IMG/VR virus record: IMGVR_UViG_3300028602_000008
Strand: one strand, 5' to 3'
Length of the DNA: 64,000 bases
From: an uncultured virus (IMG/VR IMGVR_UViG_3300028602_000008)
Lineage: Duplodnaviria; Heunggongvirae; Uroviricota; Caudoviricetes
Shown here: piece after piece, positions 1 through 64,000 of the stretch
Layout of the letters: every line of letters begins with the position of its first letter
Position numbering within the stretch: position 1 is the stretch's first letter
Position numbers and translations under genes: made by a program
The notes under the pieces: generated by a model
The model's input: only the letters and a program-made list of their open reading frames with translations
What the model was told of the DNA's origin: nothing
Databases searched by the model: none

Positions 1-233
1 CTGCAACGGGTGTTATGGATATGGCTTTGGATGCGATCGCTTGGGCATACTACAATTTGGCAGGAACAGTTGGATCGTTGTACATGCAAGGAACGCTAGG
101 CGACGTTAAGCTGCTCGGCGGCGGCGCTTGGGCTGTTGCGACGCGTGCCGGGTCGCGGGCGCGTTGTGCGGCTTACTCTCGCTGGTATGCGCATACGTCT
201 TTCGGCGGTCGCTTTGTCGCGGAGCCACAATAA
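1..233 (+). CDS. DGR target protein, 3' end (C-type-lectin/FGE-sulfatase-like fold; probable receptor-binding or adhesin protein), truncated by window start
   Basis: Open frame to TAA at 231-233; C-terminus LLGGGAW...FGGRFVAEPQ is typical of CLec-fold VRs and its DNA matches the TR at 287-403. Confidence 0.9.
   Translation, partial: ATGVMDMALDAIAWAYYNLAGTVGSLYMQGTLGDVKLLGGGAWAVATRAGSRARCAAYSRWYAHTSFGGRFVAEPQ
111..227 (+). repeat. DGR variable repeat (VR)
   Basis: 117 nt ungapped match to 287-403; 29 of 30 mismatches are at TR adenines. Confidence 0.97.
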
Positions 234-242
234 TTGTTATTC

Positions 243-263
243 GGAGTGCGGAAGTCGCACTCC
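243..263. promoter_or_regulatory. DGR target-recognition hairpin/cruciform downstream of VR
   Basis: GGAGTGCG-gaagt-CGCACTCC, perfect 8 bp stem starting 10 nt after the target stop codon. Confidence 0.85.
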
Positions 264-286
264 ATTAATAGGTTGAGCGAGTCTAC

Positions 287-403
287 CTGCTCAGCAGCAG
301 CAATTGGAATAATGCGACGAATGCCAGGTCACAGGCACGTAATGCGAATAACTATCGCTGGAATGCGAATACGAATATCGGCAGTCGCTTTGTCACAGAT
401 CCA
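287..403 (+). repeat. DGR template repeat (TR)
   Basis: AAT-rich copy of the VR (reads LLSSSNWNNATNARSQARNANNYRWNANTNIGSRFVTDP in VR frame), directly upstream of the RT. Confidence 0.97.
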
Positions 404-512
404 GGAAAATCGCGGAGAGCAACTCCTGGCTGGACTCGCTAACCTTGTCGAGAGGCAAAACACACAACGGAGGAGGAAAACAATTAGTACATAATGGAAA
501 GTTGTCTTCCTC
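401..512 (+). ncRNA. Structured spacer of the DGR template RNA between TR and RT
   Basis: Stems CCAGGA(401-406)/TCCTGG(424-429) and GAGGAAAACAAT(473-484)/GTTGTCTTCCTC(501-512); position matches the priming spacer of characterised DGRs. Confidence 0.65.
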
Positions 513-522
513 ATAAATTATC

Positions 523-1521
523 ATGAAACGACACGGAAATCTATTTGGGAAGATAACGGATTTGGATAATATATATTTAGCATATGCTAAAGCTAAAAAA
601 GGAAAAAGTTGGCAGAATACGATTAGTCGGTTTGATGATGACTTGGATGAAAATATATTTAATATTCGAGATTCGTTAATTGAAAAGACGTTTACAACAT
701 CATCGTATATTGAAAAAATGATATATGAACCAAAACAAAGAATCATTTACAAGTTACCCTTTAACCCAGATAGAGTCGTGCAACACGCCTTAATGAATAT
801 ATTAGAACCAATATGGAATGGATTGTTTATTTACGATTCGTATTCATGCAGGATCGGAAAAGGCATCCATGCTGCCAGCCGACGAACTATGGATTTTATT
901 CGAGCTACAGGACCTGGTTCATATTGTTTGAAAATGGATATCAGAAAATTCTATCCATCTATAGAGCATGATATTCTTTTTGATATAGTAAAAAGAAAAA
1001 TCAAATGTGAAGATACTCTTTGGTTATTAAAGGATATAATTTACAGTATTCCCGAAGGCAAAAATATACCCATTGGTAATTATTCTAGTCAATGGCTTGG
1101 AAATTTATACATGAACGAATTAGATCAGTATTTAAAACACCACCATAGAATAAAACATTACATTCGATATTGCGATGATTTTATAATATTACACCAAGAT
1201 AAAAAGTTTCTTGGTAAAATGGCACATGATATAGAAGGATTTTTGATGGATACTCTAAAATTAAAACTGAGCAAGAATGACATTTTTCCGATTAGCCAAG
1301 GAATAGACTTTTTAGGTTATCGACATTTTCCTAACCATATTTTAGTTAGAAAATCCACAGCGACTAGAATTAAACATAGAATGCATGAACTTCCGGGAAA
1401 ACTGTATCGAGGTGAAATAACCCCAGACCAATATCAATCTTCAATTGCATCAACCAAAGGTTGGCTTCTTTGGGCAAACAGTTATAACTTTATGCGGTCA
1501 TTGGAGCTTACTAATGCCTGA
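523..1521 (+). CDS. DGR reverse transcriptase
   Basis: 332 aa; DRVVQHA, LKMDIRKFYPSI, PIGNYSSQ (DGR-type SQ motif), RYCDD, GIDFLGY; no maturase or endonuclease domain. Confidence 0.97.
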   Translation: MKRHGNLFGKITDLDNIYLAYAKAKKGKSWQNTISRFDDDLDENIFNIRDSLIEKTFTTSSYIEKMIYEPKQRIIYKLPFNPDRVVQHALMNILEPIWNGLFIYDSYSCRIGKGIHAASRRTMDFIRATGPGSYCLKMDIRKFYPSIEHDILFDIVKRKIKCEDTLWLLKDIIYSIPEGKNIPIGNYSSQWLGNLYMNELDQYLKHHHRIKHYIRYCDDFIILHQDKKFLGKMAHDIEGFLMDTLKLKLSKNDIFPISQGIDFLGYRHFPNHILVRKSTATRIKHRMHELPGKLYRGEITPDQYQSSIASTKGWLLWANSYNFMRSLELTNA

Positions 1522-1801
1522 ACGATTTGGTGATTTTGCGGAAGAGGAAGCTTTTGATGGAGACAAGCTTCGGCTAGATGAAATTCTAGATAAAGAGATC
1601 TTAGTTAGTGGTTTCAAAATCAAAGATAGTCATCAGAAGAAAGATACCCAATATCTTACAATTCATTTTACGTTGAATGGGAAACAACATATTACTTTTA
1701 CAGGCTCGACCGTGTTGATGGACCAACTCAAGAAATACGAATCACATTTACCATTTTTATCAGTCATCAAAAAAATAAATCGTCATTATACGTTTTCGTG
1801 A
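1514..1801 (+). CDS. Small protein coupled to DGR RT (candidate accessory factor)
   Basis: ATG at 1514 overlaps RT stop; 95 aa, beta-rich pattern with FTGS motif. Confidence 0.75.
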   Translation: MPERFGDFAEEEAFDGDKLRLDEILDKEILVSGFKIKDSHQKKDTQYLTIHFTLNGKQHITFTGSTVLMDQLKKYESHLPFLSVIKKINRHYTFS

Positions 1802-1808
1802 GGTAGTT

Positions 1809-2105
1809 ATGAGAGGATATCCAAGAAACCCCAACGCTTTGACGAAAGTAGATATATTGAATCTACTTTCCATGCCGGAACATGCGGAAAAGGCAGCCAA
1901 GGATCTAGCGGAATTAGCTAAAATAGATGACAGTAAGATTATAGTTGACAAAGGAACACAAGAGCGACCAGATATAAAACAGGTAGATAATCCTTTTCCG
2001 AGCTGGAAAAGAACTGGATTTCGAAGTAAGGAGGAGATGCTGACTATTGCGAAAGTGAAATTAGAACCAGCACCAATTGAAGATCCGGTCGAGAAGGAAG
2101 GATAG
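1809..2105 (+). CDS. Hypothetical protein
   Basis: GAGGT RBS, co-oriented with the DGR operon. Confidence 0.7.
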   Translation: MRGYPRNPNALTKVDILNLLSMPEHAEKAAKDLAELAKIDDSKIIVDKGTQERPDIKQVDNPFPSWKRTGFRSKEEMLTIAKVKLEPAPIEDPVEKEG

Positions 2106-2110
2106 CTGGT

Positions 2111-3268
2111 TTAACCCAGCTCTCCCCATCCTTTTTTCCATAAATCGCTTAGCCGTCCAAAGTACTTTGTGTACCTGGGTGCTACTGCTTCCATGGAATA
2201 TTGGCTAACGGCCCAGTTCCTGCAGGCCTTGGGTTTGATTTTGCCCACATTCTTGGCTGCATTTACGAAGTCTCTGAGCACCATTCCCCGGTACCCAGTC
2301 ACGCCCTGCTGAACGGTCTCCGTGTAGCACCCAAAGTCCGTAGTGATCACGGGACAGCCGCTCATCATGGCCTCAACCGCTACCCCTTCGAAAGGCCCGA
2401 TGTACTTGGTGGTCGAAAACAGGCCTTTGGCGTGAGACAACAGCTCAATTTTCTCTTTCTCTGATACGTATCCTATGTACTCCACGTTCGGGGAGCTGAG
2501 GTCAACCGTCTCACCCGGCTGGCCCGCCAGGATGAGATGGCCGCCCATTGCATCCATGGTCTGGATAGCGATGTCAATGCCCTTTCTGCCGGCGATTCTG
2601 CAGTTCATGAAGAAATAATCTTCCTTATTTCCGATACGGTAATGATCCTTATCGTAGAAGTTCGGGATCACATCATCGTACCAATCGCCATCTACGAACA
2701 TCTTGCTCTGCGTCCACGCCTTATAAATTCCGTAGACGTAGTGCCTCCATGCATTGCTTTCGAAGACATGGTGGCAGTTCAGCAAAATCCCGTCATAGCC
2801 TATCCCGCTTTCAACTAGGAAGGGATACCCGTTGGCCTTTTCTACGCCGCCCTGGGCTACCGGCCTGCAAATCTCCTCATAATAATTTCCCATCGGATTA
2901 CAGAGAATATCTCCTGGTTCAACCCTTTCTAAGATCTCCCTGATTGCGTTCGTCTTGAAGATCTTGTAGGCTGGATCATCCCTACCATGCTTGAAGAATT
3001 GACTTGAGAAGTCCTCCAGAGGACCATAGATCCGCAGCCTATCTGCCTCGGACAGGACATCAACGGTTTCCTTAGCGACAACCTTGCTGCCCTCGACTCC
3101 GTAGAAAATGATGTCGAACTTGGGTGACATCATCTCACAGAACCTTCGGATCTTCTGAGTATAAGCGCAAGCGAATACCGGGTCTGCTGCTACGGTTGGT
3201 AGATGTGCCAACCCCATAACATGCAATCTTGGGGGCATCAAAGCCTTCGTATAAACTTTCTCAGTCAT
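2111..3268 (-). CDS. Glycosyltransferase, GT4/GT-B family
   Basis: RKG...PFEGVAVEAMMSGCPVITTDFG GT4 signature; start trimmed to MTEKVY. Confidence 0.9.
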   Translation of the reverse strand: MTEKVYTKALMPPRLHVMGLAHLPTVAADPVFACAYTQKIRRFCEMMSPKFDIIFYGVEGSKVVAKETVDVLSEADRLRIYGPLEDFSSQFFKHGRDDPAYKIFKTNAIREILERVEPGDILCNPMGNYYEEICRPVAQGGVEKANGYPFLVESGIGYDGILLNCHHVFESNAWRHYVYGIYKAWTQSKMFVDGDWYDDVIPNFYDKDHYRIGNKEDYFFMNCRIAGRKGIDIAIQTMDAMGGHLILAGQPGETVDLSSPNVEYIGYVSEKEKIELLSHAKGLFSTTKYIGPFEGVAVEAMMSGCPVITTDFGCYTETVQQGVTGYRGMVLRDFVNAAKNVGKIKPKACRNWAVSQYSMEAVAPRYTKYFGRLSDLWKKGWGELG

Positions 3269-4784
3269 TTGAACTCCTCGAAACTCTTCCCGGTGCAGCC
3301 ATGGCTTCAAATCTCTCACTACCGGGCAGAACCTTCATTAGAATATCCTTAGCCCAGGGCTTAGCTATTGGTTTTACTGTAGCTGGCTTCTTGAACCTGA
3401 CTATGACCAACTGCGTTCTGAGCCTGCCGAAAGGATGGGTGTAATCGTCGATCTCGGGCATGATCTTGACAGCATACACGCTTCGGTCAATGGCATCGAC
3501 CACGGCCTTGGCCCCAATGAAAGGTAGCTCTGGGAAGTAGTCATCCAGTACGACCACAGTATTTTCATGCATCGATGTTTTTGCAAATTCCCAGTCACTC
3601 TTAATTGTTTCAAGCGAGTGCCCTCCGTCTATGAACATCAAGTCAATCGGCGGCCAGCTCTCGGGCGACAGGCGGGGCAGCTCCCTGGAGTCCATCTCCG
3701 CCAGAGTGATGGTTGCCTGGGTTTCTGTCTCCAGCCGGGCCTTCACCACAGCCATCTTCGGAGGAACGTATCCTCCGGTGAACTCAGCTTCCCATTGATC
3801 CGGCTTTCCGCTATCGAAAAGGTCTATCCCGAAGTACCTGATATTCTTCTCACCCTCGGCCTCCCCGGCGAGCTTAATCATTCCTATTGCAGTCTCTCCG
3901 GATGACGTACCTATTTCGAGAACGGTCTTCGGCTGAGAACTTCGAATAGCCTCAAACAGGCCCTTGTAGTGCTTTCCACGAGCACTTAGGTATGCTTCCT
4001 CATTCCAAGGCGCTCTCACGTTCCATTCATGGATTGGCAGGATTTCCCTTATCAGCCTGGCCAGCAGCGAGACGCTGGTTCGCACCCATTCTGCGTCAAT
4101 CGTATCAAAGATGGTTGCCGCTTTCGAATAGAGATGTACGACCCTGGTCTCTTTGGGCAGCGTTACCAGCTCCGCAGGATCTTCCCTATATATCGCACTT
4201 ATTTCGTTACCACCAAAGGGATTCAATACCAAATGCGGCGTTATCTTGAACCCACGAGCCAGGTTCTCACAGGCGATGGTGCTCAAAATAATCGGCCCGG
4301 TCAGCCCCCATGGGATACCTTCCATACCCATTATGGCATCAGTGAACCGTCTAATCGCCTTCGTGAGATGGGTGCCGGGTACAGCCATCACCACTGCGCT
4401 ATTGAACGGGAACGGGATGCTCTCGTAATCCTCGACATCCAAGCTTGCCGTCATCAGATCATCATTTATTAGATCTGAAATGTCTTTGATGCATATGGTA
4501 TCGAGATCAAGAACAATCCCCCCCACCTCATCCAGCACACGCCACATGACAAAATCCTTTGCATGTGTAAACTGGAAAGTGGGTGTCGTCTTTCGCAATG
4601 CCGGCATGTCCAAGACTATCGGCATTAGGGTTACCAGAGGGGCGATCTTGTCAAAATAGATCCCAGTTGGTTTTACGGTGTACCAAATGTTGACTCTTTC
4701 AACATGTTGGGTTGCGATAGCGGTCTGAACAGCTATCATGTGCATGTATTTGAAAGGGCCAGTACTGACATAATGTAACTCCAT
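3261..4784 (-). CDS. Fusion: DxD glycosyltransferase (GT32-like) + class I SAM methyltransferase
   Basis: N-half GGIVLDLD, WGLTGP; C-half VLEIGTSSG, MFIDGGHS, VVLDDY. Confidence 0.85.
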   Translation of the reverse strand: MELHYVSTGPFKYMHMIAVQTAIATQHVERVNIWYTVKPTGIYFDKIAPLVTLMPIVLDMPALRKTTPTFQFTHAKDFVMWRVLDEVGGIVLDLDTICIKDISDLINDDLMTASLDVEDYESIPFPFNSAVVMAVPGTHLTKAIRRFTDAIMGMEGIPWGLTGPIILSTIACENLARGFKITPHLVLNPFGGNEISAIYREDPAELVTLPKETRVVHLYSKAATIFDTIDAEWVRTSVSLLARLIREILPIHEWNVRAPWNEEAYLSARGKHYKGLFEAIRSSQPKTVLEIGTSSGETAIGMIKLAGEAEGEKNIRYFGIDLFDSGKPDQWEAEFTGGYVPPKMAVVKARLETETQATITLAEMDSRELPRLSPESWPPIDLMFIDGGHSLETIKSDWEFAKTSMHENTVVVLDDYFPELPFIGAKAVVDAIDRSVYAVKIMPEIDDYTHPFGRLRTQLVIVRFKKPATVKPIAKPWAKDILMKVLPGSERFEAMAAPGRVSRSSND

Positions 4785-5299
4785 TAAATATCCTCCGGAA
4801 AATTTAATACTGCAAATAAACCATATCGTACTTTTGCCTCGGCGTCATATGCGCGAGCAGCGTCTTCTTCCGTATCAAAATATCCTAACCATGTTCGTGT
4901 TCCCCCCTGAATAGCCGCACTCCATTTTTCATCTCGTTTATGCCACCACACACCTTTAAATTGACTAGATTTTGATTTACCCTGTACTCGCTGATTACGT
5001 AAATTTTCGGATTTGGTAGCTAATCTTATATTTGATCGACGATTATCCCGCCCATCGTGGTTTTTATGATCGGTTTCCTCATTTTTTTTAAGTGATCTAC
5101 CTATCATACGCTCCAATATAACACGATGCATCCTAATATTCGGTTTTCCTCGACCCATTCGACTATCTCGAACAGCATACCAAATTGGATTTGATTTCCT
5201 ACCTTGTCTAACTACAGACCATTTAAAATTAACTAAATCAGCATCAACCTCATCAACAACAGCAACTTGATCTTGGGTTAATGGGATTTTTATTACCAT
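4784..5299 (-). CDS. HNH-AP2 homing endonuclease
   Basis: MHR...[16 protein letters not shown] followed by AP2 (SQFKGV...[15 protein letters not shown]); AT-rich relative to neighbours. Confidence 0.92.
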
Positions 5300-5320
5300 A
5301 AAAACCTCGAAAAAAAATAG

Positions 5321-5548
5321 TTACTCCGGACTTTCCGGAGAGAATTCAGCGTTTATGGCATCACCCAGCTTCACAGAGCCGAATAACTCCTCAGCTCCAT
5401 CCTTGTCGGGGCCACTGACCGTCACTACGACCTTGTAAGCCAGATCATCGATGATCATGGTTGCTGTGGCTTTGGTGACAAATGCCAGCTTTTTCTTTCC
5501 GTCTCCCTGCAGCTTAGTGGGTTTAGGTCCACTTTCGAGTATTTGCAT
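5321..5548 (-). CDS. Hypothetical protein
   Basis: Co-oriented ORF abutting the MC1 gene. Confidence 0.65.
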   Translation of the reverse strand: MQILESGPKPTKLQGDGKKKLAFVTKATATMIIDDLAYKVVVTVSGPDKDGAEELFGSVKLGDAINAEFSPESPE

Positions 5549-5549
5549 T

Positions 5550-6110
5550 TCAAGTGCCAATTGGAATCCACTCCGATCCGAGCTTTTCTACCTTCGGGAT
5601 GTTGATCATAGCCGGCATCCAATCCGGGTCTTTATCCAGTTTGGCCCTTTGAATCCGAGAGCCAGTGAAGTAATGAATTTTGTACTCAACTACATTACCC
5701 TCAGCAGTCTTTCGGGTTCTACGTTTTCCGGTTTCCCGGATAGCGATATTAACTACGCCGGTATTGGCAATCTTCAGAGCAGCTTGGCGAGGAGACTTAC
5801 CAGTGTATTTTCCGATATCGTTATGATCAGTATCAAGAAGCATGTAATTCCGCTTTTCAGAATCGGGGGGATGAGCCCTATGGGGCTCCGACTTGAAGGC
5901 CTGCTTTTTCCCACCCTTTGCCTTAACAGATTTCTTTCCCTTAGTTGCAGATGCAGCCTTGACTATAGGTGCCTTAGTAGCTACGGGTTCTTTGGTAACT
6001 ACAGGTTTGGTTGCTGGGGTTTTCTTTATCTTTACGGTTTCCGGAACTACGGAAACTTTACCAGCGTTAGCGATTGCTGGTTTTTTCGGCGTTTTCTTAG
6101 GCTTAGCCAT
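5550..6110 (-). CDS. Chromosomal protein MC1 homologue with Lys/Ala/Pro/Thr-rich N-terminal extension
   Basis: C-half KRNYMLLD...GKYTGKSPRQAALKIAN...IRETG...KIHYF...PDWMP..I..PKV matches MC1 motifs (TGKQPRQAALKAANRG, PAWMP). Confidence 0.88.
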   Translation of the reverse strand: MAKPKKTPKKPAIANAGKVSVVPETVKIKKTPATKPVVTKEPVATKAPIVKAASATKGKKSVKAKGGKKQAFKSEPHRAHPPDSEKRNYMLLDTDHNDIGKYTGKSPRQAALKIANTGVVNIAIRETGKRRTRKTAEGNVVEYKIHYFTGSRIQRAKLDKDPDWMPAMINIPKVEKLGSEWIPIGT

Positions 6111-6112
6111 TC

Positions 6113-7690
6113 TTACTCCTCAGCCTGGCTAGATTCCAACCAGGCCCGAATCTGTTTGCCAGTATCTTCACTGATCGTGAAATAAGGCGTATCAGAGAAT
6201 ACCATTGTTCTATCCTTTGTGACCTGGGCCACATGGCTCGCTTGGTCGATTTCAAGGGCAATGGATACCTCATATTCTATGCCATCCCTGAAGATGATTC
6301 CCATTCCGACTTTCTTGGGCGCTGTGCCCTTGTCAGTCTTCTCAAGGGTATGCTCCATCTTGGACCTTGCCGTGAGAATCACATGCATAGAGCATGTCTG
6401 GATCTTCTCAATCAGCTTGGCATGCAGGGGCGTTACATCCTTCCAAGCAGTGTAGCTGTTACCGGACCTGCTGGCTGCAGTAATCTTGGTATGCAAGTCC
6501 AACAGGCCACCATCAGCAGTCCATGCATGGGTTAGCGAATCGATGATCATTACTTTTATGCCGGCCTTCTCAGCCATATCCATGGCTTGGATGTATCGGG
6601 AGACCGTGTAAGGAGCCTGCAGGGTGATCGTCTTATACTTGCCGATCTTTACCCCGTCAACTACCGAACCGACATACAGTGCTCCTGATTTGTTCTCAGT
6701 ATCCAAGATACAGATCTCGCCCCAGGAGTCACACAGGCCGCGGGCCAGGAGCAATGCACCCAGCGTCTTACCTCCACCGGAGGGAGACGAGATCATGATC
6801 TTGATGTAAGCCATCTCTCTGGCTGCATCCTCCATGACCAGCTCACCAGGGGCCGCCTGGGGGGCCTTGGGGGGTACGGCTGGGGCAGGCTTAGACTTGG
6901 ACAGATCCTTCTTGGGAGGAGCTGCAACTTTGCCGTTCATAACGTCATCCAGTGATGGGCCATCTTCCTCAGTTGCATCGGGTTCTGCAGCCATTGGCTC
7001 ATCAGGCGGATCTACTTTAGGAGCCGCTTTCTTGCCCCCAATGGTAGCGCTTGCTGCAGCGTCCATGGCCTTTTTAGAGTTACCAAGGGCGTTCTTACCA
7101 GGTGGCACAATCTTTTCTCCAGGGACAGCCACTCCGGTCTTTGTTGCGGCCTCTTTGGCTCGCTGTGCGATCCCATAGGCTGCTGTACCAGGCACCACCG
7201 AATCAGTTTTGGATAAATCTTCTCCCTTAGGAGCCGCTTTCTTGCCGCCATTGGGCTTCTCCGGTTTGGTGAAGTGAGCTGGAGGCTTGTCAGATGGCTT
7301 GGGGCAAGTCCTGCCCAGGCTATCTACCTCGGCATCTTCCTCGGCTGCTGGGGTTTTGGTTGTTGGCCCGGCAGGAGGCTTAGCGGTAGACTTTTTGCTT
7401 ACGGGTAGTGTTTCTTCTTCTTCCTCCTCCCCCTCTTCATTGTGCGCTTCAATAGCGCTCTTTAGGGCTCCCTTGAAGTGCTTATTGATCTTGATCAAGG
7501 ACGAAATCATGACATCATCCTCTTCGTCCGTTGGACTGATCTTGAGGAACTTGATCTCATTTTCTCCCATCTGTTGGAATCCCAAAGTGCCATACGGTGT
7601 CTGAATTACCGCGCTCTCTTCGTCAACTTCTGCGGTATAGCCGAATTTTTCTGCATAATCGGCTGCAAATTCATTTAGAAAGTCTTGCAT
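6113..7690 (-). CDS. AAA_24/Sak4-like P-loop ATPase with long low-complexity N-terminal region
   Basis: SPSGGGKT, LDTE, IIDSLTHAW, RDGIEYE, KDRT motifs. Confidence 0.85.
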   Translation of the reverse strand: MQDFLNEFAADYAEKFGYTAEVDEESAVIQTPYGTLGFQQMGENEIKFLKISPTDEEDDVMISSLIKINKHFKGALKSAIEAHNEEGEEEEEETLPVSKKSTAKPPAGPTTKTPAAEEDAEVDSLGRTCPKPSDKPPAHFTKPEKPNGGKKAAPKGEDLSKTDSVVPGTAAYGIAQRAKEAATKTGVAVPGEKIVPPGKNALGNSKKAMDAAASATIGGKKAAPKVDPPDEPMAAEPDATEEDGPSLDDVMNGKVAAPPKKDLSKSKPAPAVPPKAPQAAPGELVMEDAAREMAYIKIMISSPSGGGKTLGALLLARGLCDSWGEICILDTENKSGALYVGSVVDGVKIGKYKTITLQAPYTVSRYIQAMDMAEKAGIKVMIIDSLTHAWTADGGLLDLHTKITAASRSGNSYTAWKDVTPLHAKLIEKIQTCSMHVILTARSKMEHTLEKTDKGTAPKKVGMGIIFRDGIEYEVSIALEIDQASHVAQVTKDRTMVFSDTPYFTISEDTGKQIRAWLESSQAEE

Positions 7691-7699
7691 AACGCCTCC

Positions 7700-8002
7700 T
7701 TATTTTATGTATGGGTCAAGTGTTTTCGCAGCACTTGGGCCGAATTCTCGAACCATTTGCATCACGAGAATGGCTGCCCAGTGCTTACCAGCTCGAACTC
7801 CGAGACAGAAAGCTCTCTGTTCTCCGGGGGTCATGCCGACCAGGAGGATGGTTTCGAAATCCCCCATGGTTCCAGCACTGTTGACCATTTTAGCCATTCG
7901 TTCTTCGACCCACTGAGCGTCCTTATCAGGAAGCTCCATTGTGTTCTGTTCGGCTGGCTTGTTTGCATCATGAATTTTGTTAAGCTTATCTTGAAAACTC
8001 AT
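7700..8002 (-). CDS. Hypothetical protein
   Basis: Overlapping stop/start in minus-strand operon. Confidence 0.65.
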   Translation of the reverse strand: MSFQDKLNKIHDANKPAEQNTMELPDKDAQWVEERMAKMVNSAGTMGDFETILLVGMTPGEQRAFCLGVRAGKHWAAILVMQMVREFGPSAAKTLDPYIK

Positions 8003-8667
8003 TTAGGTGCATCCTTTAGTGTGTTTTCCGTGCCGAGCAAATCGCCAATCCAAGCCAGAGTTTCCTGCTCATATCTGATGATTGGCAATGTCCTGGCTCT
8101 TATGTTAATGAGAGTCTGTGCCATGATACTCCTTTGCAAGAGGACACCCCTCATGATACCCATCTTGGTATTCAAGGGTAAGTTTGACCATTCTTCTAAT
8201 ATATCATCGATATTGGCAATTTCACCAACGAGCTTCTTGTACTCATTGGCGATAATGTCAAAATTCTGCTGGGAAATGTCCAAGGTTCTCATAATGATGT
8301 TATCAGTATCTAAGTACTCTTTGCATTCATGAAGGAACGTTTGGTATTCTGGACCAGCCATGATCATGGTAGGGGCATCGGCATCCATTTCTGGGTCAGA
8401 CTGGGTTACTTTCTTAGGTCTGACAATTGTCAGAACATCGGCCATGAGGAGCATATCCACATAAACCATGGAATTCGCAAGCATTTTCTCAGAATCCTCC
8501 GGTGTAGATGGGTTACCAGGCATAAGCATGACTGCTATATTTTGTCGAGGAACTTTAAAATTGGGGTTTAACCCAGTAAAACGCATCATGGGTATCTGAT
8601 CATCATACATGGATGCAATTACATCCTGAATCTTTCTCTTATCTTCAGACATTGTGTCAATCTCCAA
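7999..8667 (-). CDS. Hypothetical protein
   Basis: 222 aa ORF downstream of a BRE-TATA motif. Confidence 0.7.
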   Translation of the reverse strand: MEIDTMSEDKRKIQDVIASMYDDQIPMMRFTGLNPNFKVPRQNIAVMLMPGNPSTPEDSEKMLANSMVYVDMLLMADVLTIVRPKKVTQSDPEMDADAPTMIMAGPEYQTFLHECKEYLDTDNIIMRTLDISQQNFDIIANEYKKLVGEIANIDDILEEWSNLPLNTKMGIMRGVLLQRSIMAQTLINIRARTLPIIRYEQETLAWIGDLLGTENTLKDAPK

Positions 8668-8693
8668 AAAGTTATTACTGCATTCGGTTATTT

Positions 8694-8712
8694 CTATTTA
8701 AAGTTTGTGGTG
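8694..8712 (-). promoter_or_regulatory. Archaeal BRE-TATA promoter
   Basis: Minus strand CACCACAAACTTTAAATAG; similar motifs at about 12370-12388, 20099-20117, 31291-31310, 48428-48445, 50135-50153 (-) and 35042-35059, 35823-35835, 63680-63696 (+). Confidence 0.75.
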
Positions 8713-9075
8713 AGTTGTCACCATTAGCGAAATTACAGCTTGAGTGTTGTCTCCAGATCATCCTCCGTTTTTTCAAAGCTTTTTCCGTATTTTGTCCATC
8801 CTCGTTTTGCGGCAAAACGATCACAGGCTTCGGAGGCTATCTTACCATCATCAAACTCACCTACCCGAAAATGTCTGCCCTTATGAATAACAGTTGCAAT
8901 CATCCCAACTTCCCGGCCACGCGAATCATGGACTCAATCAATTCTACCCAGGTGATGGAAAACTTCTCAGACACTGAAGCATTTTCACCTTGAGCTTCAA
9001 TAACTAGCCCATTCGTATCCGCCATAACCTTCAAAGCAATCTCATCGTTACCATCATCGTATACTCGCTCTTCTT

Positions 9076-9417
9076 TCATACTTTTACAACCTCTCGCTTG
9101 ATATGCTTTTCATGCCAGTCTTTGAAGCTCATTATCGGACGGTTTACTCGCTTTTGGACCGACTGATAGGCTTTGAACGGCTTGGTAAACTCCTCAATCC
9201 ATTCCCGGCCAGGCATGCAACCATGGTTTTCAATGCACTCTGGGCCCACGCCGCGAGCATACGATAGCTCGTCAGTGAGTAGCTTACCACACCAATAGCA
9301 TGTGGTTATGCCATTCCCCTTATGCTTGGGGGGTACATAACCAGGAAGTCCGGGCATTACACGGCCGTCTTTGACCAAAACCCGGAGTATTTTAATTCCA
9401 GATAAATCTTCGCTCAT
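9076..9417 (-). CDS. Zinc-finger protein, DUF6011-like
   Basis: CYWCGKLLTDELSYARGVGPEC. Confidence 0.75.
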   Translation of the reverse strand: MSEDLSGIKILRVLVKDGRVMPGLPGYVPPKHKGNGITTCYWCGKLLTDELSYARGVGPECIENHGCMPGREWIEEFTKPFKAYQSVQKRVNRPIMSFKDWHEKHIKREVVKV

Positions 9418-9605
9418 ACTGTTTCGTACCTCTTTATGGGTTTGTATGGGTCATTAGTCCGAAATACGACGCATATCCCCCACAGCTTGAGCATTCGCTT
9501 CATTGCGGGGCGTTTGAAATGGTATTCAGAATCAAACTGGCTGTTGATGTCTCGGACTACGTAATTTAGCTTGTATTTGGGTCTCATAAAAACGCTCACC
9601 TCCAA
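9414..9605 (-). CDS. Hypothetical protein
   Basis: Overlaps next gene by 4 nt; start uncertain. Confidence 0.5.
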   Translation of the reverse strand: MEVSVFMRPKYKLNYVVRDINSQFDSEYHFKRPAMKRMLKLWGICVVFRTNDPYKPIKRYETV

Positions 9606-9714
9606 CTTTTAGAATGTCCAGCCCCAACAGAAAGGCGGGGGTCGATCTCCGCTAAGGAGGGTCGAAGGCGACCGGCCCCTGAGGAAACTGCGGGGGGTTC
9701 TGGTTCTAAAAAGT

Positions 9715-9954
9715 TTAAGGTTGAATCTCAGCAGCCAAAGCATCAAACCGCTTGACTAACCCCCTACCTTTAAGCGTCAACATATAAGTAGCCCTACCAT
9801 CCTTCTCCATAGAAACAAAGCCCTTCTTGACCATTGGTGGCATCATCTCCTTAAACTGAGTCTGGTTTATGTGGGCCATACGGCATACATCTGTCATATG
9901 ACTGCCATCAGCAGCCATCAACATGGCTCTGATCATTTCATACTCTGATCGCAT
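9715..9954 (-). CDS. Winged-helix DNA-binding protein (archaeal HTH_45-like)
   Basis: MRSEYEMIRAML...KKGFV...YMLTLKG pattern. Confidence 0.8.
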   Translation of the reverse strand: MRSEYEMIRAMLMAADGSHMTDVCRMAHINQTQFKEMMPPMVKKGFVSMEKDGRATYMLTLKGRGLVKRFDALAAEIQP

Positions 9955-10196
9955 ATTTCCTCCTGGCAAGCCCTTAACACATCATGAATTCTGACAGCAT
10001 CTGGACAATAATGGCATAACACCAGCCTGGCTGCCTCATCAGACATCGCATTTAGTACATCACATATACCATATTTAGTGACCAGTCGCTGCATTTCAGC
10101 TTGCAATTGCTCTTCTTTTAAGCGTTTTTCATAATTCTCAATCAATTCTTTAGGAAGACGAACCCGAAGATGAGCTTCCTGCATCAGTTTTTGCAT
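9933..10196 (-). CDS. Hypothetical protein, possible ribbon-helix-helix N-terminus
   Basis: LRVRLPKELIE; packed in operon. Confidence 0.55.
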   Translation of the reverse strand: MQKLMQEAHLRVRLPKELIENYEKRLKEEQLQAEMQRLVTKYGICDVLNAMSDEAARLVLCHYCPDAVRIHDVLRACQEEICDQSMK

Positions 10197-10344
10197 TCCA
10201 TTCCTCCGTTTCCGGCTTTTTCGGCTTGTATATCTGACAGCCCTCTGTGCAATTACCTCCAACCATTCCGCATATGTTGCCCGGTTTCACGGACTTACAC
10301 GGGAATCGATGAATCGGTAACGGTTCTGACCGATCTATTGCCAT
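10150..10344 (-). CDS. Small Cys-containing hypothetical protein
   Basis: GGAGGT RBS, four Cys. Confidence 0.55.
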   Translation of the reverse strand: MAIDRSEPLPIHRFPCKSVKPGNICGMVGGNCTEGCQIYKPKKPETEEWNAKTDAGSSSSGSSS

Positions 10345-10504
10345 GCTTTACCTCCACCTAAAAACCACAACCGAAAATCTACTTTCGTGGGTAGTGGGAT
10401 GGGTGCTGATGTTCTTTTCGGCCCAAGTGGACCACCACATTGAGGACAAGTTAGCGGGTAATCCCTAAAAACCCAATAGTGGTGGCACTTCCCAAGACAG
10501 AACA

Positions 10505-11239
10505 TTACTCCTCACGTTGCTTTTGAGCCATTGTCTGTTTCCTCAGCTCTTCGGCCAGAGCCAGCTTGCGAGCCCGGAAGTACTTGGTCAAGATGGCGCG
10601 GCCTTCGGTTTTCCTGAAGTCCACGTTATTCTTCATCATCTCCCAGATGAAAGGTAAGTTGCCGTACTTCTTTTCCAGTAGCGCATTGAAGAAAAGCGAT
10701 GGCACGTAGTACTTCTCTTCAAAGTGGGAGAAGTAGTGATCTATGCCCATTGGGTCCGGGCGGCCATCTGTTGCCCTCATGTGGCATGCCCAGCAATCGC
10801 CACCAGTTGGCTCTTCAAGACCATTTTCAACAATGTGATCCACAAAGCCATCAATGTAGGCCTTGACCAGCTTGTCAACCTGTTTTTTGTACAGCTCCAT
10901 GTCCTGGGGGATCTGAGGATTCAGGACTATGCCATCCTTGATGGTCATTCCGTCATAGAAGATCGATCCTCCGATGTACCACAGGCCTTTGTTGGCCGTG
11001 ATTTGCACGCCCTGATCCCTAAGAGCTATGTTCATCCGATCCTTGGTTGTAGGTGTCCTCCATGTACCGGAATTCAGGGTTATGGTGCCATCGGGGGCAA
11101 AGGTTACAATGTTTGTCTCGTGCAGGCATACTGCAACGTTATCCCCATCAGGTACTACCCAGGTGTTGTTATTGATTTTCTTGCCGTGTGCATGGACCCT
11201 TGCTGTTTTTAACAGCTCTGTTGCCTCAATATAGTTCAT
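10505..11239 (-). CDS. Conserved virus-type hypothetical protein
   Basis: 244 aa, LHETNIV...TLNSGTWRTPTTKDRMN motif, CWAC. Confidence 0.75.
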   Translation of the reverse strand: MNYIEATELLKTARVHAHGKKINNNTWVVPDGDNVAVCLHETNIVTFAPDGTITLNSGTWRTPTTKDRMNIALRDQGVQITANKGLWYIGGSIFYDGMTIKDGIVLNPQIPQDMELYKKQVDKLVKAYIDGFVDHIVENGLEEPTGGDCWACHMRATDGRPDPMGIDHYFSHFEEKYYVPSLFFNALLEKKYGNLPFIWEMMKNNVDFRKTEGRAILTKYFRARKLALAEELRKQTMAQKQREE

Positions 11240-11297
11240 ATAGTTCAGCTCCTTATTAACTGCTTATTATAAAAAAGGTGAGAAACGAATATTATTT

Positions 11298-11525
11298 TTA
11301 CCAGCCGCCCCAGAATCGATAGTAGACGGGGTAATAGAACTGCTCCCAGAACCAGTTACCCCATCCCCCATAGTATTCGTAATTTGCAGCCGGATTATAC
11401 GGATTATACTGCTGCACCTGACCGCTCCCATATCCTCTAACCGATCCCGAAGATTCGAACTGCGGGATGGCTGCACCCAGGCCTATAGCTAAGATTATGA
11501 CAATCGCCAATAGTTTTATCCTCAT
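11298..11525 (-). CDS. Small secreted/membrane Tyr/Trp-rich protein
   Basis: Signal peptide MRIKLLAIVIILAIGLGAA. Confidence 0.65.
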   Translation of the reverse strand: MRIKLLAIVIILAIGLGAAIPQFESSGSVRGYGSGQVQQYNPYNPAANYEYYGGWGNWFWEQFYYPVYYRFWGGW

Positions 11526-11671
11526 AACGAATTCCTCAGTGCCCCTAAAACCAGCACCGTTATCGACAACAAAGACAGAAAGCCTAACCAGGAGACAGCT
11601 ACAATTGCGCCTAGTCTAAGAAATTCTCTCGAAGTTGAACTCCATTTCTCTATTCCTAAATTAAACATTTT

Positions 11672-12352
11672 TTAACCACCTCTTATCTGATTACAGCATT
11701 CCAAGACATTATCCAAAGGTCTTTCATATTTAGACCAATTAGCTAATGATTTGGGTGAATCGGTTATACTAAGGCTGGTATTAGTATTTATCTTCTCTCC
11801 CGGTATCAACCAAAGATGTTCTGGTATCAACGTTTTTCGATCTTTCCACGCGATGCAAAGGAAAAAATGGGCTTTCTTATTACAGCCGATATGGAAATGC
11901 CAAACATCATTTCCTGCTTTGGGGTGATATCTACAACTCGATTTCACGTCTATCTTGAAGCCCTTGGGACATTCATAATCGTAGTCGGGATTGTTATTAG
12001 GCATCCTCACAAATCCCGGAAATTCTTGCGATAAGACGGTTTCCGCTATGACGCAACCAAGATAAAGTGAGCATGATTTGTTTTCTGACGCGGGTTTAAT
12101 ACCTAGAGTTTTATAACGGTATTCTCGATTATATTGGTTTACCGTTTTTCGATGTCTTTTTTTCCAACTTCGTTTTGTTGCTGCGACCTGATCTAGGTGA
12201 GTGTTCTTCCAATTCAAAGTTTCTAGGCACGCACATTTTTTGCAATGATTACGTGGCTTTCCGATTTCTCGACCCGATTTATGAAAATTGAACTCACTTA
12301 AAGGTTTATCAGTATCGCATCCTCCGCAATGCTTCATCTCCAATGTCATCAC
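11672..12352 (-). CDS. Zn-ribbon + PD-(D/E)XK-like endonuclease, paralogue 1
   Basis: CGGC...KPLSEF...CKKC; AE...PDYDYECPKGFKIDVKSS. Confidence 0.7.
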   Translation of the reverse strand: MMTLEMKHCGGCDTDKPLSEFNFHKSGREIGKPRNHCKKCACLETLNWKNTHLDQVAATKRSWKKRHRKTVNQYNREYRYKTLGIKPASENKSCSLYLGCVIAETVLSQEFPGFVRMPNNNPDYDYECPKGFKIDVKSSCRYHPKAGNDVWHFHIGCNKKAHFFLCIAWKDRKTLIPEHLWLIPGEKINTNTSLSITDSPKSLANWSKYERPLDNVLECCNQIRGG

Positions 12353-12392
12353 CTAGTAATGGTTCGATACCTATTTAAAAGTTGTGATTAGT

Positions 12393-13106
12393 TCAACTAA
12401 TCACCTCTTCAATCTCCTTAGTCAGGATTTCTTTCAGGTGTTTATTGCACAGCTCATTGCGGTTTTCATCTAACCAGGACTCAAGATCCTCGACCTGTAG
12501 GTATTCCCGGTCCTCGACAGTCATCTTGAAGTGGCCCAATGAGGCCTTCACAGCCTGCTTGATAAGCTCGTCAAGGTCAATTTCATTGATGGTTGCTATC
12601 AAATCCTCGAACTCAGATGCTACCGCATTACCGAAGGTGTAGGCGGCCTTAATCCGCAGGATGTCATCCCAGTCCTTACCTTCCCAGAGCCCGGAATCAT
12701 CTTCCTCAAATGAACTCAGCTCCTGAAGAATCTCCATTGCTTCGTCAGTATCGTACTCAGTATCCGTGATGGTCTCATGGAATATGCCGTCTCCGTTGGC
12801 ATAATCGTTATTCATATCATTAGGAACTTCTCCATCATTTATGAAGTAATCCACTATCTCTGGAATGAAGTTATCCCGGATCAAGTCCCTGGCTGCCCGG
12901 TCCACTTGCTGAGCCCAGGTTGGAGGCTCCGGCTTGAGTACATCTGCCCTGAAATAGGTGCTCACGTACTCTCTCAGGTGGCCTTGATCCTTCAAGTCCA
13001 AAAGATTGGCTGTTAATTGCGCCTTTGCAGCTCCCCTGGCCAGTGTCTCATCATCCTCTTTCACGGAAATGATTGTAGATAACTTAATCTCCTTCATTTT
13101 TCTCAC
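12393..13106 (-). CDS. Very acidic protein, Ocr (T7 gp0.3)-like candidate DNA mimic
   Basis: D/E-rich; EEDDSGLWEGKDWDDIL...FEDLI resembles the Ocr core as recalled (FEDSGL...KD..RIL...AEDLL). Confidence 0.5.
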   Translation of the reverse strand: MRKMKEIKLSTIISVKEDDETLARGAAKAQLTANLLDLKDQGHLREYVSTYFRADVLKPEPPTWAQQVDRAARDLIRDNFIPEIVDYFINDGEVPNDMNNDYANGDGIFHETITDTEYDTDEAMEILQELSSFEEDDSGLWEGKDWDDILRIKAAYTFGNAVASEFEDLIATINEIDLDELIKQAVKASLGHFKMTVEDREYLQVEDLESWLDENRNELCNKHLKEILTKEIEEVIS

Positions 13107-13426
13107 CCCAACGTCTGGTTTATCTTGAACAATCGATTCACTCTATCTGCTACCTCTTTGCTGCAATATCCAACCTCGTAACTGAGGTGGATTCTTGCGA
13201 TTTCGGGAGCCGTTAAGCCCCTCGGATGAGGTCTTTCCTTTAACTGCTTTTGCAGGTAAGCGATATAATCAGTCAGATAAGCATCAGCCTCAGCATGCGT
13301 TTCTACCAACATCGCCGGCCCTAACGCCTCATCAAAGGTCAAAACCTTTTTTTTATCCGGGTTGAATTTGATCATTCTTATCATCCTCTTTTTTCTTGCG
13401 GTATTCAGCTTGTCCCTCGGGACCAC
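13103..13426 (-). CDS. Hypothetical protein
   Basis: Packed minus-strand ORF; true start probably near 13375. Confidence 0.6.
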   Translation of the reverse strand: MVPRDKLNTARKKRMIRMIKFNPDKKKVLTFDEALGPAMLVETHAEADAYLTDYIAYLQKQLKERPHPRGLTAPEIARIHLSYEVGYCSKEVADRVNRLFKINQTLG

Positions 13427-13697
13427 ATATAATCCCTACCATGAACTCAGTTGAAAGTCTCTCAGGATCATCGGCTAAATTAGCGTGGTGCTGCTTAAGC
13501 CGGTCACAGATCCCTATTTTACAATCTTTGGTAAAGAACACCGGCAAAGCTTTCTCACCCTTGGCTCTGGCTGCCTTTCTCTGCCAACTGAGATACATTT
13601 TAAAACAGTTGTGGCAATAACCTTCATTTTGAGAAGCGATATTTACATACACTTCCTGTTGACAGTTTTTACATGGAACCATACGACGCTTCGCCAT
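13353..13697 (-). CDS. Zn-finger hypothetical protein
   Basis: CKNC...CHNC; GGAGG RBS. Confidence 0.65.
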   Translation of the reverse strand: MAKRRMVPCKNCQQEVYVNIASQNEGYCHNCFKMYLSWQRKAARAKGEKALPVFFTKDCKIGICDRLKQHHANLADDPERLSTEFMVGIICGPEGQAEYRKKKEDDKNDQIQPG

Positions 13698-13711
13698 ATT
13701 GTCCTCCCAGT

Positions 13712-14089
13712 TTATTCGCCACCCCGCACAACTTCGCCCATTGGGCGCAAAGCGTAGTCAGCTTCAGTTTCCCCACATTGGGCCATGACCTGTCTAGCCT
13801 TTGCGTGAAGGGCCATCAGAGCTGTTTCTAGCCCCAAACAACCCGAAATGATGTAACTACGGGAGGCCTTCGAATTGGGCCTCTCAAGGCTCCCCAGGAT
13901 CTCTTCAGCGCTTCTCTTTGCAGCTTCGGCCTTTTCGGCCAAATAGGTCTTGTCGTATCTAAAGTCATCAGCCATCTTCTCCACCTCAATTCGCACCCAG
14001 GCTCGATGCTTGAGCCAGGTCGTAAGATCTTTAACGCTTTGCGTCTCCTGGTAGCGTTCCCAGTAATCAATCGTTTCCATAAGGACCAA
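13712..14089 (-). CDS. Hypothetical protein
   Basis: Packed minus-strand ORF. Confidence 0.6.
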   Translation of the reverse strand: MVLMETIDYWERYQETQSVKDLTTWLKHRAWVRIEVEKMADDFRYDKTYLAEKAEAAKRSAEEILGSLERPNSKASRSYIISGCLGLETALMALHAKARQVMAQCGETEADYALRPMGEVVRGGE

Positions 14090-14270
14090 TCAAGTACAGT
14101 TCTTTTCCCAGCCACGGAACTGAACCGAAAAACCCATAAGCGTTCCCGTCAAAGACGAATATGCCCCCGTAGGCCTCATCACAGTTCAAATCCTGCAGGA
14201 TTTGGGCAACTTCCTGATCCTGAGTAACCAGCACTACATTGCACTTTTTATCGATGTCTCTTATGAACAT
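14067..14270 (-). CDS. Hypothetical protein
   Basis: GGAGG RBS. Confidence 0.6.
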   Translation of the reverse strand: MFIRDIDKKCNVVLVTQDQEVAQILQDLNCDEAYGGIFVFDGNAYGFFGSVPWLGKELYLIGPYGND

Positions 14271-14406
14271 TTAAGCCTCCTTAGAATCCCAAACCAGTAT
14301 TCCAGCAGCAGCCCCACCATTATGCCTTTAACCCACATGATCACAGCAACATAGGTCAACTTTTGCTCAAGTGTCAGTGCATCAAGGTATGTGGTTAAAA
14401 AGGTTA

Positions 14407-14694
14407 TCAAAACACCTGTACCGCAATCTTCCTCAGCTTATTCAAAAACATGTTCTTTTCGACCCAGACGCCGGTATCATCCATTGTTATGGAAATGTCT
14501 CCCACAATTGGAAAATTGTGGATATCGTGATCTCCATTAAGATCCGTTGCAGATTGCCATTCTGAGATCCAAGTTCGAACCTTATCGACAGTGGTAAGCT
14601 CCCGTAACATATCAGCCATCTCCTCTAACTCCGTGAAGTGATGGTTGAAGTTCTGCTCATCAAGAATAGCCGCAATCTTAGTAGGCATTATCAC
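14407..14694 (-). CDS. Hypothetical protein
   Basis: 4-nt overlap with upstream ORF. Confidence 0.6.
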   Translation of the reverse strand: MIMPTKIAAILDEQNFNHHFTELEEMADMLRELTTVDKVRTWISEWQSATDLNGDHDIHNFPIVGDISITMDDTGVWVEKNMFLNKLRKIAVQVF

Positions 14695-14969
14695 TCCCCC
14701 AGGTCTAAGCTGTAGGTGTAGACTGGGCGATCTTTGGTCAGATCAACGTAAGTCGGTTTGATGTTATCGTTTTCCATGATCTCATTTAAGATTTCATGGT
14801 CCTCCTCATTCTTCAAGGAGACCTCCAACCAGGCCATACTTTTTCCGTCCAACCTGATCTTGCAATCCCTATCAGGATCAGCTATTATGCCGGAATCTTG
14901 CATATCTTCCATGAGTTTGCAGCACCATCTGACCAATGATAGCTCATCCTCATTTAACGTTAACTTCAT
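14691..14969 (-). CDS. Acidic hypothetical protein
   Basis: Packed operon. Confidence 0.6.
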   Translation of the reverse strand: MKLTLNEDELSLVRWCCKLMEDMQDSGIIADPDRDCKIRLDGKSMAWLEVSLKNEEDHEILNEIMENDNIKPTYVDLTKDRPVYTYSLDLGE

Positions 14970-15291
14970 TTTGCATCCTCCTGTTTTCGTTTTCCAATGT
15001 GTCGTAGATCCACTGTAGCTCTTTTGTGGTTACATAGGAGAAACAATTTCCCCATGGCTCCCATTTATGATGCAACGTCCTCTTTATTATTTGGGGTGTC
15101 GTATTTTTTATAGCCTCATAAATGGCTATTTCCATTTCGTCATACTGGTATGGATGAAGGTCTTGATTTGGACTGCAATGATGGAAGTGTGATGCCTGAA
15201 TCGAGATTCTGAACTGGCCTATTTCGATTGGCTCAAAAAGGGTAGGATTTAGGGGAAAACCCCTATGCAACATACTTACAATGTCTCTCAT
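14950..15291 (-). CDS. Hypothetical virus-type protein
   Basis: ISIQAS..H.CSP motif; packed operon. Confidence 0.65.
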   Translation of the reverse strand: MRDIVSMLHRGFPLNPTLFEPIEIGQFRISIQASHFHHCSPNQDLHPYQYDEMEIAIYEAIKNTTPQIIKRTLHHKWEPWGNCFSYVTTKELQWIYDTLENENRRMQNEVNVK

Positions 15292-15479
15292 TCATATTTC
15301 TCCTCTTCAGCTATCAGAGCTTCAACTTTGTTCCTGAAAATTCCGGTTGCCTCGGTGAACCACTGCTGCCCCCATTTTGCATTTGGGTGCCGAATTTGAT
15401 TCTCCGCTATCATTCCCAGGGCTTCAATGATGGCTGCAATGCCCTCTATCAGAATTTTGTCCGTAAATGTTAACTTCAT
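15288..15479 (-). CDS. Hypothetical protein
   Basis: ATGA-type overlaps on both sides. Confidence 0.6.
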   Translation of the reverse strand: MKLTFTDKILIEGIAAIIEALGMIAENQIRHPNAKWGQQWFTEATGIFRNKVEALIAEEEKYE

Positions 15480-15667
15480 GCTGGTGGCTCCTTATCCGGT
15501 ATGCAATCCTCTGCAATGTACATATTAACTTGCGGAAGATTTGCAAGGAAAGTTAGAATGTAGTCTCTATCGTTCTGCTGTACGTGGTTTTCCAAAAGGT
15601 TTTGGAACTTTCTCCCCTCAGTTTCAGTTACCCAGGGGAGATCGAACCAAACCCGTGCCCTCATCAT
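15476..15667 (-). CDS. Hypothetical protein
   Basis: Overlapping stop/start. Confidence 0.55.
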   Translation of the reverse strand: MMRARVWFDLPWVTETEGRKFQNLLENHVQQNDRDYILTFLANLPQVNMYIAEDCIPDKEPPA

Positions 15668-16092
15668 CAGAGCCAGCTCTGTTTAAGGGCATATCCTCCA
15701 TCAATGTGATGGCTGTTATTCTCACCGTTTGAATGATCATTGGACGGGCAGCCATCCCCGGTGCAAGCGAATCCATCCGGCCAGAGAACATGGGATAGGT
15801 GATAGACGACCGAAAATCCCATATCCATTCCGCAACCGCCAACTTTCAGCCCCTCATTGCGTGGGTCTGTGCGATATTCGCATGCAGTAGCCACGAGATG
15901 GGTGATATCGTAGAATCCGGGTTTACCTTCTTTGCTGAGGGTGGGTATGATGACGCTAATCCGTCTATTCATACCGGATTGTGAGACGTGGCGAAGAATC
16001 GTATAGACCTTATCGCCAGGCTTTAGGTATTCATGCAGGTATTCCAGTGCTTTGGCCTTATCAGCCCTTATCTGCTCTGCCTTTTTCTTCAT
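15667..16092 (-). CDS. Conserved virus-type hypothetical protein
   Basis: VYTILRHVSQSGMNRRIS, GCGMDMGF motifs. Confidence 0.75.
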   Translation of the reverse strand: MKKKAEQIRADKAKALEYLHEYLKPGDKVYTILRHVSQSGMNRRISVIIPTLSKEGKPGFYDITHLVATACEYRTDPRNEGLKVGGCGMDMGFSVVYHLSHVLWPDGFACTGDGCPSNDHSNGENNSHHIDGGYALKQSWL

Positions 16093-16377
16093 TCACAACA
16101 CCAACCTATAACGTAATCCGCCTACTTTTATTTCCTTTTCCGGGGCGACTGTCGGAACTGCTATGTGATTTCTCTCATCCTTATCGTGATCATGGACGCA
16201 GTAATAAGCTTCCGGAATAGCTCCAGAGATAAACCATTCACCCAGTTTAGCTGGTCGAATCTCGCCAGTGGCCTCAAAAAACTGCGGCCCATTCAGGGGA
16301 TCTGGGGCCAGGCTGCCATATTGCGCAAGTTTAAAAAGATTGGGACCAATGCCGCCTTTGATTTGTTTCATCATCAT
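16093..16377 (-). CDS. Hypothetical protein
   Basis: Packed operon. Confidence 0.6.
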   Translation of the reverse strand: MMMKQIKGGIGPNLFKLAQYGSLAPDPLNGPQFFEATGEIRPAKLGEWFISGAIPEAYYCVHDHDKDERNHIAVPTVAPEKEIKVGGLRYRLVL

Positions 16378-16556
16378 TCCTCCGTCAGTTCAAGCTGGGT
16401 GCTGTTCACTGCATCCCGGATGTAGCCCTTTTGCCACTCTTCAAAGTCGGCCCATTCGCTATGTGCTAAAGTGGTTCGCATGCAAGCTTTAGAGAGAAAC
16501 CATTCTCTCATCTCAATGGACATTTCAGACCAATTCATTGATAGCTTCATAATACC

Positions 16557-16859
16557 TCACTTGAAGTTGATTTCCACATCTTCCGGATGGGCTATAATGG
16601 CCTCAATTAGATCCATTAGTGACATCTCCGAGCCATGTTTTAGGGTTACCTTCGTTGCCGTTAACATAATAACAAACTCTTCACCCAAATGAATCGGTTT
16701 GTTTTGATACCAGGCGAACCAGAATTCTGGTCTTGGAACTTGACTATCCATCATCACTTCAATAAATGATCTGGGAAGTTCGGTATCAACGGCCTTTAAA
16801 TTAAGCTCTAGCAACTCCATTAGACGCCCTTTCTCCATCTTACCCACCTCGAATTTCAT
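16557..16859 (-). CDS. Hypothetical protein
   Basis: Packed operon. Confidence 0.55.
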   Translation of the reverse strand: MKFEVGKMEKGRLMELLELNLKAVDTELPRSFIEVMMDSQVPRPEFWFAWYQNKPIHLGEEFVIMLTATKVTLKHGSEMSLMDLIEAIIAHPEDVEINFK

Positions 16860-16964
16860 GGTTCAGCATTTTCGCGGATTTTTCAAACCAGCTTGGCTTA
16901 TCGAAGCGACAATCACTTTGCCAGTCTTTTCTGCTCACTTTACCTTTAGCACCTCGCTTTTTCC

Positions 16965-17531
16965 TCATGAGTAATCCTCCACCTGTCGGATTGTACGGAA
17001 TGCCTGTTCGGTCTCTATTAGAGAGAATCCGATGTCGATTAGTTCAAATTGAACATTGGCTATCAGGTCTTTTTCAACCTCTTTGATGCCTTCGGGGCTA
17101 TCGCTTTCTACTCCGTAGAGCGAATCGTAGACTTGCACGGTGAACGTATGCTCGCCCAGGGTTATTCGGATGGATGCAAGACAGGTTACGCCTATGTAAT
17201 TCCAAGTGCGGCCAAGGTTTTCAAGCCTCTTCATGTCCTCTTTGGCCCACTGAAACATGGCAGACTTGAGGCTACCGTATTTCTTGATTGTGGCGGCTTT
17301 GTCCTCTTCAGGGGTATGCTCCCAGCTCTTTTTCCAGTTACTCCAAATATTATTGCAAGAGACGAAATACCTCACCGGATACTCATTTCTTGCCCGTTGT
17401 GAGCGAACTATGGCTCCCGTTTCCCAGGTGTCTGTGAATTTACCCAGGTAATCAGAATGTCCTGAGTCATCGTAATCTATGGAGTGCTTCATTTCCACTC
17501 CGATGATATCGAATTCAGCTTCTTTCTTCAT
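16965..17531 (-). CDS. Hypothetical protein
   Basis: 188 aa, acidic; GAGGTG RBS. Confidence 0.7.
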   Translation of the reverse strand: MKKEAEFDIIGVEMKHSIDYDDSGHSDYLGKFTDTWETGAIVRSQRARNEYPVRYFVSCNNIWSNWKKSWEHTPEEDKAATIKKYGSLKSAMFQWAKEDMKRLENLGRTWNYIGVTCLASIRITLGEHTFTVQVYDSLYGVESDSPEGIKEVEKDLIANVQFELIDIGFSLIETEQAFRTIRQVEDYS

Positions 17532-18027
17532 CAGAAATCACCTCATAATACTTGTAGGGTGCTTTTCCACCTTCAAACCAGGAGGAGTCAAGGCAGTATG
17601 TTTTGAATGGGTGATGGCGGCCATTTTTGTTTTTATCTGCATCCATCAGATAACCTGCACCAGGAGCGCAGGGTGAGCACACAGGAGCCCAGCAGTAGTA
17701 AAGAGACTTGATGACGAAAATGTCCGAATCATCGCCGCCGCCCTGCATGATAAGGACATCATCACGGTTAAGCTCCAATGGGGCTCCTTCAGATTCATAG
17801 GACTCATTAAAGTTGTTTTCGGCAAGTTCCTTCATTTCGGCGCGGGTTACCTCATCAACGTAATCAGATAAACCGTCTATTGCTTCGGCTATCTCTTCAA
17901 TGACACCGGCAAAACGGGTATCAGTGGACTCATCATAGAAAGTTTGTGCATGATCCCTTAGCTCTCTGGCGGGAATGCATCCGAAATGGATTAGGGTTTC
18001 TGGGTCTTGATTTGGTAAGTTATTCAT
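17515..18027 (-). CDS. Acidic hypothetical protein
   Basis: 170 aa with CSPCAPGAG motif. Confidence 0.7.
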   Translation of the reverse strand: MNNLPNQDPETLIHFGCIPARELRDHAQTFYDESTDTRFAGVIEEIAEAIDGLSDYVDEVTRAEMKELAENNFNESYESEGAPLELNRDDVLIMQGGGDDSDIFVIKSLYYCWAPVCSPCAPGAGYLMDADKNKNGRHHPFKTYCLDSSWFEGGKAPYKYYEVISDEERS

Positions 18028-18229
18028 CGAGAATCACCCTCAGGGTATCGTTATCAAGCTCAAATATTTCAAGTGCTTTCTCATCATCTATGTAACCAAA
18101 GGTTTGGTTACCCAAGTAACCAGATTCATCTAATGTGTTTTTGATGAATTGGACAAACTCTTTTCTATCCACAAACTTAATTCGATTACCACTGTTTTGA
18201 ATATTGTCTTTAATGATGAAGATCCTCAT
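18020..18229 (-). CDS. Hypothetical protein
   Basis: Overlapping stop/start. Confidence 0.55.
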   Translation of the reverse strand: MRIFIIKDNIQNSGNRIKFVDRKEFVQFIKNTLDESGYLGNQTFGYIDDEKALEIFELDNDTLRVILDE

Positions 18230-18567
18230 ACTTTCATCCTCTCCGCTATCTTTTTTTCAGCTTTTATTACATCTTTAAAAAGTCCATTTAGTTGAACTTT
18301 CATAAACACACGGCAGGCAACCATCTCCCGGATGTCTAGGGGATAAGCTTGAAAGTCGTTAAGCTTCCATAACAGATAGCCTAAGGTCTTTTCAAGGGAG
18401 TAATGGAATCCGCACCCACTGTAAACACTTATTCGAAGTTTGAAGATCCTTGCAGCCAAGGCTGGGAGCTGGTCAACGGCTCTATCTCGCCAGGCATTGA
18501 ACTCCTTTGATTCTTTCAGGTAACGCTCATATTCGATCATTTGCAGATCGGAAACACCATCAGGCAT
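18226..18567 (-). CDS. Hypothetical protein
   Basis: Overlapping stop/start. Confidence 0.6.
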   Translation of the reverse strand: MPDGVSDLQMIEYERYLKESKEFNAWRDRAVDQLPALAARIFKLRISVYSGCGFHYSLEKTLGYLLWKLNDFQAYPLDIREMVACRVFMKVQLNGLFKDVIKAEKKIAERMKV

Positions 18568-18793
18568 GCTCTATCACCTTTCCGGTTCTTGATTCAAGAA
18601 TGCGGTATTCGCCACCATTAGCTAGGGCTGTGGCTATCTGGGATTTGAATTTTGACGGCTCATCAACGCTATTCAAGTAGCGCCAGACTTCGGTTCCTTT
18701 TTTTCGGAAGTCGAAGTCATAAGTAAGCCTCGCTGTTGGGTGGGCCTCTGGTAGCGGTTGACCAGTAAAATGATCTATTCTACTCATTTTCAT
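18560..18793 (-). CDS. Hypothetical protein
   Basis: Overlapping stop/start. Confidence 0.55.
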   Translation of the reverse strand: MKMSRIDHFTGQPLPEAHPTARLTYDFDFRKKGTEVWRYLNSVDEPSKFKSQIATALANGGEYRILESRTGKVIEHA

Positions 18794-19058
18794 CAGCCTC
18801 TGGTGGGTTATGAGTGTAACATTCGCAGTTTAGCGGGCTATCCTTATCCATCCAAAACGTGCGGCAATGGCCACATTGCCATTCAAATGATGAGGTAGCA
18901 CCGATTTTAGCTACTCCGTGCAGGGGGTTGACATCCTGAAAGGCGTATGCGGAGAGACCGTGACAATTAGGACATTCTTCAATGCTCCCATCTTCAAGAA
19001 GAGCTTTTATCCGCTTTGGCCAGTTGATTAATGCTCGTTTAAACTTCATCATTATCAC
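18780..19058 (-). CDS. Zn-ribbon protein
   Basis: CPNC...WQCGHC. Confidence 0.65.
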   Translation of the reverse strand: MIMMKFKRALINWPKRIKALLEDGSIEECPNCHGLSAYAFQDVNPLHGVAKIGATSSFEWQCGHCRTFWMDKDSPLNCECYTHNPPEADENE

Positions 19059-19059
19059 C

Positions 19060-19284
19060 TCATAAGTTTATTATCTTTGCCCAGCCTTTGGAGCCTGGCA
19101 TGTTCACATAGTTATGATGGTCTAGGCATAATGCATGGCCGCAGTGGGGTTTTAGGCCAAATTGGCTCATCACCCATGCTATGGCTGCGGTTCGACTCGT
19201 GAAAGTATCTGATTTTGTTTCATTATTCAAAAAAATAGTTGCTTTGGTTGGTGCTGCTTTGGGTTTCTTCATCAAATTAGGCAT
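19060..19284 (-). CDS. Hypothetical protein
   Basis: Packed operon. Confidence 0.55.
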   Translation of the reverse strand: MPNLMKKPKAAPTKATIFLNNETKSDTFTSRTAAIAWVMSQFGLKPHCGHALCLDHHNYVNMPGSKGWAKIINL

Positions 19285-19424
19285 GTTGAATCTCCCTCAA
19301 CTGGGCAAGTAGGTCTTGCATTCTTAGGACTGCATCAGGGTTAGAGAATTCGTCTCGCTCAGTTTTATCGGAAGTAGAGGAGACGGCTCGCATAGCTTCA
19401 TAAATCTCATCAGGGCTCATCAGA

Positions 19425-20081
19425 TCACCTCTTCATTTTATCACAACATTCTAGAGCATTCTTTAATGAACGCTCATATTTAGACCATTTAGCTAATGAT
19501 TTAACTGTATCGGGTATGCTAATATTTTTTCGGTCATTCACCAAGTATCCCGGTATCAACCAAATGTGCATAGGTGTTAGTGATTCTAAGTCATCAAATG
19601 CTATAAATATGAAATAATGAACTCTTTTGTTATTTCTTACACTAAAGACCCATCGGTTATTTCCGATTATACGAGATCGTCTTGTAGACGATTTAACATC
19701 TATCAGGAAACCCTTCGGGCATTCATAATCGTAATCAGGATTACCAGGTGGCATCCTCTTAAAGCCGGGAAACTCGTGCGATAAAATAGTTTCCGCTATG
19801 ACGCAACCCAAGTATGCTGGGCATGCTTTATTTTCTGATGCTGGTTTTGAACCATGTTGATAATGATATTCACGAACACGTTTTCGGTTTTCATCAGGAT
19901 GTCTTTTATGCCACATATTTGCCTTTTCTGGATTATCTGCCTCCCATTTTTTTACCCTACCCGATTCACATTCCCTACATCGGCTAAGTGGTTTTCCTGC
20001 ACATCGACCAGATTTACGAAAATTGAACTCCTTTAACTCTTTATCTTCTCCGCACCCATTGCAATGTTTCAAAGTCATCAA
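19425..20081 (-). CDS. Zn-ribbon + PD-(D/E)XK-like endonuclease, paralogue 2
   Basis: Clearly similar to 11672-12352 (YLGCVIAET.LS.EFPGF.RMP..NPDYDYECPKGF.IDVKSS). Confidence 0.7.
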   Translation of the reverse strand: MMTLKHCNGCGEDKELKEFNFRKSGRCAGKPLSRCRECESGRVKKWEADNPEKANMWHKRHPDENRKRVREYHYQHGSKPASENKACPAYLGCVIAETILSHEFPGFKRMPPGNPDYDYECPKGFLIDVKSSTRRSRIIGNNRWVFSVRNNKRVHYFIFIAFDDLESLTPMHIWLIPGYLVNDRKNISIPDTVKSLAKWSKYERSLKNALECCDKMKR

Positions 20082-20120
20082 CTCTTATCGGTTTGCTACC
20101 TATTTAAAAGTTGTGATGAG

Positions 20121-20564
20121 TCACTCATCACGAGGATAACCTCCTTCCGGTAACCACATGGGAGTATTCTTGCCAACTTCAAGACCTTCAAGTCTAGCTT
20201 TTATATAATTATAGGCAGCAGTCCATTTTCCGATAGGAGCCTCTTCACCGTAGCTCAAACTTGCAATTTTGCTTATCCACAAAAGCATAACCGGGTGGGT
20301 AGCTACAAAATCGGTACCCTTCCCGTAAAATCGGGCCTCATCCCAGATACGAGGGATTAGTTCGGCCAGGTCCGGCACTAGGGCTCCGGCGTTGCAGGCA
20401 TTCAACATTTGCAAGGTGTTCTCAAAATCGCGTTGGGTTAAGCCTTTTTTCGGCTCATCATGGTTGTGGGGTGTCTCAGTCATAGTTTTTTCCTCCATTA
20501 AATCTAGCTCATCATCACTGTAAGGTTTTCCGCCGTCAGCAAAGCCTTCATCGGAAAGAGTCAT
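20121..20564 (-). CDS. Hypothetical protein
   Basis: Packed operon; QMLNACNAG...HPV motif. Confidence 0.65.
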   Translation of the reverse strand: MTLSDEGFADGGKPYSDDELDLMEEKTMTETPHNHDEPKKGLTQRDFENTLQMLNACNAGALVPDLAELIPRIWDEARFYGKGTDFVATHPVMLLWISKIASLSYGEEAPIGKWTAAYNYIKARLEGLEVGKNTPMWLPEGGYPRDE

Positions 20565-20790
20565 TGATTAACCTCTCCAGCAGTTCGCGTTTTCCGTGCC
20601 AGTTGACCCAAATTGGATGAAAATTTCCAATTGATCTTCCGTCACCTATGCGTTTATAGACCTTGCCGGTATCCTCATCAGTGATTAAAACTTCTATCCT
20701 GGTATGGTTTCCAGCTAAATCAAGGCATTGAACGGAGGCTATATTGGCCGACAGGTGATATTTCGGCTCATCAGGCTTACCAGAATTCAT
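20548..20790 (-). CDS. Hypothetical protein
   Basis: GRSIGNFHPIWV motif; RBS. Confidence 0.6.
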   Translation of the reverse strand: MNSGKPDEPKYHLSANIASVQCLDLAGNHTRIEVLITDEDTGKVYKRIGDGRSIGNFHPIWVNWHGKRELLERLINDSFR

Positions 20791-20904
20791 TTGGGGTCAT
20801 CTCCTCAGTCACTGTGGTCAACCACGTCCAAGCGTAGTAGCTAGCAGTCAAAGCTAAGGCGCATAACATGATTAGGACTTCAAAATAATGGGGTTGCATA
20901 CGAA

Positions 20905-21111
20905 TTACCTCATCAGGTGAGCGAATCTAAAGACTTTTTCGCATTGTCGAACATACCAAGACATTATCGGTATTCCGATGTACTTATATGAGAAATAGAT
21001 CATCAGCATATAGGCTAAGACGATGACCACACAGGCTAAATCTGTTATCTGCATTTCGAAAACCTCATCAACTTGCTTGAGAGCCGTCTCGGAGGCGTGG
21101 CGGCTCTTCAA
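20905..21111 (-). CDS. Small membrane protein
   Basis: One hydrophobic helix; start uncertain. Confidence 0.45.
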   Translation of the reverse strand: MKSRHASETALKQVDEVFEMQITDLACVVIVLAYMLMIYFSYKYIGIPIMSWYVRQCEKVFRFAHLMR

Positions 21112-21208
21112 GGTTATGGGGTTTAAATGTATGCCTGTGTAGGCTCCATGCCCACTAGCTCACCATTGTCGTAGTAGTAATCAACTCCATCAACTTCTTC
21201 AATGTGCA

Positions 21209-21631
21209 TTAAGCCACCGCCATCAAGGTTGCTTTTACCTCATCATTGGCCGGGCCGGCCCAGAATGGGTTTTTGTTGCCGAACGGATTAACCGGAACAT
21301 TGACGTAGTAACCCATTTTATGCTCGGCACGGAAGCCTCGGAGGGTAGCTAAAAGGGCCTCATCGGGTTTGCCGTTGGTTTGAATTGCAACCATTCTTTT
21401 GTCCTTGAAAGTGTACTCAAGGACGCGGGCCTCGGTAGCAATTGGGGTTTGTGCCCTCATCGGGACTTTTGGCTTGGGTGCAGTGATGGCGGCGGCTTTG
21501 GCCTTTACCTCTGCTGGGTTGTGGGCCGCAAGGCTAGTAAAAACCATTATGCTGGTGAGTATTTCTTCATCACGGATCAGGCTGACGTTTTCAAGAATCT
21601 TCTTGACAATTGCATCGGTTTTCTTGGACAT
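21209..21631 (-). CDS. Hypothetical protein, first gene of the leftward small-ORF region
   Basis: 140 aa, TATA-like element about 60 nt upstream. Confidence 0.7.
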   Translation of the reverse strand: MSKKTDAIVKKILENVSLIRDEEILTSIMVFTSLAAHNPAEVKAKAAAITAPKPKVPMRAQTPIATEARVLEYTFKDKRMVAIQTNGKPDEALLATLRGFRAEHKMGYYVNVPVNPFGNKNPFWAGPANDEVKATLMAVA

Positions 21632-21704
21632 TTTGCATCATTTCCTCATATTGTGTTTTCCCTAGTATTGGCTCATCAGGGAAACTATAATAAATTTTTA
21701 GCCG

Positions 21705-22230
21705 AGGCTCGCCAACTCCCATTGGCGCTAATCCAGAGATTAGCAGTTCGAGCCTGTCGTTACTATTCGGTTCTGTAGCTCCCGTTTTTGGTCCTTTTCG
21801 GTGTCACCTAATCAGGATTAACGAGAATGTCAGTAGTAAAGGCGTTTTACGATCTTCAAGTTTAGACCTTATCAGAGACTCTGCCCATTGATGAGATGGA
21901 ATTTCTCTGTGGCAGTCTCCCTCTAAACTTTGCAGTAGGTCTATCAATTCCTACATTGAGATTGATCGCTTAACGTCCTTATCAGATTGCATATTATGAG
22001 GTTACTTTTTCGGCGAACTTAGGTTATGGGTAACCTAATCGTGATCATTTTTGCCTCATCTTTAAGGAGTTATGGCTAGCTCCGGCAATCTGGGAGAGGT
22101 TGCTTTATCAATCCCTTCGAATTTGGCAGATTAAGCTAACATGCTATGTTTATTAGACCACTACACGCTAGCTTAACATAACCGCTGCATGCCGTTTATC
22201 CGCTTTTCAGCTTTTGACCTATAACGGATA
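21705..22230 (+). ncRNA. Candidate large structured non-coding RNA
   Basis: No credible ORF; at least 10 nested or consecutive helices, with G-U pairs on the + strand. Confidence 0.55.
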
Positions 22231-23215
22231 TTAAGCCTTGACTATACTTTGCAATTACAGTATAGACTTATCAAGGACGGCTCGGTTTATTAACTGGGCC
22301 TTTTTAGGGTGGGTTTTGCCGTGTTTGGTTTTTGGACTTTTAGACCGGCACAACGGACAGATTAAGCCCTTTTCCATCAATGGGTTTAATGTGCCGTTGT
22401 CCGTCTCAACTTTTTTGTTTCACCTTCCTTATTTGCGGTTTGTTCGTTTGGCGGTTTGGCGGTTTGGGTTTTCCGTGTTTCTTGTTTTCGTCGCGATTGA
22501 TCACCTTTAAACGCTTGCCGTTTGGGTTTTCACCCTTTCGGGCTTCACCCTTTCGGTAGCTAACCCTTAGGTTTTGAGTATATAAAACCTCGTGACTGAT
22601 AACGATCACCAACGTATTAAAGAGTGTAATGATGTACTAAAGTGTACATTGATGCACAAGATTTGTGGTGCCGTTCGCGGTTAGTTTGAAGGTGAAAAGA
22701 TAAAACATGGCTGCCGGTGCGGTTTTGGCCGTTCGCGGCGCGGCGCGGGCCTTTTGCTGATATGGGTTTTGTGGGAGAGATAGAGAGATATAGGGGAACG
22801 AATAAAAACGCATAGCGGTTTTGCGGCGCGGAGGCGGGCCGGTTTGGTGCGGGCCGGTGCGCCCGGTGGATAAAAAAGGGTTTGCTGATTGCGGCGCGGG
22901 CCGGGCCGAAGGGTAAAAAGGTTTTTTGGCTCTATATTAGTGCCGTTTCACAATGGCGCTAGATTGCGTTTTATGTGGGATAAACGGCGCTATATGCGAT
23001 TTTAACGGCACTATATATAATTTGAACGGCACGATATTTTTGGATATATAAAATTAACGTAGATATATTTGAAATAGATTGAAATGAATTGAGACACGTA
23101 AGACTTAAAGCCGAGGTTTAAAGGATTCAAGTGATAAGTAGCGCCAAAAGCATAGAAGATTAGGCTAAGGGCCGGAAAAAGGCCTTTATGGACAGATTAA
23201 GAGGAGAGTTAAAAC

Positions 23216-23746
23216 TTAAAAATGAATGGACTCCGAGAGATGAGTTAAAACGGTGTCACAGTGAATTAAATAATCTGCTAAAGTGCGGTTACCTTTCGCC
23301 GTGTTGCATCGATAACAAACTATTCGAACGTTGGACTTAGTTAAGATGGATTCATTATTTATACGGTCTAGGGTTGCTCTGTGGTCATAATCGCTATTAT
23401 GTGGAGGTGCATAATTTAGAGTTATTCCACAATATGCACAAGTCGGAGAAGCTAAAGCGAAGGATTCAAGCCATTTAGCACTAAACTCAATTGCATACTT
23501 CTTAAAATGATTGAAGTAAGAAGTAGCCGCCCAAACACGGCAAGGATACTTTGCTCTATACGTTTTTACATGCTTTTTGTGCTCCATTGGGTGAGTTATT
23601 CTACGATCTTTTGAGTATGAATTAACGCACTCTCGACACCAGGTTTTTAAGGCTCCGGTCTTTTTGTATGCTACTGAAAAAGACGATTTTGGTAAAGATC
23701 TTTTGCAACGGCGACACCTTTTAAAGCCCGGTAAAACTGCTTTCAT
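23216..23746 (-). CDS. HNH endonuclease with N-terminal Zn ribbon
   Basis: CRRC...CREC; CAYCG...TLDRINN...NVRIVCYRCNTAKG. Confidence 0.88.
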   Translation of the reverse strand: MKAVLPGFKRCRRCKRSLPKSSFSVAYKKTGALKTWCRECVNSYSKDRRITHPMEHKKHVKTYRAKYPCRVWAATSYFNHFKKYAIEFSAKWLESFALASPTCAYCGITLNYAPPHNSDYDHRATLDRINNESILTKSNVRIVCYRCNTAKGNRTLADYLIHCDTVLTHLSESIHF

Positions 23747-24519
23747 AGCTTTACTGTATATGATTTAAGGTTTAAATACTTTACTATGATATGACTGATA
23801 ACTATTTATAGGGGAATAATGGCCACTGATGACGGTTAAACGGATGGATTTTAAAGGGAAGAGAGATTTTAAAAAATATTTGAAAATAATGCTACTTAAA
23901 TTTGAGTTAATTAATTTGAAAAACTATAATAGGGATATTTTGAATAGATATAATAATATCCTATTAAGCCAATTGGTACATAATAGGTTAATGTGCATCA
24001 ATGTGCATCAGTTAAGCATAATGTACGAATGTGTCCATTCCGGTCAAGGGTTATCTTGCCGTTCGCCGTTGCTAAAAGCCTTCTCCCGGCTTTTAGCGCA
24101 TTCGGCGTTATCGTATGTAGTAGAAGGTAGATAATAGATAAAAGGTAGCTAGTAACATGATAAGATTAAGTAGATAATTAAGGATTGAAGAGAAGAGAAA
24201 AAGAGAAGAGGGAGACGAATAAGTACATTAATGTACGTTGGGAAAAAGCCATCCGTGACAAAATACCGACACCAGGAGACGGATATAGATGAGGTTAATA
24301 TGAGGTTCATATCTGCTTAATAGAGCAAATCTGGTGGCTAATGTCGCTTTTCGTACATTGGCCAAAGTGAATGTACATTGATGGACGTTTTCAGGTTATA
24401 CTGTACACATGTGTACAATAGCGCACAGTAAAAAGCATGGATGTGCAAAACCAGGCATGGTAGCACGATAATAAGCAGTAATGTTTAAATACAGACAGAA
24501 AAATAAAAGGGGGGGCGAA

Positions 24520-24765
24520 CAGGCCGACCTTAGTCGGCCCAAGCGGTCAGCAGACCGCCGTAACCAGGGATCTACGGATCCCCGGACCCCTAACCGAACG
24601 AAAAGCCGGGGGGTATGGGGGGTTGCAATCCCCCGAGAGAAGGGGATCCGGGGATCCCCCGAAGCACCCAGGACTGGACTCCCCCGGACGGAAACCAGCC
24701 GGATGGCAGGTGTCCAGCAGGAACCCAGGGTACCCAAACCGGTGGGAGACAAGTCTCCCGGCCAG
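24520..24765. repeat. Cluster of consecutive GC-rich hairpins
   Basis: GGCCGAC/GTCGGCC, GCGGTC/GACCGC, GGGATC/GATCCC, GGGGG-GTTGCAAT-CCCCC, GGGGATCC/GGATCCCC, GGGAGAC/GTCTCCC. Confidence 0.8.
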
Positions 24766-25071
24766 CCATCTCTTATTGCCTATCGTCCAACTTAACCATA
24801 TAACTCTAAACCTATCTACCATCTAGCTCATCTAATCTACTATCAATCTAACCTACTCAATCTACTCTTATTATTTTATCTCTCCTCCTCCTATTATAAG
24901 AAATCGAATTAATTAGCAGCAGACCTGATTTTTTTCAAAATATTTTCAAACATTTTCAGAAGTTTCAACTGCTATCGATTTTACCCCCAATCCATCGCCC
25001 AGCACCCATCCCCTTTCGTCACCAGTCACAACACCGTTAAGTATTTAATCTATTACCTCATGTAGTGTGAT

Positions 25072-25752
25072 ATGAATAAAGATACCAAATTCTGCTGGAA
25101 TTGTAATACAGAGAAACCATTATCTGCATTTGGTATACGTAAAACTGGAAAGAACGCAGGAAAACCTACTCATCCATGCCTAGAATGTCGAAATGCCCTT
25201 AAAAGACAATGGAAACAAGATCATCCAGATAAATATCAGGAACGGCAAGCTAGATATAACCAACATCGTAGAGAACGCCCAGGTCACACACAAATGGCCG
25301 ATAATCCAAAATGTACTCTCTACCTAGGGTATTTCATTAGTGAAACGGTATTGTCTCGTGAATTCAAAAATGTTAAACGAATGCCAGTAACTCACCCAGG
25401 TTACGACTTCGAATGCAATAGACACTTTAAAATCGATGCCAAATCATCGTGTTTAGTCAATGCATCACGAGGTGGTTCATATTGGCAATTCACAATCAAA
25501 TGCAACAAAGTCCCTCACTTCTACCTTCTCATCGCCTGGGACAATCGTGACAATCTCAATCCAATCCATATATGGCTAATACCAGCAGCCCTGATAAACA
25601 TGAAAAAGATCATATACATTGGAAACACCGAAAAGAGTCTAGCCAAGTGGAAAAAATATGAACGTCCATTGACCAACGTCTTATCCTGTTGCAAAACAAT
25701 GCGTGCCAAAAAGTTACTTGAAGAGGATATCGAAGAGGTACTTCACCTCTAA
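25072..25752 (+). CDS. Zn-ribbon + PD-(D/E)XK-like endonuclease, paralogue 3
   Basis: CWNC..KPLSAF; YLG..ISETVLS.EF...PGYDFEC..FKIDAKSS; HIWLIP; SLAKW.KYER.L.NVL.CC shared with paralogues. Confidence 0.7.
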   Translation: MNKDTKFCWNCNTEKPLSAFGIRKTGKNAGKPTHPCLECRNALKRQWKQDHPDKYQERQARYNQHRRERPGHTQMADNPKCTLYLGYFISETVLSREFKNVKRMPVTHPGYDFECNRHFKIDAKSSCLVNASRGGSYWQFTIKCNKVPHFYLLIAWDNRDNLNPIHIWLIPAALINMKKIIYIGNTEKSLAKWKKYERPLTNVLSCCKTMRAKKLLEEDIEEVLHL

Positions 25753-25787
25753 TTTATCCCTTTTTTATATTGCTATCGAAATATCCC

Positions 25788-26018
25788 CTAAACTCTCCAC
25801 ATATCTCCCCCTCCAACCCCTCTACTGTTATCGAAAAGGTACCGATTGATCGGAGGTCCATCCATCACTTCGATCACCACCGGATAAGTCCTCAGTGCCA
25901 CTCCACAAGCCTTATTCCAGCTCGTGGCCAGCACTGCACCCATCCTCTCCATACCGCCCTCACAAACCCTATACCTCACCCGGTAACGGTTAACTGCGGT
26001 TAACCCCGGCACAACCAT
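25788..26018 (-). CDS. Hypothetical protein
   Basis: Packed minus-strand operon. Confidence 0.5.
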   Translation of the reverse strand: MVVPGLTAVNRYRVRYRVCEGGMERMGAVLATSWNKACGVALRTYPVVIEVMDGPPINRYLFDNSRGVGGGDMWRV

Positions 26019-26254
26019 GCTCCAGCCCCATCCCAGTCCTCGAACCAGTACTTCGGCAAACGACAGACTCTCTTAATCCGCGTCACAGCTTCCTTCACCA
26101 GATAATCATCCTTGCAAGTAATCGCCAGGCACGCCCCCAGGGCCGAATACGTAACCATCTTCTTTTCTGCAATCTCATGAAATATGGCCCTCCTCGTATT
26201 CCACAGCAGCAGATCCATAGCCCTATCCATATCCAGCCTAACGTTTAACATCAT
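26000..26254 (-). CDS. Hypothetical protein
   Basis: Packed minus-strand operon. Confidence 0.55.
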   Translation of the reverse strand: MMLNVRLDMDRAMDLLLWNTRRAIFHEIAEKKMVTYSALGACLAITCKDDYLVKEAVTRIKRVCRLPKYWFEDWDGAGAWLCRG

Positions 26255-26705
26255 CTACCCACGCTCCAATTGATCTCAGGTACTGAATCATTTCCGTGGT
26301 TGCCAGCCCGGTGGTCTTGGCCAGGGCGATCCACAGTGCACTATTGTCCATATCTGGCACCTCAATTTTAGCATCCTCACAAAACACCGTATCGCTACCA
26401 AGATACGGATAAAACCTGCATACCAATGGTCTGTCATCGTAAATCCTACATCCTTTTTTATAAAATTTGCATGGTTTTGATTCCCTGAATATAAATCTCC
26501 CTTTGTCTACCGGGTGCTCGGCGCAAAACTTAACCATCGTTGCAGCCAGGTTCTGATGAAAGTGCCTCGACAGCCGATTCATATCCTCCACACTAAGGTC
26601 AATTATTTCAAATTCAGTGCAACATCTCCCACATCGGTTGCACTTTAAAAGGACCTGTCTAATGGCCCTTTCCTTCCAACCCGGTGCCCAGCTCATTTCG
26701 GGCAT
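26238..26705 (-). CDS. YkgJ-family (CxxCxxCC) Fe-S/Zn cluster protein
   Basis: CNRCGRCC...PCKF...CRIYDDRPLVCRFYP. Confidence 0.88.
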   Translation of the reverse strand: MPEMSWAPGWKERAIRQVLLKCNRCGRCCTEFEIIDLSVEDMNRLSRHFHQNLAATMVKFCAEHPVDKGRFIFRESKPCKFYKKGCRIYDDRPLVCRFYPYLGSDTVFCEDAKIEVPDMDNSALWIALAKTTGLATTEMIQYLRSIGAWVDDVKR

Positions 26706-27046
26706 TCCTCAACTGCAGCCATGCACTTGGCATAAGCTTCCTCATCGTTATTCACCAGGGCCTTGCCAAATATAACAGGGTTTTTAGCCTCACCCATCAC
26801 TGCAGCCAGTATTGCCCCATAGACCGGGCCATCAACATCATTTAGGTGCATGTCCTTGATATGATCATCCACAGCAGCCCACATGGGTCTTAAATCCGAG
26901 AAACCCATCACGAATTTTCCTGCAGCACTAGCCAATTCATTGTATCTTTCGGTACTCAACCCTCGGTAAAATGCAAACGAAACCGAAATCGCAACCGCCT
27001 GACTGTTTGACCTCAACAGACCAACATAAAATGTATTCTTATGCAT
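26693..27046 (-). CDS. Hypothetical protein
   Basis: Packed operon. Confidence 0.6.
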   Translation of the reverse strand: MHKNTFYVGLLRSNSQAVAISVSFAFYRGLSTERYNELASAAGKFVMGFSDLRPMWAAVDDHIKDMHLNDVDGPVYGAILAAVMGEAKNPVIFGKALVNNDEEAYAKCMAAVEECPK

Positions 27047-27051
27047 AGAAA

Positions 27052-27519
27052 TCAGAACCTCAATATCTCTTCATCATCGTCAACGATCCTCATTAAGGTC
27101 GTATGTTTTCCTGAATCTGCCTTAGTTTTCTTCGCAACCTCCACCACCGGACATGTTCCAAAATACCTTTCCATATACCCTGATACCTGCCTCTTAACAT
27201 ACTTCTTTCCGCCTCTCACCGTTCTTTTTTCCTGGTCACTAACCAGAGGATACAGCACCCATTGGTGGGAAATGATAGCCTTCCTTTCTTTTCCTCCAAC
27301 CACAACCATCTTCTCTTTTGGACATATTTGTACATCGCCAACCATATGTCTCATATAATCCGGAATTGATCTCACTTCAGCGTACTCTGCTGCCGTTCGT
27401 GTCAGATCATTCTGCAAATCCACCATAACCATGCTAAGCATCGGGAAATCGCATACAACCATCTCCCCCTGCATCTTCCCCTTGCCCACCAAATGAGCCA
27501 TCGACGTTGGAATCATCAT
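27052..27519 (-). CDS. Hypothetical protein
   Basis: Packed operon. Confidence 0.65.
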   Translation of the reverse strand: MMIPTSMAHLVGKGKMQGEMVVCDFPMLSMVMVDLQNDLTRTAAEYAEVRSIPDYMRHMVGDVQICPKEKMVVVGGKERKAIISHQWVLYPLVSDQEKRTVRGGKKYVKRQVSGYMERYFGTCPVVEVAKKTKADSGKHTTLMRIVDDDEEILRF

Positions 27520-27624
27520 GCTTCACCCATCTCTTCTTGTACTTCGAGAGGTTTTTGATCCTTTCTCTTTTCCTTCCGGAAGCAAGTACAATCGCCATAT
27601 TCCTCACCACATCCTCTGCAAATA

Positions 27625-27861
27625 TCAGACAATAAGCTCACCCTCAACCTCACGCAAAGCCAATTTAGCCAGGCTCGTTGGCTCATACAAAATGCACCCA
27701 TTTCCATCAGATACACGAGTATCGCAGCCCTTCATATCGCATGCGGCCATAACATATGAATCAATTATAAACATGCGTACCTGTCTATGATGAATTCGAT
27801 TCCAGTGGGTACAATAACCACAAATATGATAGCATACCAACCATTCATTGTATGTGGTCAT
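27625..27861 (-). CDS. Small Cys-rich protein
   Basis: C..CGYCTHW...C...C; overlaps neighbours. Confidence 0.5.
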   Translation of the reverse strand: MTTYNEWLVCYHICGYCTHWNRIHHRQVRMFIIDSYVMAACDMKGCDTRVSDGNGCILYEPTSLAKLALREVEGELIV

Positions 27862-28516
27862 GAATCAACATCCTTCCCGTTTCAATACTAGATACCGAAT
27901 AATCCAGATATTCGCATAGCCCAAACCCAAATTCCCGAAGCTGTTCCTGACTGACCACCCCATGACCCGAGCCCTTACCTATCGCAATTCTGATCGGGAA
28001 GCCCTTCAATGCACCCATGGTGAAGAAGTCAAACTGGGACTCCGGGAAGAGCACCATCCTAATCTCAGCTCGCCTAGGATCGAGTCGGGCCAGGTTAGAC
28101 ATGAGACTATCAAAACTGCCGGGAAAGCCTGTGTACGAGTCGTACAGGGCCCTCTCAAGCGAAGTTTTGATGTCAAGGAATACCCTGTCAGCCCCGGATG
28201 CAATGGGACCACAGCCCGAGGTTTCAATTCCAACATCCATGCCTAGCTCATGGCAATAATCGATGATTCGGAGGCATGCACTCAGTTGACAAGCAGGCTC
28301 GCCCCCAGAAATAACCACATGACCCACAAACCGGCATGCATCCAGGATTGCAGCCTTGATAACGTCGAAGTCAACCATTTTCGTGGTCATTCTGATCTGG
28401 GCATTGTGGCAGTTGGGGCATTTCATTGGGCAGCCATTCAGAAAGAGGACCAGGGCCGAATGGCCAAACCAATCTATGGTGCTCAAATCCACCTTACCAG
28501 CGTAATTGACCATCAT
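27845..28516 (-). CDS. nrdG: Radical SAM protein, anaerobic ribonucleotide reductase activase-like
   Basis: STIDW.G...VLFLNGCPMKCPNCHN, VVISGGEP, LDIK. Confidence 0.75.
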   Translation of the reverse strand: MMVNYAGKVDLSTIDWFGHSALVLFLNGCPMKCPNCHNAQIRMTTKMVDFDVIKAAILDACRFVGHVVISGGEPACQLSACLRIIDYCHELGMDVGIETSGCGPIASGADRVFLDIKTSLERALYDSYTGFPGSFDSLMSNLARLDPRRAEIRMVLFPESQFDFFTMGALKGFPIRIAIGKGSGHGVVSQEQLREFGFGLCEYLDYSVSSIETGRMLIHDHIQ

Positions 28517-28870
28517 TTTAGCAGCTCCAATATCTCTTTGGCAAGGTTCATGGCCTTATGCTGTTTCATTCCCTTGAGCGTTGCAATGGCCAGGACGGAT
28601 TCGATCAGGCCGCGAAGAAAGCCATGTTGAGTATCAGTCAAGGTAATTGTTTTCATAGAGACTCCCTAGTCATGTAGTGGTCGAATAGATTATGTCGCGG
28701 TTCTTTTGGCCTTTGTCGTTGACAAAATCGTTGCAGCCTACGACTATTCGCATGGCACGGAGGTTGCTATTGCAGCCATCATTGTGGCAATCGTCACAAA
28801 GACAACGCTCTGGATCTTTTTCGGCATGTATTTCCATAATTAGCTACTCCATATGCTATACTCAAGCTGT

Positions 28871-29026
28871 TCAAGACGTGAAAGTGCCAACTTCAATTGC
28901 CCCCGTGGAGACTAGATCGGCTAATTTGCCGGTAGCTGTTAGATAACGGGTTAATTCAACTGGTAGTACTTCGCCTTCGTAAAAGTCCAGAAAGAAGGCC
29001 TTCTTTACTTTTGCAACGTATGCCAT
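28871..29026 (-). CDS. Small hypothetical protein (51 aa, below ORF-track cutoff)
   Basis: MAYVAKVKKAFFLDFYEGE...; AGGTGA RBS, starts 1 nt after upstream stop. Confidence 0.55.
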   Translation of the reverse strand: MAYVAKVKKAFFLDFYEGEVLPVELTRYLTATGKLADLVSTGAIEVGTFTS

Positions 29027-29027
29027 T

Positions 29028-29171
29028 TTAGGTCACCTGACAGGCTGGGCAAGGATGTGTCTCGGTTTTGAGAACAGGCTTGCCATCGATTATTTCAACT
29101 CCACAGGACATGCTGACAATTTTTCTGCCTTTACATAATGAGCAGTTGGAAGAATCACCTTGGCTTTCCAT
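29028..29171 (-). CDS. Small Zn-finger protein (47 aa, below ORF-track cutoff)
   Basis: CSLCKG...CPAC; TTTAAATA box about 30 nt upstream. Confidence 0.55.
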   Translation of the reverse strand: MESQGDSSNCSLCKGRKIVSMSCGVEIIDGKPVLKTETHPCPACQVT

Positions 29172-29372
29172 ACTACGTATTTAGGGGGTGTACTTATTTA
29201 AACTTTTTGATAGCAAGTGCAAAAGGTTTATCTGTGAGAACATCCTTAATAGTTTCATGCGAGTAGATCCATTGGTAATTATGGAAAAAGGAGTAATATC
29301 TGGAACACCCATGCGGCCAATGAGAGCATGCAAAGCAAAAATGATTATGGCACCCGCAGGAGGCAAACTACG

Positions 29373-30080
29373 GTGAATGAAGCTGTCGTGTTAGATATCG
29401 AAACGATCCCTGGGAATCAGGCTCAGTTGAACATGTATAAGACTATCAAATGCACCCATTGCAAGTACAATCCCGAGACGCACCCCAAGCAGAAGAAGGA
29501 TTATTGCGGAGAATGTGATGAGGATGCAGCCCTGAAGTGGCCTACAGCACAGATAATCTGCATTACAGCCAAGGTGGTGGGCGAAGACGGGGAGATGTGG
29601 TGCTTCTGCGAGAAAGATGAGTATAAGGTGATCAGTAAGGCTTATGATTTGCTGGCAGAATTGAATCCGAGACCCTGGGTTGGATTTAATGTGAAAGAGT
29701 TCGATTTCGTGCAGCTCAGGATGAGAGGACTGGTGCATGAGATACCGTTTGTGGATATTTTGTCGAGCAATAAGTATGACAGAAATGTGGTGGACCTTTA
29801 CGATAATCTGGTGGGTGGAAAGTGGAATAAACAGCAGAGCGCGACGCTCGAAATGATGTGCGCTATGTTGGGGATTGAGGGAATGCTCTATGGGAATGGG
29901 AGGGACGTGGGAACATGGTACCTGAACAATGAGCTGGATGAGATTGCAAAACACAACAAAGGAGACGTGTTGGCAACCGAAGGGCTGTTTCTAAAGACAT
30001 ATCAAGTGGGATCCAAATACCGATCACAGAAAGTCAAAAAAGAGATAATGGTGGATGAGGAAGAAACAATCAAGTTCTAG
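29373..30080 (+). CDS. Stand-alone DnaQ/PolB-like 3'-5' exonuclease with Zn-finger insertion
   Basis: LDIET, GFNVKEFD, HNKGDV; CTHC...CGEC insert; GTG start after AGGAGG. Confidence 0.85.
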   Translation: MNEAVVLDIETIPGNQAQLNMYKTIKCTHCKYNPETHPKQKKDYCGECDEDAALKWPTAQIICITAKVVGEDGEMWCFCEKDEYKVISKAYDLLAELNPRPWVGFNVKEFDFVQLRMRGLVHEIPFVDILSSNKYDRNVVDLYDNLVGGKWNKQQSATLEMMCAMLGIEGMLYGNGRDVGTWYLNNELDEIAKHNKGDVLATEGLFLKTYQVGSKYRSQKVKKEIMVDEEETIKF

Positions 30081-30529
30081 TACGTTACCTTACCACCAGT
30101 TCCTATATTTTTTGATCTAAGCAATGGATTTTTCTGAGCTGCTATGTTGGCACTATCCGGATGGAAAGTTCCAATAGGCAGGCCACCACCACCTGAAGAG
30201 CCACTACCACTACTTTTCTTAGCCGCTACCCAAGTACCCTGCTTGGGCTTGGGAGCTACGTAGGGAGTGGGTTTGCCCCAGTTGGTTGGACTATAGATGC
30301 TCTTAGCCGGGGTTTTGGCTACAGTTTTGAACTCAATGGTTCGAGTGGGTATTGACGCTGCCTTCGTAGAAGATGATTGAGTTTTGATTGTGCCTGTCGA
30401 AAAGGACGATGCCGGAGGAGTTCCTGATTTAAAGGAACTGGCTCTCGATGTGCCACCTGACTTCAACCAAGATGAGGTGGTTTTGGTCAGGACTTTGGCA
30501 CTTACTGCCTTAGTTTTAAACGTTCCCAT
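30077..30529 (-). CDS. Basic Ser/Thr/Lys-rich low-complexity protein
   Basis: Own TATA box; composition; starts MGTFKT like the giant protein. Confidence 0.65.
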   Translation of the reverse strand: MGTFKTKAVSAKVLTKTTSSWLKSGGTSRASSFKSGTPPASSFSTGTIKTQSSSTKAASIPTRTIEFKTVAKTPAKSIYSPTNWGKPTPYVAPKPKQGTWVAAKKSSGSGSSGGGGLPIGTFHPDSANIAAQKNPLLRSKNIGTGGKVTY

Positions 30530-30596
30530 TGGTGATCACCATAGATAAGTAGGGAGTGCATATTAATATAACTTTCTGCGATAAAAATAGGTTAGA

Positions 30597-30971
30597 TTAA
30601 GGTGATATGTTGGTAACTTGATATTGAGTAGCTTCTATTGTGACCGTAATTGGATAGTCAATTTGAGCTGGGGGGAGACGGAAATCTTCAGCTCGCTTGA
30701 GCACGAGCATGACACTCAGGTTCTTGCCTGGCGTGACAGCATCTCCAACACCGCCACGAGTTTTGCCATCAATCATTAAGCAAATGTCCTTGAGCATGCC
30801 TAATTTATCGACGGAATGAGTTATGGCCGTAATAACAAGAAGCTCATTTGGTTCACATCGGTATTCTTCCGCTTTCCCATCTAGGGTGTAATAGTGGTTG
30901 TCTCCGACTCGTACAGCCATTCCTGGGGTTGCCGGGCGCTGTTTGAAATCAAACGTGACAATGAACTTCAT
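30597..30971 (-). CDS. Hypothetical protein
   Basis: 4-nt overlap with DUF1699 gene. Confidence 0.65.
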   Translation of the reverse strand: MKFIVTFDFKQRPATPGMAVRVGDNHYYTLDGKAEEYRCEPNELLVITAITHSVDKLGMLKDICLMIDGKTRGGVGDAVTPGKNLSVMLVLKRAEDFRLPPAQIDYPITVTIEATQYQVTNISP

Positions 30972-31270
30972 ATTTTGAGCACCTCGGGAATCTCTACTTC
31001 TGGTATTTCGATATCTACGAGGTTGCCTTGCTTGTCTTTCCGGATGCCTTGGATGCTCCCAGTGAGACAGAGAATCTTCTTTTGGAGTAGCAATTCTTTG
31101 GCTGCGGCGGCCAAGCTCTTGTCAGACGAGGGCGGAATTTGGATGACTTTGATTCGGGGCTTAGCGGTTATTTGCAGGATGTGATTCATACTTGGCCGGA
31201 ACGCAAAGACCACGGCCTTAGTTTTAACGGCATCTAATTCGCTAATATTATTGATAATTGTCGCACGCAT
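30968..31270 (-). CDS. DUF1699-family protein
   Basis: FAFRPS...VIQIPPS...GSIQGIRKD matches the recalled DUF1699 pattern (LAFRPS, IQLPKS, GHRKD). Confidence 0.75.
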   Translation of the reverse strand: MRATIINNISELDAVKTKAVVFAFRPSMNHILQITAKPRIKVIQIPPSSDKSLAAAAKELLLQKKILCLTGSIQGIRKDKQGNLVDIEIPEVEIPEVLKI

Positions 31271-31461
31271 AGGACTTATTTAGGAACTTAACTTAGATAA
31301 AGTTTGTGGTTCTTGAGGTAAACCAGACAGGTTGTAATCTTGAGGACTTTACAACTGGAGACATGTCGGTGTAGGTGGGTAGTCAGGTAATTATCACGAT
31401 TAATCTGTAATGATTAAATGTGTTGTTGTATAGTCGTGTAACTGTAGGTGAGGAAGTCGGT

Positions 31462-31544
<83 letters not shown>

Positions 31545-31909
31545 AACGTTGCGTCTGATTTTTTGTACTATTTTTCACCCATTCACCGACAAACCGACAA
31601 AAAAGGCATGTTCCAAGATAGAAAAGGGCTACTTTACTGCAAAAAAGGTCATTGCATAGTGATATAGGCTTAAATGATAGTTACTTCAAAGTTGTACCAT
31701 GCTAAAGGTTTGAAGTAACTTAGGATGCTTTTTAGCTAAATACCTATATCTAGTTTTTTTCTGTCGGGGGAGGCATGGTCGTAAGGCCGCTAGATACCGC
31801 CACTTCCTAAATCGTTCGCCCGTTGCTGGTTCCAAAAACAGCCTCTTAATAGCGAAAATGCCCATTTTGTGTCGGAAACTAGACGGTTGGGTGTAAGAAA
31901 AAAGAAAGC

Positions 31910-34645
31910 TCAGGTTTTTGGAGGCAAATCACCCCCGGAATCGTGTATGGCCGGCAGTGCGGAAGCCTTAATGTACCATCCTCTGATCTGAGCCCCATTA
32001 ACTGAGGCTTGGCATTGAAGATTTCGGCCATCCCCATGGATGAGAACGCCCATTTCCTTCAAAACCCGAGTCATGCTCTGCTTATTTGGTATCTGGTCAA
32101 ATACGCCCTTCTTATCCATAGCATCCAGCGTAGGTCCTGGGATAAGGAATAAGCCCTTCGGATTCCATTTTCCGATGACGGGTATATTTCCCATGCTTCT
32201 CATGGTTGTACTGCTCTGGACAATGGAAGGGTTCGACGCTACCATTTCTTGGACCGCAGCAATGAACCTGGCCCCCTCCGTCTCCGCGCTTACTTGCTCG
32301 CCCTGCGCCGTAATAACCTCAGTCAGGGCTGCCAGGAACTCTTTCCGGTATTCTGTAAAGACCTCTCCGAGGGGTGATACCTCCAACAGCTCCCAGGTGC
32401 AGGCCAGCATAGCATAAATCGATGACAAGCGGCCTGCATTGGCAAACTTGAGCTTATTGAAATTAGCTGAAAAGTCCACCTGGTAACGGTTGAAATTGTC
32501 TCCAAGAACTTCTTCTGTTTCGTGTAGGAATTTCATCCAGTGATAACCCACTGTTGGGATATGCTCCTTATGTTCTCCTAACTTGGCCAGTGCATCGGAA
32601 GCTATCTTTTTTTGCTCGGTTTTCATGCTCCAATCCAGTCCTAGAACCCTGGCTGTAGTAGAAGCTTCCTGAGGTTGCACCTCACCCGTGATGATGGGCG
32701 TACTCAAGAATTGAATCGTCTCACGAAGACCTCCCTCCTTCCGGCTCCTGATTTTCTCAAACCCCTCCATGATTTTGTGAATAAGTTGAACATAACCCTC
32801 GACATCCTTCTTTCTATCAACTATCTTAACATCGTCATAGATCTGGGGCATGATCCCAGCCGCTATGAACACGTCCATGGCCCCGTTGATCGTACTTGAC
32901 CCCCGTCCGGCCATCAGAGTAGGCCCGTCGAGGTATTTCCGCCCCCACATGCCCATGGCATAGGTCGTTGTGTATGTTTTGAAGTTCCCTGACGATCCCC
33001 ATATGCCTAAAGCAATCCTATTTCTTGGATACCATCGGGCAACCGCAGGGGCTCCCAAGATTGTGGTTACCAAAATACAGGAATATTTATGAACCATAAA
33101 CAGGTTACGGATAACGTTCTTAGCATCTTCGATATCTCCGTCATGAACATGTACTGGCGTTTGAGATGATAATTCGAACAAAACATTCTTATTTGGCTCG
33201 TAACCAGGAATTAGAGGCAGATTACCATCCCAAGCTGGCTTTTTCACCTTAATATAGACCTTCACGTTTTTCGACATGCGCTGAACGTGCTTCCATTCCA
33301 GCTCGCCTATCTCATTGGCTGTGCCGAAGTTATTCGTCAGGGCATTCCAGAACTCTTTACCGCCGACTGTAGTCGATGATAACGTAAATTCTACATCTCT
33401 TCCATCCTTCGCTCCTTTTCCTTTGAGCAAGAAATCAGTTACCCCGTCGCACCTGGTCTCAGTGTCCACCCACAGGGCGCAGTCTGACATCCACACGGCT
33501 GATCGCTTACTAGCGGCCATCTTATTAGGCATGATTCGAACTATGGTTCCATTGCTCTCCAGCATACCGAATGATCCTATCGCGCTGCTCAGATCTACCT
33601 TCACAATCCCGGTCTGCAGGTCTATCTCAGCCTCTTTCTCGCTGATGAGCCCCCTAGACACGGCATGCTGCAGGACCTTCTCGACTAGCCTCCGATCCTT
33701 CAGCATCCCGGTGCCGGCCATCTCCCAGGGTATCGCCCCGCACTCGCACGCCAGCCATTCCCAGGCATCTCCGCCCTTATTCAGGCCATCATGCATGTAA
33801 CAATAGATCCCTGCTTCGGGGTTCACCACTACATTCTTCCCGGTCGTACTGCCCAGGGTGGGATGGGGACCCAGGAGCTGCCCTCCGGACTGAGTAAACT
33901 TGGACGTATCAATTACATCCATAATATCGATATGCGGAAGGCTTGCTGTCCGGTTTGCATTCTCGCCCTTGTCGAGCACTTTAGGCTCCGCATCCATGAA
34001 CTTGGCCACGGCTTTCAGTACCGGTATGGTTCTATCTTCCTGTGGGAAGCAGTATTCCGACAATCTATCCCCCGTTAGCGAAAGATGTCTCCCACTTTCA
34101 TATAATTCTAATGTATTGAAGACGTTCAAACCCTTATTGAATTTGGCGAACGCACCAGGCTTGGCTGCAAATATTCGCTCCTTAGTCTCCTGGGTCATAT
34201 CATTTTGCGGCCCGTCACCCACCAGTTTATTCCGGTCGATGTTTCCCATAATAAAGAAGCGGATACCGCATTTTGAAGGTGAAATTTCCACGTAAAACGG
34301 CAAAATCAATAGCAGGAAGTTTGATGCCCATGTACTTAATTCTAGTGTTTGGGGGTCAACGCAGCAGTCTATGTCTCCCCCGATGAGTACTGGGAGAGCT
34401 GCCTGAGGCGCACGGTACATGAGGAATCCAATTGCCTCTACGGGATGTGGTTTATCCTCAAAATTTACCAGTTCTTTTCTCTCAACGGCAGCCAGGGCCT
34501 CCTCGAAGGTTAGCCAATTTTCGGGATGCTTAGGCCATGCTTTGGCCGTTAGTCCCTTTTTTCCCTTGACAAATGGCTGCTTTTGCACTCGGCAGCAGAA
34601 CTGCCGCAGTGCTCTCATGGATTCGGGAATCGCGTCGTAGTTCAT
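31910..34645 (-). CDS. Primase-polymerase fused to helicase (Prim-Pol + Zn-binding + DUF927/Cch-like AAA+ ATPase)
   Basis: WLTFEEA, DIDCC, EISPS..GIR, ELY..GRH.SLTG; HP..GSTTG.N; Walker A GSSGNFKT, Walker B IYDD. Confidence 0.85.
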   Translation of the reverse strand: MNYDAIPESMRALRQFCCRVQKQPFVKGKKGLTAKAWPKHPENWLTFEEALAAVERKELVNFEDKPHPVEAIGFLMYRAPQAALPVLIGGDIDCCVDPQTLELSTWASNFLLLILPFYVEISPSKCGIRFFIMGNIDRNKLVGDGPQNDMTQETKERIFAAKPGAFAKFNKGLNVFNTLELYESGRHLSLTGDRLSEYCFPQEDRTIPVLKAVAKFMDAEPKVLDKGENANRTASLPHIDIMDVIDTSKFTQSGGQLLGPHPTLGSTTGKNVVVNPEAGIYCYMHDGLNKGGDAWEWLACECGAIPWEMAGTGMLKDRRLVEKVLQHAVSRGLISEKEAEIDLQTGIVKVDLSSAIGSFGMLESNGTIVRIMPNKMAASKRSAVWMSDCALWVDTETRCDGVTDFLLKGKGAKDGRDVEFTLSSTTVGGKEFWNALTNNFGTANEIGELEWKHVQRMSKNVKVYIKVKKPAWDGNLPLIPGYEPNKNVLFELSSQTPVHVHDGDIEDAKNVIRNLFMVHKYSCILVTTILGAPAVARWYPRNRIALGIWGSSGNFKTYTTTYAMGMWGRKYLDGPTLMAGRGSSTINGAMDVFIAAGIMPQIYDDVKIVDRKKDVEGYVQLIHKIMEGFEKIRSRKEGGLRETIQFLSTPIITGEVQPQEASTTARVLGLDWSMKTEQKKIASDALAKLGEHKEHIPTVGYHWMKFLHETEEVLGDNFNRYQVDFSANFNKLKFANAGRLSSIYAMLACTWELLEVSPLGEVFTEYRKEFLAALTEVITAQGEQVSAETEGARFIAAVQEMVASNPSIVQSSTTMRSMGNIPVIGKWNPKGLFLIPGPTLDAMDKKGVFDQIPNKQSMTRVLKEMGVLIHGDGRNLQCQASVNGAQIRGWYIKASALPAIHDSGGDLPPKT

Positions 34646-34889
34646 GAAATCACTCTGCTTGGCGTTTCAGATAATCCATGACTGCATCGTGGATAAAGAT
34701 AGATCTAGCTATACCTGTATTAGTACACAGTTCATTTATAGATTTGGTTTCCTCATTTGTAAACCTGGCTGTTATTGCTGTACTCGATTTTCGTCCCATG
34801 CCTCGTTCGGACTGCATAAATCACATGTTGTACACCCGTGTATTTAACGGTTGTGCCTATACAAAATGAAGACTAAATTGGATAAAAAA

Positions 34890-35034
34890 GACAAGACTTA
34901 TTTGTCCTATTAGACACAATGGTCAACAAATTTATGTCTTTGATGTATATCATGACAAGACTTATTTGTCCTATTAGACACAATGGTCAACAAATTTATG
35001 TCTTTGATGTATATCATGACAAGACTTATTTGTC
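34890..35034. repeat. Exact 64-bp tandem repeat (2 copies + 17 bp) containing three GACAAgacttatTTGTC inverted boxes
   Basis: Units 34890-34953, 34954-35017, partial 35018-35034. Confidence 0.95.
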
Positions 35035-35080
35035 TCATTTAACCAAACCTTTAAGTATAAGCATGACACATGTGGATTAT

Positions 35081-35263
35081 ATGAGAAAAAACAACTTATC
35101 CGTCAGGGTAACTTTGCCAGTGGAGACGGTTGACTACTTTGATAGTCATAAAGAGCTGAATCTATCTGGCGTAACTGCATCATTACTCAAAGACTTCATT
35201 ATCGAGCATCCCGATATTATGAAGAAAACCGGCTCGGTAAAGCAAAACTCGATCATGGATTGA
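35081..35263 (+). CDS. Probable ribbon-helix-helix DNA-binding protein
   Basis: SVRVTLP.E...LNLSGV..LL..FI pattern; promoter at 35042-35059. Confidence 0.6.
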   Translation: MRKNNLSVRVTLPVETVDYFDSHKELNLSGVTASLLKDFIIEHPDIMKKTGSVKQNSIMD

Positions 35264-35264
35264 A

Positions 35265-35495
35265 ATGCCCGTCTTCGTATTATCCAAAGAACCCGGTCCC
35301 AAGCTCAACTGGATGGAGAAGCAGACCAAAAAGGCAGTCCTGTTCCATCTAGTGGACTCAAATGGTAATCAGGAAGCTTACTGGATTCCAAAATCACAGT
35401 CATCCCTTGTACCGCACGAGGGTTTCTTTAAAGTAGAAATAACTAAATGGGCCTGGGAGAATAGATCTCCTGCTAAGGGCATTGGTTGCTTGTAG
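35265..35495 (+). CDS. Small hypothetical protein
   Basis: TKKAVL...WIPKSQ...I.KW motif common in viral small beta proteins. Confidence 0.65.
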   Translation: MPVFVLSKEPGPKLNWMEKQTKKAVLFHLVDSNGNQEAYWIPKSQSSLVPHEGFFKVEITKWAWENRSPAKGIGCL

Positions 35496-35505
35496 GTGTT
35501 TTGAA

Positions 35506-35823
35506 ATGAGAAAAGTAGGAACTGTAATAGATAACCGAAAAAATCAACCAGCCGTTGATGAGGAAGCCGTGAATGAACAGATATCGGAATGTGATCTATG
35601 CAAAGCCGTTGGTATTGCACATGACCGATTTATGATACTTTCAGACGAGCTTGAAAAAATAATGGAGCGTGAAGGGAGTCAAAGGTGGAGCGACATAATA
35701 CTTGAGGTTATGGGTATGTGCAAAACGCCCTTGGAGTTGGTAATGATGGGGATTAATCTCGGCCGGTTCATGCAGGTGGAGCAATGTGATATGTGCGAAT
35801 CTGATGCCGAAAACAATGGATAG
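35506..35823 (+). CDS. Hypothetical protein
   Basis: AGGTG RBS; co-oriented. Confidence 0.6.
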   Translation: MRKVGTVIDNRKNQPAVDEEAVNEQISECDLCKAVGIAHDRFMILSDELEKIMEREGSQRWSDIILEVMGMCKTPLELVMMGINLGRFMQVEQCDMCESDAENNG

Positions 35824-35853
35824 AAAAGTTTAAATCCTTTGCGTACACACAGC

Positions 35854-36534
35854 ATGGCCATGGCGAAAATCTTGGCTATACTCTTTATCCTGGTTTCCCT
35901 GGGGGCTATCCCTGGGCTGGCCACTATTCCCGAACCATATTATGTGAATGCTACATGGACGGACCATAGCCTGCATGGTCTCAAAACCCTAATTGGTGAT
36001 CATTTTACCGTACCCTACCAGGTCGGCACGTTTGACTGTGGTGAGATGTCAGCCTACTTGGAATGGCTGCTGCAGTGCCATGGCTTCGAGGCCGGCTTCT
36101 GCATGGATGGCACCGGTCCCTGGGTGATTGCGAAGGATGCTGGTTACAGCACCCATATGTGGGTAACGGCAGAGCTGCATAACGACACCACCGGGGCCTT
36201 TACAGGCCGTGTATATATAGAGCCCACAGCCACGCCCATCCACGTAATTTCTTGGGGTGACCCCGCGTGGGGTAGGTATGCTCGCCCCCAATCAACCATG
36301 TTCCTGGGAATGAAGCATTTTGCGACTATCTATGATGTCTTATCCGGGTTTACTGCAACCACGGAGGATAACGATTCCGTTAAGTTGCTTGAATCCGAAG
36401 TGGACTGGTGGGTGTATGGTATGAATTTGACTACACCCGCGTTTTCTTACAGAGGCATAACCGAGCAGGATATCATAAATCTCAGAAAACAAGTAGCTGC
36501 AAAAAAAGAGTATGGGACCTTCAGAACTAAGTAG
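35854..36534 (+). CDS. Secreted transglutaminase-like cysteine protease
   Basis: Signal peptide; FDCGEMS...THMWV...YIEPT (Cys-His-Glu order). Confidence 0.65.
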   Translation: MAMAKILAILFILVSLGAIPGLATIPEPYYVNATWTDHSLHGLKTLIGDHFTVPYQVGTFDCGEMSAYLEWLLQCHGFEAGFCMDGTGPWVIAKDAGYSTHMWVTAELHNDTTGAFTGRVYIEPTATPIHVISWGDPAWGRYARPQSTMFLGMKHFATIYDVLSGFTATTEDNDSVKLLESEVDWWVYGMNLTTPAFSYRGITEQDIINLRKQVAAKKEYGTFRTK

Positions 36535-36991
36535 TGACGGGTCCTTCGTCGCCCTCGTCGAAGCTGGGGGCGTCCTGCAGCTTTACTATTTTGAGCTGGT
36601 CCTGTTCGACACCCAGGGATCCAGTGGACAGCTTTCCACCGAGCTTGGATACGTCGAAGGTTATGGTACCATTATCTTCGATCTTGTAGGCGTTGGGTCC
36701 GATGATGGCTTCCATGTCTCGGATGAAGTTGCCTTCGATAGCCTTGAACCCGAGATGCATTAGCTCCATGATTTTGACTGTAGCCTCACCGTACTTTCTT
36801 GCCTCTGCAGGAGAGAAACCATCGTCTACCCGGTTGGCCATGCCCTCACGGGTCTCTTTGGACAGCTCCCCGAAGGCGTCCTGGGCCGCGGCCTTGAGTC
36901 GGTCCATGCGCTCTTCCAGTTTGTCGTAATCGTCTGCTAATTCTCTGCGAATGCCCTTTACAGCGGTATTGTCTTTCAATTGTTCTACCAT
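36527..36991 (-). CDS. Hypothetical protein
   Basis: 154 aa, own TATA-like promoter. Confidence 0.7.
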   Translation of the reverse strand: MVEQLKDNTAVKGIRRELADDYDKLEERMDRLKAAAQDAFGELSKETREGMANRVDDGFSPAEARKYGEATVKIMELMHLGFKAIEGNFIRDMEAIIGPNAYKIEDNGTITFDVSKLGGKLSTGSLGVEQDQLKIVKLQDAPSFDEGDEGPVTT

Positions 36992-37170
36992 ATACGGTTA
37001 TAGGGGCGAACTTACATAAAAGCTTATCTTAGAAAAAATTTTACATATTTCTACCATCTTACCTTTCGTTAGCAGTGGAGCATGTAAACTTTTGAGTTTA
37101 CGTATACTTTTTAATTTACGAATTAGTATTTATACCCCCCGTGTCATGTAGTACTTGGAGTGAACCAAGA

Positions 37171-37413
37171 ATGGCCTTTATACCCCTCGCAAAGATGGGC
37201 AGCGCCGGTCTGGTGCTGTCTGGTTATGGAACGCCCTATTTGAAGCAAGCCTCATACGAAAAGGGATTCAACCCCTCCCACCTGCAGCCCTACCAGCAGG
37301 CCTTTAGCACTGCATCCAAGGAGTGCTCTGCGGCCACCCGTGGTATGACTGGCATGGAGAGAGCCAAGGCCAAGAGCGCCTGCATGAGCAGCGCCCTCGG
37401 TGGCAGAAGGTAA
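37171..37413 (+). CDS. Small basic protein
   Basis: GGAGTG RBS, GC-rich codons, T-rich tract downstream. Confidence 0.65.
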   Translation: MAFIPLAKMGSAGLVLSGYGTPYLKQASYEKGFNPSHLQPYQQAFSTASKECSAATRGMTGMERAKAKSACMSSALGGRR

Positions 37414-37447
37414 GCTCCGGCTTATCTTTTCCCATACCTTCTCTGAT

Positions 37448-37705
37448 TTATTTTAAAATAGTAAGCAACGTTTCTCTTATCAGATTGTCTCCCTTGAATA
37501 GATCTTTCATCGTGTAGAATTCATCACCAACCCGCAGGATGGGTGCGGATAGTGAAAATACGCCGTTAATCCGAAGCTCCGTCAAAGCCTCTGGCGTGCT
37601 CATGTCCACGGTTTTGAAGCTCAACGGGGGCATGGCTGCCTTCAGCGCTTCGCATTTGGGACAGTTCTTGGTTGAATAAATTATGTATGATTTATCGTTT
37701 TTCAT
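37448..37705 (-). CDS. Glutaredoxin-like (NrdH-type) protein
   Basis: IYSTKNCPKC...SAPIL. Confidence 0.85.
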   Translation of the reverse strand: MKNDKSYIIYSTKNCPKCEALKAAMPPLSFKTVDMSTPEALTELRINGVFSLSAPILRVGDEFYTMKDLFKGDNLIRETLLTILK

Positions 37706-38049
37706 GTTTTGACCTCGAAATGTGTTAAGTGGGTTTGGTCTTTGGTCGCGCACGCTCTGCCGGCGCGGTCGAAAATCGGCCGTAGTACTGCTAAGTCCTT
37801 TTTGTTTCTTTCTTCATTTACGCTTCTCTCTTTCGTCATCTGAATCACCTGTTTTTGTTGTACAAATCTCTATATACTATGCTGAACATCGTTATCATAG
37901 GACATTATCTTCTGAGATCTCGCTGGTTTCAAATGGTGTCCTTTTGCGAGTGCCTAGACTGATTCCCTTCTGCGGCCAAGCTTCTGGGAATCAGCTCTAG
38001 CTCAGTATTTGAGCAGGCCCTTAGGTAAGGTCTGCTCCATTACCTCATT

Positions 38050-38529
38050 CTAATAATGCCTTTTTACCTTTGCGGGATCTTTCCCAAGCATGGCCCAACG
38101 GTTGTCACTACCGGTTCCTCGGTCGTACTGATACCGGCACCCATGGTACTCACCACAAATGCGACATTTGTAAACCTGGTAACCCTGGGTGTCCTGGGCA
38201 TTATCTTTGCTGTTTTCCGGGTGGTCTACAACATCAAGCTGGCTGATTTGATCGTTCCGGCATCGATAGCATAGTGGTTGTCTGTACACGAAAGGAGAAT
38301 CATCCGGTATGATGTATGTCTCAACGCAGATGGGAACGTCCTTTCGTCGTCGTAGGGCCCCCAGTTGGAGCTGTTGGGTGATGATCTCCACTGGGAGAGC
38401 TTTGCCTTCGATTTCGACTACTTGCTCATTGACATACATCCCACCTGAGAGTTTGCATTTGCAGTATCGCATTTCCTTATCTGTGGTTGATACGATGTCG
38501 CTACAAAGTGGACAAAAAATAAGAATCAT
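38050..38529 (-). CDS. Multi Zn-finger hypothetical protein
   Basis: CPLC.D.V...CKC; CYRC; CRICG. Confidence 0.7.
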   Translation of the reverse strand: MILIFCPLCSDIVSTTDKEMRYCKCKLSGGMYVNEQVVEIEGKALPVEIITQQLQLGALRRRKDVPICVETYIIPDDSPFVYRQPLCYRCRNDQISQLDVVDHPENSKDNAQDTQGYQVYKCRICGEYHGCRYQYDRGTGSDNRWAMLGKDPAKVKRHY

Positions 38530-38885
38530 TCTTGATCTCCGTAAGTGATGATCTTGTATGGTTTTTCTTCAATTTTCATGCATCGAATCATGTTCTTGGT
38601 GCCAGGAGATTCCCCGTCCCAGAATGCCAATAGGGATTCTCCATATTCAGCCATGGCCTTGTTTCGAGCTGGGACTGCAGACTTGCCCTCGCTCCACTTG
38701 GCTGGCATGAGCTTCACAGGTATATCGTGTTCCTCTGCCCATCGCTTCCCCAGGGAGTCGGCCCCCTTGGCCCCCCCACAGACTACTTCGGTTACTTCTT
38801 CCACGTTATTATGTACCCTATCTGCGATTTCACATAGGAGTTCGTAGTTGTCAAAGGTCCTGCTGCCTGAGATAATTAGTTTCAT
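38526..38885 (-). CDS. SLOG/YspA-like (DUF2493) protein
   Basis: IISGSR, VCGGAKGAD, RNKAM, AFWDGESPGTKNM. Confidence 0.9.
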   Translation of the reverse strand: MKLIISGSRTFDNYELLCEIADRVHNNVEEVTEVVCGGAKGADSLGKRWAEEHDIPVKLMPAKWSEGKSAVPARNKAMAEYGESLLAFWDGESPGTKNMIRCMKIEEKPYKIITYGDQE

Positions 38886-38887
38886 GG

Positions 38888-40429
38888 TTATTTCCTCCAC
38901 ACCAGTGCGTTTTTGAACCATTGCTCGAAGTATATCTTGTTTTGACTGAAGAAGTAGCTAAAGTTCAGATCCAGTATGTATGTTTCTGAATAGTCGTCCG
39001 GACCTCTGGTAGTTCGACCTGCAGCCTGTTGAATGGAGATGGCTGTGGTCATCCGATACCATTGATCGATGTTGTACTTTTTCTCGTCGGAATCGTTTCT
39101 CTTTTTTACCCAGCCGCCCAGGCCAGGATAGGGTACTTTTGGAATGACATTTCTTTGAAACTGTTTACCGTTTAAGCTCAGCCCTTCGTCAAAGGCCATG
39201 CAAAGCCCGATGCACTCTTTTGCAGCCAGGAACTGCTCAAGCCATTCCTCGCGTCTTTTCTCTTCCTGCAGGATCACCAAGGGGCTATTAAGGGCATTTT
39301 TGAGCTTCAGGCCCAGGCCAAAGCTGTGGCAATGCACAATAGTTTGCCGTGGATAGCTTTTGTGGATCTCCATGATCTTGGCAGCCATGGCTGGGATGGT
39401 TTTGTCCTGGTGTTTCTGGCTCATTTTGCCCACGGGATGATAGAACACCCTTCGCTGGCTGACAGGGATTGGGTGCGGAGCTTCAATTCTGGTGAACTCA
39501 TTGCATAGCAGTGTTGTGTTTGGTGTTGCTGAGGACATTATGACCAGCTTTGGCTTTTTGGTGAAGGCCTCGAATAATGGCTTGCCGTAGATGAGTTTGA
39601 ATCTGCGCTGGTCGTCGATGTAATAATCATTTGGATCACGAGCTAGCTGCAGGATTCTACCAACTTTGCCCATCTTTCGATCTACGGTGTTTAGTTCTTT
39701 CGTAACGGCTTGAATCTGAGCCATTAAATCAGCCAACAGCTTCTCATTTTTCTCAAACCTCCTTTTAGACATTATCATTTCTAATTTTTCGTTTAACTCT
39801 TCCTTTTCGACATTTAGATCGTAGAACCAATCACGCAGGCTATTTACGAGGTCGTCAATGTCAATGCGAGGTGGTAATACGATCTCGAAATGGTTCAACA
39901 GTTTATTTTCGACACCAGTTGATTCGTCGAAGATATACATGTCGGCTGCGGCTGAATTGTAGAGGATGAAGTCGAATGTGCATGCTTTCAGAGAGGCGTT
40001 TTTGAATTCCTGTTTAGCTATTGCATATTCACAACCTTTGCAAGAGTCGGGTCTCTCTCTGATGAGCTTGGCTGTACGATAAGGGCATTCAGAAGCGTTT
40101 AAACCGATCAGGGTAGCGCAGGGATAGTTGCTTTTTCCGGTAACGGTTGGGATTCCCAGTGTGGTTTCTTCTGCAATCTGAGCTACAAGATTTTTGAGGG
40201 GTGTGGTATAAATTACGTTTTGGAACTCGCCGGGGTATTTATCCAATAAGGCTAATGCGACAGCTCTATTGATTATGGTTTTGCCACTTCCGGTTGGAGA
40301 TGCAGATTCTATTATTCTTGATTTGATTTCTCCGGATCTGATTTTGTCATAGGTATCCAACATGGACTGAATCGCTTCGCGCTGACCAATTCTATATTTT
40401 GGATATATGTTGTAGGTATCGAGATTCAT
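38888..40429 (-). CDS. DinG/XPD(Rad3)-like SF2 helicase
   Basis: R.GQ, SPTGSGKT, GKSNYPC..C..C..C, FDES, MSAT, PKVPYP, QAAGRTTRGPDD. Confidence 0.88.
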   Translation of the reverse strand: MNLDTYNIYPKYRIGQREAIQSMLDTYDKIRSGEIKSRIIESASPTGSGKTIINRAVALALLDKYPGEFQNVIYTTPLKNLVAQIAEETTLGIPTVTGKSNYPCATLIGLNASECPYRTAKLIRERPDSCKGCEYAIAKQEFKNASLKACTFDFILYNSAAADMYIFDESTGVENKLLNHFEIVLPPRIDIDDLVNSLRDWFYDLNVEKEELNEKLEMIMSKRRFEKNEKLLADLMAQIQAVTKELNTVDRKMGKVGRILQLARDPNDYYIDDQRRFKLIYGKPLFEAFTKKPKLVIMSSATPNTTLLCNEFTRIEAPHPIPVSQRRVFYHPVGKMSQKHQDKTIPAMAAKIMEIHKSYPRQTIVHCHSFGLGLKLKNALNSPLVILQEEKRREEWLEQFLAAKECIGLCMAFDEGLSLNGKQFQRNVIPKVPYPGLGGWVKKRNDSDEKKYNIDQWYRMTTAISIQQAAGRTTRGPDDYSETYILDLNFSYFFSQNKIYFEQWFKNALVWRK

Positions 40430-40508
40430 GTTTTCCTCACCACATTTTTATACTACATCTACATTCATTGTTTCAAGCTAACTGGAATAGAGAAAATGCC
40501 CTCCGATT

Positions 40509-40784
40509 TCAGTTAGCTTCTATTGCCACATATAGTTTTATGAGTGCTTTTGTTATACTACTATCCTTATTCAAGATGTAGAAGCGGGTTCTTCGGTCTG
40601 AGCTGATGGTTGCAACCAGGCCATATTTATCCAATGTCCGCCATGCGTCATAAAGTGTTTTCCGGCCCATTCCTAGTTCGGCGATGATTTGAGATTTGTT
40701 GTAATTATTTGGGCTATTTTCGATTAGAAAACCTATGATTTTCATGGCTGGTTTGTTTCCAGTTAATTCATCGTAGCGTTCCAT
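40509..40784 (-). CDS. Winged-helix transcription regulator (archaeal type)
   Basis: KIIGFLIEN...YNKSQI...GRKTLY...L.KYGLV...YILN.DS. Confidence 0.8.
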   Translation of the reverse strand: MERYDELTGNKPAMKIIGFLIENSPNNYNKSQIIAELGMGRKTLYDAWRTLDKYGLVATISSDRRTRFYILNKDSSITKALIKLYVAIEAN

Positions 40785-40847
40785 AGAAGATACTCTAGGA
40801 TATCTATAATATATGTAGTTTTTGGTAAGATGTTCGAGAAGTAGTAT

Positions 40848-41148
40848 GGCAGGACATTGAGACCCTCCTGCCTGGGCAAGTGATTTTGTTGAGATTTGAG
40901 AGCTGGGGATTGATCCTCAAAGTTGTCTAGACCACGAGGGACCCCCGTTTTAGTTTAGGTGCCGAAATTGTGTCATCGGCGGGACAAGTTGATTACTGAG
41001 AAGCCTCGTATGTTCAGGCTTTGCCTGTCGCCACTGCGATTCTGGCGCGGGCGGCCATGGTCGAAAGCCCATTCTTGATATCTATATCATATATATCGAA
41101 CATATTTAGGTCCTCTCAATTCTGCTGCCCTATAGGCAGCGCTCTCAA
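40848..41148 (+). ncRNA. Candidate structured non-coding RNA
   Basis: At least six hairpins plus long-range pairings; no credible ORF. Confidence 0.45.
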
Positions 41149-41203
41149 CGTTCTTTCATGAGTTCTTATAGTTTTCGCTACTTGCGGCCATTAAGCGTCG
41201 CAA

Positions 41204-41677
41204 TTAATATTTTCCAAGTTTCTTGAACACTTTTTCTGAGGTGCCTTGTGGTTTCTTTATCACCACTCCTCCACCATGTGCGTTCCAGAATAACCGCATT
41301 TTTGCGATCAGGGCCAAGCCATTGGTACCGAATTTCTCGTGCCACTGATCCAGATTCATCCATGTGAGATTATTGGGATCTTTCAGCGAGATCCAATCCG
41401 GATCTTCAGCCATCATCTGCTTGACCAATTCAGAATCTATCACCACGCCAAAGATCTTGGAGGGAAGCGGATCTTTCTCGTTTTTGATGCTATTGTATTG
41501 CACCGTGACGATTCCCGCTCCACTTGGATTCTTGATCAGCAATCCAGTGATGAGATCTAATATGCCAATATCAGGAGAGGCTATTCTCAAGTCGCTGGGA
41601 AGCCTCGCCTCCGGGCCGGGGAAGAAACATATCCCGTCTTCGTCCAGCCAGCCTTTCTCATTTTCGGTTTCTGGCAC
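41204..41677 (-). CDS. Hypothetical protein
   Basis: 157 aa, co-oriented. Confidence 0.65.
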   Translation of the reverse strand: MPETENEKGWLDEDGICFFPGPEARLPSDLRIASPDIGILDLITGLLIKNPSGAGIVTVQYNSIKNEKDPLPSKIFGVVIDSELVKQMMAEDPDWISLKDPNNLTWMNLDQWHEKFGTNGLALIAKMRLFWNAHGGGVVIKKPQGTSEKVFKKLGKY

Positions 41678-41682
41678 CTAAA

Positions 41683-42015
41683 TCAACTCCATAACGAATA
41701 TGCGGCAAGGCCTAAACCCTGCCAGCTTGATATTGCATCTTGCGACACGTAGGCGCTCCAGCCCAGTGGAGAAACGCTTCCATATACCCGTTCCTTGAGG
41801 GTGGTCTTGGTCAGGATCTGGGCATAGTCCTGGTTGCTGCCTATTTGATCCAGGATCATTTTGGTATGTTCTGACGCACCTCCGGCTGGATAGATGAGAT
41901 TAATTTCATTTACTAATATAACGGAAGAGGGCTCAAAAGAGCCCGCTTGTACCGCGTGGGAAGCTACGACCAGCAATATCCATGCCGTTATTGCAGCGAC
42001 AACTAATTCTTTCAT
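41683..42015 (-). CDS. Secreted hypothetical protein
   Basis: N-terminal signal peptide. Confidence 0.65.
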   Translation of the reverse strand: MKELVVAAITAWILLVVASHAVQAGSFEPSSVILVNEINLIYPAGGASEHTKMILDQIGSNQDYAQILTKTTLKERVYGSVSPLGWSAYVSQDAISSWQGLGLAAYSLWS

Positions 42016-42045
42016 GATTCTGCTCCATTTATTTAATTAACAGAA

Positions 42046-42822
42046 TCATACGCACGGGAGCCAGTCAACAGAAATAGCGCCGCAGGTGGAGTTGCCCCAG
42101 AGCTGGATGAACTTCTCGATGGAGAAGACGCCAGTCATGTCGTCTACAGAGCGGCCATACTCGGCATGGCGGCCCTTGAGCTGATTGTCAGCATTTGGAT
42201 CCCTGGAGATCCAGCCGATGTGAGCAACACCGATTACGTTACTGTTCAGATTAGCCTCAAGGACTCCGGTGCAGCACGCCGGGCAGCTCCCATCCGCGCC
42301 GTTTGTTTTGTCCGTGTCTCTGGAAGATTGGACCGCGCCGTAACCTCTGGTCTTGACCTCGGTGGTCCTCTGCAGGTGCTCAGCGTGGGTGTACATCTCA
42401 GTCAGCACTGCGCCGATTCTGTAGTTCTGAACGCACAATTTGTCGGTCCACTTCGCATCGTACTGTCCGGTCTGGTATGAGACAGGCATGTACTCGAACT
42501 CAGCTTCCTTGGTGAAGTTGATGTAATCCATGGGGCACATAACACCAGTGGGCCATTGACAATCTCCGGCAATCTCGGTTCCGCCTCGTTTCAGTTGTCT
42601 CTCGGCTTCCAACTCAATTCTTTCGGTGATAACGTTACCGGAGCCGGATTCTTTTGCCACCAGTTTCTGGCCCTCAAAACCAGTCTGGGTGGATATAATG
42701 ATCTCTAGCGACTTGTATCCTACGCCCTTCACGGACGCCTTTTCATACATGTAGTTGGCAGCTCCTGCCATACCTACAACTGTCATCGCAATGATGACTA
42801 AAATAGCTATTAGTTTTCTCAT
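42046..42822 (-). CDS. Secreted Cys-containing beta-rich protein, candidate Methanothrix major sheath protein (MspA)-like
   Basis: Signal peptide, alternating polar/hydrophobic strands, ends DWLPCV; GC-rich third positions; family assignment from memory. Confidence 0.5.
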   Translation of the reverse strand: MRKLIAILVIIAMTVVGMAGAANYMYEKASVKGVGYKSLEIIISTQTGFEGQKLVAKESGSGNVITERIELEAERQLKRGGTEIAGDCQWPTGVMCPMDYINFTKEAEFEYMPVSYQTGQYDAKWTDKLCVQNYRIGAVLTEMYTHAEHLQRTTEVKTRGYGAVQSSRDTDKTNGADGSCPACCTGVLEANLNSNVIGVAHIGWISRDPNADNQLKGRHAEYGRSVDDMTGVFSIEKFIQLWGNSTCGAISVDWLPCV

Positions 42823-42955
42823 TTCTTTCCCTCAGGATATCTGTGATTATAAGCACCCCCTCACTAATAGAGGGTCCGGACTCTACATGGATAGTAGGAG
42901 CCAAACATCGAGTCCGGTATAATTACGATGCGCCCATAGTATTTATTTTCTTGGA

Positions 42956-45448
42956 TTAGCTGAATAGGGTTTGTTGTCTGGACTTTCTCATTAAATCCAT
43001 CGCTCCTATTCCGAAACTTGCGAAGATTCTTGAAAGCGGCGGCAAAAGCTGTTTTTCCACATAATAGTCCGTATCTATTTTTAGGTTGTGAGTCAGGATA
43101 TATTCAGGATCTTCGGCTCTAGCCGTCATGAGTTCCTTTCTCTTTCCTCTCCGGTGATTCCCCTTGACAATAATGAAGGGAACTCGATCCCCGATGACGT
43201 ATTTATGAACGCCCCGTGCTTCCAGTTTTTTAACCAATTCTGAATGTGGTTGAACTTGTTTGTAGCTTTCGGGTTTCATAGTTAGCGTCCGGGTAAGCAC
43301 GAGATCCTTCAAAGTGTCAGGATTGGGTGCCTTGACATCGTTAAGGGCCTTCCTGGCGTGGTCGAGGGCCTGGTTGGTGTTGCCGTCGATCAGGATTAGT
43401 TCAAGGCATCGGGTAAGAGTGCTGGCTGTAAGATTGCACCAATCCCGGCGTACCGTCTCAATGCCCTTGGCTTTGATGACCCCTTTTTCCGGAGATTCGA
43501 ACCGGTACATGGCATAGTGCTTTTTGGCCACTACGAGTAGCCGTTTGGCGAAGGCCTCAAACACTAGCTCCATAGGTTCAGGCAGCCCAGCCGTGATGAT
43601 CCTGGCCAGTTCCTTACCTATCTTCTGGGCGGTCTCGAAGTCAACTCCCCCCTTGATTGAGATGAAAACTGAGTCAGTATCTCCAGACACTACTCGAAGT
43701 ACGTACTTCTTGCCTTCAAACTCAAAGTTTTGATGCTCCTCTACAATGCTGCAGGTTCTGAGAAGGTTCTCTCGGCCATATGAGGTGACTGAGTTTGCGA
43801 TGATGTGGGAAAACAGGCGAGCCCTCGTATAGCCGGTGTAACCGTAAAACGAATTCAGAAGGATCTTCATGGCTTGCTGTTTGGCGTCTAGTGCATCTCG
43901 CTCATCATCGGTGGATGCAGTTTTCATGGCCTTTTTAGCTGCGATGCGTTCAGATAATAGTTTTTTCAGGATGCGTGGGATGATACCAAGATAATGAGAG
44001 TGGGGAACGAATTTGCCTCCGCACGGCGAAACTATGTTCTCACAATCTGGTTGCTCGTCTCTGATTTCAGTCGTATAGCAGAGGTTATAGGCCATCATGA
44101 TGGTTGGATAGAGGGATTTGAAGTCCAAGATATCTACATCTTCGGTCAGGCCAATGTCTGGGGACAGCACTATGGCCCCTGTGATGGCCGCAGCAGCCAT
44201 ATCATCTTCGTCCATGGCTGTCTTAGTGCCCATGAGGCGATGTTCGACCTTGAACTCCCTAGCTAGCTTAGCTTCGATCATGTGGGATTGGCCGCCGTTT
44301 ACGACGACCTGCAGGAATGCCCCGCTAGCGCGAGAGAGCGCGAGGTATTTATCCATGACCTTCAAATCCTTGATCATCTTCATAACCAGCCATGAATCAC
44401 GTCTGGAGTATGAGATAAATTTCGCGATACCGGGGCCCTCCCAGAGGGCTCTCATCTCCCCCGGCTTGACATCAAGCTTCTCGCTGTGGAGGATTTCCTT
44501 AGCCACGTTGGCTAACTTGTAGCTCTTTAGCCGGTATTTATCGAGAGCTTTCACCGCTGGTAGCATATCGAGAACGATTCTGCCAGTGATACTGACTGTG
44601 TATTTACCCAGGAAACTCCTGCAGTAAGGAGCTTTGCCGTCCCGAGAAAATCGCAGGGGAACTTTTAGGATTTCTGCTCGCTCGGTTATATAAGGCAAAT
44701 CGAAACCAGTCGAGTTGTAACCGGCCACGATATCTGGATTAAACTCCTCGACAATAAATGACAGTTTTTTTAACAGCTCAGTTTCGTTATTTGAGCAAAC
44801 GACATCATGCCTTGGACATCCGATATCCTTTGCAACCATCACTACATTGTCTTGGCCTCTCCACGGAGGCGAAAACTCAAGGCTCACGAGGATTATCGGA
44901 TTTACGTCCGATGTTGGCATACCACCGTTTTCTTTGGGTAGCGCTTCAATATCTATAGCCATGATACGCATGGGTGCTTTGGCTTTGTCCTCGACACCAA
45001 TAACATCCACATGATTGACATAAGGTTTATCGGGTAGAATGACCCACCCGGACCCAGTTATTCCGTGGTCGATCATGAACCGATCTTTGAACATGACATC
45101 GGTTTCGTATGTTACGTAGCCGTCCATGTCGCAGAATTCTTTTAGGATCTTAGTGTCTTTGGGATTTTTCACAGTAACCTTGAGCATTGGCTTGGGTTTA
45201 GATTGGAATCCGATAGGACGGAATCTCAGAATGTCCTCGAATCGCATTTCAATGCCTATCTGCTTGCCTAAATTCGCCAAGTACTTTTCGGCTGTTGGGA
45301 GAGATGGGTCCTCTATATAAAAATAAGGAAGGAATCCGGTGACACGCTTTTCAACGGGTGTTCCGTCAACCGTGATTCCATAAAGTACAATTACTGGAAA
45401 TCCATGCGGGTCGTAATTGTAGGTAGCGTCGAGAATCTGGATTTTCAT
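42956..45448 (-). CDS. polB: Family B DNA polymerase (archaeal type)
   Basis: DIE, YNSTGFD, YSRRD exo motifs; DFKSLYP, KILLNSFYG, SGDTDS, KKHYA, KGIETVRRD. Confidence 0.97.
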   Translation of the reverse strand: MKIQILDATYNYDPHGFPVIVLYGITVDGTPVEKRVTGFLPYFYIEDPSLPTAEKYLANLGKQIGIEMRFEDILRFRPIGFQSKPKPMLKVTVKNPKDTKILKEFCDMDGYVTYETDVMFKDRFMIDHGITGSGWVILPDKPYVNHVDVIGVEDKAKAPMRIMAIDIEALPKENGGMPTSDVNPIILVSLEFSPPWRGQDNVVMVAKDIGCPRHDVVCSNNETELLKKLSFIVEEFNPDIVAGYNSTGFDLPYITERAEILKVPLRFSRDGKAPYCRSFLGKYTVSITGRIVLDMLPAVKALDKYRLKSYKLANVAKEILHSEKLDVKPGEMRALWEGPGIAKFISYSRRDSWLVMKMIKDLKVMDKYLALSRASGAFLQVVVNGGQSHMIEAKLAREFKVEHRLMGTKTAMDEDDMAAAAITGAIVLSPDIGLTEDVDILDFKSLYPTIMMAYNLCYTTEIRDEQPDCENIVSPCGGKFVPHSHYLGIIPRILKKLLSERIAAKKAMKTASTDDERDALDAKQQAMKILLNSFYGYTGYTRARLFSHIIANSVTSYGRENLLRTCSIVEEHQNFEFEGKKYVLRVVSGDTDSVFISIKGGVDFETAQKIGKELARIITAGLPEPMELVFEAFAKRLLVVAKKHYAMYRFESPEKGVIKAKGIETVRRDWCNLTASTLTRCLELILIDGNTNQALDHARKALNDVKAPNPDTLKDLVLTRTLTMKPESYKQVQPHSELVKKLEARGVHKYVIGDRVPFIIVKGNHRRGKRKELMTARAEDPEYILTHNLKIDTDYYVEKQLLPPLSRIFASFGIGAMDLMRKSRQQTLFS

Positions 45449-45454
45449 AGTGCC

Positions 45455-45940
45455 TCACTGCTCTGCTAATTTTTGCAATAGCTCTCGGTTTTGATCTACG
45501 CTGTTAGCGACGTGTCGGCGTTCGCTGCTTGAGAGTGCAAACCCACCAGGAACTGGAATCGTATTACTGGCTTTCAAAGATGATAGGCTGAGGAAGAGCT
45601 TTACTTTGAAGGCTATGAACCTATCATATTTTGTGTTGTAGCTATCGATTTCGTTCCAGAGGGCTTTTTCTGACTCGTCGATTGGAAGAGCTTCTGCCAG
45701 GATTTGAGCTGGGAGATGATAGATATCTCTCATTTCGGCTACGTCCGTGATCCTACCCCATAGGGCTCCTTTGACAGCATAACCTCGTCTTAGTTCAACG
45801 GTGCGTCCAGTATATACGGTTTTGTGGTTGAATCGAGGGCTGACTGCTCGAATCTCCCAGAGCTTCGTTCCTGCTTTGAATAGGTCATACCATTTCTTGT
45901 TTAACGGCACGAAGAGTCGATCTTCACTCATGCTTGTCAT
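45455..45940 (-). CDS. ASCH/PUA-like domain protein
   Basis: L.KKWYD.F.AGTK.WEIR...RRGY. Confidence 0.75.
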   Translation of the reverse strand: MTSMSEDRLFVPLNKKWYDLFKAGTKLWEIRAVSPRFNHKTVYTGRTVELRRGYAVKGALWGRITDVAEMRDIYHLPAQILAEALPIDESEKALWNEIDSYNTKYDRFIAFKVKLFLSLSSLKASNTIPVPGGFALSSSERRHVANSVDQNRELLQKLAEQ

Positions 45941-46328
45941 ATTCCTCCGAGAATATTATTGTATCTATCTTGGCGTTTTTCAGTACCCGGCGACACATTA
46001 CGCATGGAGAATGGGTGCAATAGAGCGTGGCCCCTTTAATGGAGACTCCATGGAGAGCTGCCTGAATGATGGCATTCACCTCAGCGTGAACTGCTCTGCA
46101 GGTCTCGAATTTGGTAGCGTGCTCGGGTTTTGAGCAGCCAATGTCGAGGCAGTGCTCTTCGCCACTTGGCGCTCCATTGTAGCCGGTAGAGATGACCTGG
46201 TTGTCGATTACGAAGATGGCACCTACCTTGTTATGGGTGCATGTGGACCGAGAGGCCACTACTTTGCACATCTCTAAATAGTAAGTGTCTATATCAGGCC
46301 TGGTATCGATTAAGGTTTGGGTTTTCAT
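45924..46328 (-). CDS. dCMP deaminase
   Basis: RSTC...VGA...STGYNG...HAEVNAI...HSPCVMC. Confidence 0.93.
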   Translation of the reverse strand: MKTQTLIDTRPDIDTYYLEMCKVVASRSTCTHNKVGAIFVIDNQVISTGYNGAPSGEEHCLDIGCSKPEHATKFETCRAVHAEVNAIIQAALHGVSIKGATLYCTHSPCVMCRRVLKNAKIDTIIFSEEYDKHE

Positions 46329-46330
46329 GG

Positions 46331-46855
46331 TTACATCTCTGGAAAATTTAATTTAGCATACTCACCAAAATGTAGTTTTGCGGCTGTATCATAAGCAAGT
46401 GCAGCGTCTTTTTCGATAACAAAAAGACCTAAATAAAGCATTTTTTCGTTTTTTTGTATTTGAGCATACCATTTAGAATGTTTTTTATGCCACGTTACCC
46501 CTTTATATTGACTATGCGCATTCATATTTCGTTTTCGTTGGTTCATTGCATTTTGGGATCTTGTTACTACTCTCAAATTTTTAAGTGTGTTTTTTAGGCC
46601 ATCGTGATCAATATGATCGATTTCCTCGGACTTTAAAAGTGGTCTGTCCAATTTGATGCTCATGATAACGCGATGTATAAGATCTACTGATACAACACTA
46701 TGTAAATGTATTGTACGTGCGGCGTAATAGCGAGCGTGTGAATTACGTAGATCGCGTCTGGCATACCATTTATATTGATTCAGATATTCAAACTCGTCAT
46801 CAATTTGAGTTACCATTCCCCGAGTTAGTTGAATTTCGATCATTTCTGCCCCCAA
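46331..46855 (-). CDS. HNH-AP2 homing endonuclease
   Basis: IHR...DHIDHDGLKN...NLR; SQYKGV...LGLF..EKDAALAYD. Confidence 0.92.
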   Translation of the reverse strand: MGAEMIEIQLTRGMVTQIDDEFEYLNQYKWYARRDLRNSHARYYAARTIHLHSVVSVDLIHRVIMSIKLDRPLLKSEEIDHIDHDGLKNTLKNLRVVTRSQNAMNQRKRNMNAHSQYKGVTWHKKHSKWYAQIQKNEKMLYLGLFVIEKDAALAYDTAAKLHFGEYAKLNFPEM

Positions 46856-47151
46856 CCACGAGCTTCAAAATCTTGAAAGCGTTCAAAAGTGTGTAGAATG
46901 CCTTGTCTAAGTACATCTTTTGGTTGTATTCCGAGATCGAAGCATAACATCTCAATTTGTACCATAGCATCACCTAGCTCAAGAATTGCATTGGCTCTCA
47001 ATGCATCAGCTTCTGCTGCAAATATGCGAGCCTGGAGTAAATTATAGGCAACCAGGGCGATCTCTTTAGTCAGGATGACAATCCGGTCCTGTGGTGTCTT
47101 TTTGTCCCTCTCCAGAAGATGGAGGGTCCAAGTATTACGTTCTATTGCCAT
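46840..47151 (-). CDS. Possible MazG-like all-alpha NTP pyrophosphatase
   Basis: LTKEI...ELGDAMVQIEML; nucleotide-metabolism context; first acidic motif looks degenerate. Confidence 0.45.
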   Translation of the reverse strand: MAIERNTWTLHLLERDKKTPQDRIVILTKEIALVAYNLLQARIFAAEADALRANAILELGDAMVQIEMLCFDLGIQPKDVLRQGILHTFERFQDFEARGWGQK

Positions 47152-47629
47152 TTCTAGTATCCCATCCCCATAGGTTGTGTATCTTAACTAACTGTTCCGG
47201 TGATATCTTTATTGAATTGTATATCTTAGATCGAAGTCTTAAATAGATCGCAGCTTGTTTTCTTGAGAATTTTCTTTTCCTGTAAGTATTTAATAAGAAT
47301 TTTATTTCCCACTCATTTATGATATCTTTCCTGTCTGCGTATTCGATAACAGCTTCGTTGATGCGACCATTTCGTAAAGCGGTGAAGACTGACCCCACGG
47401 AACGAAACTCTGGTAACTGAGTAACGCAGCAGTTTCCAATTTCCAATTCGACACCATTTGCGATGTTTTTAACAACACATACCTCACAAATAGGATGACT
47501 GCATTCACATGCCATGTTATCCTTTTTATCTGCATACCAGATGTGATCCAATTCCCATTCGTATTGTGCATCTTCCCAGTTTGGTGCAATCGAATGTTCG
47601 AGTAATATAGGTATAATGGGGGCAATCAT
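47135..47629 (-). CDS. Zn-binding hypothetical protein
   Basis: W..A..EW...CECSHPI...IGNCCV. Confidence 0.7.
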   Translation of the reverse strand: MIAPIIPILLEHSIAPNWEDAQYEWELDHIWYADKKDNMACECSHPICEVCVVKNIANGVELEIGNCCVTQLPEFRSVGSVFTALRNGRINEAVIEYADRKDIINEWEIKFLLNTYRKRKFSRKQAAIYLRLRSKIYNSIKISPEQLVKIHNLWGWDTRNGNRT

Positions 47630-47635
47630 TGTATA

Positions 47636-48382
47636 TCACGCACACGCCATGCTTACTGCTATCTTTTTGCAGAACGGTACATCCATAGTCTCTCCGAGGA
47701 GCCGGGCTACTTCTGGCCAGTTGAACCAGTATATGTGGGCTGATTCTGAGAACAGTATGAGGTTTCCTATTTCGCAATTTCCCACTGCATCGGCTATGAA
47801 CTCCATGACCCCGGATAACCCGTATGTGTTGGCAGGATAAGCACCAAACATATCATGGGAGCGATAAGGAACGATAGCATTCAGCCGATCTCCCCGGATG
47901 AGTGCCTGAAAAGACATCATGCAGGGCGGAGATTCAGTTTTCTCGTCGTAGGGCGGCACCCAGGTAACGGCGATGGCTCTGCGACTGGAACGATCCCGCT
48001 TCAGCTCTCGGATGATGTAGTCGAGCTGGTCAATGGAGATAAGCTGGCTGTTCTTTGTCCAGACCTGGCCAGCTCCCCAGGCTCGCAGCCTTGAACCATA
48101 AGTGTACTCAAACCCAGGGTTGAAACTGGTAAGGAATCCTGCCTTATAATCCTCCCAGGAGTTTGAGCCTGCCTTCCAAATGTAACCATCGGGGAAAGCT
48201 CCCTTATCCGGGAGATATATCTGGCTTCGGAGGCCCATAATTTCAACCGTTTCTATGGGTTTGTTGTCATAGATAACTTCGGTGAGCGTTCCAAAGTGCC
48301 ATATTTGTCTGAGACATTCCATCCAGACCTCGGGTGTATGATGGCCTACGATATTTAGGTTTTCCTGTAATTTGTTCAGCAT
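47636..48382 (-). CDS. thyA: Thymidylate synthase (archaeal-type ThyA)
   Basis: YTYGSRL, SRRA, PPCM, YRSHD...PAN, SAHIY. Confidence 0.92.
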   Translation of the reverse strand: MLNKLQENLNIVGHHTPEVWMECLRQIWHFGTLTEVIYDNKPIETVEIMGLRSQIYLPDKGAFPDGYIWKAGSNSWEDYKAGFLTSFNPGFEYTYGSRLRAWGAGQVWTKNSQLISIDQLDYIIRELKRDRSSRRAIAVTWVPPYDEKTESPPCMMSFQALIRGDRLNAIVPYRSHDMFGAYPANTYGLSGVMEFIADAVGNCEIGNLILFSESAHIYWFNWPEVARLLGETMDVPFCKKIAVSMACA

Positions 48383-48494
48383 AATCCTCCGCTTTAGTGG
48401 TTACGTAGGTCTAAAAGAGGCTCAAACATATTTAAAGTTTGTGATAGGTATGGTTTAGGAAAACTATTTTAATATGTAAATGTAACATAACAAC

Positions 48495-48875
48495 ATGGCA
48501 AGTTATCCAATGTCAAGGGATGGGTGCACGACAGAATGTGTCGCTGGGAAGTTAATCCTAAAGTGCCCAATCGCCCCAGCAGTTGAACGGGATCTAGGCC
48601 TTTGTAATCCGGCCACGACTTTTGGGACTACATCACTCCCATCTGGGTCTTCTGTTGCGGCTCAAGCACGTACCGCTGATCAGCTAATGCGGATTGCCCA
48701 AATGCAGACCAAGATGGATCAGGACATGGCCGCTGCTGAACTGAGAATGAATCCTCCGAAACCCAAGCCAGGAAAGACCAATCCAGCATTCGTAGCTGCT
48801 GGGATGGCCGGCATTGCCGCGGCCAAGGCGAAAACGGAACAAATGCGCCGGAATGCATTTAGTCATGTTGATTAG
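48495..48875 (+). CDS. Hypothetical protein
   Basis: Divergent promoter upstream; 126 aa. Confidence 0.6.
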   Translation: MASYPMSRDGCTTECVAGKLILKCPIAPAVERDLGLCNPATTFGTTSLPSGSSVAAQARTADQLMRIAQMQTKMDQDMAAAELRMNPPKPKPGKTNPAFVAAGMAGIAAAKAKTEQMRRNAFSHVD

Positions 48876-48884
48876 GAGAAGAAA

Positions 48885-49127
48885 ATGCCAATATCTGACG
48901 AAAAAATGCCATGGGAGTCCTATACGGAAATGGTTGCCTTTGTAGGCCTAGTTTTTGGTCTGCTTAGCTCATTTGGATTGATACCCGGAATCGTAATTAC
49001 TCCAGAACAAGTTGGTGGAATTGCCAGCATAATGTTCCTCCTGGTAATGATCGCTAGGAAATATGGTACGGGTGGAAAAATTGTGTTGAAAAAACCGGTG
49101 GTGATCGAAGAGCCCAAAGAGACTTAG
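48885..49127 (+). CDS. Small two-helix membrane protein (holin-like)
   Basis: Two hydrophobic segments, basic C-terminus, AGGAG RBS. Confidence 0.55.
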   Translation: MPISDEKMPWESYTEMVAFVGLVFGLLSSFGLIPGIVITPEQVGGIASIMFLLVMIARKYGTGGKIVLKKPVVIEEPKET

Positions 49128-49870
49128 GACCAAATACCTTCCGTTTCAAACATTTTTTGAGCTGACTTTCCTAACTTGCGGCTGTTGATCTTGATATCTT
49201 CCAGTGTTGTAAAATCACCAGATTCACAACACCCTTGGGCAACCATCATGAATTCTGCAACAGACCCGAACTGAGCCAGGATAGCCTCTGCACGCTCCCA
49301 TCCTATGCCCGGTAGGTTAGACATCATATTTATGGCGTGCATGTCCTTGTAGGGCTTGCAGAGTAGCGTCATGGGCGCGTCGTCGGCGATGTCATGGACC
49401 ATGAGTTTGAGTAAAGTGCGGTATGCAAAGATTGGATCTCTCGAGAGGAACAGGGGTGTTATACCCAGGGACTTAATATCTCCCAAAATGGCAAGTAGCA
49501 TGTCCTCTGCTTTCATAATCTGGTCTTCCGACTTTTGAACCGGCCCGTCCTGTGTCATGTAGACCGTGGGGATGGCTGCTCGAAGATCGTCCATGCTTCC
49601 CAGGATGGCCAGATAGCCATAGTCACAAGTCACGGCGATGTCCATGCATTGTCGGCCCAGGCGGCCTCTGGGGGGAAGAGAACCAAATACGTCAGCTATT
49701 TCTTTTACTTCCGCGCCTGCGGTCTTGCCGTTTCCGGTTAGTAGGATGTCAAAAAGAAGGTTGCCTTCGACAGGTTTGGCTATCTGCTTGCGATAATATA
49801 CCCAGGCATCCATTAGGAAGTCTGGTCTTGCCGATTGTTTCTCATTTGTGTCGTACTGGAGTGAGTACAT
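49124..49870 (-). CDS. ERCC4/XPF-like nuclease with HhH domain
   Basis: DTNE, FD, AEVK..D.FGS...GRL..Q; LPGIGWERAEAIL..FGSV. Confidence 0.75.
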   Translation of the reverse strand: MYSLQYDTNEKQSARPDFLMDAWVYYRKQIAKPVEGNLLFDILLTGNGKTAGAEVKEIADVFGSLPPRGRLGRQCMDIAVTCDYGYLAILGSMDDLRAAIPTVYMTQDGPVQKSEDQIMKAEDMLLAILGDIKSLGITPLFLSRDPIFAYRTLLKLMVHDIADDAPMTLLCKPYKDMHAINMMSNLPGIGWERAEAILAQFGSVAEFMMVAQGCCESGDFTTLEDIKINSRKLGKSAQKMFETEGIWS

Positions 49871-49871
49871 T

Positions 49872-50114
49872 TTATTCCTTCATGGCCGCGCATATCTGGT
49901 TGCAGCTATTACACATTTCCCCAGCTACTCTCTCGATGGGGCAGAAGGTATCGGAAAATTCATCTTTGCTGATCCTGCCTGTTTTGCGAAGGTGTTCGAG
50001 AACTTCGTCTACGACATTGGCTGGTAGCTTTATATTACGCACTATTTCTGCTTTCGTTTTGCAGGAGTCAAGTGCCCCTAGAACAATATTCAGATCCTCT
50101 AAAGTTGCAGGCAT
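49872..50114 (-). CDS. Small winged-helix protein with Cys-rich tail
   Basis: TKAEIVR.I.LP..VV.EVL.HL.KTGRI; C...CNSC..IC. Confidence 0.6.
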   Translation of the reverse strand: MPATLEDLNIVLGALDSCKTKAEIVRNIKLPANVVDEVLEHLRKTGRISKDEFSDTFCPIERVAGEMCNSCNQICAAMKE

Positions 50115-50157
50115 ATACCTAAAAAGAGGGCGAACCTATTTAAGGGTTTTGATAGGT

Positions 50158-51348
50158 TCAATCTTTGCTATTCAAAACGGCATCCCAGGTTCGTAGGTTG
50201 CCGATGTTGGCCGGTATTTTAAATATCGCGTTTATGGTCTTTGTTTCGCCTGGTTCAACAGTGTAGGGATATTTAGGTTCACCCATGTATTCAAAGTCCC
50301 CGCTCGTTCCGTGTAAAATTACCCCAAGCCATCCATGCCATGCGGCATTACCATTATTTCTAACGGCAAATTCAAATGTCGAGGTGTAAGCCGATGAGTA
50401 GATTTTATTACATGATGGTGGTCCCAACATTTCAAGTGATGGTAGCAATGAGACTGGTGCATTGGATGATCGGCATGGTGTAAGTGCCAACTGTATTCCA
50501 ACTTGCGTACCTACCAGAGACTCTGCCCCAGGAACCCACACACGCCCTTGACCCTCGAGTATGGCAAGTTGGTTAATATTCACGGTATCCGGGTAGTAAA
50601 CCTGGCAAACTTGCCGGCCATAGGAATCCTGTCCCTTGACCACTAATTTGACCACTGTCCCTGGTGGGATCTTATCTGACAACCAGGTCTTAGCGGTTCT
50701 GCCGTTTGGATAGGACAATTCCCCTGAAGAGACACCCTCGAGTCTCACTTCGAAGGGTTTCGTGACGCAGAGCTGCCACGAGGCACAGACCTGGGATGCT
50801 TCGAAGGAGTCTCCGTCGATGATGGTTATCACCCTGGCACTTACCGTAGAACCAGAGATGGGTGTAACCAAAGGCAAGCTTGCGAGATACGAGGCCAGTG
50901 AATTATTGATATTCTCTGATCCTCTGGTTATGATAAATGTGTTGCCAATAGGAGTCAAGGTTAGGTTTGATCCTATGGGTACGTGTAAAGCCAGCCAATC
51001 TCGGGCCTGGGCGTCATTATCTGATGTGGTTACGACACCCTGCAGGGCAATGTTTTTCTGGGTTGCGTCGCATACCTGGCCAGCCAGGCAGTCCAGCAGA
51101 ACGCTTAGGTTGGATCCACTGTTGACGGAAACCAGTTTACCTGTGATTTCCAGACCAACTTGCGGGGGGGTATATACACTACCCAATGCCGAAAAGATCC
51201 AAGCAATATCGGTTGGTCCTACATCGGTATCATTCAGTAAATCAGATTTTATTGCTCGTAGAAGACCTATAGAGCTTAGAACGTTACCACTAAAAAAGGT
51301 AGTAGCGAGCCAGGTCTTGCGAGTGTCTGTGAGTACCATTTTAGACAC
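50158..51348 (-). CDS. Thermonuclease (SNase)-domain protein with C-terminal Ig-like domain
   Basis: IIDGDSF...VRLEGV...DSYGRQV...NIN; V.N.G...W...V.PGET. Confidence 0.8.
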   Translation of the reverse strand: MSKMVLTDTRKTWLATTFFSGNVLSSIGLLRAIKSDLLNDTDVGPTDIAWIFSALGSVYTPPQVGLEITGKLVSVNSGSNLSVLLDCLAGQVCDATQKNIALQGVVTTSDNDAQARDWLALHVPIGSNLTLTPIGNTFIITRGSENINNSLASYLASLPLVTPISGSTVSARVITIIDGDSFEASQVCASWQLCVTKPFEVRLEGVSSGELSYPNGRTAKTWLSDKIPPGTVVKLVVKGQDSYGRQVCQVYYPDTVNINQLAILEGQGRVWVPGAESLVGTQVGIQLALTPCRSSNAPVSLLPSLEMLGPPSCNKIYSSAYTSTFEFAVRNNGNAAWHGWLGVILHGTSGDFEYMGEPKYPYTVEPGETKTINAIFKIPANIGNLRTWDAVLNSKD

Positions 51349-54300
51349 CTCCGTAGGTGGCGATCAAGCTCAGAACATCGGCTGCAGAGAAGCTCCAAGT
51401 TCCTGAAATAGCTGGAGTTGCATCTGCTTTTGCTGATGCAGCTAAAGCTGAATCATTGTTTAAGACTGCATAAGCATAAACGATGTGGTCTGGGTTCAAT
51501 ACATTCTCCCCGCCAATGGCTGCCAGGTATTTCTGAACGTTGGTCTGGGTTGCAGTATCCACATAGAGTGTTACTGATTTTCTGGCTATACTTCCTGCGT
51601 AAACCTGAACAGGGATGGTATATGACTTATAGCCAGCTTTCTTGATAACTATTGTGTGGACTCCGGCCTCTACTTCGATGATTATGTCCGTGTCACCGAT
51701 TTTATCAGTGCCTTCGTAAACCTCTGCGTTTAGGCCTGCAGCATCGATGAAGATACCGGTCTGACCAGTGGACTTGGAATACGAAGATCCTCCACCATAC
51801 GATTTTCCGCCTGAACTCTTACCTCCACTGCTATATGATTTGCTAGATGAGCTTTTAGCTGAGCAGTTGTAGGTACAGATCCAGTTATTTGGATCGGCCA
51901 GGAAAGCGGCTACATCGGTTCCGCCAGCGTTTATGAAGGCAGCATACTTTCCGGTGTCCACCGTCAGCTCAGCTCCACCAGCTTCGGTCATTTTCTGGTC
52001 AACATCATAGTTGCCTGTAGCTGGATTAAGCAGCTTACCGTTTTGGATGATGTTTTCCGTATGCGGGTAGCCTGTATCATCCGTCCAAGCCACCTGGTTG
52101 CCTGATGCGGATATCTTGAAGTTAGACGGATTGTTCTGCCTGGCTGTGAATGCGGTTGCTTCGTCTGCAGTCAAGTATTGCTGGATTCTAGCGTTTTCAT
52201 TAATCATTCCGTTGGCTTTGTACTCAGCGAACTTTGCAGCTTTCTCCGGAATGGTTCCTGCTGATGCTAAATCAGCTTGAACCATCTTATTGATAGCTTC
52301 CTCAGGAAATAGGTCCTGCATTTGTGCCCCGGTCATATCCGGATACTGGGAAAGCAGTTTTGCTTTGTCAAGGCTACCATCAGGGTTAAGGAATATTGAT
52401 TTCCAGGCCAATGCATCCTCTGTGGTGCCTGTACCGTTGTAGTTCTTATATTTGGTCAAGGCATCCATTGAGGTGGGTGCCATTGCGAGCGCTGCCTGCT
52501 GGTCTAAATTTAGTCCCGTTAATGGGGCTCTGGCAACTCCAACTCCGCCCACAGCTACAGGTGCAACTCCACCACCAGTAACAATAGCTGCATTTTTGGC
52601 ATCGTTGTATGCCTGTTCAGCAAGTGCCGATTTTGCACCACCTTTAACGAGCTGGTCATAGGCCTTGGTGAACTCTTTTGTAAGAGTATCCTTTGCACCC
52701 ATGTTTCCAGCAGCAATCATGTGCCCGAGACCTACTTGGATAGCTTGAGTTGGATCCGTAATTCCGAGTCCCTGTGCTATAAGGTTATTTGGACCAACTG
52801 AACCATCTCCCTGCATATCGTAAATACGTCTTACCAGGTCACCATCCAAGAATGCGATGGTCTCTGGGTGCTGGGACCAGTAAGCAGGTCTTTCACTTTC
52901 TGGTCTCATTGTACCCCAGCAGCCAACTCCAAAGGTACATCCGGATGTATCGGGTATCCAAAGACCGCCGTTGACACCCTTGGTAATCTTATCTTTCATC
53001 ATAGCGGGTACTGCATTTTCATTGTACCATCTGAAACCTGCAGCTCCGGCAAATATAACCTCGGAGAAAGGAACATTGTCCAGTAGCCAGTTGAATGGAC
53101 CGAGAATCTCCCCGACTCTCTCCATGGCGGGTATGCCGGATTCGGACAGGAACTTCATGTACTGATCGAGAGGAGTATTCCAGCCGGTCATCTGAATGAT
53201 GGACTGGAAACCTTCCTCTGCAGCGAAGTACACGAACATCAAACCGTTAGCTACTACCCATACCTTGAAGGCTCCTTTAGCAAGCTGCCATGGACTGGTT
53301 GCAACTTTCCAAGCGAATCCACCAAGGCCTGTTACTGTACCTCGAATGAGTCTGCTGAACTTGTTTTGAGGTAGTACCTCTTTGATCTCAGTGAGCGTTT
53401 TTATATCCTCGACAGTATATTGTCTCTTTGTATAAAGTTCGTCTATGAATTTCTTATGCTTAGCACCTAACGAATTGTATCGAGGGCTTGCTTTGATGTC
53501 AGTAACGATTGCATCTTGGGCTGCCTTCTGATATTGAGAGGCTAGGTTGGGATCGATGTCGTAGACTGCATTGAAAGCGTCGTCTGCGAACCTTTCATCC
53601 TTGAGTGCTGTTCGAACATCTTTGTCAGCCAGCAACTTGCGGAGATCCCCCATCTTGTCTGCGGTGGCTGCATCCAGTACGCTGTTGAGCTTGATTCTGC
53701 CTATGTCTGCGCCGGCTGAGACGCCCTCGTAAGCTCCAGCATTATCTAATATGCGTTCCATCTGCTGATAATCAGGCTGGTTGAGCTGTCGGGTTCTGGC
53801 CTTGCTGATAAGTTCCTGGTCGGGTTTTGACATTTTGGCCACTAAGGAGTCGTCGAGTCTATTAGCGGCTCCCTGGTAGTTGTAACCCATGATTTTTTCG
53901 GCCTGGGTTCTATCGCTACCCAACTTTTCCGAGATGGATGCTGCAAAGTCCTCAGCTTCTCCTCGGGACATGTTTTTGATGGTGTCTCGGAAGGCCGTAT
54001 TCTTGCCTAGTGTCTCTTCTAATACCTTTTTGCCATCCTGAACGGGTATATTATCAAGCTCCCGTAACAGATCATTGGCTGCGTTATTACCTTCAATAAC
54101 ACGTACACTTGCGGATTTTTGCTGTTTTGCAGCTTCATAAGATTCCTGAATGAATCGCTTGCTCTTATCGTTAAGTCCGGATGCTTTCACTTTTAGAGCA
54201 TCGATTTGGACTTTTATACCAGCCTTATCTCCTTTTGCGGCTGTAGCGTATTTTTCTCCTAGCTCCCTTAGCTCGTCACTAACGGCTGAAATATCTTGCT

Positions 54301-54676
54301 CAACAGCTTCCCTTTCAGCAGACCGAAGCCTGGATTGCTCTGCAATTCTACCATATTCAGTTGCCATGTCGGCAGCAGAAGTTGATGCTGCCGGTTCACC
54401 ACCTCGAACAAAGTCGGTTTTAGCTGTGTCCAATTCTGTTCGAAGCTCTGATACTGCAGCCTCAGTACTTGGCCTGGGGTTCTCAGCGAAACGGGTCTCG
54501 GCATCGGCTACTTGTGTTTCAAGTTCACGTACCCTACTAGGGACCACGGTTCGAGTTGGAGCTGCGATGTTGGATGCAACTGGCGCACCATGTGTCATAA
54601 GTTCCACTTCGTCTTCTCGAATCGAGGATGATAACGAGCTGATCATGTTATCTGCCATACAATTAGTACTTGGCAT
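51341..54676 (-). CDS. Large (1111 aa) protein: coiled-coil N-terminus, central hydrophobic helices, PEGA domain
   Basis: AEVY.G...IG.T...GVHTIVIKKAGY PEGA pattern; Ser/Gly linker. Confidence 0.8.
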   Translation of the reverse strand: MPSTNCMADNMISSLSSSIREDEVELMTHGAPVASNIAAPTRTVVPSRVRELETQVADAETRFAENPRPSTEAAVSELRTELDTAKTDFVRGGEPAASTSAADMATEYGRIAEQSRLRSAEREAVEQDISAVSDELRELGEKYATAAKGDKAGIKVQIDALKVKASGLNDKSKRFIQESYEAAKQQKSASVRVIEGNNAANDLLRELDNIPVQDGKKVLEETLGKNTAFRDTIKNMSRGEAEDFAASISEKLGSDRTQAEKIMGYNYQGAANRLDDSLVAKMSKPDQELISKARTRQLNQPDYQQMERILDNAGAYEGVSAGADIGRIKLNSVLDAATADKMGDLRKLLADKDVRTALKDERFADDAFNAVYDIDPNLASQYQKAAQDAIVTDIKASPRYNSLGAKHKKFIDELYTKRQYTVEDIKTLTEIKEVLPQNKFSRLIRGTVTGLGGFAWKVATSPWQLAKGAFKVWVVANGLMFVYFAAEEGFQSIIQMTGWNTPLDQYMKFLSESGIPAMERVGEILGPFNWLLDNVPFSEVIFAGAAGFRWYNENAVPAMMKDKITKGVNGGLWIPDTSGCTFGVGCWGTMRPESERPAYWSQHPETIAFLDGDLVRRIYDMQGDGSVGPNNLIAQGLGITDPTQAIQVGLGHMIAAGNMGAKDTLTKEFTKAYDQLVKGGAKSALAEQAYNDAKNAAIVTGGGVAPVAVGGVGVARAPLTGLNLDQQAALAMAPTSMDALTKYKNYNGTGTTEDALAWKSIFLNPDGSLDKAKLLSQYPDMTGAQMQDLFPEEAINKMVQADLASAGTIPEKAAKFAEYKANGMINENARIQQYLTADEATAFTARQNNPSNFKISASGNQVAWTDDTGYPHTENIIQNGKLLNPATGNYDVDQKMTEAGGAELTVDTGKYAAFINAGGTDVAAFLADPNNWICTYNCSAKSSSSKSYSSGGKSSGGKSYGGGSSYSKSTGQTGIFIDAAGLNAEVYEGTDKIGDTDIIIEVEAGVHTIVIKKAGYKSYTIPVQVYAGSIARKSVTLYVDTATQTNVQKYLAAIGGENVLNPDHIVYAYAVLNNDSALAASAKADATPAISGTWSFSAADVLSLIATYGGV

Positions 54677-54677
54677 T

Positions 54678-57600
54678 TTATTGTCCTCCTGCTTTTCGAA
54701 CTATATACGGTAAGTCAGTCTCCACTAAATCCACACCTTTGTAGAGATTACCACTTTTAGTCACGTATTCAGCGCTTCGGTCTATTTGGTCCATGCTGGT
54801 AAATGCCGCAGGTGCTGTTGCATTAACCTGGGTTGCTGGTGCGGCCCATTTTTGTGATTCGGCTCGCTGTGCTGCTAATCGTTTTTGGTCTGCCAGTTGG
54901 TTCTCAATGATCGGTATTGCTTGGGCCTCACTCATATTCTGATAGTTATCTTGATACTTAACCAAGTTGGGTAGATCGGAATCAGTTATCGTTGATCCCA
55001 ACAAATACTCACCATCTCCGGTTACATAATACTGACTTGGTATTATGCCGGCAGGTACCTTTTCAGAGGGGGTTCGGCTCAATCCACCTTCTGGACTCGA
55101 CGTACCATACTTAGCTCTCAGTTCGGCATCAGCGTTCGCTATCAGGTTATTTTTGTAGTTCATTCCCTCCATGCCGATGATGCCTGCAGCCAGTCCCGCA
55201 GCACTGGCACCGGCGATGGTCAGGAGAGGAGTCAAGCCTTTCGCACTTGCACCCAATCCTGCGGAAAATCCGGTTCCTGCTCCGCATACTACCTTTTCGG
55301 CCTCACCGAAGCGATCAGCAAAGTTCGTCTTGATATCCTCGACGCTTCTCAGCAATGCATTCTTATCTTCAATGCCTTGTTTTACCTCCTCGATATGAGC
55401 ATATTTGGTCTTTCTGCCGGCCAACATATCTGCTCGGGACTGAGCAACGCGGTTGTTGATATCCTTAACTCTGGATTCCAGAGATCTCATGAAGTTCCTG
55501 TCTTTGATTTCACCCCGGATGATGGCCTTTCGAGACTCATTAAGACCCAGTTTTTCGATATCGAGTTGCTCAATATCATCCATGTTTCTTGCAACCATGT
55601 CCTTAAACGTGGTCTCGTTTAAGCCCTTCATTTCGCTTCGCCAAGCGTTCTGTAGCTCGTCGAGTTCAGCCTGGGTGTATCTGGATTTTTCTAATCCGGT
55701 TGGTATGACTTCCTGGGCTTTGGCTGCCTGGGGTTGGACTACTTCAGCAGCCTTTCCTGCGGGTACTTCGCCGGTGGTTGCTCGCACTTCATCCATCAGA
55801 TTGGATCTGGTTTCGTCCAGATATTTGGTGAGGTACGGCAATTCATCTTCTGGCAGGTTTCGAATTTCGGCTGCATTGTCGGAGATGAATTTCCGGTAGT
55901 CGTTAGCACTCAGTTTCTGGATATCCGTGCCAGCAAGACCATTGATTCGGATTGCATCCTGCTCAAAGAGGTCTACTTTCTTACCTACCGTGAAAGCCTT
56001 TGATTTATCAGCTTCTCGGATTGTGCTCCAAACTTGCCCGTCCGGGGTCCTCAGGTCGATTTTAACGAACTCTTTGGTCATGTCCTTAGACAGGCCGCCC
56101 GCATCCGTCAAACCTTTCCAAGTGGTCTCGGGGAAACTGAATGGGTCTACTTTGGTAACGGCCTCGACTATGCTCCCATTTGCATCACTTGGAATTCTAA
56201 ACTCGTTTGGTACGTTAGTTGGCATCTCCCAGAAATACATATCTAGTGGCGCACGAGTAGAACTGATTGCCTCGTCTGCAGTGGTTATGAATTCATTTTT
56301 GGCAACAAATGAGATATCTTTGCCATCCGGGGATCTTACGACCCAACCATCCAACTTCTTATATGCGTAACTGGTTGCTTGGTAGCCATCTTCGCCAGCT
56401 ATGACTAAGCCTTCGTCTCTGGCTTTCTGGAATGTTGTCTCCATGACATACTTGGTTGGACCTTTGGCCTTCTCTCCTATTATGATATCAGCGTACTTGT
56501 TATTACCGAGAACCATTTCAGAAACGCTGAAATCAACGTTCTCAGCCTTCCACCATGGGGGCATGTCCATGATAAGATTCTTAGAGGACCTCATGGCTTC
56601 TACGGTTTTGTCCCAGCTAGCAGATGTCGGAATAGTCCAATCTTTCCGAACCTCATTGAACTGATTAAGCAGGTTTGGAATATTGCTGGGCTCACCGGCA
56701 TAATACCCGAGTTCTGCGTTGATGATTTTCTTGGCCTCTGGGGAAGCTCCCTGATACTCATTTGACATGAGGAATTTTCCAAGATTCTCTTCTGCCTTGG
56801 TTTGATGGACGATGATTTCTTTTTCAGGTGGTAGCCCGGATGCTTTGATTTCGGCATCAGTCATAATACCTATTTGTTCCCGGTTGCCCGTGATTAAATT
56901 TTCAAAATCATTCATGGGCATTAGGTTTGCACTGGTCTGGCCACCCGTTGCTGCATCGAAAGCCGCTTGACCTTCAGGAGACATCTTCGATCTCAGATAC
57001 AAAGCACGGTCGATTTCTTCTGCCGATAATGATTTACCGTCTTTAGCTTTGATAAGGATCTTAGTATCGGCATCAGACTTGATGATTCTGTCGAAATCAG
57101 AAGTCTTAGTAAAGATAGTCCAAGCGTCGGCTGCCTCTTCTACGGTGGTTGCTCTAGCCTCAATAGGAGCCATGGTTGCAGCATAGTTAGACTGCAGATT
57201 GGGTACATAGGATTCGTAGGAACTGGGTGTCTGGTAAGTGGCTACTTGAGTTGGCGCAACAGGTGTCGCTGCAGCAGCTTTCTCGGCGAGGTATGCACCG
57301 TATTCGTCAGGAGTTTGTCTGGCGTTGGTCCATGGATTCTGGATTTCGAAGCTTCCGTCAGCTTTTTTGTAATAATAGTACCCGCCTTCAGCGCTCCAGA
57401 TGGGTGTCTCGGATGAACCTTTGAGGGCATCGTAAACATCTTTAGTAACCCAGTTTCCGGTCATCTCATCCAGATATTGAACTACATGGGTAGCATCGTT
57501 GGTTCTGATCCTGGCGGTGCCATCCACACCCATGGTGAAAGTCGGATTATTAGCGGCAATGGCTGCTCTTTCGGCATCCAAGTCTGTCTTTGTAACCCAA

Positions 57601-60600
57601 CCTCCTGCAGAGTCCTGATACAGGTCTACTGTCCACTTTCCATTTGCATCCTGGCCTATTTTCTTGTAGGTATTCAAAGTTGCATCATATTTTGCACGTC
57701 TCAGTTCTATTCTATCTAGTACCAGTTTTTCGTAATCCGTGGTAGAGTAGGCGACTAATGTTTCTGGATCTTCAACCATCCAAGTTTTACCGCCATCGGG
57801 GCTCATGATTTTGGCATCCCAGTCAGCATTGTATGTCCATTTACTGACATCTGTAGTATCGGCTGATGGGTAATATGTAGACCCTCCGCTACTACCACTA
57901 CTACTCCCGCCATAATCACTGCTACCTCCGCTTCCACTTCCGCCCCCGCTAGATGCCTTTTCGCTGTCGAGCTGGGCGTTTATGGCAGCCAATTCATCGT
58001 CCATTTTGGCTTTCATGGCTTCAACGTTTTGCGGGGTTGCTCCGGCCACGCCTTCTGGTGTTTCTCCTGCTCCTTTAGCCAGTTCGTCTTCGTTGCTTTG
58101 GGCGTATTTCATCGCATCTGTTTCTGATAATGTGGAGGTACCCGGATTGGCTGAGATTGTCTTTTTGAGACCATTGGCATCTTCGTATGTGATGTGGAAT
58201 AGGTCTTTTGTAGAATCTGTGGTGATGAGATGGACTATGTTGGGATTACCGGCATCATCTATGCTTTCAACGCTCAGAATACCCTTTGTCTTCGGGTTAT
58301 ATCCATCACCAACAGGAAGATACTTATCTTTTCCATATTTCACATACTTCTGGCCGTTTTCTGCCATGTACATATCGTCTCCGAGGTCTGCAACCAAGTT
58401 CAGATCTGAAGATGTCAGTGGCTTATACGCAATTTCAGGTTCGACGCTACTCATTTTGGCCAGTTTTTCAGGAGTCACTAAGAATTCATCCATCTCATTT
58501 GGAACGTGTAGATTGGTTACTTTAGCGGTCTCCGGGATCTTGACATCCAGTTGAGTTAATGGCTGTGCTTTCAGGTCTTCTGGTGTAACTTTCTTGAACT
58601 CAAGAATCTTTGTTTGGACTATTGGTGTTGGTTTGGTGAATGATATGGTTTCGATGTTTGCTTTGGTACCAGTAATGGTTTCTGTTGGAGCCCTAGTTAC
58701 TGTAGCTGAAGCTTCTTTAACTTCAGTAGCTGTAACTTTGTCACCATTGACAACCAGTTCAATTTTACTGCCATCGAAACCATCAACGACAAACTTGGAT
58801 GCATCTTTGGCGTCTCCAACAACAGATCCGATGATTTTCCCGTCTCTGAGAGCACTCATACCCTGTGCCGTTTTTACCAGAGTAAGGACTCCTGCCTTCT
58901 CACCGGCCTTCATACCGGTTTTTGCGATGGTGACGGGGGCTTTCCCTATGATTAAAAGGGGTGCTAATAGCAGGTTTACGCCCACGTTGGGAGTCACGGG
59001 GCTGATGATGATGTCTTTACCCAACTGATAGAGCTGTCCTGTGGCATAGGGTGTAAGGTCTGGCATATTTCCAAGATCAGTGTTGGTCTCAACGTAGCCT
59101 TTAAGGATGTCACCCATGGATTTATCGATGGTGCTGTTTTTAACTGTGGTTGTGAAGTCGGCATATTCTTTATCGTTTAACCCTGTAGCAATTGCAGTCC
59201 AGTAATCGTTTCCCATTTTAGCTTCAAGAATTCCCTGCAGAGCATTATCTACGGAAGCACCCACAATCAGTCTTGGGTTGTTTTTGGCGATCAGGGACAA
59301 TGTTTCAGGACTGGCGTGAGCCATGGTTGCACTGAAGGCTTCATAGGATGACATACCGCCAACATCTTTAACATCGTCAAGGGTAGCCCCTGGTTTGGCA
59401 AGGTCAGTAGCGATCTTATTGAATGTCAATAGACCAGCAACGGTAGGCTCGATCTTGTAACCGTTCTCGTATTCTGGTTTGGAAAGGTAAGTGTAAATAT
59501 CCTCACCCTTTTGAACGGCAGATGATACCAGATAACCCCAGGGATCTTTTGTTGGGTCCGGTGTTGCATCTATGTTTGCTTGCCGCTGAGCTGCTGTTAA
59601 GGGTACTTCCGCGAAGAGACCTGATCCTATCTGTCTCTCGCCTGGGAGCTGCAGGGCTTCCTGGGCAGTTGTTGGCAATGCCGAGATTCCAGAGATTGGC
59701 TTTAGAGAACCAGTATCGGCAGTCTTCATTTGATCCAATACTGTCTTCGGTATTTTAGCTATGTCAGCATCGGATATACCCAGATTCTGTAACTTGTAGT
59801 AGGTCAACTCAGGAATACCTTGCCATTGACCAGTTTTTGGATCAGTAACTGTCTTATACGGATCTACTTTGTAAATTCCAGATGCTTCAGAGAAAGTCTC
59901 AGTTGGTTTATCTGCGACCTGTCCTATTTTCACGTCTCCTGATTTCGTATCTACATAAACACCCAGTCTTGCATCTGACAGTAAATCAGCTATCTGATCA
60001 TCCTTGTATGTGGTTTTGAGACTATTGTAAATGTCCGTGTCTATTTTGACTGATCGCTGTTCATTGGAACCTTTGACATTGGTCATACCGGTAGGGGTAA
60101 AAGTTAAAATTTTATTTACCGTCTGCAGTGAAGTGGTGGATTGATTAAATGGGCTACTAGCTTGCAATATCTTAGCTACATTTGAAATTTTAGACATAGC
60201 GGCAGATTGGGGTGTGGCTGTCGCTGGGGTAGCAACTTTTGCGATGGGTGTTGAAGTTACGGCACTCGATGGCGGCATTGAAGAGATATCCATGTTTGGT
60301 GCCACACCCGTGATGTAAGGCATGTCGGATGGCTGAATATCCTTACCAGGGATAAGGTTACCACTTTTTGTTGTGTACATCTTGGTTGGGTCTATCGTTA
60401 ACGTTTTAGATGAACCACCACTTGTTTTTTTAGCAGCATCAGATTTCTCAAGTGCCGTTTTAGCAGCCGCTGAGGCAACAGGTGTTAATGAAATGGCGGC
60501 TGCGGCTTTTTGATCAGGTGATTTGGTTTCTCCGATGGCTACTTTGGATGTGTCTGTAGTACCGCTACCAGGGATCGCAAGTTTAGATGCATCTAATGTT

Positions 60601-62225
60601 TTTGGCTGATTGAGCCCCTTGGCTGCAGCTTCTGCATTGAAACGGTCAACTTGTTCTTGCAGAGTTTCAGTACCAGGTGTAACTGTAATTGGTTTAACGA
60701 ATTCGGAGGACTGGATTACCAATTTCTGAGTAAGATTCTTCTGGATGGCAGCCAGATTAGTGTCGTTGATTTGGTTATTGGATCCCATATTATTTTTAAC
60801 AACCTTTAGAATCTCTCCGTAGCGTTCAGCCCATACTTCAGCAGATACTGATGGTTTATCGCTATACATCGCATTGTAGACGGCTTTGGCGATCACGTCT
60901 GGTGACGCATTTGCCTGAATGTCAAGAGTTTTAACTGTAAAACTGGGTGTTGTTTTGAAAGTCATTACTTTTTGTACTGTAGGAAGCGTCTTATTACTGG
61001 ATAGTTTTGCGACTGCGGCTGCTAAATCTGGCATTTTTGGTTCGGTCTTGAATGTAAGTGTCTTGGTAGCTGTTTCTAGTGCCGTTTTTCCTTCCAACGA
61101 TGCGGATATATTATTTGTGACGAACTTTCCAATGCTAGACAAAATGGATGCATAGTCCTGAGATATGGTTTTGTTAGCAGCTTCAGTTACCCCCATTATA
61201 TGATTTGTAGACTGCATAGCTACCGTTTTCAAATCCTGGGCAGCCGCTGCACTGGCCGCCGACTTCATGCCATAGGATGCCAGTTTTGCAATCGTGTTCA
61301 ATGCATTGGCTGCGTCCATGTTATTTTGTGAAGCAGCTACATCAGCTCGTAAAGAGGTAACGTTTACTGCGGATTTGGCTACAGTTCCCAGGCCAGTTAA
61401 TTGGTTAGTGACGAAATTGTTAAATGTCATGACTGGATTGGTTGCGGCCTGTGCTTTTACTAGGGCGTCCTGAATTTTATTTGTGATCAGGATTTTATCA
61501 GCAGTACTTACATTAGAATTCCAGGTAAGGTCAGTACGATTTGCTATGGCATTTGCTGCATCATTTGTGGTTTTGACCAAATCTTGAACAGTTTTATTGA
61601 TATCTGATGATAACTGAGGTACTGTAATTGTATTAGCTGCGATTGCTGACGAAAAGGCTGAAGATGCTATCGATGGCACCGATGTTGTGCTTGTATCAAA
61701 ATTCATTACTTTGGTAACCGTTGGGACTTCTTTATCTTGATCAGTCAGCTTTTTCAACGCTGCAGCTAAATTTACCGTGATCGGTGGGGGCGTAGAAGTT
61801 GCGATAGGTGTTGGTATTGGAGTTGGAGTTGTAGTTTGGAATTCAAGAACCTTAGTAACCGTTGGTATTTTCGTGTCTTCAGCAGCTAATTTTTTCATAG
61901 CCGCCGCCAAATCTACTGATATTGCGGGGGCCGCAGCAGGAGTTGGGGTTGTATCTGTTTTGAAGGTCATAGTCTTCGTAACAGTTGGTGTTGAGGTACT
62001 TGTGGATTCCAGTTTTTTCATGGCTGCAGCCAGATTTACTGATATTGCAGGTGCTGATGTTTTAATGGTGGTTGTTTGCGTAGGCGCTGTCGTTTTGAAA
62101 GTTAATGTTTTGGTAGTTGTTGGCGTGCTAACTGTTGACCTGGAGGAGCTGCTTGAAGGAAAAGCGGATTGTGCTATCGAGGATACCGCTCCAGATTTAA
62201 AAGATAGCGTCTTAAAAGTTGCCAT
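54678..62225 (-). CDS. Giant (2515 aa) Thr/Ala-rich protein with internal repeats, probable virion or surface protein
   Basis: Uninterrupted ORF; repeated TKT(L/M)TFKT-like and YxTKSGNL...D(L/M)PYI motifs; hydrophobic segment near C-terminus. Confidence 0.85.
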   Translation of the reverse strand: MATFKTLSFKSGAVSSIAQSAFPSSSSSRSTVSTPTTTKTLTFKTTAPTQTTTIKTSAPAISVNLAAAMKKLESTSTSTPTVTKTMTFKTDTTPTPAAAPAISVDLAAAMKKLAAEDTKIPTVTKVLEFQTTTPTPIPTPIATSTPPPITVNLAAALKKLTDQDKEVPTVTKVMNFDTSTTSVPSIASSAFSSAIAANTITVPQLSSDINKTVQDLVKTTNDAANAIANRTDLTWNSNVSTADKILITNKIQDALVKAQAATNPVMTFNNFVTNQLTGLGTVAKSAVNVTSLRADVAASQNNMDAANALNTIAKLASYGMKSAASAAAAQDLKTVAMQSTNHIMGVTEAANKTISQDYASILSSIGKFVTNNISASLEGKTALETATKTLTFKTEPKMPDLAAAVAKLSSNKTLPTVQKVMTFKTTPSFTVKTLDIQANASPDVIAKAVYNAMYSDKPSVSAEVWAERYGEILKVVKNNMGSNNQINDTNLAAIQKNLTQKLVIQSSEFVKPITVTPGTETLQEQVDRFNAEAAAKGLNQPKTLDASKLAIPGSGTTDTSKVAIGETKSPDQKAAAAISLTPVASAAAKTALEKSDAAKKTSGGSSKTLTIDPTKMYTTKSGNLIPGKDIQPSDMPYITGVAPNMDISSMPPSSAVTSTPIAKVATPATATPQSAAMSKISNVAKILQASSPFNQSTTSLQTVNKILTFTPTGMTNVKGSNEQRSVKIDTDIYNSLKTTYKDDQIADLLSDARLGVYVDTKSGDVKIGQVADKPTETFSEASGIYKVDPYKTVTDPKTGQWQGIPELTYYKLQNLGISDADIAKIPKTVLDQMKTADTGSLKPISGISALPTTAQEALQLPGERQIGSGLFAEVPLTAAQRQANIDATPDPTKDPWGYLVSSAVQKGEDIYTYLSKPEYENGYKIEPTVAGLLTFNKIATDLAKPGATLDDVKDVGGMSSYEAFSATMAHASPETLSLIAKNNPRLIVGASVDNALQGILEAKMGNDYWTAIATGLNDKEYADFTTTVKNSTIDKSMGDILKGYVETNTDLGNMPDLTPYATGQLYQLGKDIIISPVTPNVGVNLLLAPLLIIGKAPVTIAKTGMKAGEKAGVLTLVKTAQGMSALRDGKIIGSVVGDAKDASKFVVDGFDGSKIELVVNGDKVTATEVKEASATVTRAPTETITGTKANIETISFTKPTPIVQTKILEFKKVTPEDLKAQPLTQLDVKIPETAKVTNLHVPNEMDEFLVTPEKLAKMSSVEPEIAYKPLTSSDLNLVADLGDDMYMAENGQKYVKYGKDKYLPVGDGYNPKTKGILSVESIDDAGNPNIVHLITTDSTKDLFHITYEDANGLKKTISANPGTSTLSETDAMKYAQSNEDELAKGAGETPEGVAGATPQNVEAMKAKMDDELAAINAQLDSEKASSGGGSGSGGSSDYGGSSSGSSGGSTYYPSADTTDVSKWTYNADWDAKIMSPDGGKTWMVEDPETLVAYSTTDYEKLVLDRIELRRAKYDATLNTYKKIGQDANGKWTVDLYQDSAGGWVTKTDLDAERAAIAANNPTFTMGVDGTARIRTNDATHVVQYLDEMTGNWVTKDVYDALKGSSETPIWSAEGGYYYYKKADGSFEIQNPWTNARQTPDEYGAYLAEKAAAATPVAPTQVATYQTPSSYESYVPNLQSNYAATMAPIEARATTVEEAADAWTIFTKTSDFDRIIKSDADTKILIKAKDGKSLSAEEIDRALYLRSKMSPEGQAAFDAATGGQTSANLMPMNDFENLITGNREQIGIMTDAEIKASGLPPEKEIIVHQTKAEENLGKFLMSNEYQGASPEAKKIINAELGYYAGEPSNIPNLLNQFNEVRKDWTIPTSASWDKTVEAMRSSKNLIMDMPPWWKAENVDFSVSEMVLGNNKYADIIIGEKAKGPTKYVMETTFQKARDEGLVIAGEDGYQATSYAYKKLDGWVVRSPDGKDISFVAKNEFITTADEAISSTRAPLDMYFWEMPTNVPNEFRIPSDANGSIVEAVTKVDPFSFPETTWKGLTDAGGLSKDMTKEFVKIDLRTPDGQVWSTIREADKSKAFTVGKKVDLFEQDAIRINGLAGTDIQKLSANDYRKFISDNAAEIRNLPEDELPYLTKYLDETRSNLMDEVRATTGEVPAGKAAEVVQPQAAKAQEVIPTGLEKSRYTQAELDELQNAWRSEMKGLNETTFKDMVARNMDDIEQLDIEKLGLNESRKAIIRGEIKDRNFMRSLESRVKDINNRVAQSRADMLAGRKTKYAHIEEVKQGIEDKNALLRSVEDIKTNFADRFGEAEKVVCGAGTGFSAGLGASAKGLTPLLTIAGASAAGLAAGIIGMEGMNYKNNLIANADAELRAKYGTSSPEGGLSRTPSEKVPAGIIPSQYYVTGDGEYLLGSTITDSDLPNLVKYQDNYQNMSEAQAIPIIENQLADQKRLAAQRAESQKWAAPATQVNATAPAAFTSMDQIDRSAEYVTKSGNLYKGVDLVETDLPYIVRKAGGQ

Positions 62226-62327
62226 TTATTTTTTCTCCTTTTTGAGCCTCAGTAAGGCGGCCTGTAGTTCCTTATCGATCTGATCCTTGGTTTTCCGAGC
62301 GCGTTCCTGCAGAGATTTCTCATCCAT
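62226..62327 (-). CDS. 33 aa charged helical peptide coupled to the giant gene
   Basis: MDEKSLQERARKTKDQIDKELQAALLRLKKEKK; stop abuts giant ORF ATG. Confidence 0.55.
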   Translation of the reverse strand: MDEKSLQERARKTKDQIDKELQAALLRLKKEKK

Positions 62328-62452
62328 TCGTGATCACTTCACTATTAAATATGCCTAAGATCTATAAATAGAAGCAGCCTATGTATGTAGTATGCAAATT
62401 GTAGTTCCCTGTGGGCCGGTGGAAGTTGTCGTACTCCCGCTGTTGAGAGATT

Positions 62453-63691
62453 ATGGAGGTGAACCGGATGCCAGAACTAGATACAACGGACCTGAGCTAC
62501 CCAGTAAACGAGAGTGATATCCTCGCCATAGATAACAAGATAGATGCTTTGGCGAGACAATGGCTTGTCAGAGTACAAACCAACTTCTGGCAGTTCGATG
62601 CAGCCGTTAGAACCAGGGTTACGTGGTTTAATGAGCAACATTACAATCCTCTGAGAGTTTACGAAGGTATTTTGCCTCATTATGCGGCTCTGTTAGCTGA
62701 TTTGAACAACTTTAAGAAGTTTCTGGATGACAATAGTTTTCCATTAACAAGTTCGTACTATCAATACTATGAAGCATATGCTCTTTATTACGCAGGTTAT
62801 GCTGACGTAGCAAAGCCCCCGGCATTGGTTCAGGAGGATTTGGATCGGGGTACTATCATAGGTATTTGTGAAAAGGTTGATGACGGGGATACTTTGTTTG
62901 TTGGTGGGAAAGAAGTACGGATGGTGGGCATCAACAGCCAAGAGAAAGGAACATTTTCAGGTGGTGGCGCTGCGACTACCCGACTGAGGGAATTGGCCGA
63001 AGGTAAGATGGTAACGGTCTACTTTGATCCTTACACGCCCCTTGAGATGTACCGTAGAGTCCTGGGCGCAGTCTACCTGGGGGATGGAAGTCGCGAAGCG
63101 CTTTACCTGAGACCGGATTGGAAGAAATTGTTCTTGAATTATATAATGGTTGACGAATGCCTAGCAGAACCAACTGATAAGGGCAGGAACAATTTTGTTG
63201 ACCCGTATGAATTCAAAGCGGCCTGGGCGAAATGCAAGATAGCCGACACTCCGAACCTGGCCAGGCTCACTATTAAGAGCAATCCAACTCATGCCAGGAT
63301 TTACGTGGATGGTAAAGCAGTGCCCAAAGTTACACCCGACTGGGTAGACATGTCGCCTGGCACCCATCACATCGTAATTGCGGCAGATGGTTGCAGTGCC
63401 TGGCACGAGGATGTAGATGTAAACTACGGTGACAATAAGTTTTTCAGAAAGCTTCTGCCGTTACCGATAGCCGTCGGAGTCCTAAACATCTTTACAGACC
63501 CGGAAGATTGCGACATAATCATAAACGATATGCCGCAAGGTTTGGCACCCCTAATCGGAGTTCAGATGTTGGCAACAACACCTGTAGTTATCACAGCTTT
63601 GAAGGAAGGATTTGAACCAAAAACGGTTAGCGTATTGCCTTTAGCGGGTAGGTATATTGATATCAAGTTTGACCCGCTTGAAAAAGTTTAA
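62453..63691 (+). CDS. Thermonuclease (SNase) + two PEGA domains
   Basis: VDDGDTL...VRMVGI...EMYRRVLG..LN; IKSNP.HARIYVDG...TP...GTHHI; IFTDP...I.IND. Confidence 0.85.
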   Translation: MEVNRMPELDTTDLSYPVNESDILAIDNKIDALARQWLVRVQTNFWQFDAAVRTRVTWFNEQHYNPLRVYEGILPHYAALLADLNNFKKFLDDNSFPLTSSYYQYYEAYALYYAGYADVAKPPALVQEDLDRGTIIGICEKVDDGDTLFVGGKEVRMVGINSQEKGTFSGGGAATTRLRELAEGKMVTVYFDPYTPLEMYRRVLGAVYLGDGSREALYLRPDWKKLFLNYIMVDECLAEPTDKGRNNFVDPYEFKAAWAKCKIADTPNLARLTIKSNPTHARIYVDGKAVPKVTPDWVDMSPGTHHIVIAADGCSAWHEDVDVNYGDNKFFRKLLPLPIAVGVLNIFTDPEDCDIIINDMPQGLAPLIGVQMLATTPVVITALKEGFEPKTVSVLPLAGRYIDIKFDPLEKV

Positions 63692-64000
63692 ATAGGTTAA
63701 AGACAACGTAGGAAGTGCATCTCACCTTTGCTGACGGGGTGAATGCAGTTGTCGGGAATCGCCAAAAATATCGCCTCAAAGCAACCGGCGTGTGTGGTGT
63801 TCCATGCGCCGGTATCATTACCATCATCATTTCTCCGAGAAACAGGCCTGTAATGGCGGCATCGAACAAATCGTATGATGGGGAGATGGAGAGGTTCTCT
63901 CCCTTTCATAGTTACAGTGACAAAGGCAAAATAGCTGCTTTACCATCTGATTTTATGATTTTTAGGATGCGGCCGATTTCAGTAAGATCTACCCCATCGC

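Follow-up and report, generated by a model that had tools for sequence, protein, structure and literature searches.

Adenines in the template repeat (TR) of the diversity-generating retroelement (DGR) described here fall into two classes that are distinguished by their neighbouring bases. Those in Y-A-S context, above all C-A-G and C-A-C, appear almost always as G in the variable repeat (VR), and adenines followed by A or T are randomised. The same trinucleotide rule was observed in related elements, where it is spread over a lineage of the reverse transcriptase (RT) tree and is present at synonymous codon positions. It is probable, judging from comparative data, that the RTs of this lineage insert C opposite A in Y-A-S contexts and thereby make such template adenines 'silent'. 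In the usual description of DGRs, each template adenine can be mutated to any base, and scaffold codons of the TR are considered to be kept free of adenines.

Organization of the element

The analysed DNA, a single stretch of 64,000 nucleotides referred to here as the window, carries a compact DGR at positions 1-2110 in which a target gene with its VR is followed by the TR, the RT and a small OB-like protein. The features of this region are listed below.

3..233, + strand: 3' end of the DGR target gene, a 5'-open ORF for a tail-fibre/Mtd-like receptor-binding protein, with stop codon TAA at 231-233 (ORF list, phrog_11262)
111..227, + strand: VR, a direct repeat 73% identical over 124 nt, with the TR-differing positions within 117-221
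243..263, no strand: hairpin 3' of the VR and stop codon, with an 8-bp stem GGAGTGCG/CGCACTCC and a 5-nt loop (DNA fold)
287..403, + strand: TR, non-coding, with 36 adenines (VR/TR alignment; columns compared with 23 close relatives)
Single positions, + strand: 'silent' TR adenines (VR always G), in C-A-G at 293, 296, 299, 326, 333, 383 and 397 and in C-A-C at 331, 337 and 395; the adenine at 302 lies in C-A-A
404..522, + strand: end of TR/VR homology (IMH*-like) and TR-RT spacer, 119 nt; the VR homology stops here
523..1521, + strand: DGR reverse transcriptase, 332 aa (Pfam RVT_1, E=8.5e-20; phrog_1423 reverse transcriptase, E=6e-124)
1514..1801, + strand: orfA, 95 aa, candidate accessory protein overlapping the RT stop (tblastn, alignment, predicted fold)
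1809..2105, + strand: orfB, 98 aa (tblastn in close relatives)

The target ORF at 3-233 matched the PHROG family phrog_11262, annotated as 'tail protein' (E=1.1e-8), and a full-length homologue of the target in the related locus L089 (601 aa) matched Pfam PF21916, the second domain of Mtd (E=6.3e-11). Several DGR features were found together, namely an RT beside the repeats, TR/VR differences confined to adenines (29 mismatches in TR 287-399, all at adenines, with 0 of the 78 other bases changed), a VR at the 3' end of the target that ends 4 nt short of the ORF's stop codon, and an IMH-type homology end with an inverted repeat. Homology decays after position 399 with fixed non-A differences, of which T400>G is the first and is kept in the relatives.

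The hairpin at 243-263 has a predicted DNA folding energy of -10.1 kcal/mol (z=-4.5), and 0 of 200 shuffled sequences were as stable. It occupies the place of the GC-rich inverted repeat of DGR target sites and may serve the same role, by analogy with the inverted-repeat position described for the BPP-1 target site in the available portions of two papers (PMC5758913, PMC12875486). RNA of the spacer at 404..522 would, if BPP-1 is a guide, recruit and prime the RT. Folding of the TR and spacer RNA was not better than that of shuffled sequences (z=-0.29) and gives no structural reason for the fixed adenines. No Avd-type Pfam match was obtained among the 7+81 window ORFs scanned. According to the accessible text of one survey (PMC5758913), about one in four known DGRs has no Avd, which is therefore not strictly defining of a DGR.

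The RT region of the window is 67% A+T. The remaining window genes include those for an MC1 chromatin protein, a DUF1699 protein, a family-B DNA polymerase, a methanogen-type thymidylate synthase and a dCMP deaminase, and the window looks like a tailed archaeal virus. In run X3, searched as contigs only, at least four short VR contigs with 13-17 differences each were found, and the flanking contigs were identical to the window. The variable VR places among those listed in this run (135, 136, 144, 145, 166, 171 and 172) match AAY adenines. The presence of at least four different VR contigs between window-identical flanks in one sample suggests that the element may be diversifying.

Template-to-variable repeat substitutions in the window

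The VR (from 111) and the TR (from 287) were aligned without gaps at an offset of 176. As the preliminary description had counted, all 11 TR adenines preceded by C in 287-399 (293, 296, 299, 302, 326, 331, 333, 337, 383, 395 and 397) are G in the VR, and recounting the other 24 adenines of this interval gave the same A6/G5/C7/T6. The two groups differ with p=1.0e-5 by Fisher's exact test (11/0 vs 5/19), and (5/24)^11 equals 3.2e-8. A twelfth CpA adenine, TR 403 in the terminal IMH-like part, remains A. By context, the 11 sites comprise seven C-A-G, three C-A-C and one C-A-A, the last of which (302) probably became G by chance. Because 10 of the 11 sites are either C-A-G or C-A-C, an effect of the 5' C is inseparable from an effect of the 3' G or C in the window allele alone.

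The codon assignments made earlier were likewise recovered. The TR encodes Ser-Ser-Ser, Arg and Ser (AGC-AGC-AGC, AGG and AGT) at positions where the VR has Gly (GGC-GGC-GGC, GGG and GGT). Scaffold residues are changed at 8 of the 11 sites, as Ser>Gly four times and as Arg>Gly, Gln>Arg, Thr>Ala and Asn>Ala once each. The remaining three are the synonymous third positions that had been counted previously, at 331 (TCA>TCG), 337 (GCA>GCG) and 397 (third base of ACA>GCG).

Survey of related DGRs

A total of 240 loci with relatives of the window's RT was fetched, 80 each from viral, metagenomic and genome sequences. TR/VR pairs were located by a diagonal scan for stretches whose mismatches all involve an A in one of the two copies; in the second batch of 160 loci, this search was made on the same strand only. 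An adjacent TR/VR pair was found in 71 of 81 sources (80 loci and the window) and in 117 of the 160 further loci. Removal of identical VRs left 176 pairs, of which 2 without an open frame were dropped, giving 174 pairs from 154 loci with 4274 TR adenines. To avoid the IMH, the final 12 nt were trimmed from each pair. Reading frames in the relatives were taken as the longest open frame, and RT identity bands are best-segment tblastn values. A closest set of 24 pairs with RTs at least 70% identical to the window's RT contains 21 distinct TRs and 24 distinct VRs. All data are natural VRs after selection, and related loci share ancestry and TR sites, so that the cells below are not fully independent. 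Counts are given as A/C/G/T in the VR, by TR context and by RT identity to the window's RT.

RT at least 50% identical: CAG 3/0/194/1; CAC 5/0/30/2; TAG 2/0/4/0
RT 40-49% identical: CAG 17/0/150/1; CAC 7/1/28/5; TAG 9/0/38/1
RT under 40% identical: CAG 23/0/14/1; CAC 8/1/1/0; TAG 2/0/3/0

Where the RT is at least 50% identical, C-A-G and C-A-C adenines together became G at 224 of 235 sites. Comparison of this band with the band under 40% gave Fisher p values of 3.6e-19 for CAG and 7e-5 for CAC. C-A-A (55/46/82/63) and C-A-T (6/8/8/6) were random at RT identities of at least 40%, and G-A-A and T-A-A were random in the same manner. 'CpA' is too broad a name for the fixed class, which consists of Y-A-S sites and, foremost among them, C-A-G and C-A-C. 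The tabulation by 5' neighbour across related DGRs that had been proposed as a check thus shows a general bias that obeys a trinucleotide rule rather than a CpA rule. The near-deterministic A>G class beside a random class was seen again in about 145 related TR/VR pairs, synonymous sites included; its definition by CpA holds for C-A-G and C-A-C (T-A-G also belongs to the class) and fails for the randomised C-A-A and C-A-T.

The 5' base also matters. At N-A-G sites with RT identity of at least 40%, the share of G was 0/14 for AAG, 16/37 for GAG, 42/54 for TAG and 344/366 for CAG, a neighbour order of C>U>G>A that is confounded with codon occupancy. A was often kept at G-A-G (20/0/16/1) and at A-A-G (13/1/0/0). 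C or T occurred at 5 of the 471 N-A-G sites in these bands, the remainder being A or G, and at 38 of 709 N-A-G and N-A-C sites in the first set. C-A-G sites kept A at 20 of 366 positions at RT identities of at least 40%, as counted in natural VRs and not in cDNA.

Codon position had little bearing on the outcome at C-A-G, with G at 191/207 first, 64/68 second and 89/91 third positions. At four-fold synonymous third positions in CAG, CAC and TAG, G was found at 49 of 54 sites where the RT is at least 50% identical and at 82 of 87 sites in the 40-49% band, together 131 of 141 at RT identities of at least 40%; below 40%, the same class of sites had G at 3 of 9 (p=3.9e-5). Protein selection cannot fix G at a synonymous third position and alone provides no explanation, as the preliminary description had argued from the window's three such sites. 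It counts against the reading in which the RT is responsible that most Y-A-S sites belong to scaffold codons, which require G in any case.

Template polymorphism in the closest relatives

Several TR columns are A/G polymorphic in the 24 closest pairs, including 293 (A8/G15), 296 (A8/G15), 326 (A11/G13), 331 (A10/G9) and 383 (A17/G2). The VR is G at the window's CAG and CAC columns whichever base the TR carries. Exceptions were found in 7 of the 149 cells with A in the TR, namely at 299 in L092 (T), at 333 in L014 (A), at 383 in L089 (A), three times at 331 and once at 395. All Y-A-S sites are G in 17 of the 24 close pairs, with a median of 7 sites. One locus, L018, has two VRs that differ in their AAY outcomes, and both are G at all 14 such sites. 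Among the matches listed, contigs of relatives from several samples also carried G at TR 326 and 331. Drift of the TR between CG and CA at these sites fits an equivalence of A and G there.

Silent adenines number a median of 7 and a maximum of 11 per TR in the close clade, and 1-2 per TR elsewhere. Their accumulation is special to the window's close clade, whereas the readout rule holds from 40% RT identity upward.

Distribution over the RT lineage

Distant DGRs with RTs under 40% identical, from Bacillota, Patescibacteria, Pseudomonadota and others, provide a natural control. They mostly keep A at these contexts, and the changes that occur go to G, which is the behaviour that the measured Bordetella phage RT (bRT) would predict. 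A quick maximum-likelihood tree was built from the 63 RTs that had 3 or more informative sites; on it, 51 high-G and 5 low-G rows required 2 changes, compared with 4.9 changes for shuffled labels, of which 0 of 500 sets were as low as 2; the low-G rows all lie on long distant branches of unsure placement. Hosts of the high-G lineage include those of archaeal viruses as well as Bacteroidota, Melainabacteria, Spirochaetaceae and one Methanobacteriaceae MAG. Occurrence of the trait across archaeal and bacterial hosts points to a common agent encoded by the element. The equivalents of bRT R74 and I181, residues reported to favour mutagenesis at adenines, are conserved in the 13 high-G and 8 low-G RTs compared, and these two residues offer no sequence correlate of the trait.

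Accessory proteins

By tblastn, orfA immediately follows the RT in relatives whose RTs are as little as about 41% identical. The search detected it in many high-G loci but not in every one, and at no locus under 40%. None of the 28 aligned members belongs to a Pfam family. AlphaFold2 predicted a five-strand OB-like barrel with the order b1-b2-b3-helix-b4-b5 (pLDDT 87.8), and it is this predicted barrel, rather than a helical bundle, that sets orfA apart from Avd. The best structural matches by VIA-align were middling, with the RuvBL2 DII domain at Z 7.2 and SSB proteins at Z 5.1-6.0, and a Foldseek search of the PDB gave no match at E <=0.001. Such scores would point to the OB-fold class and not to a function. 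Based on its sequence conservation and position, orfA is a conserved candidate accessory protein. Directly after orfA, orfB is 47-73% identical in close relatives and is elsewhere or absent in more distant ones (tblastn); no match to it was obtained in Pfam, NCBIfam or PHROG.

Proposed mechanism

In the preferred reading, the RT, alone or with an accessory protein, would insert dC opposite a template A if it has just copied a G or C and will next meet a pyrimidine in the template. A Y-A-S adenine, with a 5' C or less strictly U and a 3' G or C, would be copied as if it were G, with dC going in about 95% of the time, and adenines before A or U, as in AAY codons, would be subject to the usual DGR ambiguity. 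Insertion of C by the RT was one of two options put forward in the preliminary description; the pattern agrees with it, and the comparative data point to the RT as the agent. Since a TR with 7-11 scaffold-codon adenines would be unsustainable if G went in at the 20-30% found for the other adenines, G must presumably go in nearly always. Two slippage models were considered and rejected. Re-copying of the 3' neighbour fits A-G>G-G and predicts C-A-C>C-C-C, and copying of the 5' neighbour predicts C-A>C-C; the change seen is C-A-C>C-G-C. As neither model gives G at C-A-C, a true A:C mispair seems to be implied.

Under this mechanism, A and G at Y-A-S sites of the TR would yield the same VR, and drift between CG and CA would be harmless. 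AT-biased drift would then fill the silent sites with A, and silent adenines would have accumulated in this manner in the close clade, many of them in scaffold Gly, Arg and Ala codons. A possible benefit, offered as speculation, would be a template RNA of lower GC content and with less structure, or a lower TR/VR identity. The broader proposition, that a two-class adenine code (Y-A-S to G at about 95%, N-A-W randomised) is built into the whole lineage and that its TRs write scaffold G as A, is judged to have a slightly better than even chance of being correct.

Up to 11 adenines per TR are tolerated in this RT lineage at scaffold and synonymous positions, since their readout is G. Were the two-class code true, the choice of neighbours would programme each template adenine as either 'fixed G' or 'random'. 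If the RT is the cause, calculations of theoretical diversity that count TR adenines give too high a value for these elements, tools that find DGRs or call their activity by scoring 'A>N' misread fixed A>G changes as diversification, and engineered DGR mutagenesis acquires an A>G channel that is deterministic and programmable, next to the random one. The synonymous sites constitute a natural, selection-controlled data set on DGR context effects beyond the single RT measured so far.

Alternative explanations

The G residues could have been left by selection on the VR, through scaffold and nucleotide constraint or hitch-hiking, with an RT that is bRT-like and mostly faithful at AG and AC. The 8 of 11 window sites that alter scaffold residues would be expected under such selection, and synonymous sites could hitch-hike, given the correlated errors ('snowball effect') reported in the available part of the DGRec preprint. 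Against this stand the 131 of 141 four-fold synonymous Y-A-S sites with G at RT identities of at least 40% and the 7-11 sites per TR, for which the yield of all-G cDNA would be vanishingly small at bRT-like rates. The TR adenines moreover persist across a clade of 70-100% RT identity, and A is kept at these contexts in distant DGRs with the same kind of target. Selection as the sole source of the pattern is considered unlikely. A post-synthesis origin is about equally improbable. Here, the cDNA would carry T opposite A, and the resulting G:T mismatch with the resident VR would undergo short-patch repair to G:C, of the kind that corrects deaminated 5-methylcytosine at CpG, such that G is inherited rather than templated. 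The change from C-A to C-G corresponds exactly to a T:G mismatch in CpG context, and an RT inserting T or C combined with G:T repair would produce the near restriction of N-A-G and N-A-C to A or G (C or T at 38 of 709 in the first set). However, T-A-G is not a CpG context and yet shows G at 18 of 19 synonymous positions, N-A-A and N-A-T sites have no 'sticky' G (21% G vs 39% A in the first set), and the trait tracks the RT tree and not host groups. Heteroduplex repair in Bacteroides retrohoming is, in the accessible text of the report (10.1101/2024.11.15.621889), all-or-nothing and MutS-dependent. GC-biased repair was also considered and set aside, there being no G/C excess at N-A-W sites.

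Near-complete, context-dependent A>G change between a genomic template and a cDNA-derived copy is the classical signature of A-to-I editing. The pattern seen here carries that signature, and deamination of Y-A-S adenosines in the TR RNA to inosine would be read as G by any RT. The likeness to A-to-I editing, a templated A that appears as G in the copy in a neighbour-dependent manner, is a resemblance of signature only; it differs in that no deaminase is implicated and the neighbour preferences are not the same, the order C>U>G>A at the 5' side departing from the familiar ADAR order. No candidate enzyme was found; the sole deaminase in the window matched ComEB (1.8e-30) and phrog_174 (2.4e-44) and only weakly TadA (36.8 bits vs a cutoff of 150). 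A virus-encoded RNA editor was rejected on this basis, the protein being a dCMP deaminase by NCBIfam and PHROGs. The trait also spans archaeal and bacterial hosts, and RNA editing is regarded as very unlikely. The second option of the preliminary description, a recent decay of the TR by CG>CA changes (for example by cytosine deamination on the other strand) with a VR not rewritten since, fared poorly. Relatives' TRs do differ as CG or CA at these very sites, and CpG is mildly depleted in the window (2669 CpG vs 4261 CpA). The CA sites are nevertheless common to diverged TRs, even where the RTs share only 81-91% identity and the VRs differ at AAY, and VRs stay G where close TRs are A/G polymorphic. 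Both VRs of L018 are G at all 14 sites, and at least four VR contigs exist between window-identical flanks in one sample. Non-A mismatches occur at only 20 of 5603 non-A TR bases in the first set, and only 2 of these are TR-T/VR-C; this near-absence excludes symmetric CpG deamination after the last homing. Decay of the TR is accordingly highly improbable as a source of the pattern. It is barely credible that the real template is a second, hidden TR that lies elsewhere in the genome and has G at these positions. A second TR of this type had been named as something to look for, and none was found within the 64-kb window, where no other TR/VR-like copy exists (best match 21 nt, E=1.4). The nearest genome available for comparison, G001, is without a copy (best E=0.03 over 22 nt) and without the element itself, and a TR bearing A adjoins the RT in every close relative.

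Comparison with known systems

The element shares with the DGR of BPP-1 (mtd-avd-TR-brt) a 3' VR in its target, a TR whose differences are confined to adenines, an RT from the same family, a hairpin that follows the VR and a target that is an Mtd-like tail fibre. It differs in that the window is without Avd and has the 95-aa OB-like protein after the RT instead. In the available text of a preprint on bRT (bioRxiv 10.1101/2025.03.24.644984), a template G 3' of the adenine strongly biases the outcome to A>G, mutation rates are lower in the AG context, and the base on the 5' side is without effect; the accessible part of a second study (PMC12875486) likewise reports that the 3' base matters more than the 5' base. 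The bias to A>G by a 3' G is common to bRT and the window's lineage, but its magnitude is inverted, with A rarely kept at C-A-G, and the 5' neighbour matters here (in natural VRs, confounded with codons) and is without effect in bRT. The copying behaviour proposed for the RT would be a large departure from the sole RT measured, and the 5'-base effect that it needs is without precedent; both speak against that reading.

Individual template positions of BPP-1 permit a closer comparison. TR adenine A35 is among the most misincorporation-resistant in vitro, at 28% (available text of PMC7826257), and inspection of the BPP-1 sequence placed it in C-A-C context with A in the reference VR. This single interior C-A-C adenine is mostly copied faithfully by bRT, whereas C-A-C is mostly G in the window's lineage. 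The BPP-1 TR has almost only AAC adenines (20/23, in the portion of PMC12875486 that is accessible), while the window TR has 10 scaffold-codon adenines. At N-A-C, the same portion describes raised G misincorporation by bRT, which corresponds to sense A>C with the strand convention as interpreted here; AAC second positions in the present data set became C in only 18 of 454 natural cases.

The Avd-less DGRs of Wu et al. 2018 (Architecture A; 'Lineage 3 lacks avd') have, as far as the available text goes, a TR-RT core without avd, as found here. The accessory genes given in that text are Avd, HRDC, MSL and CH1, and all TR adenines are treated as A-to-N (PMC5758913). The same text holds no OB-like protein 3' of the RT and no A>G context rule, both of which are seen in the present element. 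In the literature searched, outside subscription journals and preprint supplements, no description of fixed A>G at CAG or CAC template sites or of an OB-fold DGR accessory protein was found. Context dependence as such is already known for bRT; the fixed A>G change at silent adenines would appear, from the sequences compared, to be the new aspect.

The best match in the phage collection was Caudoviricetes sp. vir525 (BK063673.1; record host Methanosarcinales), a different virus with 72.7% nucleotide identity over 70% of window positions 1-2110. The match covers an annotated reverse transcriptase and two hypothetical proteins.

Effect of the 3′ neighbour on adenine mutagenesis

Base outcomes in the VR were compared for the second adenine of AAC and AAT codons across all 174 de-duplicated TR/VR pairs from 154 related DGR loci. 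The second adenine of AAC codons yielded A221/C18/G159/T56, and that of AAT codons A453/C214/G152/T135, so that the two spectra differ significantly (chi-square p=1e-24), a difference present in each RT identity band. Because AAC and AAT codons reach the same amino acids, this sequence comparison indicates that the mutation spectrum of natural DGRs in general is shaped by the 3′ neighbour. A-to-C substitution is rare at the second adenine of AAC here, whereas the BPP-1 RT (bRT) seems, as we understand PMC12875486, to behave in the opposite manner at N-A-C.

TR end and related loci

The TR of nearly all close relatives ends in ...CACAGATCCAGGAAAA, while the corresponding end of their VRs reads ...GCGGAGCC... 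T400>G is therefore a fixed IMH*/IMH difference; TR sites 395 and 397 border it.

In L018, a related locus on an IMG/VR contig, a single TR (~2759-2873) serves two VRs located 176 nt and 1351 nt upstream of it, and the outcomes at AAY codons differ between the two. The RT of a second locus, L169 (genome_contigs), is 82% identical to the archaeal-virus RT of the window; its contig was binned as a Bacteroides sp. MAG but is probably viral and mis-binned.

Small ORFs downstream of the RT

Two small ORFs follow the RT gene:
1514-1801 (+), orfA, 95 aa, overlapping the RT stop
1809-2105 (+), orfB, 98 aa

The position of orfA directly 3′ of the RT is kept in relatives down to ~41% RT identity. Its predicted fold is an OB-like barrel, with SSB-type domains as the top structural matches, and a Pfam scan of the window ORFs identified no Avd. 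orfA may be a DGR accessory protein undescribed so far. orfB lies 3′ of orfA only in the close clade, where its identity is 47-73%, and returned no family match in Pfam, NCBIfam or PHROG.

Other genes of the virus

Further genes in the window are as follows:
within 2111-4784 (-), group-1 glycosyltransferase, 402 aa, directly adjoining the DGR
within 2111-4784 (-), 507-aa protein carrying both a glycosyltransferase DXD and a Methyltransf_24 domain, likewise directly adjoining the DGR
4784-5299 (-) and 46334-46855 (-), two proteins with HNH_3 and AP2 domain matches
5553-6110 (-), protein of 186 aa whose C-terminal part matches the MC1 domain of archaeal chromatin proteins (E=3e-17)
45927-46328, dCMP deaminase
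47639-48382, thymidylate-synthase homologue
51344-62225 (-), two very large ORFs, one of 2515 aa and the other, with a PEGA domain, of 1111 aa
62453-63688 (+), 412-aa PEGA-domain protein

The dCMP deaminase and thymidylate-synthase homologue lie farther from the DGR than the 402-aa and 507-aa proteins; these four products may serve to modify virion glycans or DNA. The two proteins that combine HNH_3 and AP2 domains look like homing endonucleases. The 2515-aa ORF had no Pfam match; its product and those of the 1111-aa and 412-aa ORFs are probably virion or adhesion proteins.

What the first reader, a model, noticed from the sequence alone, without database searches (positions are those of the whole stretch)
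5550..6110. Virus-encoded MC1 chromatin protein with a histone-H1-like basic tail
Seen: the C-terminal ~100 aa carry MC1 motifs and the N-terminal ~75 aa are K/A/P/T/V low-complexity (AKPKKTPKKP...KGKKSVKAKGGKK), with an extra basic insert KRRTRKT. Known: cellular MC1 of Methanosarcinales and haloarchaea is a ~90-100 aa DNA-bending protein without such a tail. Inference: a viral genome-condensing or host-chromatin-displacing protein whose architecture parallels linker histones.
Basis: partly seen in the sequence, partly recalled or inferred. Interest (0 to 1): 0.72.

Follow-up and report, generated by a model that had tools for sequence, protein, structure and literature searches.

The report
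Archaeal-virus MC1 protein with lysine-rich tail
A virus of methane-cycling archaea encodes its own version of the archaeal DNA-bending protein MC1, with a long floppy lysine-rich arm at its front end. Giant viruses and some bacteria are already known to use this design to gather DNA, so it is an interesting variant and not a new kind of thing.

Summary
ORF 5550-6110 (minus strand, 186 aa) has a C-terminal MC1 domain (Pfam PF05854, 63 bits against a cut-off of 23, residues 85-180). Its N-terminal 84 residues are disordered and contain 25% K, 15.5% A and 13% P, with net charge +18.

The tail is translated and under selection. No other start codon lies before codon 90, tail dN/dS is 0.13-0.26, and net charge stays at +16 to +19 in 11 of 11 long-tailed homologues.

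The protein belongs to a distinct virus-only MC1 clade (SH-aLRT 97). All members examined carry a roughly 13-residue basic extension of the beta3-beta4 hairpin, and nearly all carry a basic tail of 32-115 aa. None of 78 cellular MC1 genes has such a tail.

The gene sits in a conserved block (Sak4-like ATPase, MC1, small acidic protein) inside the replication module of a 77-85 kb dsDNA virus of methanogen-type archaea.

The most likely role is as a DNA-bending and DNA-gathering scaffold acting on viral DNA inside the cell. The closest precedent is Mimivirus R252/gp275/ILS1, which this scan had already met in giant viruses. HU proteins with H1-like tails are a second precedent.

Host, capsid type and expression are unresolved.

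Verdict: new variant of a known kind, interest 0.5.

The parts
5550..6110 (-). Whole coding sequence of the tailed MC1 protein (186 aa plus TGA stop)
   Evidence: ORF list. Pfam MC1 at 63.1 bits. Eleven full-length homologues at 45-80% BLASTP identity and one shorter homologue.
5859..6110 (-). N-terminal lysine-rich disordered tail, residues 1-84
   Evidence: Composition and net charge +18. No predicted secondary structure; mean pLDDT 55-70 over residues 1-70, rising to 77 over 71-80. dN/dS 0.13-0.26 in 5 informative pairs. No Pfam family at E<=1.
6036..6110 (-). Conserved N-terminal motif, residues 1-25 (consensus MAKPKK..KKPALKNAGKVSVAPET)
   Evidence: Mean pairwise identity 0.68 among 11 long-tailed homologues.
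5913..6035 (-). Variable K/A/P/T/V linker, residues 26-66
   Evidence: Mean pairwise identity 0.35. Length varies among homologues through in-frame indels while net tail charge stays at +16 to +19.
5859..5912 (-). Conserved pre-domain motif, residues 67-84 (consensus KKAFKAEPHRAHPP)
   Evidence: Mean pairwise identity 0.66. pLDDT rises to 77-89 here.
5553..5858 (-). MC1 DNA-bending domain, residues 85-186
   Evidence: Pfam and PDB 1t23. AF2 mean pLDDT 96-98 over residues 91-180, with strand/helix order b1-b2-a-b3-(extra)-b4-b5. Equivalents of DNA-contact residues R4, K22, R25, Q26, P72, W74 and K86 are kept as R87, K105, R108, Q109, P162, W164 and K176.
5682..5726 (-). Clade-specific basic extension of the beta3-beta4 hairpin, residues 129-143 (KRRTRKTAEGNVVEY)
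   Evidence: Present in all 15 viral-clade rows and in none of the 7 cellular or L004 rows. An extra strand E131-135 appears in the model.
6116..6121 (-). Shine-Dalgarno-like GAGGAG, 5 nt before the ATG and inside the end of the upstream gene
   Evidence: Read from the sequence.
6113..7690 (-). Upstream neighbour: a Sak4-like AAA_24 ATPase with a 285-aa acidic, P/A/K-rich N-terminal region. Its stop codon ends 2 nt before the MC1 ATG.
   Evidence: Pfam AAA_24 at 1.9e-16, phrog_1366 at 3e-67 and phrog_124 'Sak4-like' at 2.9e-5. It lies upstream of MC1 in every related locus that has an upstream flank.
5321..5548 (-). Downstream neighbour: a small acidic protein (75 aa from the ATG, pI about 4.7, no known family). 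Its ATG lies 1 nt after the MC1 stop.
   Evidence: It lies downstream of MC1 in every related locus that has a downstream flank.
4784..5299 (-). HNH-AP2 homing endonuclease inserted into the block (present in some relatives, absent in others)
   Evidence: Pfam HNH_3 and AP2. Present in L098 and L101; absent in G001:C52, L097 and L100.
2111..4784 (-). Two syntenic downstream genes: a glycosyltransferase-methyltransferase fusion (3261-4784) and a group-1 glycosyltransferase (2111-3319)
   Evidence: Conserved order in L006, L097, L100, L104, L105 and L106.

Best explanation
The gene encodes a virus-specific architectural DNA-binding protein.

Its C-terminal MC1 domain binds and sharply bends double-stranded DNA, as cellular MC1 does. 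Two additions are confined to the viral clade. One is a basic extension of the beta3-beta4 hairpin of about 13 residues. The other is a disordered N-terminal tail with a fixed net charge near +18. Both would add non-specific contacts with DNA phosphates. Together they could turn a one-site bender into a multivalent protein able to bridge, gather or co-condense DNA.

The gene is made from the same tightly packed gene array as a Sak4-like recombination ATPase and lies in the replication module. It therefore most likely acts inside the infected cell on replicating or recombining viral DNA.

Shown here: family membership, conservation of most DNA-contact residues, disorder, selection on the tail and conserved charge, the virus-only clade, and synteny.

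Inferred: DNA binding itself, the tail's contribution to it, the time of expression, and which DNA (viral or host) is the target.
For: **Family membership.**
- Pfam MC1 at 63 bits and 1t23 at 1.4e-8.
- Confident AF2 domain model.
- BFVD Foldseek gives 8 matches at E<=1e-3. All are giant-virus proteins, and rows 7, 9 and 10 of the list are labelled non-histone chromosomal or MC1-domain proteins.

**DNA contacts.** 7 of 11 contact residues named in PMC6776556 (passages) are kept.

**The tail is made and selected.**
- The only start codon before codon 90 is codon 1.
- dN/dS is 0.13-0.26 in 5 informative pairs, against 0.00-0.15 for the domain.
- Indels are all in frame.
- Net charge is +16 to +19 in 11 of 11 long-tailed homologues, although tail length runs 85-115 aa and linker identity is only 35%.

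**Virus-only clade.**
- 20 rows group with SH-aLRT 97, and the long-tailed forms are a sub-clade of 11 rows with support 94.
- 78 of 78 cellular loci start 1-3 residues before the domain.

**Conserved block.** The order Sak4-like, MC1, small acidic protein is kept in the window and in all related loci with flanks. Gene spacing is 2 nt and 1 nt.

**Precedents.**
- Mimivirus R252/gp275 has an MC1-like core between disordered regions, bends and condenses DNA, and is essential (abstract and passages).
- The same protein, named ILS1, phase-separates only with DNA and marks the DNA-holding inner layer of the viral factory (passages).
- Phage phi29 p6 is a phage-encoded DNA-organising protein with a disordered tail (passage in PMC11894785).
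Against: - No experiment and no expression data exist. The two possible RNA runs cover only part of the upstream gene.
- Four of the 11 DNA-contact positions differ, two of them basic-to-other changes in the DNA-inserting arm: R71 to D161, K81 to I171, Q23 to S106 and I89 to S179. The binding geometry may therefore differ from cellular MC1.
- Two structure searches against solved structures did not return MC1, so the fold rests on sequence, the model's topology and BFVD matches.
- One close pair gave tail dN/dS 0.64, on very few changes.
- Tail-less members of the viral clade exist (P0015, 107 aa, 9 cluster members), so the tail is not indispensable to the clade.
- The host and capsid type are unknown, so where the protein acts is open.
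Confidence: 0.6

Rival explanations
1. Virion genome-packing protein. The protein is loaded into the capsid with the DNA and neutralises its charge there, like Mimivirus gp275, which is found in virions.
For: Mimivirus gp275 is present in the virion. The protein is strongly basic, with net charge +25. In the complete relative G232 the gene lies about 0.5 kb from the end of the plus-strand block that holds the tail-fibre-like genes. The capsid type of this virus is not established.
Against: The gene is packed among replication and recombination genes on the strand of the replication module, not in the putative structural block. If the virus is head-tailed, established knowledge of terminase-driven packaging says DNA enters through the portal free of bound protein. 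Hints of a head-tailed virus are weak: tail-protein PHROG hits at 2.4e-8 and 2.4e-4, and terminal repeats.
Confidence: 0.12
2. Host-chromatin take-over. The protein binds the host chromosome, competes with host chromatin proteins, and shuts down or remodels host DNA.
For: The protein probably has high non-specific DNA affinity. In the order of the nearest held genome G001, which carries at least 5 contigs of a related virus, only 1 of 121 genomes has an MC1 match, and that match is G001's own virus-like contig. Among high-quality genomes the count is 0 of 95. If that lineage is the host, the protein would be foreign to host chromatin.
Against: The host link rests only on virus contigs sitting in a binned genome, with no host-virus junction. 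The reverse transcriptase's nearest phage record names Methanosarcinales as host, and that lineage has its own MC1. Nothing shows a preference for host DNA.
Confidence: 0.13
3. Gene-regulatory or replication-origin architectural factor for the virus's own, possibly modified, DNA, acting at specific sites. This would resemble phage phi29 p6 or, from recall, SPO1 TF1.
For: The virus carries nucleotide-metabolism and candidate DNA-modification genes: a thymidylate-synthase-family protein, a dCMP deaminase, a QueE-like radical SAM protein, and glycosyltransferase and methyltransferase genes directly downstream of MC1. Cellular MC1 has preferred sequences (passage in PMC6776556). Phi29 p6 is a precedent.
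Against: There is no evidence of DNA modification. The thymidylate-synthase homologue looks like an ordinary methanogen-type enzyme (TIGR03283, 157.6 bits, just under the cut-off). A long charge-conserved tail argues for bulk rather than site-specific binding.
Confidence: 0.1
4. The tail is not part of the functional protein: a wrong start call, or a leader that is cut off.
For: Tail-less clade members exist (P0015 and P0016). One close pair gave tail dN/dS 0.64.
Against: No in-frame start lies between codons 1 and 90, and there is a Shine-Dalgarno-like site before codon 1. The tail is under purifying selection in 5 pairs, and its charge is conserved in 11 of 11 homologues. The frame is kept through many indels. 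Cleavage after translation cannot be excluded.
Confidence: 0.05

Closest known systems
Cellular MC1 (Methanogen Chromosomal protein 1, Pfam PF05854; M. thermophila structure 1t23/2khl/2nbj)
   Same: Same family and same predicted fold order. The key bending residue R25 (here R108) and the intercalating P72/W74 pair (P162/W164) are kept.
   Different: Cellular forms are 90-100 aa and start 1-3 residues before the domain (78 of 78 loci). This protein has an 84-aa basic tail, a hairpin insert of about 13 residues, and changes at R71, K81, Q23 and I89. It sits on a separate, well-supported branch. Identity to cellular MC1 is 35-47%.
Mimivirus R252 = gp275 = ILS1 and other giant-virus MC1-domain proteins
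   Same: A virus-encoded MC1-type core joined to disordered regions. The Mimivirus protein bends and condenses DNA, is essential, and phase-separates only with DNA in the viral factory. BFVD structural matches of this model are all to such giant-virus proteins.
   Different: The virus realm and host domain differ. Here there is one N-terminal tail only, R25 is kept (Mimivirus has K), and a hairpin insert is present. No specific kinship was seen: long MC1 representatives with basic tails (P0089, P0141) fall outside the viral clade. BFVD matches are weak, with E 1e-4 to 1e-3.
Bacterial HU with histone-H1-like lysine-rich tails (mycobacterial HupB, Streptomyces HupS; Deinococcus HU N-terminal extension from recall)
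   Same: A small nucleoid protein fused to a K/A/P-rich disordered tail that is needed for function (titles and abstract starts of PMC5676037 and PMC2932737, seen in the listing only).
   Different: A different fold (HU, not MC1), cellular rather than viral, and the tail is mostly C-terminal.
Linker histone H1
   Same: A globular DNA-binding domain plus a long K/A/P-rich disordered tail. A TPKK motif occurs at residues 7-10, seen in the sequence and kept only in P0002 among the homologues.
   Different: No winged-helix globular domain and no Pfam linker-histone match. The tail is N-terminal. K is 25%, against roughly 40% in H1 tails (recalled), and the tail is richer in V and T.
Phage phi29 protein p6
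   Same: A phage-encoded, non-virion DNA-organising protein with a disordered tail (passage in PMC11894785). From recall, it acts on replicating viral DNA.
   Different: An unrelated fold that multimerises head to tail; the host is bacterial.

Membership tests
MC1 (PF05854) | Match to the family profile above the curated cut-off | tested here: met
   63.1 bits against 23, E 3e-17, profile positions 1-93 of 96. The same holds for viral-clade relatives P0013-P0017 at 58-68 bits.
MC1 (PF05854) | Fold order b1-b2-a1-b3-b4-b5 (pseudo-barrel) | tested here: met
   The AF2 model gives E87-92, E98-104, H107-116, E121-126, (extra E131-135), E138-156 and E168-183, with mean pLDDT 96-98 over residues 91-180. 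This is a predicted structure only.
MC1 (PF05854) | Structural superposition on solved MC1 | tested here: inconclusive
   Foldseek against PDB gave nothing at E<=1e-3. VIA-align against 48,161 chains gave a best Z of 4.9 and MC1 was not listed. BFVD matches to giant-virus MC1-domain models had E 1e-4 to 1e-3.
MC1 (PF05854) | DNA-contact residues of M. thermophila MC1 (R4, K22, Q23, R25, Q26, R71, P72, W74, K81, K86, I89; PMC6776556) | tested here: met
   7 of 11 are kept, including R25, P72 and W74. The changed positions are Q23 to S, R71 to D, K81 to I and I89 to S.
MC1 (PF05854) | Binds and bends DNA | not testable with these tools
   Needs EMSA, AFM or circularisation assays.
Linker histone H1/H5 | Winged-helix globular domain (Pfam Linker_histone) | tested here: not met
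   MC1 is the only Pfam family at E<=0.01 on the whole protein. Nothing matches the tail alone at E<=1.
Linker histone H1/H5 | Long K/A/P-rich disordered tail | tested here: met
   84 aa with K 25%, A 15.5%, P 13% and net charge +18, predicted disordered. It is N-terminal and less lysine-rich than H1 tails (recalled).
Giant-virus R252/gp275/ILS1-type MC1 proteins | MC1-type core joined to intrinsically disordered region(s) in a virus-encoded protein | tested here: met
   for this protein; for the Mimivirus protein.
Giant-virus R252/gp275/ILS1-type MC1 proteins | Common descent with the giant-virus proteins (orthology) | tested here: inconclusive
   No named giant-virus sequence was in the tree. 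Tailed or multi-domain representatives (P0089, P0141) fall outside the viral clade. BFVD matches are weak.
Giant-virus R252/gp275/ILS1-type MC1 proteins | DNA-dependent condensation or phase separation; presence in the virion | not testable with these tools
   Needs purified protein and virions.

The most novel reading that the evidence does not exclude
Tailed MC1 may be the scaffold of a DNA-protein condensate in which this virus replicates. That would be a prokaryotic-virus counterpart of the giant-virus viral-factory scaffold ILS1. It would be built by an old, virus-only MC1 lineage and carried into hosts that have no MC1 of their own. In the order of the nearest held genome, which carries the related virus contigs, only that genome's own virus-like contig matches MC1 among 121 genomes. 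Viral DNA would then be wrapped in a chromatin distinct from the host's.
Probability: 0.15. Interest if true: 0.75.

Novelty: new variant of a known kind. Interest (0 to 1): 0.5.

Why it matters
MC1 is a small, sparsely spread family. The profile of this protein family found only 144 clusters, at 50% identity, among 1.84 billion representative proteins. Until now MC1 was known from some euryarchaea and, in altered form, from giant viruses.

A separate, conserved, virus-only branch in viruses of methanogen-type archaea shows that viruses of two domains independently took the same DNA bender and attached disordered basic arms to it. This gives a concrete protein with which to ask how archaeal viruses organise their replicating genomes, and whether condensate-type replication compartments exist in archaea.

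The near-constant tail charge (+16 to +19) across sequence-divergent tails is also a clean natural example of selection on the charge of a disordered region and not on its sequence.

The virus is widespread in wastewater, landfill and groundwater metagenomes: 15 runs hold 0.43-0.75 of the sampled words of window 4800-7700.

Tried and rejected
- **Phage and PHROG searches.** tblastn of the protein against 50,697 phage records gave no match. PHROGs gave no family for it, and NCBIfam gave none.
- **Single-protein scan of viral contigs.** None confirmed. The alignment-based scan then found 2.
- **Structure searches.** Foldseek against PDB gave no match at E<=1e-3. VIA-align wide gave a best Z of 4.9, with MC1 not among the rows. 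I do not read either as evidence against the fold.
- **Expression.** No RNA holder was listed with confidence. Two possible cDNA runs, kept as contigs, cover only 6236-7173 (plus a 38-base piece at 7470-7507 in one run), inside the upstream gene, and nothing on MC1. No conclusion on expression follows.
- **Virus class.**
  - The terminase family phrog_2 was not found in the complete relative G232.
  - PHROG and Pfam scans of its ORFs gave only two tail or tail-fibre hits and a DUF1565 match.
  - The 'terminase' PHROG hits on its helicase accompany an insertion, which I read as an intein-type element and not as a terminase.
  - The Atlas gave a weak lead (0.82, below the 0.9 line) from a conserved 393-aa protein to PRD1 P3-type capsid proteins.
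  - Its AF2 model was unusable, with mean pLDDT 38, so I ran no fold search on it.
  - Head-tailed or not remains open.
- **Host.**
  - A DNA search of the window's first 20 kb in 151 genomes of G001's family showed only G001's virus contigs and weak reverse-transcriptase matches. No spacer-like hits appeared.
  - No tRNA gene lies in the window.
  - I considered a tetranucleotide comparison with G001 and dropped it, because binning already uses that signal.
- **Fast evolution of MC1 relative to its neighbours.** This idea was rejected. The very high identity of flanking genes in L098 and L101 sits next to a 94-100% identical homing endonuclease and is better explained by homing with co-conversion.
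- **Literature.** Eight searches listed no paper describing MC1 in an archaeal or bacterial virus. The library holds only open PMC papers and bioRxiv. Supplementary annotation tables of virome papers were not searched and may list PF05854.
Full report
**1. What is in the sequence**

The ORF at 5550..6110 on the minus strand encodes 186 residues. Pfam's MC1 model (PF05854) matches residues 85-180 over almost its whole length, at 63.1 bits against a cut-off of 23 and E 3e-17. The solved MC1 of Methanosarcina thermophila (1t23) matches residues 85-176 at E 1.4e-8.

The first 84 residues contain 25% Lys, 15.5% Ala, 13% Pro, 10.7% Val and 8.3% Thr, with net charge +18. Among 114 ORFs of at least 80 aa in the window, this is the only one with such a stretch. 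No Pfam family matches the tail even at E<=1.

An AlphaFold2 model built on 56 sequences gives mean pLDDT 96-98 for residues 91-180, with the MC1 order of strands and helix. It predicts no secondary structure for residues 1-86, with mean pLDDT 55-70 over residues 1-70.

**2. Is the tail translated?**

- There is no in-frame ATG, GTG or TTG between codon 1 and codon 90, and codon 90 lies inside the domain.
- GAGGAG sits 5 nt before the ATG, and the upstream gene's stop codon ends 2 nt before it.
- Eleven full-length homologues (186-220 aa) keep the frame through many indels.
- Across five informative pairs of DNA loci the tail's dN/dS is 0.13-0.26, against 0.00-0.15 for the domain.
- The closest pair gave 0.64, but on very few changes (dS 0.12).
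- The tail has three parts: a conserved N-terminal motif (residues 1-25, mean pairwise identity 0.68), a variable linker (26-66, 0.35) and a conserved pre-domain motif (67-84, 0.66).
- Tail length runs from 85 to 115 residues, yet net charge stays at +16 to +19 in 11 of 11 long-tailed homologues. That pattern is what selection on a functional disordered region looks like.

**3. What the element is**

The window is viral. It carries a family-B DNA polymerase, a primase-helicase, a helicase, a PolB-type exonuclease, a dCMP deaminase, a methanogen-type thymidylate synthase (TIGR03283, 157.6 bits, just under its cut-off), a DGR reverse transcriptase and several HNH or HNH-AP2 endonucleases.

A syntenic relative, G232 (the record of L003), is 77,180 bp with direct terminal repeats and is rated complete. 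Close copies of the protein lie on contigs of up to about 85 kb. By comparison with G232, the window holds everything except the putative structural block.

I could not establish the capsid type. No terminase, portal or capsid family was recognised in G232, only two tail or tail-fibre hits. A weak Atlas lead to PRD1-type capsid proteins (0.82) could not be tested, because the model of that protein was unusable.

**4. A virus-only branch of MC1**

A profile of the family, searched against 1.84 billion representatives, found only 144 clusters at E<=1e-3 and 6 at E<=1e-30.

In a quick maximum-likelihood tree (89 rows, 96 columns), the window protein groups with 19 other rows at SH-aLRT 97, and the long-tailed forms make a sub-clade of 11 rows (support 94). 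One of the 20 rows (P0088) sits on a very long branch, so its place is unsure.

Every member whose DNA context I could see lies in the same viral gene block. All 15 clade rows aligned carry the hairpin insert, and none of the 7 cellular or L004 rows does.

Tails in the clade range from none (P0015, P0016) through 32-64 residues (L104, L003, L105, L006, L106) to 85-115 residues. By contrast, 78 of 78 cellular MC1 genes (Methanotrichaceae, Methanosarcinaceae, ANME-2 and similar, by their record titles) have a start codon 1-3 residues before the domain and no basic tail.

A different virus contig (L004) carries a tail-less MC1 that groups with Methanotrichaceae-type proteins, which is a separate and more recent capture.

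Other MC1 architectures exist in metagenomes. These include AMMECR1-MC1 and Myb-MC1 fusions, and two other basic-tailed forms of unknown origin.

**5. Context**

The order is: two small unknown genes, a Sak4-like AAA_24 ATPase, MC1, a small acidic protein (pI 4.7), sometimes a homing endonuclease, a glycosyltransferase-methyltransferase fusion, and a glycosyltransferase. This order is kept in the window and in every related locus with flanks (L085/L096, L097, L098, L099, L100, L101, L102, L003/L103, L104, L105, L106/L107, L006).

In two loci (L006, L097) an extra 0.6-1.6 kb lies between the ATPase and MC1. In L006 this stretch holds a 207-aa ORF that I read as HNH-like by eye.

Spacing in the window is 2 nt before MC1 and 1 nt after it, so MC1 has no promoter region of its own. 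It is presumably made together with the recombination ATPase.

**6. How it most likely works**

MC1 bends DNA sharply in three ways: through a basic residue in its helix (R25), by insertion of P72 and W74 into the minor groove, and by phosphate neutralisation (PMC6776556, passages). Seven of the eleven named contact residues are kept here, including all three of those. Two basic residues of the arm are lost (R71 to D, K81 to I).

The clade has added two basic elements: the hairpin extension (KRRTRKT...) and the tail. I infer that the protein still bends DNA, and that the added elements give further phosphate contacts. One molecule could then hold more than one DNA segment, producing bridging, compaction or co-condensation.

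The closest tested case is Mimivirus R252/gp275. It has an MC1-like core between disordered regions, bends and condenses DNA, is essential and is present in virions (bioRxiv 10.1101/2024.02.22.580433, abstract and passages). Under the name ILS1 it forms droplets only with DNA and marks the DNA-holding inner layer of the viral factory (bioRxiv 10.1101/2024.09.01.610734, passages).

Given the gene's place in the replication/recombination block, I favour action on viral DNA inside the cell (confidence 0.6 for the general mechanism). The rivals are packing in the virion, host-chromatin take-over, and site-specific regulation. They are not mutually exclusive, and none is tested.

**7. Host**

This is unresolved.

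The nearest held genome, G001 (1.5 Mb, 75% complete), carries at least five contigs of a related virus (65-99% nucleotide identity) with no host junction. In a sample of G001's order, 1 of 121 genomes has MC1, and that match is G001's own virus-like contig. Among high-quality genomes the count is 0 of 95.

Separately, an 80%-identical copy lies on a 6.6-kb contig of a genome whose record title reads Methanomethylophilaceae (L005). Another copy lies in a bin titled Gracilibacteria, which is surely a binning error (L006).

Against this, the reverse transcriptase's only phage-record match is a virus annotated with host Methanosarcinales (73% over 1.46 kb). The nearest cellular MC1s are also from Methanotrichaceae and Methanosarcinaceae.

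The methanogen-type thymidylate synthase supports a methanogen host in general. Runs holding the virus are from wastewater, landfill, groundwater and aquatic metagenomes.

**8. Comparison and novelty**

Membership in MC1 is met on the profile, the predicted fold and most contact residues. Superposition on the solved structure was inconclusive.

It is not a linker histone. The likeness lies in tail composition only.

The design 'nucleoid protein plus lysine-rich tail' is known from giant-virus MC1 proteins and from HU of actinobacteria (PMC5676037 and PMC2932737, listing only). This scan has met the giant-virus form several times before on other DNA.

What seems undescribed is the virus-only MC1 clade in archaeal viruses, with its hairpin insert, its three-part charge-conserved tail and its fixed gene block. 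Eight literature searches listed no paper on it. The library is limited to open papers and preprints, and supplements were not searched.

I class it as a new variant of a known kind, with interest 0.5.

Noticed in passing
window 111-1521: Diversity-generating retroelement. The reverse transcriptase lies at 523-1521 (+) (phrog_1423, E 6e-124). A 124-nt repeat pair at 111-234 and 287-410 (73% identical) sits just upstream and is probably the variable and template repeats. The target gene would begin before the window. The nearest phage record is BK063673 (73% over 1.46 kb, host given as Methanosarcinales).
   Followed up: partly
window 34890-35017: A perfect 64-nt tandem duplication in the gap between the primase-helicase gene and a divergent small gene. 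It is a candidate origin or control region.
   Followed up: no
window 6113-7690: The Sak4-like ATPase carries a 285-residue N-terminal extension. It has an acidic head (pI 4.3) followed by a P/A/K-rich region with acidic patches, and is conserved in relatives (one has PPAKPPAKPPAKKK). It could be a charge partner of the MC1 tail. Not tested.
   Followed up: partly
window 5321-5548: A small acidic protein (75 aa, no family in Pfam, PHROGs or NCBIfam) is always directly downstream of MC1. Its start lies 1 nt after the MC1 stop, and it is the best conserved gene of the block (85-95% identity where MC1 is 55-62%). It may be a partner of MC1.
   Followed up: partly
window 4784-5299 and 46331-46855; also 11672-12352, 19425-20081, 25072-25752, 23216-23746: The window holds many homing-type endonucleases. 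The HNH-AP2 gene next to the MC1 block is present at 94-100% identity in some relatives (L098, L101) and absent in others (G001:C52, L097, L100), as expected of an active homing element. Repeat families D1, D4 and D5 link the copies.
   Followed up: partly
window 47636-48382, 45924-46328, 27845-28516, 2111-4784: A nucleotide-metabolism and candidate DNA-modification set: methanogen-type thymidylate synthase (TIGR03283, 157.6 bits against a cut-off of 174.55), dCMP deaminase, a QueE-like radical SAM protein, and glycosyltransferase and methyltransferase genes. Whether the viral DNA is modified is unknown.
   Followed up: partly
window 51341-62225 and 62453-63691: Two giant proteins (2515 aa and 1111 aa) and a 412-aa protein carry PEGA domains, with a 63-nt repeat family inside the largest gene (61749-62075). 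They are probably surface or adhesion proteins. The relative G232 has a 2862-aa counterpart.
   Followed up: no
L093 1106-4732 and L092 15503-18097 (relative G232): The relative's DNA polymerase is 1208 aa, against 830 aa in the window, and has an intein-splicing match. Its helicase is 864 aa, against 513 aa, with an insertion that hits 'terminase' and reductase PHROGs. Both are probably inteins that the window's genes lack.
   Followed up: partly
L004 7424-7762: A second, unrelated virus contig (19.9 kb) carries a tail-less 112-aa MC1 that groups with Methanotrichaceae-type cellular MC1. This is an independent capture of the gene by a virus.
   Followed up: partly
proteins P0066, P0090, P0120, P0141, P0089: Other MC1 architectures occur in metagenomes: AMMECR1-MC1 fusions, a Myb-MC1 fusion, and two further basic-tailed forms of unknown origin (one on a 161-kb contig).
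   Followed up: partly

Follow-up and report, generated by a model that had tools for sequence, protein, structure and literature searches.

GOLLD, ROOL and OLE are large 'ornate' non-coding RNAs, and GOLLD and ROOL often occur in phages or prophages. To our knowledge, large structured RNAs whose function is not known are rare, and all of the well-studied ones are bacterial or come from bacteriophages. The packaging RNA (pRNA) of phi29 is a virus-encoded molecule of about 170 nt that lies at the early end of the genome and multimerises by loop-loop pairing, and the RNA II pre-primer of ColE1 is a folded RNA of several hundred nucleotides beside its origin, with a G-rich tract in between. Structured single-stranded DNA signals include the intergenic region of f1/M13, the single-strand origins of plasmids and, in phage T5, the 'injection stop' region with its many repeats and palindromes; these are gene-free, hairpin-rich stretches of 0.3-1.5 kb near origins or first-entering early genes. 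Rfam includes GOLLD, ROOL, OLE, HEARO, raiA, group I and II introns, RNase P, SRP, tmRNA and phage pRNA. Cryo-EM work describes self-assembly of GOLLD, ROOL and OLE (PMC12286853), and a 2023 catalogue of viral structured-RNA candidates reports, in the part of its text that gives their size, motifs of only 29-151 nt (PMC10690425).

The locus described here lies in a 64,000-nt stretch of DNA (the window, whose sequence also serves as the reference row in comparisons with relatives) from a tailed virus of methane-making archaea. The virus has a family B polymerase, and the contig of a relative was binned with Methanomethylophilaceae. A 1.6-kb gap without genes runs from the TATA box of its leftward early genes to a region of iterons and AT-rich sequence that is a putative replication origin (Table 1). 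This gap contains a real, conserved, multi-domain folded non-coding element which spans at least 600 nt (21705-22300) and is probably about 850 nt long (to about 22560), bearing out the large, elaborately paired viral element proposed by an initial annotation. With more than about 400 nt, no coding function and many helices that show compensatory change, it agrees in these respects with a large ornate non-coding RNA. It resembles GOLLD, ROOL and OLE in its length of several hundred nucleotides, its many covarying helices and multiway junctions, its lack of coding capacity and its tailed-virus carrier; unlike them it has an archaeal rather than a bacterial host, has no Rfam match, is built as a string of local domains from helices that are almost purely Watson-Crick with no excess of G·U, and is known here from sequence alone. 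As a putative RNA it shares with the phi29 pRNA a virus-encoded, non-coding and folded nature and a place at the early genome end, but at 600-850 nt it is far longer. The element's invariant loops, some of them self-complementary, could mediate self-assembly in the way described for the ornate RNAs (PMC12286853).

Searches for relatives found one viral contig (G102), four new metagenome contigs and one genome contig (G001); BLAST against sets of 101 and 401 archaeal genomes hit one genome in each, G001 both times. The phage collection contained no match to the element, the window holds no second copy of it, and a literature search found no description of it. Four further candidates (L005, L006, L015 and L022) were set aside as chance matches. 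G102 is a 77-kb viral contig whose copy belongs to the same family of elements, with 68-70% identity over the element. This copy is flanked as in the window, by the TATA box and early gene at one end and by iterons at the other; its first third (window 21760-21860) is largely rebuilt, with insertions, and the distance between the TATA box and the 140-aa gene is greater by about 330 nt. G102 also carries a 123-nt terminal repeat, which does not reveal the genome ends. Homologues of the 140-aa gene adjoin the element in G102, L017, L018 and L019. The protein belongs to no PHROG or Pfam family and has no Atlas match, and its AlphaFold2 model (pLDDT 73.8) gave no usable match by Foldseek (best E 0.037, PDB library). 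The iteron and AT-rich region is partly kept in G001, G102 and L020, and L020 also has a relative of the HNH gene at the right limit of the gap.

Rfam 15 gave no match at the gathering score anywhere in the window. At E<=10 the region 21300-23500 yielded four sub-threshold snoRNA, miRNA or lncRNA rows, none of them inside 21705-22600, and at E<=1 six related loci yielded a single sub-threshold snoRNA row outside the element. The element is therefore not a group I or II intron, RNase P, SRP or tmRNA, as the initial annotation had held, and it matches no known family. A group I intron with its homing endonuclease was also rejected on position: the element sits between a gene start (21631) and non-coding DNA, and the HNH genes are free-standing; the syntenic contig of G001 shows no nucleotide match to the one in Table 1 (over 23162-23886).

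The structure model comprises 23 helices and 146 pairs over 596 nt, evaluated on an alignment of seven related sequences that are 68-97% identical and represent about 3-4 lineages. Of 966 cells, 92.8% are paired compared with 83.4±0.6% in shuffles, and 56 of the 146 pairs change on both sides compared with 24.6±3.2; neither value was reached in any of 500 shuffles. When the model was slid along the alignment, only 31-47% of cells were paired and 2-10 pairs showed two-sided changes. One-sided variation is confined to about 8 pairs. The long-range nested helices P5b, P5a, P3 and P6 covary, and the architecture thus suits a single-stranded fold; short helices of 3-5 bp that close large loops (P6, P3a and P2b) covary too. 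Consensus folds contain no supported global closing helix.

Table 1. Features of the gene-free gap and its borders, from left to right in window coordinates
Feature	Position	Strand	Basis
First gene of leftward (presumed early) block	21209..21631	-	ORF list; 140 aa
Conserved TATA-like box (+ GAAAYTATAATAAATT; - TTTATTATA)	21682..21697	-	Kept in 5/5 sequences reaching that far
D1, three-way junction (P1, P1a, P1b)	21705..21755		P1 35/35, P1b 35/35 and P1a only 15/20 cells Watson-Crick
D2, P2 around P2a, P2b, P2c	21760..21839		6 covarying pairs in all
D3, 9-bp P3 around P3a, P3b	21858..21930		11 covarying pairs (4+3+4)
D4, hairpin with 10-nt loop TCTATCAATT	21935..21954		35/35 cells paired, 1 covarying pair
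D5, 158-nt multi-helix domain (P5, P5a-e)	21958..22115		15 covarying pairs
D6, P6 + 13-bp hairpin P6a	22126..22188		7 covarying pairs
D7, 6-bp helix with 22-nt loop	22197..22230		37/42 cells Watson-Crick, 1 covarying pair
D8, P8/P8a hairpin	22237..22275		9/12 pairs covary
P9 hairpin, then T5	22279..22305	+	Consensus scan; terminator-like on + strand only
Further hairpin (R1 22353-59/22398-404; R2 22361-69/22382-90)	22353..22404		Conserved loop TTTTCCATCA
G/T-rich (+) = C/A-rich (-) tract, GCGGTTTGG-type repeats	22417..22575		Direct-repeat families D2, D7
Second conserved TATA-like box (TGAG-w-ATATA-w-A)	22576..22589		Right-hand end of conserved block
Repeated ATGTAC/TGTACA motifs	22630..22660		Alignment of window, G001, G102, L020
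Iterons (AACGGCRCTAKAT-like; 4 direct copies + 1 inverted) and AT-rich stretch	22938..23100		Repeat families D1, D9, I24, I25
HNH/endonuclease VII-like gene, right limit of gene-free gap	23216..23746	-	phrog_1035, E 7.4e-24

All of the helices named in the initial annotation are present in the window at the coordinates it gave and are kept in relatives, except that CCAA/TTGG is lost in L018 and L019. P1 (AGGCTCG 21705-11 / CGAGCCT 21749-55) has one covarying pair and P1b (GCTAATC/GATTAGC) three. In D2, the helix TTACTA 21760-65 / TAGTAA 21834-39 has one pair with two-sided change, and an internal C·A at 21782/21824 is conserved in six of the seven sequences. The helix AAGTTTAGA/TCTAAACTT of D3 contributes four such pairs, and its inner helices three and four more, while the loop of D4 is invariant in 7/7 sequences. 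Within D5, P5b has three covarying pairs although its arms lie 94 nt apart, and P5a has two; two-sided changes affect three pairs of CAGATTGC/GCAATCTG, two of ATGAGG/CCTCAT, five of TTAGGTTA/TAACCTAA and two of GGAGTTA/TAGCTCC. The helix that begins TTAAGCTA and ends TAGCTTAA has a true length of 13 bp with five two-sided-change pairs, and D6 carries an internal A·C at 22141/22166 in five of the seven sequences. Read off the alignment, the D7 loop is nearly invariant. Several loops hold palindromes (TTGCAA, AATT), which are the same on both strands; TTGCAA lies in the loop of D8, where TGCA occurs in all sequences. P9 is the weakest helix of the model, with 0-1 covarying pairs, 8 G·T cells and 7 other mismatches, and its energy is -9.4 kcal/mol on the plus strand and -1.5 kcal/mol on the minus strand.

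The size of about 500 nt with an end at 22230, as originally proposed, proved too small. Nine pairs of P8/P8a (22237-75) covary beyond that point, and the hairpin at 22353-22404 is kept in G102 with three pairs changed on both sides, the pair 22366/22385 being G·T, A-T, T-A or G-C across the sequences. The folded part extends to about 22404, and sequence conservation reaches about 22590. The G/T-rich tract in between is conserved with indels but weakly structured (consensus fold only -38.8 on the plus strand and -26.1 on the minus strand). Smaller motifs fared unevenly. A loop pairing CTCCCA/TGGGAG keeps its 4-base core CCCA/TGGG, but the outer two positions break in L017, L018 and L019 and partly in G102, and a conserved pseudoknot was rejected. 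The repeat CCTTATCAGA does occur twice in the window, although the second copy keeps only TATCA; inspection by eye of the repeated TATCA/UGAUA motif as a C/D box or K-turn gave nothing firm. GNRA loops (GAAA, GCGA) on the minus strand at 22525-22560 sit on stems of only 2-4 bp, which are too weak, and a hammerhead-like CUGAUGA in the early 5' leader (21650-21680) has no Rfam match.

The TATA-like motif at 21682-94, first noted as an upstream signal of the element, is genuine and conserved but is a poor candidate for the element's promoter, with P1 only 11-12 nt away. The box that contains it precedes a minus-strand early gene start by 44-54 nt in 4/5 sequences (54 nt before the ATG of the 140-aa gene in the window and L017, 44 nt in L018 and L019); in G102 the box is followed 31 nt later by the candidate GTG of a different short ORF, identified by eye. 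This is the arrangement of an archaeal BRE/TATA promoter, conserved, on the strand of the gene and a few tens of nucleotides before its start, and the box is read as the promoter of the minus-strand early genes. The second box (22576-22589) is kept in the window, G001, G102, L017 and L020, and the ATGTAC/TGTACA motifs beyond it are possible regulator sites. The gap contains no copy of the virus's own strong promoter motif, and no convincing promoter or terminator was found on the minus strand of the element. The gap and the minus-strand gene blocks have AT skews of the same sign (-0.17 and -0.23 for the gap).

Several measurements bear on the strand. Shuffle z-scores range from -2.4 to -5.2 on the minus strand and from +0.3 to -2.1 on the plus strand and favour the minus strand in 7/7 sequences; as a control, the same test put the host SRP RNA on its true strand in 5/5. 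Unpaired bases in the minus-strand reading are 39% A and 22% U, similar to the sense strand of the host SRP RNA (33% and 19%). Oligo-T is a stop signal in archaea. On the plus strand, 21690-22320 holds ten T4+ runs, and five T5 runs lie within the element (21695, 21785, 22006, 22048 and 22301), with further runs of T5 or longer at 22329 and 22411; the minus strand has no T4+ run, an absence that is not significant alone as about 1.5 would be expected by composition (our own arithmetic). These observations do not support the plus-strand reading of the initial annotation. Some details are nevertheless of plus-strand type, namely conserved T·G pairs at 21975/22098 and 22002/22053, the G·T, A-T and G-C forms of the pair 22366/22385, the P9 hairpin with its T5 and the greater stability of D5 on that strand. 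The consensus fold as a whole reaches -132.0 on the minus strand and -121.9 on the plus strand.

The imperfect pairs had been described as G-U on the plus strand, and this does not hold. Across all rows there are 34 G·T and 29 A·C among the 966 cells, the window row has 4 of each, and a strand-neutral helix set gives 6 G·T and 11 A·C. Twenty-four host-family SRP RNAs taken through the same pipeline gave 369 G·U against 13 A·C in the sense fold and 23 against 9 in the neutral set, with consensus energies of -99 (sense) and -48 (antisense). The tolerance of G·U far above A·C that marks the transcribed strand of an RNA is thus not seen in the element. In terms of stability, the curated fold reaches -110 to -120 kcal/mol with RNA parameters in three of the four sequences evaluated, and -37 to -43 with DNA parameters; for G102, whose first third is poorly aligned, the values are -47 to -63 as RNA and +8 to +19 as DNA. 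Five of nine domains (D2, D4, D6, D7 and D9) are marginal as DNA (+3.3 to -3.1).

A search of sequencing runs found the element in no run recorded as RNA. Contigs over 19000-25000 were compared between X14 and X17 (wastewater, labelled 'RNA-Seq cDNA' but possibly DNA), X20 (guessed to be RNA) and X1 (DNA). Those of X1 cover all 30 bins of this region, and those of X14 and X17 are spread in pieces over 20311-22813 and also span 24427-24828, but are absent from 19000-20300 and most of 22820-24400. The uncovered parts hold the mobile HNH genes, so the pattern is explained equally well by expression and by a difference between strains. One contig of X14 extends over 21374-21891, though contigs cannot reveal a transcript, its strand or its end.

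Our leading but tentative reading is that the element is transcribed from the minus strand into a new large structured RNA, and we infer its RNA nature, strand, ends and function alike from the comparisons above. Transcription would follow the direction shared with all flanking genes, opposite to that first annotated, starting near the TATA-like box at 22576-89 and running towards the early genes, and the product might either stand as an RNA of its own or form a long leader on the early transcript. The RNA would fold into ten or more self-contained stem-loop or junction domains in a string. Its invariant loops (TCTATCAATT, the 22-nt loop of D7, TTGCAATT and TTTTCCATCA) may form its active surfaces, which would bind proteins or further RNA copies, and the whole could act early in infection in a structural, scaffolding or decoy role of the GOLLD/ROOL kind. 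In a bolder form, which we consider decidedly unlikely, this would be the first giant 'ornate' structured RNA family specific to archaeal viruses, placed at the head of the early genes beside the origin and held to strict Watson-Crick pairing since the fold matters on both strands (in the RNA and in unwound origin-side DNA, or in an antisense partner), a double-use structure not described before.

That the stretch is merely an AT-skewed spacer folding by chance, or hides a protein-coding gene, is hardly credible. The single-sequence z-score over 21690-22240 is modest on the plus strand (-2.62; -5.09 on the minus strand) and a 41-aa ORF at 22255-22380 on the minus strand is open in four of six sequences, but the covariation lies far above both the shuffled and the slid controls, and the ORF was ruled out as a gene by its even codon-position differences (7/5/6, 6/4/5, 5/3/3, 9/8/12), its stop in L018 and its frameshift in G102. 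A structure that functions as DNA, or on both strands, to serve replication is less likely, though a serious rival. Stems would form in single-stranded DNA as the origin unwinds, or in displaced strands, and might signal priming or helicase loading, or else form a barrier; selection on both complementary folds would then tolerate only Watson-Crick pairs. This agrees with the equal rarity of G·T and A·C, where host-family RNA shows a 2- to 28-fold G·U excess, with the nearly equal consensus energies of the two strands and with the dominance of two-sided over one-sided changes, which is unlike typical RNA. The element also lies 0.6-1.2 kb from the iterons and AT-rich stretch, has three endonuclease VII/HNH-type genes within 4 kb, and resembles the f1/M13, single-strand origin and T5 regions in being gene-free, hairpin-rich and, on this reading, constrained in its pairing as DNA. 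The hairpins of those regions are, however, mostly simple and local, whereas here nested domains of 158 nt covary; we know of no cruciforms with nested multi-branch domains of this size, nor of a single-stranded replication stage for the present virus. For a signal in single-stranded DNA the fold would be weak, as judged with DNA parameters over its 23 helices, and five of the nine domains would be marginal. Covarying helices of 3-5 bp on large loops would form with difficulty against the duplex or single-strand binding proteins, and both the z-scores and the unpaired-base skew single out one strand.

An RNA from the plus strand, starting just after the TATA motif at 21682-94 and ending at P9 and its T5 (22305), is distinctly improbable, as is its variant in which transcription continues through the G/T-rich tract towards the origin and yields a structured pre-primer like ColE1 RNA II. 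A purine-rich, BRE-resembling GRGAAAY run is kept on the plus side of the TATA box in 5/5 sequences, P9 with its T5 is terminator-like and far more stable on this strand, and some of the conserved wobbles are G·T. Past 22305 the plus strand is rich in G (GC skew +0.16) and runs towards the iterons, which, together with the length of several hundred nucleotides and the nearby putative origin, recalls RNA II. But in archaea the start site follows the TATA box by about 25 nt, so transcription would begin near 21717, inside hairpin P1a, and exclude the 5' arm of the fully paired P1 with its compensatory change. Such a transcript, unlike RNA II, must cross five or more T5 runs (for a primer, all of those listed above except 21695), and the AT-rich stretch is about 1.3 kb away; its z-scores are weak (+0.3 to -2.1), its unpaired bases would be 39% U, and A·C would be as frequent as G·U. 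Transcription of both strands into a sense/antisense pair of folded RNAs, both under selection, by analogy with the kissing stem-loops of plasmid copy-number control, appears very improbable. The symmetry of the pairing, the TATA-like boxes at both ends of the conserved block and the palindromic loops would suit it, but the T5 runs would shorten the plus-strand RNA, and the antisense control elements known to us are all far below 600-850 nt and about 25 helices. The minus-strand RNA stays the reading that we favour, at the tentative strength given above.

If the element is an RNA, a covariation-supported structure of 600-850 nt in methanogen viruses extends the ornate class to archaeal viruses; if the DNA reading is true, it is a folded DNA signal of unusual complexity next to a viral origin. 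In either case it is a defined object to transcribe, probe and image, and its strict Watson-Crick pairing without the G·U excess of the host RNA control makes it a test case for how comparative data may separate RNA from DNA structure. As a minor observation, a 10-nt loop-loop match might join 21884-93 with 22375-84; it is kept in six of seven sequences with one G·T change and no compensatory change, and about 1.7 such matches would be expected by chance in 1.9 kb (our own arithmetic).

The gap that holds the folded element (21632-23215) is 1.6 kb long and contains no credible genes. All of the helices named in the initial annotation were found in the sequence at their positions. When 21690-22240 was folded as a single sequence, the z-score was -2.62 for the + strand, with 2 of 100 shuffles folding as well, and -5.09 for the - strand, which none of 100 shuffles matched. 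The decisive evidence that the observation is real is comparative. Six relatives were compared with the window: contig C38 of G001, a complete 77,180-bp viral contig (G102) and four metagenome contigs (L017-L020). Pairwise identity of the element among the seven sequences is 68-97%, with G102 the outlier at 68-70%. A curated model of 23 helices and 146 pairs was evaluated on the 7-row alignment A6, with 500 shuffles and slid partners as controls. Standard pairs occupy 92.8% of the 966 cells in the model, versus 83.4±0.6% in the shuffles, none of which reaches the model, and 31-47% with slid partners. The homologues also bear out the fold by covariation, since 56 pairs are altered on both sides versus 24.6±3.2 in the shuffles (0/500 equal) and 2-10 with slid partners. 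Three covarying pairs fall in the long-range helix P5b, whose arms are 94 nt apart; P5a, P3 and P6 contain two, four and two, respectively.

The element had been drawn as ending at 22230, which proves too short: both folding and covariation continue beyond this point. Helix P8/P8a (22237-75) contains nine covarying pairs, a hairpin at 22353-22404 is rebuilt in G102 with three compensatory pairs, and sequence conservation reaches a second TATA-like box (see table). Two smaller proposals fared less well. The CCAA/TTGG helix is present in the window but is lost in L018 and L019, and the suggested CTCCCA/TGGGAG pseudoknot retains only a 4-base core, without compensation.

As initially suggested, the element matches no known RNA family: a search of the whole window against Rfam 15 at the gathering score returned nothing, and nothing relevant appeared at E<=10 on 21300-23500 or at E<=1 on the six related loci. 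ARAGORN found no tRNA and no tmRNA. The sole notable open frame, a 41-aa ORF at 22255-22380 (-), was rejected as a gene because changes are spread evenly over the three codon positions, with an in-frame stop in L018 and a frameshift in G102. Overall, the element is genuine and conserved, and belongs to no known family. No description of it was found in the literature searched; the available part of PMC10690425 covers motifs of 29-151 nt only, and the non-coding RNA mentioned in that of PMC10544981, from a haloarchaeal virus, is a different one that derives from a transposon.

The window represents a tailed virus rather than a bacterial chromosome. Among its genes are those for a primase/helicase, helicases, a thymidylate synthase and a QueE-like enzyme, along with several of HNH/endonuclease VII type. 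We treat the host as archaeal because the best tblastn matches of the DNA polymerase are annotated as family B from haloarchaeal tailed viruses (~25% identity), because contig C38, syntenic with window 21736-29514, is binned in a Candidatus Methanomethylophilaceae MAG, and because two complete genomes of this family contain an archaeal SRP RNA above the Rfam cut-off; binning can link a viral contig to its host only tentatively. G001, the nearest of the genomes compared, shares 24% of sampled words with the window.

The TATA-like motif noted before the element is real and kept in five of five sequences, but its geometry is wrong for a promoter of the element itself, as helix P1 is just 11-12 nt away. 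Its - strand sequence is TTTATTATA, and in this orientation the motif precedes the ATG of the 140-aa gene, the first of the leftward block, by 54 nt in the window and L017 and by 44 nt in L018 and L019; the distance in G102 is 31 nt, to another candidate start identified by eye. An archaeal promoter serving the leftward genes would be expected at this position. The 5' leader of this early gene (21649-21692) contains an inverted repeat, CCCT...AGGG, and its - strand sequence, CUGAUGAG, recalls a hammerhead core; the latter has no Rfam match and is not kept in G102.

Features of the gap, its borders and other parts of the window
Feature	Coordinates	Strand	Description
Left border of gap	21631	-	start of long block of - strand genes
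Right of folded part, 1st			G/T-rich, weakly structured tract with GCGGTTTGG-type repeats
Right of folded part, 2nd	22576-89		second TATA-like box
Right of folded part, 3rd			repeated TGTAC motifs
Right of folded part, 4th			GC-rich repeats
Right of folded part, 5th	22938-23100		four to five AACGGCRCTAKAT-like iterons, one inverted copy, AT-rich stretch
Right border of gap	23216-23746	-	HNH gene
CTATCACAAACTTTAAATAGGT sites	starts 48447, 31312, 29213, 50155, 20120, 12391, 8714	-	promoter-like motif
HNH/endonuclease VII-type paralogues	19425-20081, 23216-23746, 25072-25752, 11672-12352
Second gene-free gap	31271-31909		~640 nt, between - strand genes

The iterons and AT-rich stretch, partly kept in G001, G102 and L020, probably represent a replication origin. 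The gap also contains a 12-mer, GGACAGATTAAG, as two exact copies and one variant (among 22124-35, 22355-66 and 23190-201), two of which form the 5' arms of hairpins; in G102, four TGGACAG(A/T) repeats, identified by eye, cluster near the iterons at ~75763-75797. These repeats may be protein-binding sites. A strong recurrent promoter-like motif, CTATCACAAACTTTAAATAGGT, lies 25-45 nt before gene starts and has seven sites of at least 20 bits, all on the - strand (the matrix was built from five of the seven); no copy is found in the gap, where the best score is 7.2.

Evidence on whether the element works as RNA or DNA, and from which strand, points different ways. The imperfect pairs had been described as G-U on the + strand; in fact, the window row contains four G·T and four A·C, and all rows 34 and 29, beside 862 Watson-Crick and 41 other cells. 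Almost all pairs are Watson-Crick and the pairing looks alike from both strands, which counts against a plain one-strand RNA. Where a helix was predicted for the + as well as the - strand (110 pairs), 708 cells are Watson-Crick, with 6 G·T, 11 A·C and 15 of other kinds. The consensus energies are -121.9 (+) and -132.0 (-). As a control, 24 SRP RNAs of the host family were run through the same script, giving -99 sense versus -48 antisense, 369 G·U versus 13 A·C in the sense fold, and 23 G·T versus 9 A·C in the strand-neutral set (11:5, 7:3, 15:2, 7:3, 11:3 and 22:10 in six random 7-sequence subsets). The method can therefore detect an RNA signature, and the element shows none. A structure that acts at the DNA level or on both strands, linked to the origin, would accommodate this symmetry and is a serious rival, though less likely than the reading favoured below. 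In three of four sequences evaluated, the curated fold reaches -110 to -120 kcal/mol with RNA parameters versus only -37 to -43 with DNA parameters (-47 to -63 versus +8 to +19 in G102, whose first third is poorly aligned). With DNA parameters, five of the nine domains are only marginally stable, and helices of 3-5 bp closing large loops covary despite this marginal stability, all of which favours RNA.

Our leading, still tentative, reading is a structured candidate RNA read from the - strand, either separate or as a long leader. Shuffle z-scores favour this strand in seven of seven sequences (-2.4 to -5.2 versus +0.3 to -2.1); the same test picked the true strand of SRP RNA in five of five, but by a margin of <0.1 in two. 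Read this way, unpaired bases are 39% A and 22% U (33% and 19% in SRP sense), and the AT skew agrees with the - strand gene blocks. The + strand contains five T5 runs within the element and the - strand no T4 or longer, an absence not significant by itself given the composition. A + strand RNA, as initially proposed, appears improbable, although the P9 hairpin followed by T5 (22279-22305), two conserved internal T·G pairs and a G·T/A-T/G-C series in helix R2 speak for it. A sense/antisense RNA pair, for which both strands would fold, is more doubtful still, and chance folding or coding is scarcely credible beside the covariation and the disrupted open frame. For the favoured - strand RNA, any function would be assigned solely by analogy with GOLLD and ROOL, as presented in the available part of PMC12286853.

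Elsewhere, - strand ORFs of 2515 aa (54678-62225; no Pfam family) and 1111 aa (51341-54676; a weak PEGA domain alone) were noted, and the start of ORF 34919 is covered by a perfect 64-nt tandem duplication (34890-35017). Two of the HNH/endonuclease VII-type paralogues, at 11672 and 19425, share segments 74-83% identical, promoters included. Contig C38 has no nucleotide match over window 23162-23886 or 24979-25819, so the paralogues at 23216 and 25072 look, from this comparison, like mobile insertions. Finally, a reverse transcriptase gene (523-1521; RVT_1, E 8.5e-20) immediately follows two direct repeats of 124 nt each (111-234 and 287-410; 73% identical). The two repeats are placed as a variable and a template repeat would be, and window 111-1521 is probably a diversity-generating retroelement.
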